Source: Takakia lepidozioides
Lineage: Eukaryota; Plantae; Bryophyta
Direction: 5' to 3'
DNA: 64,000 nucleotides
Assembly: GCA_030704615.1 (NCBI GenBank)
Contig: CM060731.1
Span: 93,310,001-93,374,000 of the forward strand
Shown one piece after another: positions 1-64,000 of the stretch (the stretch's first letter is position 1; each line of letters opens with the position of its first letter). The notes below the pieces were generated by a model that searched no databases, was not told where the DNA came from, and was given only the letters and a program-made list of their open reading frames with translations. The position numbers and the translations under genes are program-made.

Positions 1-670
1 AAGTTCTGCTTTCTGGTTTGACTTGTCATTCACATGGAAGTACATATCTTTGATCCTGTAGAAACAAGAAACCATACAGATGCATTTGTAAGTCTGATAC
101 CACAGGAAGGGCAGCTAATAGACATCATAGTGTGGGGTGCAGGAATGTAATACAATTAGAGCAACAAGCAGGGGCAGAATACATACGTCTCTGAAAAAGA
201 CTTTTTGGTCTTCTTATGCAAATTGGAGACTGCAATCCTGGCTGCAAGCTGCATTCAGGAACACCAAATGGTAAATGCAGTACCTCACTGGTATCAACCA
301 GACTGCCTGATATAGCCTCGGCTCATGTCCAGCTCTCATTCCAAATGGAGCATGGCAATCTGCTCATCAGCATCACTCTAATAGTGTTTACACGGTGAGC
401 ACAAGTCAACAAAGAGTTGCAACCTCTCAGCACCTAATCAGAAATGTAGTTTGTATGCACATGCCAGATGCTTCTCCTAATAATACATATTATAAGGAAC
501 TTACTGGCTGCTTCAGGTCAATGCAAAATGTGTGTGTGTGTGGAGAGAGAGAAATGAAATGAAATGAAATGGTGCTTTATAACGTCCGCGGAAAGCTCAT
601 AGAGCTTATGGGACAAAATGGAAGAGAACATGAGAGAGGAAACAAAAAACCAGAGCGAAGGATAAAAACT

Positions 671-697
<27 letters not shown>
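671..697. repeat. (AG)n microsatellite in RNR1 intron 1
   Basis: Direct; a (TG)n/(GAAAT)n tract is also present at ~529-570. Confidence 0.9.
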
Positions 698-701
<4 letters not shown>

Positions 702-714
702 TTCCAGGACTCAC

Positions 715-942
715 AATTGCATAGTCAGGATGGTTGGTAGTCATGGCCGCAGCAGTCTCAGCAGCCAATTCATCGAGCTGGCTGGTGGTGACTCCCTTGT
801 AAACCCCCATACACACTTTCTGAGCAACTAGCACCGGTTCACAGTGATCTGGGTGCAAGCCATAGCTCAGCTTCTTCAGCCGTGCGGTGATTTTGTCAAA
901 ATGTACGGACTCCTGCCTGCCGTCTCTTTTTATCACATACAT
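715..942 (-). CDS. RNR1: Ribonucleoside-diphosphate reductase large subunit, first coding exon (ATP-cone)
   Basis: [29 protein letters not shown]...[24 protein letters not shown] is the eukaryotic R1 N-terminus; GTGAGT donor at 714; gene continues off the left edge. Confidence 0.95.
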
Positions 943-1746
943 TGTCGAAGATTTTCAAAGTTTTCCACAGCTCCCCTTTTGGTCTACGAAGCGAGAGCAC
1001 ACCCACCGGGATTGGATCCTCGCAGTCTTCTGGCTTGAAGAGAGAGTAGAACAACAGAGAACAGAATGTAGGCTCCAGCGACCAAGAAGACTACCACTCG
1101 GCAGAAGGCTTGGTAAACTTGAGATTAGACAGGTGGGTGTTCTGTGTACGTATGTAGAGAGGGGACTGGAGACATATAGACAAAGACAGAAACAGAACGA
1201 GAACGCGGGGGAAAGAGATGTGAGGATTCAAAACGGATGGCGGGCTTGAAAGTTCCCGCGCTCCAGCACAGAGGGCAGTCATGATGCCTGCCTGCCACAT
1301 CCACCCCTCCATTTTGCCCCCGTCCTGCGATTCAATGCTCTGTACGTTTGCAGCGAGGCAGCCGCACTTCCTCAACAAATCGCTGCTTCCCACTCTGCCC
1401 CCAACCAAATTTTGCGTGGCTTTCATTCAAGCACACCCACCCTAAAACACTTTTTTTTTTTTTTTTTTTAAGGGGGGGATTGTAGCCCCGACAACTTTAT
1501 TGAAGAAGAAGTAAGGAAAAAATAACCTTACATAGAGCCATAAGGCAGATTACAGAGGTACCACTCAGAAACAACTTACAGAAATCAAGGAAGATGAATC
1601 TAGACTAAGTAACCCTTACATAGTCGAAACAGGGAGAAGTGAGGAGAAAGGATAGAGCTGAAGTGTCCACCCTACAGAGATGAACCTGTCCAGCAAGAAG
1701 AAAGAGAGCATGACCTAGTCTGCCAAAAAACATCCTACATACTGCC

Positions 1747-4396
1747 TCATTTCCTCTTAGGACCCTCATAAGTAAGCTGTGTCTTTGCTTTTGCTTTCCT
1801 AGAGCCACTACGTTTGTGTCTCCAATTTATTTCCGTATCTTCGTTCTCCAGCGGAGTCTGTTTCGTTCTAGTTGAGCTTCCAACAGGCAGGGGGGAGTCT
1901 TCCCACACAATTCTTGTGTCTTCAATTCTCCTGCAGAAAACAAAGTCCTTCCCCCAAGATTCGTCGAACTTGGCAAAGAGTTGGGGTCTTCGATTGCTGT
2001 GACACTTGGAAAGAGCTGCAAGCAAAACAGACCAAGCTTTGCGAGCCTCAGACCTAAGGTCTGAGTGAGCCAGATAAAGAACTTTCTGCACACACGGCCT
2101 CTCTTTCTAATACACCACACAGCACCTCATTTTTCACAACTGCCAAAGGATTATCCGCCTGAGAGATTCCCACACTGGACAAGAAGAGTGCATTCTGTCA
2201 TTCTTAACATTAAGCAGCAAAACCGAGGGAGATGAATCTAAGTCAGAAGACGAGAAAGAGTATAGAGAAAGGGCCTTGTCCCAAACAACTCGAGCGAAAG
2301 GGCACAACACCAAGGCATGTTCCAAATCTTCATTAGCAGCCAAGTTGCAAGAAACACATTGCGAAGGTGAATCTTCAAAGTTAGCTGCCACTCGCAAGAT
2401 TCTATTAACCACCTTCCACAGGAAAGCCGTTATCTTAGCAGATCTGTGTTTTTTCCAGATGTCTCCCCAAACTAGTTTCCACGGCGGGATCATGTCATTT
2501 ATTCATCCATATACACTCCCCAGGGTCAAACTGTAGCAGCTTAAGGGGGGCTGATAAAAACCAGCAGAAATTCTCACCATACTATTTCAAATCCATCGGA
2601 GGCAATGGGTTGGGGTTGCCTGAGAGTTTACAAAAAACCCTTATTTCAAAGCAATTGCAGCCTTGTGGAATACTCACTGACTTTGGAAGGAGAAGGTTAT
2701 CATCTTTACTCACCTCAAAACCAGTGCCATGTAAACCAAAGCTATCCTGTGCAATAGCATAAATGGCCTTGGGTTGGGAATCCATACAATACCCCAACCA
2801 ACCGGGAAGAGGCTGCAGGTGAGGTTCAGCCAGTATTCTTGTCCAGTTGTCAGGGAGATCTCCCATAACTGCATTCCAACCAGCATTAACTCTTTGTTTG
2901 GACAGTTGCTTCGCAGCAGATTCAGAAGAGATAAGGGACAAGAAGTTGTCATCCTAGAAATGAATAATATGGGCTAAACCTGCAGCTTCCCATTCCGCCC
3001 ATCGTTTAGAACAAGGAATCAGAGCTTCTTTATCCCGATTATAATTCCCAAAGAGAGGTTGTCTCAACACATGGCTAAAGGAAGAGGGACTTAGCTGAAC
3101 CAGGAATGGACGCAATTTGCACCATGCCATCCAGATTGACTGCCACGCCCTTGAACCCAACCCAGGGTCTTCATTGAGCTTCCCACCTTGCATGATCCAC
3201 CTAAGTGAATGAGCCCATTTATCACTGGAACGCGGGGTGGCAGCCAGAAAGTTGAGTCTAACCAGCCGACTCCAAGGGCTTGAAAGGTGAGTAAGTGCAC
3301 GGGGAACCCATTTGGCAAGCAAAGCAGTGATCTGCGCTTGGGGGTCTAGCACCCCAAGACCCCCATTTTTTTTGCTTTGAGTAAGCTGATCCCAGCTTAC
3401 CAAGGCTCTTTTGGATGAGGCAGCGGGAGTAGCACCCCAAATAAAGTTCCTCATAAGGGATTTTACCTTTCTTATTATGAGAGCTCCCGGCGACCAAACG
3501 GAAGCCAAAAACCACAGTGAAGCCAAGAGCACTTGGTTAACAATTAAAGCTCTACCCACGAGCGACAGATGCAAGGAACACCAATGTGCAAGCTTCCTTT
3601 TAAGATTTGTAAGGACCGCAGCAAACCTGGTGTCATCTGAGAGATCAGTTCCCACCAACTGACCTAAGAGCTCGTGCGATTCCCCATCCAATAGCCATCT
3701 TAAACCAAATTCAATGCCCCATGGGGCAGTGTGAGCTGCAATAGATGGGTCTGCCAGTCGATTTAATAAACCAACAAATTTATTCCAATTGATTTTGAGA
3801 CCCGAGGCTGCACAGAATGCCTTCAATGAGTTGAGAGCCGCATGGACATTGGAAAGAGAAGAGTTGTTAATGAACAAGGATTCAGCATATAGCGAAGAGC
3901 GAATGGAAGAGGAAAAGTCATTCAGGGAATTAGGAACAACCAGACCGAAGGAGTCTTTTCTCTTATACAGTAAGTGACCCAAACCATCTGCTGCTATAAG
4001 AAAAAGAAAGGGGGATGGCGGACACCCTTGTCTTATAGATTTGAACAGAGGGAAGGGTTTGGAGACCACGCCATTGACCACCACTCTATTGGAAGTTGCA
4101 GAAAGAAGGATTTGAATCCATTTAAGGAAGTTCCCTTTGATCACAACAGCTTCTAGGGCTTTCAAAAGATAGTCCCAATTAATGTTATCAAAGGACTTTT
4201 CGAAGTCCAACATTAACAGAGCTATAGGTTGGTTATCAATGCGAGCCAGATGTAGTGCCTCATTGGTAAGAAGAATGTTATCAAGGATCATTCTGTTTTT
4301 CAGGAACCCTGACTGCTCTGGTCTGATTAACTTTTGCAACAAGGGTTGCAAACGGCGAGCAAGAGCCTTTGCAATTATTTTGTAAGTAGGTTGCAC
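1747..4396 (-). pseudogene. LINE ORF2 reverse transcriptase and C-terminal zinc-binding region
   Basis: YKIIAKALARRL, EQSGF, LDFEKSFD, RQGCPPSP, degenerate YADD (YAES), GGLG, CVSC..EDLEHALVLCP; stops and frameshifts. Confidence 0.9.
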
Positions 4397-5581
4397 GGTG
4401 GAACCCCACTATTTCCTCCTCTCGTGGACGAACGGCGATACTGGTATCTCCGACCATTGTTGGTTCAATAAACAAAGTAGAAATCTGGATCCAGGGTCGT
4501 GTCCAATGCCTTTTCACGGACCCCTCCTCGCCCTTTGGCCCCACTGCTTTCATAAATGTGTATGCGCCGAATCTATCTCAGGAAAGAGCTGTTCTCTGGG
4601 ATGCTATCAGAGATAAAATTACCAGTTTTCCCAATGTTCAGAATTGGGTCCTAGTTGGGGATTTTAACATGGTAGATAATTATAATGATAGCCTGCAGCA
4701 TGCCTCACATTTTTTGTCTGATGAAGAGCAAGTTGCTTGGGATATGTTATGTTTCTCAGTTGGATTGGTGGATATCCTTTCAGACTCCTCCTCTGGATTA
4801 AGATTCACATGGTCCAATTTGAGGAATCCTCCCGACCTTTGTATGGCTCGGCTGGACAGAATTTACTGTTCTCAGTCCCCCCTGCCTAGTCTAAAGGTAT
4901 GGCTCAGACCCCTATACTAGCGGACTTTGATCATGCCATGGTTGTTGCGGAGTTCTATCTACCTGGACTGCATGCTAGAGGTCGAGGTTATTTTAAACTC
5001 AACCCAAGCATTCTGAAAAAACAAGACTGTCTACAGAAGCTGAAAAAGGAATGGATGGAAGCAGGGGCTGGGTTTCACTCCCCCTCCATTTCCTTTTTAA
5101 ATAAACTTTAGGCTACACGCAGATTGGCTCAAGACCTTTCCCGCTCTGTTGCTGCTGAAAGAACACAGCATCATAAGGCATTAACTAAATGCCTGCTGCA
5201 TTGCCAAAGAAGAATTGAAGGGGGGAATCATGGTGTAATTACAATGGAATCTTATCTTGCAGCTAAACGTAATTTGGCAGTACTGGATGCTGAAAAGGAG
5301 GAATTCCTTCGTATTAGAGCGGGAGTGAATTGGTCGTTGAAGGGGGAGAAGATGACTGGTTATTTCTTCCAGAAAGCAAAACAGCGAAGGGAAGCAACGC
5401 ACTTTCACGCGATTACAAACCACAGCGGGGTGACCTTTTCCTAACCCAAGGAGATGGCTGTCGCAGCTGCAGACCACTTTGCCAAGCTCTTTTCTACTTC
5501 TCAAGAAGAAGTTAACTTGCTGGAATTTTGTTCTGAGGTTATCCAATCCTTCCCAAGCCTTCTCTCTGTTGACGAGCAGAA
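4397..5581 (+). pseudogene. Inverted segment of LINE ORF2 (endonuclease C-part and linker)
   Basis: NVYAPN, VGDFN, FTW, RLDRIY, DH, YFKLN, GEKMTGYFF motifs on + while both flanking ORF2 parts are on -. Confidence 0.85.
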
Positions 5582-5764
5582 TGGCCAGAAGTTGTTTCCA
5601 ATTTATCTGATCTTAACATCATCTAACTTAGTTTCTTGGAGAAAAATGATAGCTGAAGTAGACATAAGGGAAGAAGCCCACAATTTTACTCGTCGTCTTT
5701 TAGGCATAGTGGTATCCGAGCGCATACCACGTATGTTCCAAGAGAATAGGGACCAGGTCATGTG
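5582..5764 (-). pseudogene. LINE ORF2 endonuclease N-terminus
   Basis: SWNIRGM...IIFLQETK APE motifs. Confidence 0.85.
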
Positions 5765-6424
5765 GGGAATTTTTCCCAGCCCGTTGGTGAGATCCAACGA
5801 ATTGAAGGCTGATCAGACAGAGCCAGGGAAAGCTAGAGATGAAGAAAGGGAATTGCAGAAATGAGAGAGTCCAGCCAAAGTTTGACCGAGAAAAGCCCTT
5901 TAACTTTGCAAGAGAGGGAAGAAACAGGGCATAGCAACTGTCCACAAATGACAATAGTGGGGAGGAATAGAATAGTCCTAGAGGGAGAACTGCAACACAT
6001 ATGAAGCTTGGTTTTATAACAGTAGATAGGTCTCAGAAAGAGGGAAGAGAAAGAAGTGGGGGAAAGAGAGAGAAGCGAGTGAGAGCAGCAGAGATTATTC
6101 GAGCTCACCGGGGATGGGGCAGTGATGGCCAGATCCATAATGGTGAAGAACTTGTCACTTGATGGAGGTTCGTCCTCTGGATTCCTTTGGGAGTAATGGA
6201 ACTCCTCTACAATCTCCATTCCTGCTCCATAAATTGAAGCCAAGAATTTTCTGTTCCCCACATCTCCAAAACCCTCTGGAATGTTCTTTCCAGACAACCA
6301 AGTTAGTGCAGAGGAGGAGTTGTCCAAGAGTAGTTGGAGTTTGCGCATGGTAGGGAGGAGTTGGACACTGTAATCTCCAGAGGTGCTTTGGTGCCGGAAA
6401 GCACCGAAGAAAATTGGTGTACCT

Positions 6425-7875
6425 TCATTGAGGAAGATTAGGAAGATAATGCAAGAAGATGCTACTGATTTTAGCCAAAATGACCTCCATCTCTTTTCCT
6501 GGTGAGAAAGCCACTACATCCTCTGGGAATATCCACGATCCCACGAATGTTTCCTTGCTTGTAGCCAAGATTGCATGATTACCATCAATGAGAGTAAAGA
6601 TTATAGGAGTGATGCGCACACCCAGATAAACCAGGCCATCTATAGGAGAGGGGTCATCCGGGAGATTTAGCCTGTGAAAGGACTTGAGCCGGCAGCATAA
6701 GGCTCCTAGGTTGTCCTCCTCATCAACCTTATAGATAAGAGCCTCAGCCCTGGACCTTGCAATCAGTGGAACCGGAGAGAGCAAAAATTCTCTTGCATTG
6801 AACTGGGAAGCAGAGGCAGGGGTGGACAGTACCCTAGGCCTCTTGGCCTGATGTCTATCGGACGAAGAGCCATCGTCTCGGGCAGCGTTGTTTATTCGCA
6901 CTTTGGCACTGCCACCTCCACTTGGGCCATTACCCCTCTGACCATGATGATTCATAGCAGCCTGTTCTGCTGCAACAGACGGAGTCACAACATTAGAGCT
7001 TCTGGCTTTCTTTAGCTGTGGGCAATCCACTTTAATGTGCCCTTCCCTATGACACTGGTGACAAAGCACATTAAGTGACTCTTCCAGCACAGCCACCATG
7101 ATGAACATGTTGTCCAAGGTTGGGAGTTTCAAGGATGGTTCTATGTTCATATTCTTAGGCATCCATACAACGATCTTTGGAACACCCGAATCCCAAGAAT
7201 GCTCCATGTTGGCCACCGAATCAATGATGAGGAGATCCTCTTCATCCAAGTCATCCACATTCATAGATCCAATATATGAACCAAAGTGAGCACCTATTTC
7301 ACGTAGAGATTTTAGATAGATGGCAGGGAGATAAGGCAAAGCAAGCACTTTGGGTTTACAAGTAACCCCCATTTTATAACCCCAATCAGAAGACCATGGA
7401 AATATATGGACTCGATAGCGGGACTTGCGAGTATTAAACTTGAGGGCCTTGGCAGCAAATTCCTTAGAGTTGAACAGAAAAGAAAAGAAGCCCCTTCCAA
7501 GGGGGTGACAAAAATGCTTAGTGAGGCCTCCATCCGGGCCCAAATGCTCCTGAGCCCACGTTCTGACCCAATGACGATCTCTGACCCTACCAGGAAAGAG
7601 GAGCAAGATTCCTCTTTTAGACAGCAGCAGAGAGTGATTTTTAAGACTTCCATATCCAGAGATAAGACAGGTTGGTCTTCTTTCATAACCGCCGCCTCCT
7701 CACTCCACAACTCCACCTGTCTGCCTGGAGGGGAGAGCGGGGCTGAGCCCAGAAGACCCGCACCATTTTGTTTGTAAAACCCTCCACTTTTTCGTCTCTC
7801 ACGCTGCTGTCTATTATTCCTAAACCCAGAGTTTTTGGGAGGACCTCCAAAAATGACACTTGCATTCAGAGCCAT
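6425..7875 (-). pseudogene. LINE ORF1 (RRM-like region + CX2CX4HX4C knuckle), frameshifted near the 5' end
   Basis: LGRGFFSFLF and CHQCHREGHIKVDCP in ORF 6425..7606. Confidence 0.8.
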
Positions 7876-10819
7876 AGTGATGACGGAAAAGTACACAGAG
7901 AACACGAAGCCTAGAAAAAATTACGTATAGACAGTCGACCAAGCACATTAGAAGAGGCAAGTGAGCCACAAACGTCCGAAAGAAAGACGAGCAAGGAGAG
8001 TGGAAGGAAGGAGAGGAGGAATGAGGAAGATATAAGTGGAGTGATAGGAGATAGAGGGGCGGAAAGCTGGCTCTTATCTGTATGTAGCCATACCCTTGAA
8101 GCAGAACAACACCAAGATTCGGAAAAGTAGTTGTCCGCACACATTCACTTCAAGACTTGCAGCGGGCAGTGAGGAGAGTGATTTCTTTCCTGACTGAATC
8201 CCGAGAACGATGCAGTACTTGAAGAATAAGGGACAAGGGACATAACACCCTCAAATGCAACACCCGAGGAGCAGTTACATCAACCTTGAAGAGATGAAGG
8301 GGGAAGAACACATCCAGGAGGAAGAGGAGAAGAGAGGAATCAGAAGGAGGACATTCGTTTAAAGTAGTTTTAAATGCATAGAGATGTTAGCAGCAATAGA
8401 CGTAATCCATTGCTCACCGATCGAGCCAAATCGTAGGACATAGAGGGATAGATGAGGGGATCAGGGATGCATCCGTTGAGCAGTGAGCGACGACTTGCCA
8501 GCGGCTAAGTCCTTTCTTCACTCACCGCACTTCACGGAGCTTTCGCAACGCCCTACATCATCTGCCGACCTTTTCTTTTCTTTTCAACACACTTGCATTC
8601 TTCAAATGCATTTGTGGGTCATCAGGATTTCCCCTTATTAGTAGGACTGTGCAAATTTAGGGCTAATCAGGCCCTGCTTGCCCAGTGAATCATCCCCCTT
8701 TAGACTTTTACACAGTTGAAACTGCCATGCTGTTTATAAACACACACATACTTACCTTGAACAAATCACCTGTCAATGAATGGTATGAGGTTAGTTTATG
8801 GGTTTTTTTCCTTTTTTTACAAAGGGATACACCCCACGCAACCGCTCACAAATCAGGCCCTTATTACTTATAGGGAGAGGAGAAAATAACCTCTTTCTTT
8901 TTTCTTTTTTTCTTTTTTAATTGAAAAAATCCCCCGTTCCTATCAGTGTTGGGTATTCCCCATGTGATACGCCTTTATGGCCTACATGGAGGTTATTTTT
9001 TCCCTCCGCCCTCTTGTTTTCCCCTCTTTTCAATAAACTTGGTCAGGGCCTCTGTCCCCTGTTCATAAAAATAAATAAATAATAAAATAAAAATTGAAAG
9101 GGGACGGAGGCCCTTTTTAATCAAATTATTTAAAAAGGGGCACTCACCGGGCAGTGTCCCCTTTTTTTCTTTTTTTAAAATTAAATTAAAAAAAAATGGT
9201 GTCCCCTTTGTTCCACTTCATGACGCTTATTCACAAGATTATCTTTCTTTCTTTTTTTCTCCCTTTTTGTTTTTTGTTTTTATAAAGTTATGGGGCTGAA
9301 GTTCTAGCAACGACCGAAGGTCGGAAGCTAGTTTAGCGTACAACAGATATAGGGTGCCATAGTGTCTCATCATCGTTACCATATCATCGTCGCCACGTTT
9401 TGTAGATACGTCATTGTCGTCGTCAAATTTTTTATATCTGCCCGGACTACCCAAAAGTAACTGTCTTGCAGCGCGGGGAAGGGATGCCCCCCCGTGCTAG
9501 AGCGCGGAGGGGTTTCACACACTGATCTGCGTAGGTAGATGGTCAACTGGAAACAGCAGCGGCAACAGCGAAAATTGATAGAAAAAGGCACTGCTAATGA
9601 AGGTACCTTCTTCAACACATTTCAGCCTATTTTTCCCTATTATCAAAGTCGGCCCTAAATTTTCATGTTGAATTCGGCAAGTTCCTTGCTTTTCTGCTTT
9701 TCCTCATTGCATATTTGGAGTAGCATTGTGCAACTCCTTCTGGGCTTGCATATTGCTCCTCTCTCTTCCTGTTAATTTCTCCCAAAGACTCTTAAATCAC
9801 CCATGCGCTATTACAGGCACAGTAGAGAATCCGTCAACTCAATGTAATCTGGGGTGCGGTTGCTAAGGGATGTGGTTGTGGACACAGGGTTGTCAAAGAT
9901 GTGGATCATGCGATGCAGTTGTCACAGTCGAATGAAGCTCCCATCACACAGGTGGGAGTGATCATTGTGCATTTTCTGTTTGCCGAAACCTGTGAGTGTT
10001 TGTCTCTACCATTGTGTTGAGGGAACAAAAGACGGGCCTCTGTTTTGTTAGGATTTCAGTGTGCAGCTTATGCTTGTGCTGGTGAGTTAGGGATAAGAAT
10101 GAATTTCTCAATTGCCGCATTAATTCACTGAAGTACCTCCTCAAACACCATCATAGTGAAACTTTTTCAAACACTTTACATTTGCTAGGGGCCCTTTAAT
10201 GTTGTCACGATTTCCTTGTCGCTAGAAATGTCATGGCTACTGGGGTTATGCACAATTGCCAATAGTGGAGGATGTAGTCTTCACCCTTTTTTTTGCTCTG
10301 AGAGTGTAAAGCCTAATGAGCTCCCTTCTATGTCCACCATGCAAGATGGCCTTATATGTTGGATGTCACCCATTAGGCTATGTATTTGACTTTGTAAATG
10401 ACATCAGTGGGGTATGTTTGTGCAAAGACTACACGTAGATGAAGAGTATTGTAGATATAACCAAAGGAGGGTCATAGACAAGGATACACAGAGGATGGCT
10501 CGGACCACGTGTTGATTTTGGATTTCAAACTTAACTGTTGCATAATATCTCTTAGGACTATCTGTAGTTGGAGAATGAGGTATGCCACACCTGGCTCCTT
10601 TGGATGCAAACTACAAACTCTCCTCCACATTGCCCATGCTGCTAAATTTGCTATTCTGACATACTTGTCTGTTGATAAAGACATATTCCAGCTTTCAAGT
10701 GCGTTAGTAAATGCTCAGTATTCCATTGAGATAAGAGTATGCACCTTCTTCTTCGACCTATTTCAGCCTGTTTTGCCCTCTCATCAGACTCGGCCCTGAG
10801 ATGCATACTGAATTGTCAA

Positions 10820-11962
10820 GGACAATGTGGTGAGGGCACCTTGATGTGGTGAGCAAATGATGCGCGAAGGGGTGAAGCCCAACCACATCACGTTCATTTG
10901 TGTTTGCAATGCGTGTGCAAGCCTGGGAGCCCTGGAAAAGGGGAAGAGGTCCATGATGACATTGTCAAAGCTGGAATTGTACCAGATGTCATTGTGAACA
11001 CTACCCTGGTGGACATGTATGCCAAATGTGGGTGCATTAAGGATGCAAAGGGAGTTTTCAATAGTTTGGCTGAACGAGATGTGGTGTCATGGAACACGAT
11101 GCTTGCAGGGTATCCACAGCAGGGACGTGGTATGGAGGCTTTGGAGACCTATGGATCAAATGATGGGGGAAGGGGTGAAGCCCAACCACATCACGTTTTT
11201 GTGCATTTGCAATGCGTGTGCAAGCCTGGCAGCTCTGGAAAAAGGCAAAGAGATCCATGGCGACATGGTCAGAGCTGCAGTTGTACCAAATGTCATTCTG
11301 AACAATACCCTCGTGGACATGTATGAAGGGAGTGTTCGACAGTATGGCTGAATGAGATGTGGTGTCGTGGAGTGCGATGATTGCAGGATATGCACAGCAA
11401 GTGCGCGGGATGGAGGCTTTGGAGACCTATGAGCAAATGATGTGCGAAGGGGGGTGAAGCCCAACCACATGACGTTTGTTTGCATTTGCAATGCATGTGC
11501 AAGCCTGGCAGCCCTGGAAAAGTGCAAAGAGGTCCATGGTGACATTACAAATGTGGAATGGTACCCGATGTCATTCTGAACATTGCCTTGGTGGACATGT
11601 ATGTCAAATGTGGGTGCATCGAGGATGCAAATGGACTGTTTGACAGTATGGGTGAACGTGATGTGGTGTCGTGGAGTGTGATGATTGCAAGATATGCACA
11701 GCAAACGTGCGGGATGGAGGCTTTGGAGACCTATGAGCAAATGATGGGGGAAGGAGTGAAGCCCAACCATATCACGTTTGTTTGCGTTTGCAATGTGTGT
11801 GCATGCCTGGCAGCCCTGGAAAAGGGCCAAGAAGTGCATGGTTGCATCGCCAAAGCTGGAATTGTACCAGATACGATTCTGAACAATACCCTTGTGGACA
11901 TGTATGCCAAATGTGGGAGCATTGAGGATGCGGAGGGAGTGTTCAACAGTATGGCTGAATGA
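10820..11962 (+). pseudogene. PLS-class pentatricopeptide repeat gene fragment (frameshifted)
   Basis: Repeated P-L-S triplets: GVKPNHITFVCICNACASLAALEKGKEIH / NTLVDMYAKCG / DVVSW; several frameshifts, no E/DYW tail seen. Confidence 0.9.
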
Positions 11963-12397
11963 GATTTGGGAGGGCAACAAAGCCGTGAGCAGAACCTGTG
12001 AGCAGATTCCTGGATGCGTGAGCAGATTTCGCTTACGGACCCCAAAACCGTGGGAACAAGTGGGCCTATTGCCGTGGACGCCAACTTCACTGCAACGATG
12101 CAATCTCCGCTCCATCGGACCGAAGACAGACAGGCTCCATGACGACAAAGTGGCACGAATGCACGATGAAACATTCATGGATGAATGGATTTGGGATGGA
12201 CGTAAAAGTGAAATGGATGAACATTGGATGAAGCACGGATGAAAAGTTGTCCAGATGAGGGGCCTATGTAGACTCTATGAGCATGTCTCGTGAGGGATCA
12301 GCAAGCGCAGGGACCAGGCATTAAGGTGTGGATCTTAAATCGCATGCTCAGCATGAGATATGAACCCATGAAAATCGTTGCAAGAAAAAAAAAAATC

Positions 12398-12970
12398 TTG
12401 CCTGGAAAAAACCATAGTGGGGAGTTGTAATCCTGCTTAGGGAAGCACGAATTAAGATGTCGTCAACGACATCTTAATCCCCTGCCTTGTTTGGACATAG
12501 GAATTTCACCAAACAGGATACAACACAATAAACATATATATATATATATATATGTAAGCCCAAAAATGGAGAAAGGTTTGGGTTTACTTGAACAAAGTGG
12601 ATCCATGAAGAGTGACTGGTCTCATTTGCAATAGTGGATCTATTAAAAAACATTGGTGAACTCGCGATAGTGGAGCATATAACAAAATATTGCCTGGAGA
12701 AAACCATAGGGGGGAGCTGTAATCCTGCTCAAGGAAGCACGAATTAAGATGTCGTCAACGACATCTTAATCCCATGCCCTGTTTGGACATGGGAATTTCA
12801 CCAAACACGATAAAAGACCCAAAAAATAATAAATAAATAAATAAAAGCCCATAAATGGAGAAAGGTTTGGGTTTACTTGAGCAAAGTGGATCCATGAAGA
12901 GTGACTGGTCTCATTTCCAATAGTGGATCAATTAAGAAACATTGTTGAACTCACGATAGTGGAGCATATC
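12398..12970. repeat. Two-copy ~290-bp tandem duplication, each with a 28-bp hairpin ATTAAGATGTCGT-CA-ACGACATCTTAAT
   Basis: Direct comparison of ~12398-12689 with ~12690-12970. Confidence 0.85.
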
Positions 12971-13061
12971 AAAGTAATTCAGCAAAGTGGAGTCATTGAC
13001 ACATACAGAACTCCGAGAAAACACATCAGATGTCAACTATCATATCTCTCTGCAGGAGTGT

Positions 13062-14731
13062 CTAAACGTCACTGGGACCCATTATGCATTGATGAATGCA
13101 CGTGTCTCGTTGAGGATCACAAAACATCCTGTGAATGTAGATGTAGTAAAGATGTTTGCATGGGACAAATTTACCTCTCTTTCCAATGGAGCTGTTTATT
13201 GTGTTGTCGAAGTCTGGGCATATGCAATTAGGAAAATTCCCAATAGTAATCTCATAAGTCCTGTCATGAAGAACCAATCCCGAAGTCACTATACTGTACA
13301 CCCGCCCATAGCCTAGAGGGGGGACATTCACAATTTGGGTAACCCGACACTGCAGGGTTCTTGCAGACTCAATTTTGCACTGGTTATCTGCACCTGCCTC
13401 AACACGACGAACCGGTTTTCCATTCCTTTTCGTTGGCCAGTCGTTCCCATGTGGTGGACGTGCAGGGAATGCGGATGGCGTACCCACGAGATGATGTTGG
13501 TGTTAGGACTATTGGGCCTCTTGGAAGTCGAAACCCTGCATCCTCCAGCATGTCAATCTCTTGTTTGGAGAGAGATGTTCCGACCTTGACTGGCCAGACG
13601 ACAGGGATGGTAGGCTTGCTGATGACTGAATCCCGACAAGTCCCCATCACACAACGCTGAATGTCATCGGGGCAGAACCAGAACTTGTGAGGTCTAGACT
13701 CCCGCGCTGAGTAATATTTGAACAAACCTGTGAATGTCGGTGTTGGAGTCCCGTCAGCGCCTCTGCAAATCTTACTTGTGCACTTCACAAAAGACAGGGC
13801 CCTGATAGCAGAACAACCAACTTTCGATCCTTTCGGAGTCCGTTCTATGTGCCACATTGCATCACCACAATCGGTCTCTTCAACCGGCAGCAGCGTCCGT
13901 CCTTCTCCCCGTGCCGGAGCTGTGGCATATGTTGCATCGAAATTTGCAGAACAACATGCACCCACAGATGGAGTAGTACATCCGAAATTGGGTGGCACAG
14001 GCACACGAGGTATGGAGAAATTATCTCTATCATGCCGATAGGAGTCACCCACCGATCCTGGAGGGGTGTCTAGTTTGCGCTTGCATGATCCGAATCTCTC
14101 ATCACCTTCCAGATGTGGGAGCCTGGACTGCAAAGATGTTCCAATGTGTACTCGTTAACAGCCCGCGCCATTTTTGCAGGATGCTTGCATCTGTTTGTAG
14201 CCCTGAGCAGCATCTGCCTTGTCCGGCCCCTCACCAGCACCCCGTCCCCTGAGGAAGTCTCGGTACTTTGTTTGTTGCGAAAGAGCGCGGATAAGGTCAT
14301 CTGCAGTTGCAACGTAAAGGTTCCGACCATTCTTACTTGATTGCGCCATCCACATACTATAAACAGTCTCCGCGAGATTGCAGGATGGCATATCCGCAAT
14401 GTCTTTCAGTGACATATTCTGCAGGTAAATGCCACACACATGCCACTATTATGTGGAGCAGCATTTGAACTGGACTGGACGGCATGGCCGCTGGTGCACA
14501 CACCCCCATATACATAAGAAGAATTGAAAATCATGGTAGTATAACTCAAACTTACAGCGCTCATGAAGGCACCCCACTGTCTGTATCTGAAGTGCCAAAA
14601 GCTCAACCAGTCTTCTAGCTCTTTGATTCCCTCCATACTCGCTGCCTCAGAGGAGTATCACCATGCTCTGATAGTCTGAAACATGGCATTTGCTTCCCTT
14701 TCTGTGGTGGCATCTTTGTATAGATGGCATA
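13062..14731 (-). pseudogene. Element B Mutator-like transposase, 3' half (catalytic E region, Cys-rich domain, SWIM finger)
   Basis: WHFRYRQW, intron 14419-14555, CNLAETV, FWFCPDDIQRCV, CICPDF...CKHL; collinear with transposase A; frameshifts. Confidence 0.85.
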
Positions 14732-14739
14732 GTTGCAGG

Positions 14740-14822
14740 GGGGGCTGCTATTTCATGAGCCATGAGCCATGAGCGGCATGAGCCATGAGCAGAGTCGTAA
14801 GTGTGGAAAAAAACATGAGCAG
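14740..14822 (+). repeat. Left TIR with subterminal CATGAGC heptamer repeats
   Basis: About 6 CATGAGC copies; mirrored by GCTCATG copies at 30127-30214. Confidence 0.85.
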
Positions 14823-15202
14823 CACTATTTTCCGGAAATGAGTGTCCGCGGGAATAGGGTTTAGGGTGCCACGGTCATAGGGGGAGAAGGACCTCCCGAT
14901 GAAGGAGGTTCGGCAATGTTATTTAGAATTATATATTGAAAGGCAATGTTTCGCGAATGGTAGGGTGGTACTGCTCTGTACAATGGGGGCCCATTTCAGC
15001 CTACCAGCCATTTGCAAAATTCACCCACACTCCCAATCCCAAACGAAATGAGCAATGACGCATTCTCGGAACGATGGACACAGAATAGAATAAAAAGAGG
15101 GCACAATGAGGTTTTTATTGATCCACATGAATTGCATTTGAAGCACGTCTACTGTGCTGATTGTGCCATCAAATCTTGAGCCCTGTGCCTACTGAATACA
15201 AG

Positions 15203-15766
15203 TCACGTTGTCAATGGGACTTCGACTGCTCTCAGAACTAGCTCATGAGTCATGGGGCTCCTCCATGTAAAGTCGATTGCAGCCGTTGTACCGCCCCTAG
15301 TGATGTTCACCACAATGTCCTGCCCTTCAATCATACCACCATCGAATATGGAAATCTTCACGTTTTCGTCGTCCACACCAATGCGAATGTCCCCATACAA
15401 TGGAGAAGAGGAGCGCACTCCTCGAGGAGAATAGGTCTCTCCGATAGAGTCCACCCACGTCCAGTGGCAGCAGTTCCACCGCAACAGCATAGCAGTGCGC
15501 CTTCTTCTGCATGGGTGACCGTCGTAACTGGGAAAATCGGAATCGAGGATGCGCAGGAGCCACGGACTCCTCAGACCAAGATCGTCACCCCGCTCGAAGG
15601 CGTAGTGGCCTACGATATACTCAAAAGCCACCAATGTTTCCACAATCGAACCAGTATCTTCTGTGTAATCTGTGTACCAGATAACAATGTCTCCCGATGT
15701 GGCCGAATACATTGCATAATCGATGCCTCCAAAGGGGCAGTCATCCCGGTTCCGGAAGCACGGCAT
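15203..15766 (-). CDS. Unknown cargo protein X1 (~187 aa, starts MPCFRN)
   Basis: Open frame; aligns by eye along its length with X2 and X3 (SGDI, WNCCxW, YGDI, DGxxIxGxDxVV, ELVxRxxEVP). Confidence 0.75.
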   Translation of the reverse strand: MPCFRNRDDCPFGGIDYAMYSATSGDIVIWYTDYTEDTGSIVETLVAFEYIVGHYAFERGDDLGLRSPWLLRILDSDFPSYDGHPCRRRRTAMLLRWNCCHWTWVDSIGETYSPRGVRSSSPLYGDIRIGVDDENVKISIFDGGMIEGQDIVVNITRGGTTAAIDFTWRSPMTHELVLRAVEVPLTT

Positions 15767-16315
15767 CCTTGCAAAGGAGGACCTGAGGACGACTTGGATG
15801 CCGATGACCTTGCGGACAGCTACGAAGCCCTTAGATTTTGGAAATGATACGAAGCGGAAGAGCAGTCCGGCCTCCAATAATGGAGCATCTGGGTCACACG
15901 TACCCACCGACGGAGGTGGAACGTGTTCATCACGGCAGCGGTGGATGAAGCCATACATCTTTCTCATCAACAAGTTATAGTTTGAGATCTGCCACCGAAG
16001 TCCATCCCCCCGGATGGAAATTCGGCGCCGCATTTACATCGAAGAGGGGATGGACTTCGTCGTGTCCAGTGGCTATCGGCCCACCTGGTAGTGACTGCCC
16101 ATAGTTTGCATGGCAGGGTAGGAAACAGAAACGGCTACATTTATGCAGCAGCCAATCTTCATCGGTCCAGGATCCTGTAGGGGGAAATTTAAATGTGCCC
16201 TGGAGTGTTTGTGAGGAATTGCAGCGTTAGCTTGAACTTTTTCCAGCCACCGCGCTGCTCCTCCTCCATCCGGGAGCTGCTGTCATTGAGCGTACTCCGC
16301 TACTCTTTTTCAAGG

Positions 16316-16894
16316 ATGCCGTGCCGCCGAAATCCAGCCGACTGCCCTTATCATGGCCACGATTATGCTATGTTCAAACCAGAATCAGGAGACATCATTG
16401 TCTGGCTCTCTGTTTTCACAGACGCTGCTGGAATCAAGCAAGAGTCTTTGCGCGCAATGGAGTATCTGGAGGGCTATTACCGCTTTGAGCGAGGTGAGGG
16501 CGAGGGTCAATGCGGTCCGTGGGTCCTGAAAATTGTTGACCTCGATATACCAAGCTGGAAAGGGATGCCGGACAGATCACGCACGGCCTCGCTTTGGCGC
16601 TGGAACTGCTGCCAGTGGACCAGGGAGGACGGCACCGGGGAAAACTATATACGTGCAGATCACTCCGCTCTTCCAGTGTATGGAGACATTCGGCTGCGTT
16701 GCGAAGACGAATCGCACGGGCACATGAGGCCCACAGTGACCTTGTCAATGTATGATGGTGGTATCATTGATGGACATGACATTGTCGTCGGCTTCAGCAA
16801 GGGCAGCAGAACGACCGAATTGCAGTTTACCTCGAGGTGCCGCAGCAGTGATGAGCTTGTTTTGAGGGGTATCGAAGTTCCGTCGACTTGGTGA
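16316..16894 (+). CDS. Unknown cargo protein X2 (~192 aa), paralog of X1, divergently oriented
   Basis: Same conserved motifs as X1/X3; start inferred from homology (MPCRRN). Confidence 0.75.
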   Translation: MPCRRNPADCPYHGHDYAMFKPESGDIIVWLSVFTDAAGIKQESLRAMEYLEGYYRFERGEGEGQCGPWVLKIVDLDIPSWKGMPDRSRTASLWRWNCCQWTREDGTGENYIRADHSALPVYGDIRLRCEDESHGHMRPTVTLSMYDGGIIDGHDIVVGFSKGSRTTELQFTSRCRSSDELVLRGIEVPSTW

Positions 16895-17149
16895 AGCCCA
16901 TGTAGAAGGAGGAAGGGCTTAGTTTTGTCTGCAGTTGGTAAATGTGAGACATCGTGTCCGATCAATAAACCCATCGTACCTCACTTCTGTATGATTGTGT
17001 TTCATTGTGTTGAATAACTGTCGGAATTGGCCCACTGTTTACAATTTGATGTCTCATTTCTACAATGTGTCTGTCCGGATGAATATAGCAGAGTAACCGT
17101 TATGTGAGTGATGTGTCAAGAATATACCAGAGTAACGCCATGTCGGACA

Positions 17150-17947
17150 TTGAAATGCGGCACCGCATTTCCATGTCGGCATCGAAATGTGGCGCCGCAT
17201 TACCATGTCGGCATCGAAATGCGGCGCCGCATTTCCATGTCGGGATCGAAATGCGGTGCCGCATTTCCATGTCCGACAAGAAAATGCGGTGCATCATCTC
17301 CGTCCAGGTACACGAAATACCAACACGGGTCTATAAATTGATCAGAAAACGAGGTTGGCATTGCAAATGCGGCGACGCATTTCCAGCTTGGCAATGGAAA
17401 CTTCTTTTTGGACAAGGGAATGCGGTGCCGCATTTCCGTACAACACTTCGAAAAGTGTGACATTTCCGACCAGCGCGATGGAATGCGTTACCGCATTTCC
17501 GAGAGAGGGTCTGCAAATGGACAAATTGCGATGTCCGTTCTGGAAATGCGGCGCCGCATTTCCATGTCCGTCATCGACTTTTTTTTACAATGGAATGCGG
17601 TGCCAATTTTTTGCTGATGGGCCTGCAGTTCGAACAACGACCATCCCCAATACTGAAATGCGGCACCGCATTTTCAATCCCGCCATCTCGACCTCCTTGC
17701 TCGACCTCGTTGTTCGACCTCTGTAAGCGTGGTGGCATCCATGCGATGAGCGGGAGAGGCCAAAACTGGCGTGTGGACAAAGGAAATTTTGGAAATGCGG
17801 CACCGCATTTCCAATTCAGATTACTTTTTACTATGCCAACATTGAAATGGAAAATTTAGTCCCTCCCCTGTTTTGGAAATGCGGTGCCGCATTTCCAAAA
17901 GAGGTTCTTAGAGTTCCCCTGTTTTGGAAATGCGGTGCCCCATTTCT
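17150..17947. repeat. Array of palindrome GGAAATGCGGCGCCGCATTTCC downstream of the ParB-MTase gene
   Basis: About 14 copies; spacings counted 32,32,32,33,83,53,63,63,49,63,137,84,51. Confidence 0.9.
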
Positions 17948-18083
17948 GATTTTGGGAGCGTCGTGGTTTGGGCGATTGTGTGGCTGGAATGCACACTGGA
18001 GAGGGGTCACGAATGTCGGGCAGAATTTCCTTTATATACTCTGGAAGAGAATTTACATTTACAGAGACTTCATTAAAATTCTA

Positions 18084-21000
18084 TTAATCTTGAAAATCAT
18101 CCGAATCCTCATCCTGTTCTAGACTGTCCTGCTCATCCTCCACCCCCTCAGTGCCTCTCTCATCTCCAGTGGACTGCTCGTTGGCCAGGCTTTCGAAAAT
18201 CCCATCTTCCCCTTGCGGAACTGTCCATCTCACCTCCGTTGGGTCGTCTTCCTCCCTGTCTGCGTCGCTCTCATCCGCTGAATCACATATGTACTTTCGT
18301 ACCCGTCTACCTGTCTGAGCTGCTGCCAACTCTTTCCTTATCCTTCTGTCCTCCCTAGCCCTCTCCAAAATCTGCTCTACTTTACTGGGATTCTCACTTC
18401 TTCTAATCGCTGTATTTGCGAGTTTAGCTGCATAACTAGGAAGGGAGTAGTCCCTCACCGGGCTCGTCATGAAATCGGCCCTCGCAAAGAACGGGACATT
18501 CTTCCTGGCAGGAAGTGTAGGCCCTACATGTTTCGACCCGGACCCTGCTATCCTGCACATGACAATCATCAACGAGACTAATGAGAACCACAGTCGGGAA
18601 ATTCGTTTGACATAAATGACCCAGAAGGCTTTGCAAACTTACAATGTTTGCACTCACTCGTATTCCGGGTTCTCCTCCGCATCAATGTCCACTGTGTCTT
18701 CCTCGGACTCCGACGAATCCGAGGAGACTTCCGCTCTGTCGGGAGCCTTCACATTCCGTTGCAGCCCCTCCAGATGGGATCCCCACACGGATGAATCCTC
18801 CTCGTAGGCAAAGAGGTGCCGGTCGGAAAACCGCCCAGCCCACATTGAGGCACCTGTTACAATGCCATCCACACATTACCACATGGCGCTTCAGATGTTG
18901 CGAACTACATCCTAACGAGAATTTGCAGAACAGCATAGATCAAGATTCTGCATACCTGTCCCACAGATGAGGTCGAGCACTGTGCCCTCCACGTCTGTGC
19001 ATGTCTCCATAATTGTCTGAATGAAGGCAGGGCTCCGAGTCCGTGAGTACCGCAGGGGTTCCGTTGAAGTGAGGCTATGAGGGAGAAGTTCCTTGGGAAC
19101 GTTGTTGAACAGAACGTCGTAATCGAGTGGGTCGCAGTTCGGGTCAACCTTTCCTCCCTCCTTCCGGAAAGCAAAGGTGGAGTTCTCCTTCACAAAGCAG
19201 TATGCATCGAACTGCTTCGTCTGCATACACAGGGGGAAAACGATTAGAAACCGAATGCGGCACCGCATTTGAAAACACCCAAGCAAATGAATGGACGAGT
19301 GCCAGTGTCGTAATCACCTTCTTCCCTTCCGACCGAAGGCCCAGTGTGTTGATGCACGTCCACTTCTTTTTCAGAATCGGGACGGCGCTCTTGCGGGTCC
19401 ACTTCGCAATTCCTGTCTGAGTGTTTTTTCCTCTGCTCGCCAGGACAACCACACAGCCTCTGTCGTCCAACACCATGCGGGCAAGCCCGAATCCTTTCTT
19501 CCAAAAGTCCTCCGAGTACCTGTTCCAAGATGGCAAAGCTTGCAGTCCTTCCACAGGCTCTCCGTCCGGAATATCCAAGATGATCATATCGCAAGACCAC
19601 TCGGTGGCATTTCCGCCCCTCCTACAATCCTTGTCTGCACACACCCTCTCAAAGAACGAGACCATATTCTGAAATCCTGGGGTGTCGGAAGGCTCTTCGG
19701 CAGTCGCCTTCTTCAGTGCTCTGCCCTTCAGACCCTCCATGGTCTTCAGGTATGCCAACTTGGCTGCCCGTCCATCCAAAGCCGCCAAGAAACTCTCATT
19801 TACACACTGGACTACAGTTTCGGGAGCCACTTTCGGCCTCTTCATTTCCACCGGCTCGAAAGGGTGCCCCCCTGGGGGGTTGAAGAGTGCCTTCTTTGCC
19901 GAGCCAGTTCTCGTGCCTCTGGTGACAACGGTGGGCACAGGGGAGGCAGCCTGCGTTTGGGGGGTGGGCTGGTTGCAAAGTCTCCATCGGAGTCCTCTTC
20001 CTCACCCTCTTCCTGAACAGGCTGTTTCTGCTTCTTCGTTTTGGCGGGTGTCACAACAGCTGCTCCTTGCTGGCGAGTCCTCTTCTTCGACCCCTTCTGT
20101 TGGGCCTGCACAGCTGCATCCACCGTCTTTTGTGCCATCTCAGCTGCCTTTCTGGATTCTTCCAGAGCAGCAGATTCCTTTGCCGACTTTGGCCCAGCAG
20201 GGACACGTCTTTCCTTTCTCTTCTCTTCTGCCAAGGCGTGCAGATCTTTCTCAGACTCGTCAACAATACCGCCAGACATGTCCAGGTACCACGGGCATCC
20301 AACGAGATGCGCGGGATGCCATTGTTTCTGCATCTCGGGTGTGTAGACACAGCTTGGGCCCGCCACGGTCCAAGCCATGAAGAACGGGGGCTCTTGAGCC
20401 AGGGCCCCTGTCTGAAGGAGCACGTATTTCATATACCTGCAAGGCAGTCAGCATGCGTGAGCAAAACTTGAGACCAACCTACTGGCAGAGTGCCACCAAA
20501 AACATAAAATGCGAATGCGGTGCCGCATTTCCGAGACAAACCTCGTAACCAGGCTTCGCATACAAGGGCAGCTGTGCTTCACCTGTAAACAATTCGCATT
20601 GCAGCTTTCCCCGCTCCCTCCTGATGTGTAAACTCCACGCTCCTTCTTGCTGTCTGTAGCTCTCTGGCGAAAAGGTTGTCCTTGTACGCACATCTGAAAC
20701 GTGTCACGTAGTCTTCCAATGTCTGTGTTCCATCCCATTTGACGTACAAGCCGAACGAATTTGTGTGCATTACGACTTGCTCCTTCGCATTCGACATTAC
20801 CTGCGATTCCCAAATCCATTGTCACGTAGCAGTTCAGGGAATTCATGTCAGAAAAGCAAATCTGGGGAAGTACCTTGAATTACCTGGAACCACCAAGTCA
20901 TACGGTTGAGCCACACATCCACTGCAGGGTCGGAAACTTCCAGTGGAAAAGACCACATTGTCCTTATGCTCTCGGATGCATTCCAGATCGACAGCCACCG

Positions 21001-23207
21001 TGTCTGCCATTTCCGATCCAATGTCAGGAGCTGGAAGAGAGTGGCTATTGCTAGGAAGGAACTTCAGTGCATTGAAACCTCACCTTCTCTTTCGCCTCCA
21101 CACATGCCGTTGAGAGGTGATGCAGTTTCTCCAATTGCATGGTCGGCTGCATGGCCCGAGAATAGTGTTTTGCAATCTCGGGGATGAAGTCCTTTCCAAG
21201 TGCCGGATCTGCAATTGCCACCAGCTTCACAAGCTTTGACTTGTATTTGGTTCTGGACTTGACACCGGCTTCCTTCAAGTGCTCAGTCAATGACTGCAAC
21301 GTTTTGACCTGCCCCTCACTTTCCATGAAGAAGCGTTTGGCATGGGCCAAATCCAGCTTGATGTTTGACTGCCAACAAAAACATGCAGAAGCGTTACATT
21401 CGATTCATGTGGAAAGATTACTGAAAATTGGGGAAGGATGAGCAGAGGGAAATTGGAGGACGACTTACTTCGTATATCACCTCCACCATTCCATCCATAG
21501 TGAGACGATACCATGTCCGGTCTGTTTTTGCAACGGCTTTCTGAATGAGCTCGGGCTCCAGCATTTCCGCAAACATCTGCGGATCAGTGAGACCAGTTTT
21601 CCTCACCCTGTACAGCATGTGTGCCATGTGGGTATGCACGTACGCATTTTCAGTGACCCTGCAAGGCACACTCTCCAGTTCAGTACACGGAAGCACGGAA
21701 ACAAACCAGAATGGAAACCGAAATGCGGCACCGCATTTCGAACGTGCTAGGGAGGGTATGAGTATCTTACGAGTTGAGGTCCGCCATGGCATTCTTGAGC
21801 AGGGAGGAGTCTGCCGCCTTCACCTTCAGGATGACACACTCCACCATGTAATGCCAGCCAATGTGCTTGGCATGGTTCTGCTTGATGTACTCCCACCAGG
21901 CGAGAAGTCGGTGATTCCCGTCCCACACAAAGAACATTTTACCCGACATATGGCCGAAGTCGGGATCACCCTTCAGCGTCGCCTCGAATTCGTGGTTGCG
22001 AGTGTGCCAGTGGGTATCCCACGTTGACAATTCATCGGCAGTGGGTCCACGAGTTTCGCCGTCCTCATTCTCAATGGAAACGTAAAACGCTGCCGATCCC
22101 AGACGGTACCCTTCTCGAAATGCGAACTTGAGCTTATCCACATCTCCGGGAAGGGCCTGCCTGACGATGGGAAGGGAGACCATGCGACAGAGTGGGATTC
22201 GAAGAGTCCGCTGGAATACCCTGCTGCCCAGAACTCTGCCAATGCTACTGTGTGTCTCCTCCAACATTTTATCCGCTGCACTTTTGAAATCCTCCGGAGA
22301 CATGTCTGTAGGTGCCGGTAGTGGCTGAGCAGCTGGAGCATCCTCAACTGGAGCTGCACTCTGGGGCCTGTGTGCGGGCAATTCTGCCATTGCAGAGGCC
22401 TCCTCCGGGCCTGCTTGCTCATCGGTGGTGAGGTCTTGCTGCGAAAGTTGAGCGGCAGCACCCTCCTCCGGTACCAAATCGAGATCAACGGTCGATCCCA
22501 TTGCCTTCGCTGCAGCAGAGTCGGCCCCAACATCTGCAGGCGGGAAATCCTCCAGGAACTGAGCTTCAGCTCGTGGAAGCGGTTTTGCGGGAGATTGTTC
22601 GCCCGTCGCCCTGATTGCCTTCTGCTTCCTCATCCTTGCAGGTGAAGGTGTCTGCTGCAATTGAATCTGTCTTCTACCCTGCTGCTTCATTCGCGTTGGG
22701 GGGGGTGAATCGGCCTGAGCCGGTTCAGAAGCCAGTAGAGGGACGGGCTGCTTCTTCTTCGACTTTGCTGGAGAAGGGCCCGACCCCTGCTGGCGATTCT
22801 CCATGACCGAAGAACGCGAGTCGATCTCTGGGACTTTGAACTTGCCCTTCGAAGACGCGTCTTTGAATCGCAGAGGGCTAGGCCCGGCAGGAATACCCGC
22901 GCTCGGGGATCGGGTGGGTGTACGTGCTGCAGCTAGCTCCTCGGACTCTTCCTGCGGCTCTTCGGATTCCTGCGATCCCTCCAGCACGTCCACCTTTCCT
23001 GTTAGGCATGCAAACATGTTCTGCATTCAAGTCTCCTAGCATTCAGTCTAAGAATTACAGAAGCAAAATGGGGGGTTCGGTGCTCGATCAGCTGCGCGCA
23101 GCCCGATCGCATGGAGCTCTCACTGGTGGCTGGGTTGCCTGAGTGGCCTGCTGCTCGGAGATGGCAATCTCCTCCTGTAGACGCATCTGCTTCCTCCCCT
23201 TCGGCAT
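18084..23207 (-). CDS. Multi-exon ParB-like / beta-class N4C-N6A DNA methyltransferase-like fusion (element A; one frameshift near 19960)
   Basis: FFVWDGNHRLLAW (ParB/Srx motif); CDMIILDIPDG then RTRSPAFIQTIMETCTDVEGTVLDLICGTG-ASMWAG..RHLFAYE (motif IV, then X-I-II); frame-restoring GT-AG introns; first exon uncertain. Confidence 0.7.
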
Positions 23208-23574
23208 TGGCCTACGTCCGAAGTATAATTTCCGGAGCTTGCGACGAGGTCTCCTGGCTGGTGCACGAACTCCCCCCCTCTCAGGTTCGAGCATAAGAAG
23301 AACAGAGAGAGGGAAAAGGGCCAAAGAGTGCAGATGGAAAGAGCGCGAGAGGGGTGACTGAGGAGACACGACAAAAGTAGATGAAACGGCGGTGATGCAC
23401 CACTTGGGTTCGAAAGGGTTGGACGAAAGTGTCTCCTCGGGAGTTTGCGTCATTACGAAATTCGAATCGTTGAGGGTACGCCTGCCGTCCGAAAAACAAA
23501 CATCATTATCGAACGGTCAGGCCGCGCCGCCTCATGCCCCTTCAGTCAGATAGAGTGCCGACATGTGCAGCAAT

Positions 23575-25345
23575 TCCGTTGCTCCACGTGTTCACATTTC
23601 AAGGTATTTCCGTCCCAGCGTCTGATGAGTTGGAGCGAAAATGCGAATGCGGCGCCGCATTTCCGTTAAGTACGATCACTCTGCTACACATCCGTACTTG
23701 TTGGAAGAAAATGCGGCACCGCATTTCCGTTCCACCTTCACATACCTTAGTTGTTGAACGGAAATACGGTGCCGCATTTCCGTCCCACAGCTCCAAGTAT
23801 GAGATTCAAAAGGGAAATGCGGCGCCGCATTTCCGTTCTGGAATGTCGAAAGGTGCGATTGGGACGGGAATGAGGCACAACATTTCAGTTCCCGTGGTTC
23901 ATGATTTTCAATGTGAACGGAAATGCGGTACCGCATTTCCGTTCCCACTTCACATCCGTTAGTGATGAATGGAAATGCCGTGCCACATTTCCGTTCGGGA
24001 AAGTATAGAGGTCTCACCTGGACAGAAATGCGGTGCCGCATTTCCGGTCCGGAAAGTTTGAAGGTCTCACATGGATGGAAATGCGGGTACACATTTCGTA
24101 GCACAGCTCCAGGCCCAATATACAAAACGGAAATGCGGCGCCGCATTTCCGTTCTAGAATGTCGGAAGGTGCGACTCGAACGGAAATGCGGTGCCGGATT
24201 TCTGTTCCCGTTGCGCACGATTTTCAGTCAGAATGGAAATGCGGTACCGCATTTCCGTTCTGTAGAGTATTAACGTCTGACGCTGGCGGAATCCGTGCCG
24301 CATTTTCGTTCCACAGCTCCATGCCTCACATACAAAACGGAAATGCGGCGCCGCATTTCCGTTTTGGAATGTCGGAAGGTGCGACTCCGACGGAAATGCG
24401 GTACCGCATTTCAGTTCCGAGGTTTCAGGATATTTCATCAGAACGGAAATGCGGTGCCGCATTTCCCTTTTGAATCTAATACATTCCGTTCTGGAATGTT
24501 GGGAGGTGCGACTCGGATGGAAATGCGTTGCCGCATTTCAGTTCCGACGGTTCACGATTTTCAGTCAGAACGGAAATGCGGTACCGCATTTCCGTTCTGG
24601 AATGTTGGTAGGTGCGACTCGGATGGAAATACGGTGCCGCATTTTAGTTCAGATGGTTCACGATTTTCAGTCAGAACGGAAATGCGTTGCCGCATTTCCG
24701 TTCTGGATAGTATGAATGTCTCAAGCGGTCGGAATTGCGCTGTATGAAGCTGTCGGAATCGCACTCGGCTCCATGCATCAGATACAAAATGGAAATGCGG
24801 CGCCGCATTTCCGTTCTGGAATGTCGAAAAGTGCGACTCGGACGGAAATGCGGTGCCGCATTTCTGTTCCCGTTGTTCATAAATCTCAATCAGAACGGAA
24901 ATGCGGTACCGCATTTCCGTTCCACCTTCACATACCGTGCTTGTGGAATGAAAATGCGGTACCGCATTTCCGTTCTGGAGAGTATGAATGTCTTTTAAGG
25001 ACGGAAATGTGCTGCAGCATTTCAATCCCTCAGCTCCATGCATCAGATACAAAATGGAAATGCGGCGCCGCATTTCCGTTCTGAAATGTCGGAAAAGTGC
25101 GACTCGGACGGAAATGCGGTGCCGCATTTCTGTTCCCGTTGTTCATAAATCTCAATCAGAACGGAAATGCGGTACCGCATTTCCGTTCCACCTTCACATA
25201 CCGTGCTTGCTGGATGGAAATGCGTTACCGCATTTCCGTTCTGGAGAGTATAAAGGTTTCCCCCGGACGGAAACTCGGTGCCGCATTTCCGTCGCTCTGG
25301 TGCATGACCAAGATGCAATACGGAAATGCGGCGCCGTATTTCCGT
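23575..25345. repeat. 53-bp-period array of the palindrome (GAAC)GGAAATGCGGYRCCGCATTTCC(GTTC) between the divergent ParB-MTase and transposase genes
   Basis: About 30 copies; ATGCGG cores at 23711,23764,23817,23870,23923,23975,24028,24081,24133,24186,24239; a few recurring spacer types. Confidence 0.92.
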
Positions 25346-25772
25346 CCACCAGCAATCGAAAGAATCACTCGGGACGGGAAATCTGGAACCTGAATGGGTT
25401 GCATTGTTCCGAAACAACACAATTGCGGCCAGTCTTGATGAGCACAACTTGGTTGTCTGACAGTTTTAACCAGCAGTCCTGGCACTTGTCAGTGCGAACG
25501 TTCCTGTCTGCACCGAGAATACTGCTGGATCCACCCTCAGGAGAAACTGTCAGGAGATGTTATTTCGTCGCCGAATCGGCCATCATTGTCATACTCACTG
25601 GCTATGGAATCAAACCTCCCACCTTCATGCATGTAGCTTGAAACAATACTTTCCACTTCAATGTGCGACTTCCAATCGTCGATGGACTCCGCAGATCCAC
25701 TTAGATGGTGCCTGTGAGCCTTGGTCTGTCGCTATACTGAACCTCGCACTTGCCAACTCCGTGCGGTGTTCG

Positions 25773-28700
25773 ATGGCTCCGAATTCCTACGCTATAGTTT
25801 GCTGTCCTCCGCAACTTGGGAGAGCCTGGATCCCAAACGAGGGAGGACTTTGCAGAGTGACTGAAACTTACCTTTGTTCCAAATTCAAGCTCAAACCGGG
25901 CACAGTTTATTTGGAAGAAGAAAGGAAGGATGTTCCTGGACAGGTTGACGAGACCATTGTCGTGCTAGGTAACGACGGAGGTTGCGGAATCGAATGGCAC
26001 GTTCCCCCGTCAGACACCATCCTGTACCGAGCTGGAATGCCCATTCCCTTTCCGAATCAGTCGCTGCCCACACCATCCACAAAGGAGTCCGGAAACCGAG
26101 AGGCGGCCACTGCCAACAGAGAGGTATGCAACGATAATCATTCCCGACCTGGACCGTCAAGACCCTCCATAGCTTCTCGTGTGGACGTATTCGACATTTC
26201 CGACGAGGAAGATGATTGCATTGAGGTACCCATGTCCTCCACACGGTCGTTCAAATCCGGCATGGACGTCTCTGTAGGTGCTACGAATGTGCCCTCGAGC
26301 ATAACTCCAACCCGGTCCATTGTGCAGCTCCTACGACAACATCACCTCGATGGTTCTCGCTCCGAGCTGGCTGCTCTCGACTATGCCAAATTCCCAGTCA
26401 GAAAGGTAACGTTTCTGCCTCCCGAAGTCGATGGCAATGTCATCTTCGAGTTTCCACCTGTTTCTTCGTCAAAGAAAGCCTCCGGGATGTTAACAGACAT
26501 GGATCGAAAGCATGACGGACACCCCTGGTGTGTGACGAAGACCAGTAGCACGAAAATTGCTGATGGTGTTCGTGTACGATATGTCCTCTGTGCGGGGAAG
26601 CTGAGGTGCCTCAATCCCACCTGCTTCCACTTTCTCTCCAAAGGAGGGCGGAGAAACGAGACGGATTGGACTGGCACAACGCATCATCCATTCATTGTCT
26701 CCAGCCAAGCTCCTGCGGGTTCTTTCAAGTGTGCACATTGCAAAGAACCACCGACGTGCATGTCCATGTGCAGAGCCAAGCAATACTACGTTATCCATTT
26801 GCTCCCGGACTTGACTAGAGCTTGCATACACGTTGGGGTCCACTGCCACCCCTTGGCGAGAGGCAACATGCGTGAGGCTGTGCAGGAAGCACACGACATC
26901 ATAAAAGAGGAGGTGAAATTGAGCCCCGGAGCCAGACCAAAGCAGATTCAGCTGAAGGCAGCCCACAAGATTGCTCTTGGCAAAATCATGTCTGAAGATG
27001 GTTCCGACCGAGAGCCCTTGACCGAAGACGAGATGCGTGACCTCTTGGAGTCCGTCTCGCACGTTTGTAGTCCGAATGTGCGGAATCACATCGTATCTTG
27101 CAAGCAGGAGTTCGGCAGGGGGTCGGACATGTACTCAATCCTGGAGGTGAAACGAATGACTGGATATGACTACATCCAAGGTAGCAGGTTTCCAGGGCAA
27201 GGCAGCGAATCCGATCGTTGTTACATTTTCAAAATGTCGACGTGTGGGCCTGGGAGTGGAGTCGACTTGGTCACTCGCATGACAACTGGAAACTTGTCGA
27301 ATGCTTGGGTGATGTTTGATCACATCAAGCGAATTACAAACCATCAGTGGGTGACTATGGGTGCGCATGTTTATGACTATCACTCCAAGAGGCTCATGAC
27401 GATTGCAATCTGCGAGATGAAAGGGGAGGACACACAGTCCGAGATGCATCTGTGGGAGGGCATAAACGAGCAGATGGCAAGGGCGGGATTGCCAGAGCCC
27501 AATTTCAGGGGATTCATGGCAGACAACGCTCAGGCCAACTGGGCAGCGGTGCGGCGTGTGTACGGTGAGGACCCCAATGTTCCAATGGAGGGGAAAGAGA
27601 GATCCTGTGGATTCCATTGGATGCAGAGTCTATCCCACTACACTACCAAATTTGTTGCTAGCTCATTCCAGGCTGAACACCGTGTCCTTTGTACGGCGTG
27701 GAAGGATGCACCCACATTTGATGACGCGGAGGTTAAGTTTGCTATCATCGAGGCTTGGTGGAACACGTCAGGTGCAGTGGAGACAACCAATCTGGGAGCA
27801 TTGCACAGCTGGTTGGGGTGGTGGCATTTTCGGTATCGACAGTTCGGACAGTACATGCGGGAGGTAGGCTGCTGTCAATTTCGTTCATTTGTCTTTCTGT
27901 TACGGACATTTCGATTGGTCCCTCACCATTGTTTGTGTCCTTCTAGGAGCGGTGCTTGGATTCCGACACGGACATGCCGAACACGAATATGGCAGAATCG
28001 GTCCACTCCTCCTGGCGAGCGTCTTCTGCCGCACATCTGGTGGACGTAGTGACGGCCACAACGGAGGACATCGACAGAGCAATCATGCAGCAAGCCACGT
28101 ACTACAAGTTCCTGAGCGGCAAACAATGGGGCTTTGGGCCGGACAGGGAGGAATTGTTGGTACGAACAGCTTCGAGGTCCAAGAATCCAGTGAAATGGGC
28201 GACAGCATTGCGAGAGAAGATCAAAGGGACGCCTCTGCACCGCAGAGGTGAACACCTAGAGGGGGACGTCCGGACTCGCCCTGTCAGGCGGAGGATTGAA
28301 GAGGAACCCGGGTGCGAAGAGGATTCCTGGAGATCCGACAGGAACATTCGGACAGCACCTCGAGGTCCCGTCATGTTGCCGCACAATGTGTCTTCCAGCA
28401 GTGGAAGCCCAAGAAATTCCAGATCGCCGTCGCCTTCAACCGGGGATTTCGTGCAACAAATTCCCACCGCTCCCTTGCCCCACATTCCGCCCGCTGTTAT
28501 GCAGTATGGCCAAGCCATTGTGGAGACGACTGTGTCTGCATCACAGTGGAGAATTGCTCGCACAAAGCCGTCGTTTCGAGGAAGGTGTTCCGCAATTCGT
28601 GTGGATACACGGCAACGTTGTTTAGAGATGATAAGGAGGAATCCAGATGGGGCTGTCCCTGCTCCTACTTTTACAGGAAGATTTGTCCATGCAAAGTTTG

Positions 28701-29377
28701 CGGAGGCGACAACCACCCAGTTCTGGTTCTGCAGGCACGACATTATGACTTGCGTGTATGGAAAGCCCAAGTACGGCATACAAACAATGCCAGAGGCTCC
28801 CCCGGTGTGGCCGGTGGAACCAGGCTGCGATCTGAGTCAGGTTGAGGCCGACGCCCTTACCGCCGCAGGATTTCGGATGGTGCAGCGCACTGACGTCCCC
28901 AGAGAACCATTTCCGCTTCCACAGCCTCCACCACCGACCCCTGTGAGAGCAAGAACAATGGGACACGACAGCTCTAAGCATCCTACACACCGTTGGGGGA
29001 AACCGAAGAGGCGGCGACCTCCCTCAAAAGTGAACGAGACAAGGATGGGGAATGCACTTCGGATGAACTGTACAATCCAGAGCTCGACAGAAGTGCCCCC
29101 ACCAGGATTCGGGCGTGTGTATCAAATGGCCACGGCGGGCTCAGCTGTTCGCAATGAGGTGTACACCATCACCATTTCAGAATTACCCACCTGCAATTGC
29201 ACCGACTTCCAGATCATGGCGAACAAGGGGGCATCATACTGCCCTTGCAAGCATTTGTACTACGTGTACCTAAAGAGACTCCGTTGTAATTCCACAACTC
29301 ATCACTTCATACATGCACCAGGGTTGAGCCCCCAGGAGGTTGACACTCTTCTGAATATGGATCCAGGGGACCAGTGA
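25773..29377 (+). CDS. Element A transposase: GCM-like Zn domain, MULE-type DDE with CxxH, C-terminal SWIM (exons 25773-27863 and 27947-29377, ~1170 aa, apparently intact)
   Basis: HDGHPW..CAGKLRCLNPTC..CAHC..C..HVGVHCHP; WVMFDH, FMADNAQA, CGFHW, TNMAES; CNCTDF..CKH; in-frame GT-AG intron at the same position as in transposase B. Confidence 0.85.
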
Positions 29378-30120
29378 GCTTGGCTTGCGGTCCACATACA
29401 ATGGTACGCCCATCCTTTTCGGATAGTAGAACTGTACTGCTGCCAGTACCTCAGACTCTGGCCACACAAAGGTCCGACATATGTCTTGCCTACCAGTAAC
29501 CTGTTTTGCTCGAACTAAGATATTACTATATCGTTCACTTGTTTCCACGTGCATGTATTTTTGTATGTTGGAGGGTTCATGTTTTTCTGCTTTCCGAAAA
29601 CTTGCTTTCCTCATTCGACCTCCGACAAGGAAATGCGGCGCCGCATTTCCAAGTATCGTCGTAGGTACCCCCAGAGGCGGCCTTCGCCAACACCAAACCG
29701 TTCCGAAATTTCGCACATGCGAACCCTAATGCGGCACCCTATTTCTCAGTTCAGTTGCAAACCTTTCCCGCCGAATACCCGAAGAAGACAGAATTGTGAA
29801 GTACTGCAGACTGTATTGGTGCAGACTCCATTGGTTCAATCGCGGCAAAAGGGTCAGCTTCATTCCAATGTTAAGGCATGTAAAACCGCGGAATACTCTA
29901 TACAGGCCAGTATGCGACGTCCTTTTGCAGTGGTATACTGGATTTCCCGTTGCACGGTCACTTATTTCCATGAGCGGATCTAAAAAACCATGAGCGGACT
30001 TGTTACTGACGACATATCTTTGCCGCATTACATGATCTGGAACGTCCAAAAACGGCAAGGTCAAATAAAAAACTATTATTTTAATACTTGTTTAATCTGC
30101 CGCATTTCCAAATTTGGAGG

Positions 30121-30228
30121 AGTCCGCTCATGAAATCCGCGTATCTTAGACTTCGTCTCACCGCTCATGCGGCTCATGCGGCTCATGGCTCATGGCTCAT
30201 GGTTTCTGCTCATGAAATAGTAAACCTC
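30121..30228 (-). repeat. Right TIR of element A with GCTCATG repeats
   Basis: Imperfect inverted match to 14740-14822. Confidence 0.85.
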
Positions 30229-30236
30229 GTTGCAGG

Positions 30237-32070
30237 TGCTCCTCTTGCAACTCCAATTTTATGGAATTTTTTGTGTGTCGTCAAAGGGACTGGGTCCAAT
30301 GAAAGAGGCAAGTGCATTCCCGGGCTTGCATTGGTATTTTTGGGTCACCAAAGCTAAACACAATCCGCACAACATTCCAATTAGCTTGTGCGTTGTCTGC
30401 CATGAACCCTGTGAAATTTGCATCTGGCAAACCATGAACTCTCATGACGTTAACTACAGCCTTCCACATAAGAATTTGGGACTCTGTGTCCTACGACTGC
30501 ATGTCACAAACAGCAATAGTCATAACTCGCTGGTACGTAGGATCATACACATGACAGGCCATGGTCGTCCAATCCTTCACTGGCTTCACGTGATCAAACA
30601 TTACCCAGGACTTATGAAGATTACCCCCGGCCTGCATTCTACGCACCAGGCTTACTCCAGAATCCTCCGCAACTGTGGCATCTTGAACAAGTATACTTTT
30701 TGGGACCCCTGTCCTGGGAAAACACTGTCCTGGATGAAGTCGTATCGACTTTTGCGCTTCAATTCTAGGATGATATCTACGTATCATTTGTTGCCTGCCC
30801 CAGTCCTAAGGACGTTGATTTGATAACGAGCATTTGGAAAAGCCAATGTTGAGAAATGGTCCATCACAAAGTCAAGCGATGCACTATCAAACTTAGTCGT
30901 TGTCTCGTCTGATTCCCCCAGCAGATATTTTTGCAGGAAGCCTTTGCTTGCTGCCATAGCAATGGCTGATGGTGATGCAGTGGGAGCATTTTGAAATTCT
31001 TGTTGAAGCAGCGAACGCACTGTCTCAACACTCTCCCTGCAATCTCCTCGCAACACTGGATGTGCATGGGTGCCAAAATGGATACAAGCCCGTGTGAGGT
31101 GGTTGATACGGTGTAGCACGTAGTACATCCGTGCATTGCATTCCGCCATGCAGTGTGGCACGACTTTACAAAACTTGCAAATGACGGAACTGCTCTTTGG
31201 AGGAGCACACCCTACTTGAAATGGGTTTTCGCAGACTCCTTCCCACTCCGTCTCATTTTCCACACCGGCCATTTGGAAATGCTGGCAATCCGAATTTGCA
31301 CAACGCAAGGGCCCAGCGCAAATGGATCTCTGAAACTTCAGGCCATGCGGATTGCAGATATTGGAAGTTTTAGTCCGACACCATGGGTGTCCATTGTGTT
31401 TCTTGTCCATGCCCGCCATGAGTCCAGCCAAACCTCCACATGACGTCGGAGGTGGCAGTTCAAAAACGATGTCTCCATCAAAATCAGCAGGTAGAAATTT
31501 CACTCTTTGGATCCGTTGTGTTTCCCAAACAATGCCTCTCACATCACTCTTGCATCCTGGCAACCCTCTCAACAACTGCAACTTAGGAATGACACTAATG
31601 ATCTCCTGGACATCGGGGTCTACCCGTATAGGAGGGTTCGTAGGAAGAGGGACCTCCGTGATATCGTCTTATGATCTGTCGGAGAGGTCGACAAATGTCG
31701 TGGAGGTAGTTTCTTCTGTCTTGATGGGGACCGATTTTGGCGCATGCGCCACCAAAGCTGCTGTTCCGGGCGTGAGTATAGTGTCCAATGAAAGGCGTCT
31801 CTGATCTCCATGAACGCGGTACTTGGCGGGTGGAACTCTCCACTCTCTACGACCATCCCGTTTATGCGGCTTCTGAACATGTGTTCCCTCGACCTTCCCA
31901 CTACTATTGTATATCCCTCTGACCACATGGACAGTTCCTGGCTCAAAGCGGAATGTTATGCAAATCAAATCCTCCTCAACAACGGTCAGGCCATTGTCGT
32001 CGGCCACGGTGCTCAGGTACTCGGCTTGCAGAGGGCAGTACAATATTACCACATCTGAGTTGGGAGACAT
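30237..32070 (-). pseudogene. Element B transposase, 5' half
   Basis: MSPNS.., HNGHPWCRTKTS, HFGTHAHP, WVMFDH, FMADNAQANW, CLFHW; stops and frameshifts. Confidence 0.88.
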
Positions 32071-32446
32071 TGCGTGCATGGACTGGGATCAGGCACGCTG
32101 GACAATGTGGGGCGACTCCTCTTTTGTGTTCATACTATTTAGCTTTGTACTTTCTCCTTTCCATCATTCTCATGATAATCATGCAGCATTTTGCCGCCAT
32201 AGAAACAGTTGAGCAGAATTAAGAATTATGAGGGTGCGTTCAATTTTCTGACAATGACCCCTACAACAGATCGCGGTATTTATGACTGTATATATGACTA
32301 TTCTACAGTCATAAACGGTACACATGACTTCTATGACTATAAGTCGTGCAAACCAAGTGAATACAATGAGTACAGGATGGTACGGTCCGGATGAGTACAG
32401 TCAGATGAACCAAGTGATATCTCTCACTGCAGTCATATATACCATA

Positions 32447-35060
32447 TGTCACGGACATAGCCCAAAGGAACTTACCAGGAGTAAATACCAAAAGTTACCA
32501 AGTTACCATGTTACCGGTAGTTACCATGATTTATCATAATTTACTATGATCTACCATGATTTACCATTACTTACCAAGTTACCGGGAGTTTACCAAATTA
32601 CCAAGAGTAATTTGGGAAACTGCTCAGGAAGCTTCATTTGGAGGAAACTTCTCCATCAAGATACCTCATTTGTTTAAGGAAGCTTTTCCATCAAGAAACC
32701 TTTGTTTAATCTTGGAAACTTCTCCAGCAAGAAACCTCCATAGGGGGAAGCTTCTTAGTAACCAGTATATATAGGAGGTGGGACTGGACACTCTTCAGTC
32801 TCGCCAACACAAGTTCAAGCTACTCTTGTTCTCAGTCCCAGTACTCCAGTCCAGCTTCCAGTACTCTAGCCCAGTTTCCAGTATCTGTTACCCCAGTCCA
32901 GTTTCCAGCATTCCAGTATTCGAGTCGAGTTCCAGTAGCTTGTACTCTTGTCCATTGTTATAAAGTTCATCTTGATTCATGTTTAACCATCATGCATTCA
33001 GCCACACCGACCTTGACTTCTTGTCTAGTCTTGTACCTCGAGTCTGATATCTTGTTTGTGTTCAGTCATGTTCTCGTCCTTGATAGTTTGGCGAGACTAA
33101 AGTTTGTTCCTTAGTTAGTTAAGATGGAAGACACATTTGCAAATGGTCGCCACATTGCAGAGTCTTCAGCTCCAGATGCAAGAACTTCGTGCCTCTACTG
33201 CCCAACTACAAGCTGAGCAGTCTCAAGACCTTGGCAATGCTCTCAATAATTTGCAACAACAAATTTCAGAGTTGAAGGAGTCGAACAATGGATCTTCAAC
33301 CTTACGAGTCTCTACTACAACAAATCATACTACAACGGTTCCTCCAAATCTTCAACAGATTACAAGGGAACCAAAGGTCAGCATGCCCAAGAAATTTGAT
33401 GGGACGAGATCAAGATTTCGCGGTTTTGTTCAACAAGTACGATTGTTCCTACGACTACATCCACAACGCTACTCTGATGAAGGTATTCAAGTGGGATTCG
33501 TGGGCACCATTCTATCAGACATTGCCCTATCTTGGTTTGCACCGCTATTAGAGAAAAATCCGCATTTACTATACAATTTTGAAGCGTTCATGTCCGAGTT
33601 CACTGCAACGTTTGGAGAGAATGATAGAGAGAGAATTGCATAGACAAAGATACGAAATCTTCGACAATGAGCACGTCCAGCTTCCGTTTAATGCTGTCGA
33701 ATTTTGACAACTTGCGTGCGACCTCGACTGGAATGAGAAGAGCCTCATTAGTCAGTTTCGATGTGGCCTAAAAGATGATGTTAAAGATTTGTTGCTGACA
33801 ATGCCAAACGTGAGTACACTGAGCGAATTCATCATCCAAGTCATTGCATGCGATAATCGTTTGTTCGAAAGACGTCAAAAGAAGCGATCTGGATGGTCGA
33901 CGACGCACCATGCCGCTGCTACTACGGCACCGAATACAACGATCCATCAGCCATCCGGTAATGATCCTATGCAGATTGATGCTGTCCCAAGAAAAAAAAG
34001 AAGACGCTCTCGAAGGAATTATGCCTTTATTGCGGAGAAGATGATCACATGCATTAAACGGGCCAACAAACAGAAGATTCAAAGCTCGGGGGCACAACTC
34101 AAGTGTTCGATACGAGGAGATTGGAAAATGAAGATGTCCAGTCACAGTAGGGACCATGCGGCTGGACACTCCAAATTCCTCAAAAAAAACAGGTTTTTTC
34201 TACCTCCAGACCTTGTCTACCTTGTTTCACAGTTCCAGTAAAGATCAGGGATGCAAATCGAGATATCTCGTAGAAGCACTTTTGGACTCGGGCGCTTCAG
34301 CGTATTTTATTGACAAAGATTTTGCGAAGCAACACAATTTAACGCTCGTAAGAAAGAAATTATCGGCCCCTGTTGAAGTCATCGATAGACGACCATTAGC
34401 ATCAGGAAATGTTAACCATGAAACTCGACCCCTTGAAGTGAAGCTTAAAAATCTAGCATCACAGATTGTTTTAAATGTCATCCAGTCTCCAACGAATCAT
34501 GTGATACTTGGACTTCCCTGGTTTGTACTTTCATAATCCTGATCTGACATCGACTGGCGATCACGAAAATTTTCGGCAAGACAAAAATGCAAAAATACCA
34601 AAGGTATTAACCCCTGTTTCTTGAGCTAGAGCCTTCATGAGAGCTACGAAGAAAGACGCGACATTTGCACTTTATGCGACTCCGATCAAAACCACAACAG
34701 ACCAAGGTACTTCGACATTACCCACTCAATATCAAGATTTCAATGATGTTTTCGAGAAGAAAAATGCAGACATGTTGCCAAAACATCGACCTTATGATTG
34801 TGCAATTGAGTTGCAAGAATGAGCTCAACCACCATTCGGCCCGATCTACAATTTATCTCAGACGGAGCTGGCTGCTTTAAGCGAATACATTGATGAAAAT
34901 TTGTCAAAGAATTTCATTCAACATTCGAAATCACCCGCGGGAGCACCTATCTTATTTGTGAAGAAGAAGGACGGATCGTTACGCATGTGTGTGGACTATC
35001 GTGGGCTCAACAAAGTCACTATAAAAAATCGTTACCCACTACCGCTGATTTTCAGACTCC
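32447..35060 (+). mobile_element. 3'-truncated Ty3/gypsy chromovirus (Tf1/Tcn1-like): 5' LTR 32447-33085, gag, protease, RT start
   Basis: LTR TGTCACGGAC...GTCCTTGATA; PKKFDGTRSRFRGF gag; LLDSGA; [27 protein letters not shown]; many stops. Confidence 0.9.
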
Positions 35061-35544
35061 GAAGTCCCATTGACAACGTGACTTGTATTCAGAAGGCACA
35101 GGGCTAAAGATTTGTTTGCACAATCAGCACAGTAGACGTGCTTCAAATGCAATTCATGTGGATCAATAAAAACCCCATTGTGCCCTCTTTTTGTTCTATT
35201 CTGTATCCATCGTTCCCAGAATGCATCATTCCTCATTTCGTTTGGGATTGGGAATGTGGGTGGATTTTGCAAGTGGCTGGTAGGCTGAAATGGGCCCCCA
35301 TTGTACAGAGCAGTACCACCCTACCATTCGCGAAACATTGCCTTTCAATATGTAATTCTAAAAAACATTGCCGAACCTCCTTCATCGGGAGGTCCTTCTC
35401 CCCCTATGACCGTGACACCCTAAACCCTATTCCCGTGGACACTCATTTCCGGAAAATAGTCCTGCTCATGTTTTTTTTGACACTTACGACTCTGCTCATG
35501 GCTCATGTCGCTCATGGCTCATGGCTCATGAAATAGCACCCCCC
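35061..35544 (-). mobile_element. Isolated left-end fragment of an element A-family copy
   Basis: Reverse complement of ~14740-15222, ending GAAATAGCACCCCCC. Confidence 0.9.
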
Positions 35545-35595
35545 AATCCATGCTCCGGTAAGTTGGGAATTTGCTCCCGTGTTGCACTGTTCTCA

Positions 35596-36159
35596 CTAAG
35601 AAGCTGGAACCTCGATTGGCCTCTCAACAAGTTCATGACTAACAGGGTGTCGGTAGGTGAAGACAATGGATGCAGCCCGTTCGCCTTTGGTGTAGTGGAC
35701 AACGGTGTCATGTCCTCCGATATATGCACCATCGTAAATCGAGATCTTTGTTGTGGAGACTCTGTGTCCATAGGACTCATCCTCGTAGCTTATGAGAATG
35801 TCCCCATACACTGTTTGCGATGGAATCCTCTCTGGCATGTACGTACACCCGATGCAATCCTCATAGGCCCACTGGCAGCACCTCCAATGATGTAGGAAGG
35901 CCGTGCGGCTTTTGGGGATGTTCCATGCTGGCGGAAACTGCAGATCAACGATTCGCAGGCACCAAAGCCGCGCAAGTCCGTCTCGGCAAGGCTGATCGTG
36001 GAGACCAGGAAGGTACTCAAGAGCGGACAGGTGCACCCTCCTCTGCTGAGAGTGGTCTATCCAATCCTGCAAGAATATGAAAATATCCCCTGACTTGGGC
36101 GAGAAGACCCACGGGGTGAGATGCTTGTTTGGGCAGTTGCTGGGATCCCGACACGCCAT
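35596..36159 (-). CDS. Unknown protein X3 (187 aa), diverged homolog of X1/X2 from another subfamily
   Basis: MACRDPSNCP..SGDIF..EY..RTAFLHHWRCCQW..YGDI..YDGAYIGGHDTVV..ELVERPIEVP. Confidence 0.75.
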   Translation of the reverse strand: MACRDPSNCPNKHLTPWVFSPKSGDIFIFLQDWIDHSQQRRVHLSALEYLPGLHDQPCRDGLARLWCLRIVDLQFPPAWNIPKSRTAFLHHWRCCQWAYEDCIGCTYMPERIPSQTVYGDILISYEDESYGHRVSTTKISIYDGAYIGGHDTVVHYTKGERAASIVFTYRHPVSHELVERPIEVPAS

Positions 36160-36389
36160 CGCTGACTATTGAAAGGGCTACCAGGAAGCAGAGAGGGTGC
36201 ACAGGGAAGGGGGAGTGTGGGGAAGCTGAAGTGAGAGGAGCTCGGAGCGAGCAAGTGTTGTTGCTGTCTCGGTTTGAAACGCATGGGTCACGAGCGAAGG
36301 TCGGGCAAGTGGCAGAAAAAGAGCAACATTTAATATAGCCGTACCCAGGAATGAGGGGCAGAATTTAATTTGACATGGCGTCAAATCGG

Positions 36390-37940
36390 AGGGTGACGAC
36401 ACCTGGCCGATAGAGAACATCCCACGGATGGAAAAATGGCGCCGAATTTCCATACGAGGCCCGTCGGATGAAGTTGTCTCGGGGGGAGAGGCCGACACCC
36501 GGCCGACAGAGAACATCCCTCAGATGGAAAAACGGCGCCGATCTCCATCCGAGGCCGTTCGGATGAAGTTGTCTCGGGGGGAGAGGCCGACACCTGGCCT
36601 ACAAAGAATATCCCCCGGATGGAAAATTGGCGCCGAATTTCCATATGAGGCCTGTCGGATGAAGTCGTCTCGGGGGGAGAGGCCGACACCTGGCCGACAG
36701 AGAATATCCCTTGGATGGAAAAATGGTGGCGAATTTCCATCCGAGGCCATTCGGATGAAGTTGTCTCGGGGGGAGAGGCCAACACCAGGCCGACAGAGAA
36801 CATCCCCCGGATTGAGAAACGGCGCCGAATTTCCATACGAGGCCCGTCGGATGAAGTCGTCTCGGGGGGAGAGGCCGACACCTGCCCGTCAGAGAACATC
36901 CCTCGGATGGAAAAACGGCGCCGAATTTCCATCCGAGGTCGTTCGGGCGAAGTCGTCTCGTGGGGAGAAGCCGACACCTGGCCGACAGAGAACATCCCCC
37001 GGATGGAAAAACGGCACCGAATTTCCATACGAGGCCCGTCGGATGAAGTCGTCTTGGGGGGAGAGGCCGACACCTGCCCAACAGAGAACATCCCTCGGAT
37101 GGAAAAACGGCGCCAAATTTCCATCCGAGGCCGTTCGGATGAAGTCGTCTCGTGGGGAGAGGATGACACCTGCCTGACAGAGAACATCCCTCGAATGGAA
37201 AAACGGCGCCGAATTTCCATCCGAAGCCGTTCGGATGAAGTCGTCTCGGGGGGAGAGGCCGACACCTGCCCAATAGAGAACATCCCTCGAATGGAAAAAC
37301 GGCACTGAATTTCCATCCGAGGTCGTTCGAGTGAAGTCGTCTCGTGGGGAGAGGCCGACACCTGGCCGACAGAGAACATCCCCCGGATGGAAAAACGGTG
37401 CTGAATTTCCATACGAGGCCCGTCGGATGAAGTCGTCTTGGGGGGAGAGGCCGACACCTGCCCAACGGAGAATATCCCTCGGATGGAAAAACGGCGCCGA
37501 ATTTCCATCCGAGGCCGTTCGGATGAAGTCGTCTCGAGGGGAGAGGACGACACCTGCCCGACAGAGAACATCCCTCGGATGGAAAAACGGCGCCGAATTT
37601 CCATCCGAGGCCGTTCGGATGAAGTCGTCTCGTGGGGAGGACGACACCTGCCCGACAGAGAACATCCCTCGGATGGAAAAACGGCGCCGAATTTCCATCC
37701 GAGGCCATTCGGATGAAGTCGTCTCGTGGGAGAGGACGACACCTGCCCGACAGAGAACATCCCTCGGATGGAAAAATGGCGCCGAATCTCCATCCGAGGC
37801 CGTTTGGATGAAGTTGTCTCGGGGGGAGAGGCCGACACCTGGCCGACAGAGAACATCCCCTGGATAGAAAAACGGCGCCGAATTTCCATACGAGGCCCGT
37901 TGGATGAAGTCGTCTCGGGGGGAGAGGCCGACACCTGCCC
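36390..37940. repeat. 96-bp tandem repeat (~16 units) containing variant palindrome GGATGGAAAAACGGCGCCGAATTTCCATCC
   Basis: Cores at 36438,36534,36629,36725,36821,36917... Confidence 0.95.
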
Positions 37941-39865
37941 GGGTGCTGCTATTTCATGAGCCATGAGCCCTGAGCGGCATGAGCCATGAGCAGAGTCGTA
38001 AGTGTGGAAAAAAACATGAGCAGCACTATTTTCCGGAAATGAGTGTCCGCGGAATAGGGTTTAGGGTGCCACGGTCATAGGGGAGAAGGACCTCCCGAAA
38101 GGAGGTTCGGCAATGTTATTTAGAAATTATATATTGAAAGGCAATGTTTGCGAATGGTAGGGTGGTACTGCTCTGTACAATGGGGGCCCATTTCAGCCTA
38201 CCAGCCACTTGCAAAATCCACCCACACTCCCAATCCCAAACGAAATGAGCAATGACGCATTCTCGGAACGATGGACACAGAATAGAATAAAAAGAGGGCA
38301 CAATGAGGTTTTTATTGATCCACATGAATTGCATTTGAAGCACGTCTACTGTGCTGATTGTGCAATCAAATCTTTAGCCCTGTGCCTACTGAATACAAGT
38401 CACGTTGTCAATGGGACTTCGACTGCTCTCAGAACTAACTCATGAGTCATGGGGCTCCTCCAGGTAAAGTCGATTGCAGCCGTTGTACCGCCCCTAGTGA
38501 TGTTCACCACAATGTCCTGCCCTTCAATCATACCACCATCGAATATGGAAATCTTCACGTTTTCTCGTCGTCCACACCAATGCGAATGTCCCCATACAAT
38601 GGAGAAGAGGAGCGCACTCCTTCAGGAGAATAGGTCTCTCCGATGGAGTCCACCCACGTCCAGTGGCAGCAGTTCCACCGCAACAGCATAGCAGTGCGCC
38701 TTCTTCTGCATGGGTGACCGTCGTAGCTGGGAAAATCGGAATCGAGGATGCGCAGGAGCCACGGACTCCTCAGACCAAGATCGTCACCCCGTTCGAAGGC
38801 GTGGCCTAGGATATACTCAAAAGCCACCAATGTTTCCACAATCGAACCAGTATCTTCTGTGTAATCTGTGTACCAGATAACAATGTCTCCCGATGTGGCC
38901 GAATACATTGCATAATCGATGCCTCCAAATGGGCAGTCGTCCCGGTTCCGGAAGCACGGCATCCTTGCAAAGGAGGACCTGAGGACGACTTGGATGCCGA
39001 TGACCTTGCGGACAGCTACGAAGCCCTTAGATTTTGGAAATGATGCGAAGCGGAAGAGCAGTCCGGCCTCCAATAATGGAGCATCTAGGTCCCACGTACC
39101 CACCGACGGACGGGGTGGAACGTGTTCATCACGGCAGCGGTGGATGAAGCCATACATCTTTCTCATCAACAAGTTATAGTTTGAGATCTGCCACCGAAGT
39201 CCATCCCCCCGGATGGAAATTCGGCGCCGCATTTACATCGAGAGGGGATGGACTTCGTCGTGTCCAGTGGCTATCGGCCCACCTGGCAGTGACTGCCCAT
39301 AGTTTGCATGGCAGGGTAGGAAACTGAAACGGCTACATTCATGCAGCAGCCAATCTTCATCGGTCCAGGATCCTGTAGGGGGGGATTTAAATGTGCCCTG
39401 GAGTGTTTTGAGGAATTGCAGCGTTAGCTTGAACTTTTTCCACAGCCACCGCGCTGCTCCTCCTCCATCCGGGAGCTGCTGTCATTGAGCGTACTCCGCT
39501 ACTCTTTTTCAAGGATGCCGTGCCGCCAAAATCCAGCCGACTGCCCTTATCATGGCCATGATTATGCTATGTTCAAACCAGAATCAGGAGACATCATTGT
39601 CTGGCTCTCTGTTTTCACAGACGCTGCTGGAATCAAGCAAGAGTCTTTGTGCGCAATGGAGTATCTGGAGGGCTATTACCGCTTTGAGCGAGGTGAGGGC
39701 GAGGGTCAATGCGGTCCGTGGGTCCTGAAAATTGTTGACCTCGATATACCAAGCTGGAAAGGGATGCCGGAAGATCACGCACGGCCCTCGCTTTGGCGCT
39801 GGAACTGCTGCCAGTGGACCAGGGAGGACGGCACCGGGGAAAACTATATACGTGCAGATCACTCC
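37941..39865 (+). mobile_element. Left 1.9 kb of another element A copy (TIR, frameshifted X1, truncated X2)
   Basis: Direct repeat of ~14740-16666; starts GGGTGCTGCTATTTC. Confidence 0.92.
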
Positions 39866-40800
39866 TGGAGACAATGAATGGATGATGCGTTGTGCCAGTC
39901 CAATCCGTCTCGTTTCTCCGCCCTCCTTTGGAGAGAAAGTGGAAGCAGGTGGGATTGAGGCACCTCAGCTTCCCCGCACAGAGGACATATCGTACACGAA
40001 CACCATCAGCAATTTTCGTGCTACTGGTCTTCGTCACACACCAGGGGTGTCCGTCATGCTTTCGATCCATGTCTGTTAACATCCCGGAGGCTTTCTTTGA
40101 CGAAGAAACAGGTGGAAACTCGAAGATGACATTGCCATCGACTTCGGGAGGCAGAAAAGTTACCTTTCTGCTGACTGGGAATTTGGCATAGTCGAGAGCA
40201 GCCAGCTCGGCGAGAACCATCGAGGTGATGTTGTCGTAGGAGCTACACAATGGACCGGGTTGGAGTTATGCTCGAGGGCACATGCGTAGCACCTACAGAG
40301 ACGTCCATGCCGGATTTGAACGACCGTGTGGAGGACATGGGTACCTCAATGCAATCATCTTCCTCGTCGGAAATGTCGAATACGTCCACACGAGAAGCTA
40401 TGGAGGGTCTTGACGGTCCAGGTCGGGAATGATTATCGTTGCATACCTCTCTGTTGGCAGTGGCCGCCTCTCGGTTTCCGGACTCCTTTGTGGATGGTGT
40501 GGGCAGCGACTGATTCGGAAAGGGAATGGGCATTCCCACAGCTCGGTACAGGATGGTGTCTGACGGGGGAACGTGCCATTCGATTCCGCAACCTCCGTCG
40601 TTACCTAGCACGACAATGGTCTCGTCAACCTGTCCAGGAACATCCTTCCTTTCTTCTTCCAAATAAACTGTGCCCGGTTTGAGCTTGAATTTGGAACAAA
40701 GGTAAGTTTCAGTCACTCTGCAAAGTCCTCCCTCGTTTGGGATCCAGGCTCTCCCAAGTTGCGGAGGACAGCAAACTATAGCGTAGGAATTCGGAGCCAT
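39866..40800 (-). pseudogene. Truncated transposase A copy (N-terminal ~310 codons)
   Basis: Near-identical to 25773-26703, with indels. Confidence 0.9.
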
Positions 40801-41224
40801 CGAACACCGCACGGAGTTGGCAAGTGCGAGGTTCAGTATAGCGACAGACCAAGGCTCACAGGCACCATCTAAGTGGATCTGCGGAGTCCATCGACGATTG
40901 GAAGTCGCACATTGAAGTGGAAAGTATTGTTTCAAGCTACATGCATGAAGGTGGGAGGTTTGATTCCATAGCCAGTGAGTAGGACAATGATGGCCGATTC
41001 GGCGACGAAATAACATCTCCTGACAGTTTCTCCTGAGGGTGGATCCAGCAGTATTCTCGGTGCAGACAGGAACGTTTGCACTGACAAGTGCCAGGACTGC
41101 TGGTTAAAACGGTCAGACAACCAAGTTGTGCTCATCAAGACTGGCCGCAATTGTGTTGTTTCGGAACAATGCAACCCATTGAGGTTCCAGATTTCCCGTC
41201 ACGAGTGATTCTGTCGATTGCTGG

Positions 41225-42975
41225 TGGACGGAAATACGGCGCCGCATTTCCGTATTGCATCTTGGTCATGCAACAGAGCGACGGAAATGCGGCACCGAGT
41301 TTCCGTCCGGGGGAAACCTTTATACTCTCCAGAACGGAAATGCGGTAACGCATTTCCATCCAGCAAGCACGGTATGTGAAGGTGGAACGGAAATGCTGTA
41401 CCGCATTTCCGTTCTGATTGAGATTTATGAACAACGGGAACAGAAATGCGGCACCGCATTTCCGTCCGAGTCGCACTTTTCGACATTCCAGAACGGGAAT
41501 GCGGCGCCGCATTTCCATTTTGTATCTGATGCATGGAGCTGAGGGATAGAAATGCTGCAGCACATTTCCGTCCTTAAAAGACATTCATACTCTCCAGAAC
41601 GGAAATGCGGTACCGCATTTTCATTCAACAAGCACGGTATGTGAAGGTGGAACGGAAATGCGGTACCGCATTTCCGTTCTGATTGAGAATTATGAACAAC
41701 GGGAACAGAAATGCGGCACCGCATTTCCGTCAAAGTCGCACTTTTCGACATTCCATAAAGGAAATGCGGCGCCGCATTTCCATTTTGTATCTGATGCCTG
41801 GAGCCGAGTAAGATTCCGACAGCTTCATACAGCGCAATTCCGACCGGTTGAGACATTCACACTATCCAGAACGGAAATGCGGCACCACATTTCCGTTCTG
41901 ACTGAAAATCGTGAACTATCTGAACTGAAATGCGGCACCGTATTTCCATCCGAGTCGCACCTACCATCATTCCAGAACGGAAATGCGGCACCGCATTTCC
42001 GTTCTGACTGAAAATCGTGAACCATCGGAACTGAAATGCGGCAACGTATTTCCATCCGAGTCGCACCTACCATCATTCCAGAACGGAAATGCGGCACCGC
42101 ATTTCCGTTCTGACTGAAATCGTGAACCAATCGGAACTGAAATGCGGCAGCGCATTTCCATCCGAGTCGCACCTCCCAACATTCCAGAACGGAATGTATT
42201 AGATTTAAAAGGGAAATGCGGCACCGCATTTCCGTTCTGATGAAATATCCTGAAACATCGGAATTGAAATGCGGTACCGCATTTCCGTCGGAGTCCCACC
42301 ATCCGACATTCCAAAACGGAAATGCGGCACCGCATTTCCGTTTTGTATGTGAGGCATGGAGCTGTGGAACGAAAATGCGGGAAGGCATTTCCGCCAGCGT
42401 CAGTCGTTAATACTCTACAGAACGGAAATGCGGTACCGCATTTCCATTCTGACTGAAAATCGTGCGCAACGGGTACAGAAATGCGGCACCGCATTTCCGT
42501 TCGAGTCGCACCTTCCGACATTCTCGAACGGAAATGCGGCGCCGCATTTCCGTTTTGTATATTCGGCCTGGAGCTGTGCTACGGAAATGTGTTGCCGCAT
42601 TTCCATCCATGTGAGACCTTCAACCTTTCCAGACCGGAAATGCGACACCGCATTTCTGTCCAGGTGAGACCTCTATACTTTCCCGAACGGAAATGTGGCA
42701 CGGCATTTCCATTCATCAACTAACGTATGTGAAGTGGGAACGGAAATGCGGCGCCGCATTTCCCTTCTGAATCTCATACATGGAGCTGTGGGACGGAAAT
42801 GCGGCACCGTATTTCCGTTCAACAACTAAGGTATGTGAAGGTGGAACGGAAATGCGGTGCCGCATTTTCTTCCAACAAGTACGGATGTGTAGCTTCGTGA
42901 TGGTACTTAACGGAAATGCGGCGCCGCATTCGCATTCTCGCTCCAACTCATCAGACGCTGGGACGGAAATGCCTT
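41225..42975. repeat. 53-bp-period palindrome array (copy)
   Basis: Inverted counterpart of 23575-25345. Confidence 0.9.
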
Positions 42976-43368
42976 GAAATGTGAACACGTGGAGCAACGG
43001 AATTGCTGCACATGTCAGCACTCTATCTGACTGAAGGGGCATGAGGCGGCGCGGCCTGACCGTTGGATAATGATGTTTGATTTTCGGACGGCGGGCGTAC
43101 CCTCAACGATTCGAATTTCGTAATGACGCAAACTCCACGAGGAGACACTTTCGTCCAACGTTTCGAACCCAAGTGGTGCATCACCGCCGTTTCATCTACT
43201 TTTGTCGTGTCTCCTCAGTCACCCCTCTCGTGCCCTTTCCATCTGCACTCTTTGCCCCTTTTCCCTCTCTCTGTTCTTCTTATGCTCGAACCTGAGAGGG
43301 GGGGAGTTCGTGCACCAGACAGGAGACCTCGTCGCAAGCTCCGGAAATTATACTTCGGACGTAGGCCA

Positions 43369-46300
43369 ATGCCGAAGGGGAGGAAGCAGATGCGTCTACA
43401 GGAGGAGATTGCCATCTCCGAGCAGCAGGCCACTCAGGCAACCCAGCCACCAGTGAGAGCTCCATGCGATCGGGCTGCGCGCAGCTGATCGAGCACCGAA
43501 CCCCCCATTTTGCTTCTGTAATTCTTAGACTGAATGCTAGGAGACTTGAATGCAGAACATGTTTGCATGCCTAACAGGAAAGGTGGACGTGCTGGAGGGA
43601 TCGCAGGAATCCGAAGAGCCGCAGGAAGAGTCCGAGGAGCTAGCTGCAGCACGTACACCCACCCGATCCCCGAGCGCGGGTACTCCTGCCGGGCCTAGCC
43701 CTCTGCGATTCAAAGACGCGTCTTCGAAGGGCAAGTTCAAAGTCTCAGAGATCGACTCGCGTTCTTCGATCATGGAGAATCGCCAGCAGGGGTCGGGCCC
43801 TTCTCCAGCAAAGTCGAAGAAGAAGCAGCCCGTCCCTCTACTGGCTTCTGAACCGGCTCAGGCCGATTCACCCCCCCCAACGCGAATGAAGCAGCAGGTA
43901 GAAGACAGATTCTATTGCAGCAGACACCTTCACCTGCAAGGATGAGGAAGCAGAAGGCAATCAGGGCGACGGCCGAACAATCTCCCGCAAAACCGCTTCC
44001 ACGAGCTGAAGCTCAGTTCCTGGAGGATTTCCCGCCTGCAGATGTTGGGGCCGACTCTGCTGCAGCGAAGGCAATGGGATCGACCGTTGATCTCGATTTG
44101 GTACCGGAGGAGGGTGCTGCCGCTGAACGTTCGCAGGCAGACCTCACCACCGATGAGCTAGCAGGCCCGGAGGAGGCCTCTGCAGTGGCAGAATTGCCCG
44201 CACACAGGCCCCAGAGTGCAGCTCCAGTTGAGGATGCTCCACCTGCTCAGCCACTACCGGCACCTACAGACATGTCTCCGGAGGATTTCAAAAGTGCAGC
44301 GGATAAAATGTTGGAGGAGACACACAGTAGCATTGGCAGAGTTCTGGGCAGCAGGGTATTCCAGCGGACTCTTCGAATCCCACTCTGTCGCATGGTCTCC
44401 CTTCCCATCGTCAGGCAGGCCCTTCCCGGAGATGTGGATAAGCTCAAGTTCGCATTTCGAGAAGGGTACCGTCTGGGATCGGCAGCGTTTTACGTTTCCA
44501 TAGAGAATGAGGACGGCGAAACCCGTGGACCCACTGCCGATGAATTGTCAACGTGGGATACCCACTGGCACACTCGCAACCACGAATTCGAGGCGACGCT
44601 GAAGGGTGATCCCGACTTCGGCCATATGTCGGGAAAAATGTTCTTTGTGTGGGACGGGAATCACCGACTTCTCGCCTGGTGGGAGTACATCAAGCAGAAC
44701 CATGCCAAGCACATTGGCTGGCATTACATGGTGGAGTGTGTCATCCTCAAGGTGAAGGCGGCAGACTCCTCCCTCCTCAAGAATGCCATGGCGGACCTCA
44801 ACTCGTAAGATACTCATACCCTCCCTAGCACATTCGAAATGCGGTGCCGCATTTCGGTTTCCATTCTGGTTTGATTCCGTGCTTCCGTGTACTGAACTGG
44901 AGAGTGTGCCTTGCAGGGTCACTGAGAATGCGTACGTGCATACCCACATGGCACATATGCTGTACAGGGTGAGGAAAACTGGTCTTACTGATCCGCAGAT
45001 GTTTGCGGAAATGCTGGAGCCCGAGCTCATTCAGAAAGCCGTTGCAAAAACAGACCGGACATGGTATCGTCTCACTATGGATGGAATGGTGGAGGTGATA
45101 TACGAAGTAAGTCGTGCTCCAATTTCCCTCTGCTCATCCTTCCCCAATTTCCAGTAATGTTTCCACATGAATCGAATGTAACGCTTCTGCATGTTTTTGT
45201 TGGCAGTCAAACATCAAGCTGGATTTGGCCCATGCCAAACGCTTCTTCATGGAAAGTGAGGGGCAGGTGAAAACGTTGCAGTCATTGACTGAGCACTTGA
45301 AGGAAGCCGGTGTCAAGTCCAGAACCAAATACAAGTCAAAGCTTGTGAAGCTGGTGGCAATTGCAGATCCGGCACTTGGAAAGGACTTCATCCCCGAGAT
45401 TGCAAAACACTATTCTCGGGCCATGCAGCCGACCATGCAATTGGAGAAACTGCATCACCTCTCAACGGCATGTGTGGAGGCGAAAGAGAAGGTGAGGTTT
45501 CAATGCACTGAATTTCCTTCCTAGCAATAGCCACTCTCTTCCAGCCACTGACATTGGATCGGAAATGGCAGACACGGTGGCTGTCGATCTGGAATGCATC
45601 CGAGAGCATAAGGACAATGTGGTCTTTTCCACTGGAAGTTTCCGACCCTGCAGTGGATGTGTGGCTCAACCGTATGACTTGGTGGTTCCAGGTAATTCAA
45701 GGTACTTCCCCAGATTTGCTTTTCTGACATGAATTCCCTGAACTGCTACGTGACAATGCATTTGGGAATGGCAGGTAATGTCGAATGCAAAGGAGCAAGT
45801 CGTAATGCACACAAATTCGTTCGGCTTGTACGTCAAATGGGATGGAACACAGACATTGGAAGACTACGTGACACGTTTCAGATGTGCGTACAAGGACAAC
45901 CTTTTCGCCAGAGAGCTACAGACAGCAAGAAGGAGCGTGGAGTTTACACATCAGGAGGGAGCGGGGAAAGCTGCAATGCGAATTGTTTACAGGTGAAGCA
46001 CAGCTGCCCTTGTATGCGAAGCCTGGTTACGAGGTTTGTCTCGGAAATGCGGCACCGCATTCGCATTTTATGTTTTCGGTGGCACTCTGCGAGTAGGTTG
46101 GTCTCAAGTTTTGCTCACGCATGCTGACTGCCTTGCAGGTATATGAAATACGTGCTCCTTCAGACAGGGGCCCTGGCTCAAGAGCCCCCGTTCTTCATGG
46201 CTTGGACCGTGGCGGGCCCAAGCTGTGTCTACACACCCGAGATGCAGAAACAATGGCATCCCGCGCATCTCGTTGGATGCCCGTGGTACCTGGACATGTC

Positions 46301-48492
46301 TGGCGGTATTGTTGACGAGTCTGAGAAAGATCTGCACGCCTTGGCAGAAGAGAAGAGAAAGGAAAGACGTGTCCCTGCTGGGCCAAAGTCGGCAAAGGAA
46401 TCTGCTGCTCTGGAAGAATCCAGAAAGGCAGCTGAGATGGCACAAAAGACGGTGGATGCAGCTGTGCAGGCCCAACAGAAGGGGTCGAAGAAGAGGACTC
46501 GCCAGCAAGGAGCAGCTGTTGTGACACCCGCCAAAACGAAGAAGCAGAAACAGCCTGTTCAGGAAGAGGGTGAGGAAGAGGACTCCGATGGAGACTTTGC
46601 AACCAGCCCACCCCCCCAAACGCAGGCTGCCTCCCCTGTGCCCACCGTTGTCACCAGAGGCACGAGAACTGGCTCGGCAAAGAAGGCACTCTTCAACCCC
46701 CCAGGGGGGCACCCTTTCGAGCCGGTGGAAATGAAGAGGCCGAAAGTGGCTCCCGAAACTGTAGTCCAGTGTGTAAATGAGAGTTTCTTGGCGGCTTTGG
46801 ATGGACGGGCAGCCAAGTTGGCATACATGAAGACCATGGAGGGTCTGAAGGGCAGAGCACTGAAGAAGGCGACTGCCGAAGAGCCTTCCGACACCCCAGG
46901 ATTTCAGAATATGGTCTCGTTCTTTGAGAGGGTGTGTGCAGACAAGGATTGTAGGAGGGGCGGAAATGCCACCGAGTGGTCTTGCGATATGATCATCTTG
47001 GATATTCCGGACGGAGAGCCTGTGGAAGGACTGCAAGCTTTGCCATCTTGGAACAGGTACTCGGAGGACTTTTGGAAGAAAGGATTCGGGCTTGCCCGCA
47101 TGGTGTTGGACGACAGAGGCTGTGTGGTTGTCCTGGCGAGCAGAGGAAAAAACACTCAGACAGGAATTGCGAAGTGGACCCGCAAGAGCGCCGTCCCGAT
47201 TCTGAAAAAGAAGTGGACGTGCATCAACACACTGGGCCTTCGGTCGGAAGGGAAGAAGGTGATTACGACACTGGCACTCGTCCATTCATTTGCTTGGGTG
47301 CTTTCAAATGCGGTGCCGCATTCGGTTTCTAATCGTTTTCCCCCTGTGTATGCAGACGAAGCAGTTCGATGCATACTGCTTTGTGAAGGAAAACTCCACC
47401 TTTGCTTTCCGGAAGGAGGGAGGAAAGGTTGACCCGAACTGCGACCCACTCGATTACGACGTTCTGTTCAACAACGTTCCCAAGGAACTTCTCCCTCATA
47501 GCCTCACTTCAACGGAACCCCTGCGGTACTCACGGACTCGGAGCCCTGCCTTCATTCAGACAATTATGGAGACATGCACAGACGTGGAGGGCACAGTGCT
47601 GGACCTCATCTGTGGGACAGGTATGCAGAATCTTGATCTCTGCTGTTCTGCAAATTCTCGTTAGGATGTAGTTCGCAACATCTGAAGCGCCATGTGGTAA
47701 TGTGTGGATGGCATTGTAACAGGTGCCTCAATGTGGGCTGGGCGGTTTTCCGACCGGCACCTCTTTGCCTACGAGGAGGATTCATCCGTGTGGGGATCCC
47801 ATCTGGAGGGGCTGCAACGGAATGTGAAGGCTCCCGACAGAGCGGAAGTCTCCTCGGATTCGTCGGAGTCCGAGGAAGACACAGTGGACATTGATGCAGA
47901 GGAGAACCCGGAATACGAGTGAGTGCAAACATTGTAAGTTTGCAAAGCCTTCTGGGTCATTTATGTCAAAGGAATTTCCCGACTGTGGTTCTCATTAGTC
48001 TCGTTGATGATTGTCATGTGCAGGATTGCAGGGTCCGGGTCGAAACATGTAGGGCCTACACTTCCTGCCAGGAAGAATGTCCCGTTCTTTGCGAGGGCCG
48101 ACTTCATGACGAGCCCGGTGAGGGACTACTCCCTTCCTAGTTATGCAGCTAAACTCGCAAATACAGCGATTAGAAGAAGTGAGAATCCCAGTAAAGTAGA
48201 GCAGATTTTGGAGAGGGCTAGGGAGGACAGAAGGATAAGGAAAGAGTTGGCAGCAGCTCAGACAGGTAGACGGGTACGAAAGTACATATGTGATTCAGCG
48301 GATGAGAGCGACGCAGACAGGGAGGAAGACGACCCAACGGAGGTGAGATGGACAGTTCCGCAAGGGGAAGATGGGATTTTCGAAAGCCTGGCCAACGAGC
48401 AGTCCGCTGGAGATGAGAGAGGCACTGAGGGGGTGGAGGAGGAGCAGGACAGTCTAGAACAGGATGAGGATTCCGATGATTTTCAAGATTAA
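43369..48492 (+). CDS. ParB-like / beta-class MTase-like fusion, second copy (one frameshift near 43900)
   Basis: Exons read by eye: ..-44804, 44917-45106, 45207-45491, ~45545-45691, 45775-45992, 46139-47258, 47356-47620, 47723-47918, 48024-48492; DGNHR ~44653, DIPD ~47001, DLICGTG ~47602. Confidence 0.72.
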
Positions 48493-48639
48493 TAGAATTT
48501 TAATGAAGTCTCTGTAAATGTAAATTCTCTTCCAGAGTATATAAAGAAAATTCTGCCCGACATTCGTGACCCCTCTCCAGTGTGCATTCCAGCCACACAA
48601 TCGCCCAAACCAGGACGCTCCCAAAATCAGAAATGGGTC

Positions 48640-49440
48640 AGGGCATTTCCAAAATTTTGGCAACTCTAAGAACCTCTTTTGGAAATGCGGCACCGCATTT
48701 CCAAAACAGGGGAGGGACTAATTTTTCCATTTCAATGTTGGCATAGTAAAAAGTAATCTGAATTGGGAATGCGGTGCCGCATTTCCAAAATTTCCTTTGT
48801 CCACACGCCAGTTTTGGCCTCTCCCGCTCATTGCATGGATGCCACCACGCTTACAGAGGTCGAACAAGGAGGTCGAACAAGGAGGCCGACATGGCGGGAT
48901 TGGAAATGCGGTGCCGCATTTCCATATTGGGGATGGTGGTTGTTCGAACTGCAGACCCATCAGCAAAAACTGGCACCGCATTCCATTGTAAAAAAAAAGT
49001 CGATGACGGACATGGAAATGCGGCGCCGCATTTCCAGAACGGACATCGCAATTTGTCAATTTGCAGACCCTCTCTCGGAAATGCGGTAACGCATTCCATC
49101 GCGCTGGTCGGAAATAGGTGCACTTTTCGAAGTGTTGGACGGAAATGCGGCACCGCATTCCCTTGTCCAAAAAGAAGTTTCCATTGCCAAGCTGGAAATG
49201 CGTCGCCGCATTTGCAATGCCAACCTCGTTTTCTGATCAATTTATAGACCCGTGTTGGTATTTCGTGTACCTGGACGGAAATGATGCACCGCATTTTCTT
49301 GTCCCACATGGAAATGCGGTGCCGCATTTCGATGTCCGACATGGAAATACGGCACCGCATTTCGATGCGGACATGGAAATGCGGCACCGCATTTCGATCC
49401 CGACATGGAAATGCGGCGCCGCATTTCGATGCCGACATGG
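48640..49440. repeat. Palindrome array (copy of 17150-17947)
   Basis: Direct. Confidence 0.9.
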
Positions 49441-50054
49441 CGTTACTCTGGTATATTCTTGACACATGACTCACATACCGGTTACTCTGCTTTATTCAAC
49501 CAGACAGACAAATTGTAGAAATGAGACATCAAATTGTAAACAGTGGGCCAAATCCGAGAGTTATTCAACACAATGAAACACAGTCATACAGAAGTGAGGT
49601 ACATTCCAGGGCACACTCCAGGGCACATTTAAATTTCCCCCGTACAGGATCCTGGACCGATGAAGATTGGCTGCTGCATGAATGTAGCCGTTTCAGTTTC
49701 CTACCCTGCCATGCAAACTATGGGCAGTCACTGCCAGGTGGGCCGATAGCCATTGGACACGACGAAGTCCATCCCCTCTTCGATGTAAATGCGGCGCCGA
49801 ATTTCCATCCGGGGGGATGGACTTCGGTGGCAGATCTCAAACTATAACTTGTTGATGAGAAAGATGTATGGGTTCATCCACCGCTGGCGTGATGAACACG
49901 TTCCACCTCCGTCGGTGGGTACGTGTGACCCAGATGCTCCATTTTGGAGGCCGGACTGCTCTTCCGCTTCGTATCTTTTCCAAAATCTAAGGGCTTCGTA
50001 GCTGTCCGCAAGGTCATCGGCATCCAAGTCGTCCTCAGGTCCTCCTTTGCAAGG

Positions 50055-50618
50055 ATGCCGTGCTTCCGGAACCGGGACGACTGCCCCTTTGGAGGCATCG
50101 ATTATGCAATGTATTCGGCCACATCGGGAGACATTGTTATCTGGTACACAGATTACACAGAAGATACTGGTTCGATTGTGGAAACATTGGTGGCTTTTGA
50201 GTATATCCTAGGCCACTACGCCTTCGAGCGGGGTGACGATCTTGGTTTGAGGAATCCGTGGCTCCTGCGCATCCTCGATTCCGATTTTCCCAGCTACGAC
50301 GGTCACCCATGCAGAAGAAGGCGCACTGCTATGCTGTTGCGGTGGAACTGCTGCCACTGGACGTGGGTGGACTCCATCGGAGAGACCTATTCTCCTCGAG
50401 GAGTGCGCTCCTCTTCTCCATTGTATGGGGACATTCGCATTGGTGTGGACGACGAAAACGTGAAGATTTCCATATTCGATGGTGGTATGATTGAAGGGCA
50501 GGACATTGTGGTGAACATCACTAGGGGCGGTACAACGGCTGCAATCGACTTTACATGGAGGAGCCCCAGGACTCATGAGCTAGTTCTGAGAGCAGTCGAA
50601 GTCCCATTGACAACGTGA
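50055..50618 (+). CDS. X1 copy (187 aa)
   Basis: Near-identical to 15203-15766. Confidence 0.75.
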   Translation: MPCFRNRDDCPFGGIDYAMYSATSGDIVIWYTDYTEDTGSIVETLVAFEYILGHYAFERGDDLGLRNPWLLRILDSDFPSYDGHPCRRRRTAMLLRWNCCHWTWVDSIGETYSPRGVRSSSPLYGDIRIGVDDENVKISIFDGGMIEGQDIVVNITRGGTTAAIDFTWRSPRTHELVLRAVEVPLTT

Positions 50619-51129
50619 CTTGTATTCAGTAGGCACAGGGCTCAAGATTTGAGGGCACAATCAGCACAGTAGACGTGCTTCAAATGCAATTCATGTGGAT
50701 CAATAAAAACCTCATTGTGCCCTCTTTTTATTCTATTCTGTGTCCATTGTTCCGAGAATGCGTCATTGCTCATTTCGTTTGGGATTGGGAGTGTGGGTGA
50801 ATTTTGCAAATGGCTGGTAGGCTGAAATGGGCCCCCATTGTACAGAGCAGTACCACCCTACCATTCGCGAAACATTGCCTTTCAATATATAATTCTAAAT
50901 AACATTGCCGAACCTCCTTCATCGGGAGGTCCTTCTCCCCCTATGACCGTGGCACCCTAAACCCTATTCCCGCGGACACTCATTTCCGGAAAATAGTGCT
51001 GCTCATGTTTTTTTCCACACTTACGACTCTGCTCATGGCTCATGCCGCTCATGGCTCATGGCTCATGAAATAGCAGCCCCCCCGTATAAGTGTCTAAGTC
51101 CTAGACAGTCCTCTAACAGCGATCTGATG

Positions 51130-54100
51130 GAGAATCTCCACAAGTGACGACGAATGCGCAAGAGTAGCTGGACACACAAGCACATCAGTTCAAGATGGAG
51201 ATATCTCCTGCAGCAGAGAGCCTACGTGACTATGTGACGAGGTACTTTCTGCTCTACAAAACCAACATATTCTTTCGGGAGATAGCAGATGCTCGCCGGA
51301 GCCACGAGTTCACCGACCAGCCGAACGCGGACAAAGCAGCAATGCGCCTTCTGTACAGGTACATACGCGCTGCCTTTCTTTCAAGTCCTTGCATTTCAGG
51401 ATGTTAGAGGCCTCATGTGGTGTTAGGGAAAATGGCGCCGAATTTCCAGTCAGGGCTCCGAAAATGGCTAAGTCCCTAGACTGGCTGGCCCTGAACTGGA
51501 AATTCGGCGCCATTTTCCAGTTCTAGGCCCTATAGCCGTTCAGGGACTTGGCCATTTTCGGGCTAAGTCCCTAGACTGGCTGGCCCGGAACTGGAAATTC
51601 GGCGCCATTTTCCAGTTCTAGGCCCTATTGCCGTTCAGGGACTTGGCCATTTTCGGGCTAAGTCCCTAGACTGGCTGGCCCTGAACTGGAAATTCGGCGC
51701 CATTTTCCCTATTGCCGTTCAGGGACTTAGCCATTTTCGGGCTAAGTCCCTAGGGTGGCTGGCCCTGAAGTGGAAATTCGGCGCCATTTTCCAGTTCCAG
51801 GCACTATTGCCGTTCAGGGACTTAGCCATTTTCGGGCTAAGTCCCTAGACTGGCTGGCCCTGAACTGGAAATTCGGCGCCATTTTCCAGTTCTAGGCCCT
51901 ATTGCCGTTCAGGGACTTAGCCATTTTCGGGCTAAGTCCCTAGACTGGCTGGCCCTGAACTGGAAATTCGGCGCCATTTTCCAGTTCTAGGCCCTATTGC
52001 CGTTCAGGGACTTAGCCATTTTCGGGCTAAGTCCCTAGACTGGCTGGCCCTGAACTGGAAATTCGGCGCCATTTTCCAGTTCTAGGCCCTATTGCCGTTC
52101 GGGGACTTAGCCATTTTCGGACTAAGTCCCTAGGGTGGCTGGCCCTGAACTGGAAATTCGGCGCCATTTTCCAGTTCTAGGCCCTATTGCCGTTCAGGGA
52201 CGTAGCCCTTTTCGGGCTAAGTCCCTAGGGTGGCTGGCCCTGAACTGGAAATTCGGCGCCATTTTCCAGTTCTAGGCCCTATTGCCGTTCAGGGACGTAG
52301 CCATTTTCGGGGTAAGTCCCTAGGGTGGCTGGCCCTGAACTGGAAATTCGGCGCCATTTTCCAGTTCTAGGCCCTATTGCCGTTCAGGGACTTAGCCATT
52401 TTCGGGCTAAGTCCCTAGGGTGGCTGGCCCTGAACTGGAAATTCGGCGCCATTTTTCCAGTTCTAGGCCCTATTGCGGTTCTGGGTCTTAGCCATCTTCG
52501 GGCCAAACCGGGAAAAATGGCGCCGAATTTCCAGTTCAGGGCTCCCAAGATGGCCAAGTCCCTAGGGTGGCAGTCACCGAAAACCAAAATTCGGCGCCAT
52601 TTTTCCATTTCTAGGCCCACTCACATCCGCCCCAACCTGGGAAAATGGTGCCGAATATGCATTTCAGGGACCTCATTGTGTTTTTCATGAATGCAGGTAC
52701 TGCAAGTTCTCCCTTTTGGAGAAAGATCATCTGTCTTTCGAGCCACCATTCTTCCTGGCATGGAGGAACCCTGGGGCTGACTCCATGTACACTGACGATA
52801 TTGTGAAGGAGTGGCATCTGGAACATTTGCGTGATTGCCCTTGGTATGTGGACCTTCCGCCCGGCTCGCTCGACCCATCCGAGTTTCAATTGAAGTTGGA
52901 TGCTGAATTCCGACGAAACCGGGCTCCGCTGCCTCCGTTGGGTGCAAAAGAGGCAAAAGCGCTTGCGAACTCCAGGAAAGCGGCAGAGCTTGCTCAGGCA
53001 GGAATTCAGGAGAAATTGCATGAGAAGAGTAAAGGCCAAAGGAAAAGGACAAGGAAACAGGTGAGTGCAGTAACACCCAAAAAGAAGAAAACCATTGGGG
53101 CATCGGAGGAGGCGCAGGAGGGGACCCAAGAGAGTGACTTGGACGACGACTTTGTTCAAGGTCCTGCGACTGCTGTTGCTCCTACCCAGTCACCGGTCGT
53201 CCGGGTTCCCAAGTCAGTTTGGAGTGGGACTGGCTCTGCCAAGAAGTTGGCATTTGAGGGCGAGCCTACACGGCGGTATTCGGCGGTGACGTTTACGCAC
53301 AGGCCAAAGCTAGAACCTCCAACCATCATCCAATGCGTCAATGAGAGCTTCCTTGACGCTCCCGCTGCCAGGGCGAAGAAGGTGGCATACAACAAGTCTC
53401 TGGCGGAGCAGAAGGGGAAAGCCAAGAAGAGGGCTGGCGGTACAGAGCCTAAAGACACCCCTGGTTTTGAAGCCATGATGGAATTCTTCACGGCTGTGAG
53501 CACAAATTGCAAGAGCACTCGGGGGGGGGGGGGGGGGGGGTTTGAGGTGGAGAGAGCTTGCGACATGATTCTCCTTGACATTCCAGATGGGGAGCTGCTG
53601 GAGGGCCTGGATGGTGTGCCCACCTGGAACAGGTTTACTGAGGACTACTGGAAAGCCGGGTTTGGGCTGGCGGGGATGCTTTTGGATGACGGTGGATGTG
53701 TGGTTGTCCTTGCCACGAGAGGGAAGACCACAGAGAATGCGGTGGCAAAGTGGACACCGAAAAGTGTCACCCCGGTCCTCCTCAGAAAATGGTTCTGCAT
53801 CAGTACACAGGGGTTGCAAACAGAGGGCCAAAGTGTAAGTTATCAATCTATTGCATTCACTTCATATTGTGGTGTATGTTAAGTAGACCCTGGAGTTGAT
53901 CCCTTCTTTGTTGGATGTGCAGACATTGGTGTTTGAGGCATATTGCTTTGTGAAGAGAGGGTCTACGTTCAAATTCCGCAACGACGGTCGTCTTGTTGAT
54001 GCCGCTGTGGACCCTGTAACCTACGATGTCCTCTACAACTATGTGCCCCACTCCAGTATGCCGAAGGACACAAAGACAAGCAAACCGTGGCGGTACAGCC

Positions 54101-55032
54101 GGACCCGGAGCCCTGATTTCATCCAAACCCTCATGGAGACGTGCTCGGATGTCCAAGGGCGGATTCTGGACCTCACATGCGGCACGGGTAAGCCTTCACG
54201 TGCTCAGTTTGTTCCCTGGCCCGATTGCAATTGCATGCCGCAATCTATTAACCGCCCACTTTGTTCCTCAGGTGCTTCAATGTGGGCAGGGACGTTGTCC
54301 GACAGGCATGTGTTCGCCTTCGAGCCAGATACTGCCCTCCACAACTCGGAACTTGCAGCGGCTGAACGTCTGCCGAAAGAGGAAGAGGCATCCTTGGAGG
54401 ATGAGGAAAAATCCGAGAAGGAGCAGGGGGAGGAAGTTGGGATCGAGGCCGAGGAGCCCCCGGTTTACGAGTGAGTGGTGGCATTGTAAGTTGCCTCCAG
54501 ATTTCGTGAGGCACCTCCCTCCGCTCTCTTATTTCATTGAAAACCCTTTCTGGTTGTGCTGGTATTGACATTCTTGAAGTGGATTTGTTCTTACTGTAGG
54601 ATGCCAAGTACTGCCGGAGGGACGTCTACACCGGAGTTCATGGGCAGGAGGAATGTGCCTTTTTTTGCCAGGGGGGATTTCATGCCTAGTCCAGAAAGGG
54701 AGTACATCCTTCCTACTTATGCTGCCCGGCTTGCTTCGGTGTCCATTAGGAGGTGTTCCGAACCTAGTGGTGTACAACAGATTTTAGACGAGGCAAGCCT
54801 CAAGAAAATGAAGATGAGGGAGGAGGCAGCAGCTATTAGAGCCCGTCGGGCTCGTAGATTTGTGTTGGATTCTGCTAAGGAAAGTGGGGGAGAAGACGCA
54901 GAAGATTCCCAGGAGGTGAGGTGGACAGTCCCCCAAGGAGATGACGGGATTTTTGAGAGGCATAGTGGAACTGATGCATCACAGAGCTCGGAGGATGAGG
55001 GGGATGAGGAAGAAGGTGGGGCAAGTTCCTAG
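51130..55032 (+). pseudogene. Diverged paralog of the ParB-MTase gene (3' exons only)
   Basis: LRDYVTRY..AAMRLLYR, EPPFFLAW, CDMILLDIPDG, RTRSPDFIQTLMETCSDVQGRILDLTCGTG, RRNVPFFAR; same intron positions as the element A gene. Confidence 0.8.
51425..52665. repeat. 95-bp tandem repeat with variant palindrome GGAAATTCGGCGCCATTTTCC, inside an intron
   Basis: Cores at 51506,51601,51696,51780,51875,51970...; intron ~51359-52697. Confidence 0.95.
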
Positions 55033-56129
55033 GAGGGTGTAGGAGAGTAGTGCCCATTCCGGCTATGACAGTTAGAACACACTTGTATAGACGTGGCTTG
55101 CCACAAAATTTGCAATAAAATGTTGCATTTCAAGTCCACTGGTGCCACATTCCAACTTCACATGACCCTATTTCCGTGCCTCCTAACCCTATTTCCGTGG
55201 ACTCACAATGGTCTGCTCATGTTTTTTTTTTTTCCGCTCATGCTCATGCCGCTCATGAAATAGCAGCCCCCCACTAGTCCAACCACTAGGCTACAACTAG
55301 TCAGTCACTAGGCTGCCACTATGCTGCCCACTATGGCAGTCACTAGTCCACACAATGATAAAGAAGAAGAATACAAGCACAAGCTCATGCGAGCTCACAA
55401 AGCTGAAGCATAAACTCATGCATATATAACCTCATCACTCAATTACAAGTCAAGCCAAGTGCACCCCACGCCATGGGGAATCCACACTACGGCGCCATAG
55501 CTAGGCGCGGTGAGGCTCAACTCGAGAAAGATGAGCCTCCCGCGCTTGCCGTGAAGATAACCACTCCAGGGCCTAAATCTGCCTTGACCCCTGGATTGAC
55601 ACTTGGGCCAATCCCAAATGTCAATATGTAAAAGCTAGCTATTTCCTAGCTAGTTTCAAAATGTGGTAAAATAACTTTACAGCTGTCGTGCGCATACATA
55701 TCGCTACACAACTACATCGCTGTCCAAAACCACACAACACATGTGCACACCACACACTAGTATATCACTAGTCCAGCCACTAGTCCAACCACTAGGCTAC
55801 AACTAGTCAGTCACTAGGCTGCCACTATGCTGCCCACTATGGCAGTCACTAGTCCACACAATCGCCCCCCTAGCTGGTGCTTAGGTCCCTCTAAGTCCAG
55901 GTAGCCACAAGATGTGATAGTGACCATAGCCTCACTAAGTCCTCCACCACTATCCCTACTACACTCAAACTCGATAGATCAAGAGGCCGGGTGCAAGAGT
56001 TGCCCCATCGTTAGTCGCCGTCTTGCAACCTGTGAACTTGAGCTTGGGATCTCATGTATTGACTCCTATGAGCTTGGCCTCCCATGTCTTGTTAGCTGCC
56101 TCTAGTCATGTCCATTGCCACTATCCCAA

Positions 56130-57430
56130 GCAGTGTGGACACAACCAATCTCCGTCAGGAACCTTCTCAAGAGGTGGTGTCAAGCATCCCATATGCCAAC
56201 CCCTTGAGCATCAATCACACACCAGCATGGTGGCTGCCCCTTTGGTAGACCCACAGAGCATGCACCTCAAACCTGCAGGTACCACTGCCAAGTTTGGGTC
56301 AACTCTGCCATCGACATTGGGAAGGTGACATGGCGCACAATTACGCACATGGTCCTTCCAAGTCATGCCATCCCGACCCTCCAAGATCAGGACCCCTGAG
56401 GGCAACACCTCTCGAACCCTCAGAATAACACGCCCTGCAATAACATCCAGAGTCGTAGGAGCAGTCTGCTGCAAATAAACATAGTCACCAGGGCTAAACC
56501 TCCGAACCCCAGGACGATATCCTCCACCACGTATAGTGGCATACCTCAACGTATCACGGTGTTGTGCAATGGCAAGGTTCTCAAAAGCCATGGGCATGAC
56601 TTTCTTGAACAACTCTGCACGCTAATCACATGCACGTACCCACACGTCCGGATCGTCAAGGTTAAGGACTTGAGCAGTGTCCCTACGAATGGCTGCAGGC
56701 AAATCCGGCTCTCGGCCAAAGAGAAGGAAATATGGTGAGAATGAGGCAAGTGATGCTTGTTTGCTGAACCTGTAGCCCATGGCTAACCAAGGAACCTGAA
56801 GATCCCAATCTCCTAGGTGTCCCTTCTGCAAGCCATACTTGCGCAAACCCCTCTTCACCGTCTAAACAACTCTCTCTGCTAAGCCATCGGCCTCAGGATG
56901 ATCCCGAGAAGTGGTGCGGTGGTCTATCAAGGCTTTATCACACAAAGCCTGAAACTCCCCCAAGAACTCTCTCCCTTGGTCCGTGAGTACCTCAGCTGGA
57001 GCACCAAATCGGCTAAGCACACCATCCAAGAATGCATACGCAGCCCCCTCACTAGCCTTGTCAGGCAATGGAACCAACTCAATCCACTTGGAGAAGTGCT
57101 CCACCATCACCAACACATATCTGTGGTGGCGCATAGTCAGTGGCAACGGTCTTGCGAAGTCAAGACTCCACCTGTAGCCCAATCCCATGATTGGTAAATG
57201 ATGCAACTGTGGTGTAGGGGCGTTGAATGAAGCACGCACCCTGTCACACACCATGCACCTAGCCACGAACTGTTGCACCTCTGTATGCATACCACGCCAT
57301 CAATACTACCCCTGCAGTAAACTGTGAGTGCGTCGCACTCCAAAATGCCCCAACTCCTCATAGGCATGTCGCACTAACCGTGCACGCTGTGAAGGGTGAG
57401 GCACAATCCTCACCCGACCACTCTGCACTC
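56130..57430 (-). pseudogene. Gypsy integrase with C-terminal PHD finger
   Basis: GHFG..CMVC, WSLDF, TDQGREF, DGLAERVV; CMLC..MLVCD*CSRGWHMGCLTPPL..WLCPHC. Confidence 0.88.
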
Positions 57431-58400
57431 TGCGTTGCTCAACCATAGCCAAGCTGATAATCCAGGTCAAGCAATTGAGATCCATTGCTTGCCCCAACAC
57501 CTGACGACGTGATGCCTCAGAAAGAGACGACACCGCCGTGGTACCAGTGGGAAAACCCATTGCCCGCTCACGCTCGTCAGCATTAGGCTCCACTAACTTC
57601 TGCAACTGAGCATCCCACAAGAGGCCAGGTCCACTATCCCGGAAAGCATGCGATCCTGGGAAGCTGAGCAATGTAGGTAATGCTGCTCGTGGTTGACCCA
57701 CCTTGTTGACCACTGCCAAAGGTGAACGGTCATCGTGTCTAACACGCTGAGACTGCCTCCCTGTGTCCAGAATGCTATCCACTGTGAGATGTGCTGGCCG
57801 CTGCACCCCATCAAATGCACGCTTGAGCAGTGCGGGTGGCATCAAGTTAGTCCACCATAGCCGTGGACGATGAGTCCGTGACCCCACTGTAGCTGCATCT
57901 AGCAACACTGCTGACCCAAGCCACGACCGGACTTGATGCACACTGGCCATCACCCTGGCCCGAGAATCGCCCATTAGTGGCACATTCTCCAAGATGTATG
58001 CTGGAGATACAGCTTGATGAATCTGCAAGTGGCGCAAAACCCGCACCATCTCCCAAACCAGACCCGACCTCGAGTCTCGCAATCCATTGTCATGCCCGGC
58101 TGATGAATGCCCTTGGCAAGGCCAACCTGCCACTACCAGATCAATGGAGCCAACCCGCTCCAAATCCTGCGCCCCCAGCAACGAAATGTCTGCTGGCAAG
58201 GCCTGCTGATATCCACGAATTGCAGACATCGGCAACAACTCAGGGTACTGCTGCACCAACTAAGCAACATGGCAAAGTGAAACGCGTCGTGCAGTCTCAT
58301 GTCTCTCCACATACAGGTAACGCTGAACTCGTAAACCTGCCTGTAACACAACAGCCAATCCGGTGCTGATCCCGCTCCAGAAGACAAATGCCTTCATTCG
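57430..58400 (-). pseudogene. Retrotransposon-borne cytosine-5 DNA methyltransferase domain
   Basis: Motif IV DLVVAGWPCQGHS, VI YILENV, VIII HRPRLWW, IX ERERAMGFP, X LGQAM; motif I disrupted. Confidence 0.9.
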
Positions 58401-60899
58401 GATACTGCCACACAATAGGTGTGGTGTCCAATGGAGACAACTGAGGTGGTGCTGGTGCAATCCCCGCACTCTCCACCTCTCCTGACGGTACAAAAGCCTC
58501 CACCTAGGCTTGTTGCACCCGTCGATCAGCATCCCGCTACAAATCCTTGCTCGTGCCCCACAATGGAGTCTGAGCAACCATGGTAGGCAACTCCGCCATA
58601 CCATACATGTCATCTTGCTCTCCCAGAGGTGGCATATCCTCTGAATGAGCGTTGCCCTCAAGCAACTCTCCAGGCCAATTCACTGCCGTTGTGAATGATG
58701 CTAGTGTCGGCATCTTGCCTCGTTGGGCAACCGCAACTCCTCCTATGAACGTCACAGGGAGCTGCACATGCCGGCCCTCCCCTGACTGCCATGCAGGCCT
58801 ATAGGAAGCTGACTCCTCCCAAAAATCCAGGGTGAAGCCCATGGGGTACAACACTGCCCCACCAACCAGGACATCGTATGAGACCGCGTCTGTCACAATG
58901 GCCTTGGCTCGCATCACTGAGCCATCTGTAGGGTGATCCAGCCGTAGTCTAATAGCCAACTCACGCCGTGTCATGCCCCGAGCCTGCTCCGATCCTCCCA
59001 GAGACGTCTGTATCTGGAAAGGATAAGGCTCCATATCCGCCTCCGTGAGGCCCAAGCCTGCAATAGCAGCTCTGCCCAGCATCAATGGCCGAGCTCCCGA
59101 GTCCAACAAGACCCGCAGTGGCCGGTACCTCTTGCTTGCCAGTCCACTCAAACAGAAAATGCCATCCTGGTTGTCTAACATGACAACTCCAGGTGTCACC
59201 ATGGCGCGCTCAATGGCTGGCCTAGCTGGCAGCTCCATCAACCTGGCAGCTGCACCTTGCCATGGCGCCGCCATGGCAGTCTTGACCCTCAACTCCGAGG
59301 ATCCCTCCGGCACTATACCTCCCACTATCTCCGCAGAAGATGAAGTAACCTCCCCACTCTCACAGAGTGTAGCTGCCAGCCTGAACACCTCAGCTGGTCT
59401 AACCCCGGCGTCGCAATCATGGTAGCCGAGAACAATGGAGCCTGGCACACAGATGTGGCCGCTCCTAGCAGCACACTAGCTGCCGTAGCCTTGGCAACAC
59501 TAGGTAGTGGTGCTACCCGTGTAGCTCTCCCCAATGGCATAGTAACCTCCGCCTCGGTAACAGTCGGGCGAGAACTAGGTGCCATGGATGGCGTCGACAC
59601 TGTCTCCGCCAATGTGAATGACTGAGGAAGCCTAGCCTAACGGCTTGCCTCCCCACGCTGTGGATCCAACTCCATCTCTGCACCTCGTGGTTCAGGAACT
59701 CGTGCTGCTCCTCGAGTCACGGCTGCAGCAGACTCCACCTGCACTAGTGGTAGTGCTGCTCCACACATGAATCCCATGCCTCCCATATCTCCTCCCTCAG
59801 AAGCAGGAGGTGGACCATCCGGCCTTAGAGCCGGTACCACCTGAGCTGTAGCCATGGCAATGAGCCTCTGCTCTAGCTGCTGAAGCCGGTTGGCCATGAC
59901 TTGGTCAACACCCTGACCTCCGCGTCCTTGGCCTTGTTGAGCTTGCCCTTGGCCTGCACCTCGTGGCTGGCCACCTCCTCCTCTCTGGGCTGCTCCACCT
60001 CGCCCCCGGCCACCATTGTTCCCTTGGAACTGGCCTGGGCGCAACTCAGGATGCAAACCATAACACTGGTCTCCATGCCCGTGCTTGCCACAATGCCCAC
60101 ACTGCAACTGTGCAGGCTGTGCATGTGCCGGCCCTTTGCCTCCCTCTGGGCAATCCTTCTTGACATGGGGTCCTCCACATGTCCAGCACACCACATCCAC
60201 CCGTTGTTGCCCAGCAAATGAAGGGAGAGACCCCTGCATCTGAGGTCCTCTCTGCCCTTCCCTGAGCTTCACCTGAGCCCCCTTGTTGCCTTGAGCACGT
60301 TGAGGTAGTGGTTGGCTAGGAGCACCACTACCCCGTGGCGTCTCCTTAGCAAATCCCACCATGACCACTCGTTCCTCCACCATGTTGAGCTCTATCCGCT
60401 CTACCAGCAAAAACACATTTGCTAAGGTGGGTTGGGCCGCTTGTAGGAGAGTTGCATCCCGCACCCTTCTCCTCAGCTCCTAGAGTCAGTCCGGGTTTGG
60501 GCTGGGGTGTCCTTGCAGGAGCAACACCGTGGAGTTGTTTTTGGTGTGGGGGAGTTGTCGTTCTGATTTCTTGTGTTTGGATCCCCTCCATACCTGCATG
60601 CTTGACTGTGCGCCATGCTAGTTTTGTGTGGGCGCTTGTTTTTATAGGTGATTGGTCCGGATCTGATCACCGGCCAGTCCTAGAGCATGCTGTCAATGGT
60701 GAGGCTGGGGTGATGACCAGCCAGACCATCATTGTTTCTCCTGTGGTGAGGTTGGAGGTGATGACCAGCCAACCATAGGAGTGCTTGCGGTGGATGCAGG
60801 TATAGGTGTAGGCTATGTTAGGAACTTAGTATTCCAAACCCTAAGCCGCAACAGGTTCTCTACCCGGTTACCTTGTGGAGAGGGGGTTAGGGACATGTT

Positions 60900-61650
60900 C
60901 ATGACCGATTGAGTATCAATACGGAGGTGCCACTAGTTGCTGGGGATAGTGCCGGTTCGAGCACTAGCGATACTAGTGGGTACACGAGACGAGGTGTGCG
61001 GTTTAGGCCACCTTCACCTCCTGTGTCTTCTACGGAAGGTTCTGATTCGGATTGTGAATCAGGAGGACTCATACCGGCGATGCAAGTTGTTTCTTTGTCA
61101 TTGTTGTGGGACACAATGGAGGAGATGTATGGAGCTACCAAGGGGCCACGAAGGTACTCTGGGGCGGTGGGCACCATCGAGTTGGATGATTTTATCCAAG
61201 AGTTTGATAGTTGGTATGATTTGCAGCAAATGCGAAATCCACAACTATTTACGCCTTTCATGGCATGGAAGGGGCTGTTTCAGCACCTTGAGGGGCCGCC
61301 TATGGATGATTACCATGAGTTCAGGTGGGGGCATGAGGTTGAGATCGAGGAGTGGAGGATGTACTGGTCACCCGACTATGTCTCCATCACTAGGGGCACT
61401 AGAGCCACGAGGGCAGTGGCTACACCTGCCGCTGCACTGGCAGCTTCAGCAAGTAGCAGTGGGACTAGTGGGACTTGTGGTACAGTAGCTACGACGTCCA
61501 CCCAAGCCACTACCGCACCAACACTAGTACTCGTGCCTGCCTTCAACCCTGTTGTGGAGTTCTTCGAAGAGGGGTGAGGACAGAGAAGTTGCGGAGCTTG
61601 CAAGAGTTCCAACGGAAGCCGACCGAGAGCTTGAGAGCTCTACCTACGGA
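60900..61650 (+). pseudogene. Gag N-terminal region, opposite orientation to the adjacent gypsy remnant
   Basis: RRYSG..LDDFIQEFDSW..LEGPPMDDY..LQEFQRKPTESLR resembles retrotransposon gag. Confidence 0.6.
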
Positions 61651-61899
61651 AAGGTCTTGGCCTAATGAGAGGGTGGAAACTACGAGGAAGAGAAGCTAAA
61701 GCAATGCCTAACCCCAACATGCCCTCATCCCAACACTCTTCCTCTCCTCTCTTCCCTCACTTGCATGACCATGGGAATATCATGAAGATACTCCTCAAAC
61801 CGCCCTCCACGAGCTTCAAAATTCGGCCTTCAAGACCACATACCAGTCCTTAGGCAGTCCACCAGTGCCTCCACGAGTCAGCACAGGCTGTCCACAGGT

Positions 61900-62228
61900 C
61901 AACACGGGCCACCACAGACCAGCACAGGCCCACATAGCTCACAGGCCACAGCCTATCACAACCCTACACAGGTCACAGGGTCACAGCCCCATAGGCCGCA
62001 GCCTGTCACAGCCCCAAAGGCCACATGTCACAGCCTGTCACAGCCCATCACAACCCCAAAGGCCACAGGCACAGCCTGTCACAGCCCTACAAAGGTCACA
62101 GGGTCACAGCCCCAAAGGCCACAGCCTATCACAGCCCCTCATAGCCCCATAGGCCACAGGGCACAGCCTGTCACAGCCCGACACAGGTCACAGGGGTCAC
62201 AGCCCCAAAGGCCACAGCCCCTCACAGC
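61900..62228. repeat. Degenerate minisatellite built from CACAGCC/GTCACAG units
   Basis: Direct. Confidence 0.8.
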
Positions 62229-64000
62229 GGGGGCTGCTATTTCATGAGCGGCATGAGCATGAGCGGAAAAAAAAAAAGCATGAGCAGACCATTGTGAGTC
62301 CACGGAAATAGGGTTAGGAGGCACGGAAATAGGGTCATGTGAAGTTGGAATGTGGCACCAGTGGACTTGAAATGCAACATTTTATTGCAAATTTTGTGGC
62401 AAGCCACGTCTATACAAGTGTGTTCTAACTGTCATAGCCGGAATGGGCACTACTCTCCTACACCCTCCGAGGAACTTGCCCCACCTTCTTCCTCATCCCC
62501 CTCATCCCCCTCATCCTCCGAGCTCTGTGATGCATCAGTTCCACTATGCCTCTCAAAAATCCCGTCCTCTCCTTGGGGGACTGTCCACCTCACCTCCTGG
62601 GAATCTTCTGCGTCTTCTCCCCCACTTTCCTCAGCAGAATCCAACACAAATCTACGAGCCCGACGGGCTCTAATAGCTGCTGCCTCCTCCCTCATCTTCA
62701 TTTTCTTGAGGCTTGCCTCGTCTAAAATCTGCTGTACACGACTACGTTCGGAACACCTCCTAATGGACACCGAAGCAAGCCGGGCAGCATAAGTAGGAAG
62801 GATGTACTCCCTTTCTGGACTAGGCATGAAATCCCCCTGGCAAAAAAAGGCACGTTCCTCCTGCCCATGAACTCCGGTGTAGACGTCCCTCCGGCAGTAC
62901 TTGGCATCCTACAGTAAGAACAAATCCACTTCAAGAATGTCAATACCAGCACAAGCAGAAATGGTTTTCAATGAAATAAGAGAGCGGAGGGAGGTGCCTC
63001 ACAAAATCTGGAGGCAACTTACAATGCCACCACTCACTCGTAAACCGGGGGCTCCTCGGCCTCGATCCCAACTTCCTCCCCCTGCTCCTTCTCGGATTTT
63101 TCCTCATCCTCCGAGGATGCCTCTTCCTCTTTCGGCAGACGTTCAGCCGCTGCAAGTTCCGAGTTGTGGAGGGCAGTATCTGGCTCGAAGGCGAACACAT
63201 GCCTGCCGGATAACGTCCCTGCCCACATTAAAGCACCTGAGGAACAAAGCGGGCGGTTAATAGCTTGCGGCATGCAATTGCAATGGGGCCAGGGGACAAA
63301 CTGAGCACGTGAAGGCTTACCCGTGCCGCATGTGAGGTCCAGAATCCGCCCTTGGACATCCGAGCACGTCTCCATGAGGGTTTGGATGAAAGCAGGGCTC
63401 CGGGTCCGGCTGTACCGCCACGGTTTGCCTGTCTTTGTGTCCTTCGGCATACTAGAGTGGGGCACATAGTTGTAGAGGACATCGTAGGTTACAGGGTCCA
63501 CAGCGGCATCAACAAGACGACCGTCGTTGCGGAATTTGAACGTAGACCCTCTCTTCACAAAGCAATATGCCTGAAACACCAATGTCTGCACATCCAACAA
63601 AGAAGGGATCAATTCCAGGGTCTACTTAACATACACCACAATATGAAGTGAATGCAATAGATTGATAACTTACACTTTGGCCCTCTGTTCGCAACCCCTG
63701 CGTACTGATGCAGAACCATTTTCTGAGGAGGACTGGGGTGACACTTTTCGGTGTCCACCTTGCCACCGCATTCTCTGTGGTCTTCCCTCTCGTGGCAAGG
63801 ACAACCACACATCCACCGTCATCCAAAAGCATCCCCGCCAGCCCAAACCCGGCTTTCCAGTAGTCCTCAGTAAACCTGTTCCAGGTGGGCACACCATCCA
63901 GGCCCTCCAGCAGCTCCCCATCTGGAATGTCGAGGAGAATCATGTCGCAAGCTCTCTCCACCTCAACCCCCCCCCCGAGTGCTCTTGCAATTCGTGCTCA
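62229..64000 (+). mobile_element. Second element C copy (terminus plus 3' exons of the ParB-MTase paralog on - strand), runs off the window
   Basis: Starts GGGGGCTGCTATTTCATGAGC; reverse complement of ~53500-55271. Confidence 0.92.

Follow-up and report, generated by a model that had tools for sequence, protein, structure and literature searches.

Transposon accessory genes that combine a ParB-like domain with a methyltransferase (MTase) have already been reported in algae, namely in Ectocarpus Sola1 and Bostrychia Plavaka elements. In the brown alga Ectocarpus, Sola1-1_Ec32 carries a gene for a 1104-aa protein with ParB-like and N4C/N6A MTase domains opposite its transposase, and the available part of the paper proposes that this accessory protein binds and modifies its own element (PMC12477816, where Iyer 2011 is cited for green algae). 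In Bostrychia, Plavaka elements of 17-19 kb carry the accessory genes PAG2 and PAG3; the ParB-like PAG3 lies beside tandem inverted-repeat arrays, homologues are also reported in Mutator elements of Chondrus, and the accessible text of this preprint gives VANDAL as the only proven self-modifier (bioRxiv 10.1101/2025.02.11.637652). As far as that text describes them, the Plavaka genes are organized differently from the fusion studied here, with ParB fused to a 2OG-oxygenase and an N6A methylase (a Pfam hit) fused to SET in a separate gene. The VANC protein of VANDAL, a transposon-encoded accessory that lowers the methylation of its own element, offers a functional model, although it belongs to an unrelated protein family with neither a ParB nor an MTase fold. 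VANDAL elements are members of Mutator and carry motif arrays. ParB-HTH methylase fusions and inactive transposon MTases have also been described, and the available part of that source does not describe the family studied here (PMC4738411).

We analyzed a window of 64,000 nucleotides from Takakia lepidozioides (contig CM060731.1, positions 93,310,001 to 93,374,000 of assembly GCA_030704615.1). PPR genes identify the host as a land plant, and the relatives of the gene suggest a seed-free one. Like Sola1-1_Ec32, the Takakia gene encodes a large ParB-like plus amino-MTase fusion opposite the transposase of a giant element, a likeness in architecture only, but the carrier is a land-plant Mutator-like element and not a member of the Sola-1 superfamily. 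The description of the Ectocarpus protein mentions neither the state of its catalytic motif nor a palindrome array. The new aspects are these land-plant Mutator-like carriers, a catalytic motif that is eroded throughout the family, and a phased palindrome whose core is shared. Our literature search found no report of a land-plant or Mutator-borne ParB-MTase fusion or of such motif erosion, and the supplements of the algal papers may list cases. The algal proposals of self-binding and self-modification offered no test, and a young, complete element makes the proposal testable in a land plant. The main features of the window were as follows.

14732-14739 and 30229-30236: exact 8-bp target duplication of element A
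14740..30228: element A, complete, 15,489 bp, with short imperfect terminal inverted repeats
18084..23207, minus strand: copy A of the ParB-MTase gene, about 99% identical to copy B, without the deletion at the 43896 site but lacking 1 nt at the position matching 46611
23500..25400: element A array of 30 palindromes of 22 bp, mostly 53 bp apart, between two divergent genes
25470..29377, plus strand: intact Mutator-like DDE transposase with one 83-nt intron, 1275 codons from stop to stop
37941..51081: element B, a rearranged non-autonomous derivative with two left ends, holding copy B
41150..43000: array of the same kind, with 31 palindromes, preceding copy B
43369..48492, plus strand: copy B, with ParB-like, helical and beta-class MTase-like parts, encoding about 1400 aa in its intact form
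48600..49500: downstream array of 14 palindromes with spacings of 32-33, 50-53, 62-64, 83-84 and 137
51141..55029, plus strand: diverged, 5'-truncated paralogue, 60% identical in the MTase domain
62229-64000, minus strand: second partial copy of the paralogue

A 9.8-kb inverted duplication in the window led to element A. Besides the ParB-MTase gene, the palindrome array and the transposase, this element contains two small genes without assigned identity, and its transposase and ParB-MTase gene lie head-to-head across the array. Its insertion split the transposase of a related element, and the empty site, with one duplicate kept, reads in frame; the hallmarks of cut-and-paste transposition (terminal inverted repeats, target duplication and empty site) are all present. 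Target duplications of Mutator elements and MULEs are usually 9 bp long, compared with 8 bp here. The transposase has a Cys/His-rich N-terminal domain, which we take by eye to be GCM-like, followed by D, D, CxxH and E motifs, also recognized by eye, and a C-terminal SWIM-like finger whose E value of 0.063 was below the cut-off; it had no Pfam MULE or GCM match and no PDB match. This layout agrees with the Mutator architecture of a WRKY-GCM1-type N-terminus and a SWIM C-terminus, as given in the available part of PMC1702500. Judged from its sequence, element A is a young Mutator-like DNA transposon. Element B retains only the 5' part of a transposase (39756-41103), and no matching target duplication was found at its ends. 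The earlier note on this DNA, which dealt with copy B, had missed the 99%-identical copy (23207-18084, minus strand) and the transposon carrying both copies. None of the element proteins had a significant ParB, MTase, MULE or GCM match in Pfam, PHROGs, NCBIfam or PDB, and Rfam had no match over 14000-56000. We also collected 60 metagenome loci, probably from few host genomes, that formed 33 clusters. Transposase homology lay head-to-head with the ParB-MTase gene in 7 of the 17 clusters with at least 4.5 kb upstream; the other 10 showed none upstream, and one other cluster has it downstream.

The gene model for copy B and the positions of its two domains were as follows.

43369-43452 (inferred), 43556-44804, 44917-45106, 45207-45491 and 45572-45691, plus strand: exons 1-5
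45775-45992, 46139-47258, 47356-47620, 47723-47918 and 48024-48492, plus strand: exons 6-10
44338..44804, plus strand: ParB/Srx-like domain with a D-G-N-H-R-x-x-A patch and a conserved distal Asn
46983..47830, plus strand: beta-class amino-MTase-like domain in three exons, with DIPD at 47001-47012, a W-N loop, DLICGTG and an acidic motif II

Splicing nine exons between 43943 and 48492 yielded a single open frame of 1240 codons, in agreement with the intron-containing fusion that the earlier note had proposed. All introns are GT-AG and 80-146 nt long, the boundaries of the first modelled one being ambiguous by one base. The motifs on which that proposal was built lie where it had placed them: WDGNHRL at 44650-44670, CDMIILDIPDG at 46983-47015, RTRSP at 47533-47547, VLDLICGTG ending at the donor 47620/47621, and RHLFAYE in the following exon. 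The SAM motif had also been thought to be completed only by splicing, which is incorrect since DLICGTG reads unspliced; splicing adds the next helix and motif II. The suggested check of exon junctions succeeded in part. A single 353-nt contig from X1, a run classed as RNA by a software guess, precisely skips two introns (45492-45571 and 45692-45774), and among the four runs compared over 43000-49000 no contig bridged the ParB exon and the MTase exons. Exons without coverage in X1 and X2 are uninformative. The 5' end of copy B was inferred from copy A, in which an 84-nt first exon and a 103-nt intron lead to 444 open codons through the ParB exon. Read from its ATG at 43369, copy B loses its frame because one base is missing at 43896 in comparison with copy A and run X3. 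The missing base was carried by the entire depth in X3 (74.4/74.4) and by 17.5/43.2 in X4, where both states occur. Contigs of X3 were intact at both frameshift sites (43896 and the equivalent of 46611), and therefore intact gene copies exist; either indel could be genuine or could stem from the assembly.

Between copies A and B, we counted 16 synonymous changes over 834 sites and 11 non-synonymous changes over 2883 sites. The resulting dN/dS of ~0.2 between these young copies upholds the purifying selection suspected earlier from the paralogue, for which dS was saturated and dN was 0.32. The ParB-MTase gene is real, selected and transposon-borne, not a host gene, and it is almost certainly a transposon accessory gene. 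The parallel that had been drawn with host 4mC writers is misleading, because those enzymes keep SPPY and the gene studied here is transposon cargo; in the material available on it, Marchantia DN4MT1 keeps TSPPY and has no extra domains.

The fusion extends well beyond this window. Metagenome locus L001 splices to a 983-aa open frame that is collinear from ParB through motif II, and six of the eight modelled window introns match L001 in aligned place and phase (one of the six is 3 columns off). In three unnamed proteins, the end coincides with this intron behind the ParB exon. In two Adiantum ferns, the NCBI gene models P0017, P0023, P0026 and P0027, which are predictions, join both domains. 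Aligned to the window model, their N-terminal halves give E values of 1e-23 to 1e-30 and their MTase parts 1e-12 to 1e-16. Behind the ParB exon, MTase remnants are present in 16/33 non-redundant locus clusters, and within the window the paralogue at 51141..55029 has no ParB exon. The ParB-MTase fusion is evidently old, and so are the spliceosomal introns of the gene, whose positions are conserved. Phage ParB-methylase loci, in the part of the literature available to us, are the likely ultimate source of both domains, and differ from this gene in its old, conserved introns. No close prokaryotic or viral relative of the fusion was found, none of 36 viral-contig candidates was a relative of the ParB domain, and phage tblastn searches gave only E values of 6-9.

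The identity of the N-terminal domain is moderately supported. A W[DE]GNHRxxA/S patch follows a beta strand in the window protein, L001, P0001-3 and most fern proteins, and GxxRxxA-type patches are a motif of the ParB/Srx superfamily. The distal Asn is conserved as well; in chromosomal ParB a Glu precedes it, and this Glu is absent here. Atlas scores of 0.94-0.95 pointed to one cluster named ParB/Sulfiredoxin and to another with ParB_N in 11% of its members, which favors the ParB-like assignment of the earlier note. Fold and profile comparisons did not confirm it: predicted structures had low confidence (pLDDT <50 over most of the domain), hhalign to one P1 ParB gave 0.2%, a ParB reference profile built from P1 relatives was too shallow, and no ParB match was obtained in Pfam, PHROGs or NCBIfam.

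The C-terminal domain was correctly recognized as a beta-class amino-MTase-like fold. A model of a fern homologue contains the permuted Rossmann fold of this class (PF01555), with motif IV ahead of motif I. The window exons had no match to Pfam PF01555, and among nine long homologues the best score, obtained for one of them, was 13.7 bits versus a cut-off of 26.7. Cofactor motif I and the acidic motif II read DLICGTG...YEED in the window and ELGAGTG...IDND in ferns, and motif I is altered to DWNASTG in L001. As had been noticed for the window, which has DIPD, motif IV departs from the [DNS]PP[YFW] pattern: DPP[YFW] occurs in none of the 33 family rows, versus DPPY in 68/78 phage controls. D-x-P is kept across the family, with the first Asp in 31/33 rows and Asn in 2. 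To speak of a conserved DIPD was an overstatement, since the fourth residue can be T, D, F, E, S or N; Thr is commonest (15 rows), followed by Asp (6/33) and Phe (5). Such variability speaks against a single new Asp-based chemistry and points to lost base stacking. The stacking aromatic is lost family-wide, being replaced by T, D, E, S or N in 28/33 rows, unlike in the active [DS]PPY enzymes M.BceJIV, CcrM, M.MboII, M.PvuII, rotifer N4CMT and Marchantia DN4MT1. This loss is a warning against annotating the ParB-MTase family as 4mC/6mA writers. In the motif tree, the DLPF rows were nested among the T/S rows, which hints that Phe may be secondary, in a tree that is weak (102 columns, with the L001 row cut at the wrong motif and mislabelled). 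A supposed prevalence of DLPY among bacterial enzymes was dropped, as our literature search found no paper for it.

The other conspicuous trait of the element is its palindromes. Element A has 50 copies of the 22-bp palindrome, spaced by 53 bp in 23/40 intervals and otherwise mainly by 32, 63, 74 and 84 bp, and single palindromes occur in three copy B introns (44836, 46044 and 47305). Five of seven spacing classes deviated by no more than 1 bp from a multiple of 10.5 (binomial p ~0.011), with classes chosen after data inspection and 104 and 137 treated as sums. Such helical phasing implies proteins bound on one DNA face. The binder could be the ParB-MTase protein or the transposase, whose Cys/His domain is an equally good candidate. 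Paralogue arrays repeat at 95-96 bp, and the paralogue at 51141..55029 carries its 95-bp array inside an intron. Metagenome locus L002 has the same CGG(C/T)(A/G)CCG core upstream of its ParB exon, with spacings (127-128 and 75 bp) that lie 1-2 bp above multiples of 10.5. It was the only one of the 60 loci with two or more cores. Most other loci are CpG-depleted relics (o/e of 0.24-0.32 in three tested), so that absence of the core from them is uninformative; palindrome arrays were undetectable in the decayed loci. These relics indicate that the host eventually methylated the elements. Within the palindrome, the outer CpGs are conserved and the central CpG is usually mutated, and therefore at least that position is unprotected. 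A likeness of the half-site to the GCM consensus was rejected since it fails for the paralogue and L002 variants.

Our tentative explanation, which may quite possibly be correct, is that the accessory protein is an anti-silencing self-binder with a SAM-binding pseudo-methyltransferase. The product would bind the phased palindrome arrays of its own element, likely as a dimer, through a nucleotide-gated domain of ParB type. Its MTase fold would bind SAM without methyl transfer, and by covering CG-rich sites the protein would shield the shared promoter region from cytosine methylation by the host. We infer each of these properties, from nucleotide, SAM and palindrome binding to the missing methyl transfer and the anti-silencing outcome. 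The element supplies its boundaries, an intact transposase, a selected accessory gene, a 22-bp site in arrays and a core shared by a distant relative. A positive outcome would mean that transposons can protect themselves by a second route, unrelated to VANC, and might reveal the first ParB/parS-like loading system in eukaryotes.

Alternatively, the protein could actively write 4mC or 6mA by means of a non-canonical motif IV, marking the palindromes of its element and thereby blocking or antagonizing host 5mC, the role proposed for Sola1-1_Ec32. The full fold is present, the window and fern proteins retain motif I and the acidic motif II, and the first Asp and SAM motifs are kept under selection with Phe in 5/33 rows, therefore catalysis could still take place. 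Nevertheless, we consider this somewhat unlikely given the absence of DPP[YFW], the T, D, E, S or N found at the fourth position, the altered motif I of L001 and the replacement of the HPxxKP loop of phage enzymes by [WL]R[GY]xx[ER][KR]S in the window, L001 and fern proteins. Moreover, a change of SPPY to APPA abolished N4CMT activity, two residues being changed together. A more ambitious reading is unlikely: a phage-derived ParB clamp and rebuilt MTase machine in seed-free land-plant transposons would load on helically phased CGGCGCCG-core palindromes, slide along the element, and write or erase a cytosine mark without the DPPY aromatic. If true, the transposon would encode a self-addressed epigenetic editor and also bring the parS-like sites for it.

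It is quite unlikely that the protein is instead a structural cofactor of transposition, with the transposase binding the palindromes, the ParB-MTase protein clamping or compacting the 15-kb element so that its ends can meet, and the MTase fold acting as a dimer scaffold. Beta-class MTases are dimeric, lineages differ in their cofactor-pocket motifs, the element has short, imperfect termini, and the arrays lie in helical register near one end and internally. However, the largest array occupies the promoter gap between the two genes, at a distance of 5-9 kb from each end, single sites occur in gene introns, and cofactor motifs persist across ferns and the window lineage. A new SAM-dependent chemistry or substrate (RNA, protein, or 5mC editing or removal) with a rebuilt active site is very doubtful: the loop common to the window, L001 and ferns and the acidic fourth residue in 10/33 rows would fit it, but that residue is not fixed, the element has no partner enzyme and there is no direct sign of a product. 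Finally, a captured passenger without a role for the element is highly improbable and largely refuted by the selection and synteny results. Both window copies are frameshifted by 1 nt as assembled and many relatives have decayed, as would fit a passenger, yet dN/dS is low, intron positions and transposase linkage are conserved, and X3 is intact at both frameshift sites.

At the catalytic site of the family's methyltransferase domain, the motif IV variant DLPF, in which the aromatic fourth residue is retained, was found in five homologous proteins (P0013, P0016, P0020, P0021 and P0039), two of which are named as fern proteins. Among the family's proteins, those of this subgroup would be the strongest candidates for catalytic activity.

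In the 22-bp palindromes of element A, the complete Mutator-like transposon that carries one copy of the ParB-methyltransferase-like gene, the central CpG is in most copies replaced by TG, CA or TA, and both outer CpGs are retained in 43 to 49 of the 50 copies. Variant palindromes with a core identical to that of element A form two arrays:

36397-37941, array with a 96-bp period
51466-52503, array with a 95-bp period

The latter lies within an intron of the gene's diverged, 5'-truncated paralogue, and the corresponding intron of the gene itself has one palindrome. The two gene copies were compared over positions 43000-48650 and 17850-23600, and C-G transversions accounted for 17 of the 53 isolated substitutions counted; inspection of their sequence context revealed no clear bias. 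The shares of such transversions were smaller in the window's other repeat pairs, with 3/21 and 4/19 as exceptions.

The left end of element A holds two divergently oriented small genes sharing 46% identity, and element A also interrupts an older related transposase:

15206-15892, minus strand, small gene (about 230 aa)
16193-16891, plus strand, small gene (about 230 aa)
35599-36165, 38403-39865 and 49929-50615, further occurrences of these genes
13044-14732 and 30236-32088, minus strand, the split transposase

Pfam searches were blank for both small genes, as was a PHROGs search with one of the pair, and neither had a counterpart among the 60 metagenome loci. At one such locus (L059), the ParB exon is followed downstream by transposase homology (11037-13499) that is encoded on the opposite strand, an arrangement that differs from that in the other syntenic loci. 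The nesting of at least three related elements in this region suggests that members of this transposon family target one another, or that they accumulate within one another.

We also observed an LTR-type retroelement (56214-60479, minus strand), whose pol region contains, adjoining the integrase (E 1e-13), the following:

57309-58259, minus strand, C5 cytosine methyltransferase domain (PF00145, E 7.7e-13) with a PCQ motif

Fusions of retroelements with C5 methyltransferases are known from algae and dinoflagellates; the carrier here is a land plant, as indicated by PPR-repeat gene fragments at 10853-11959.
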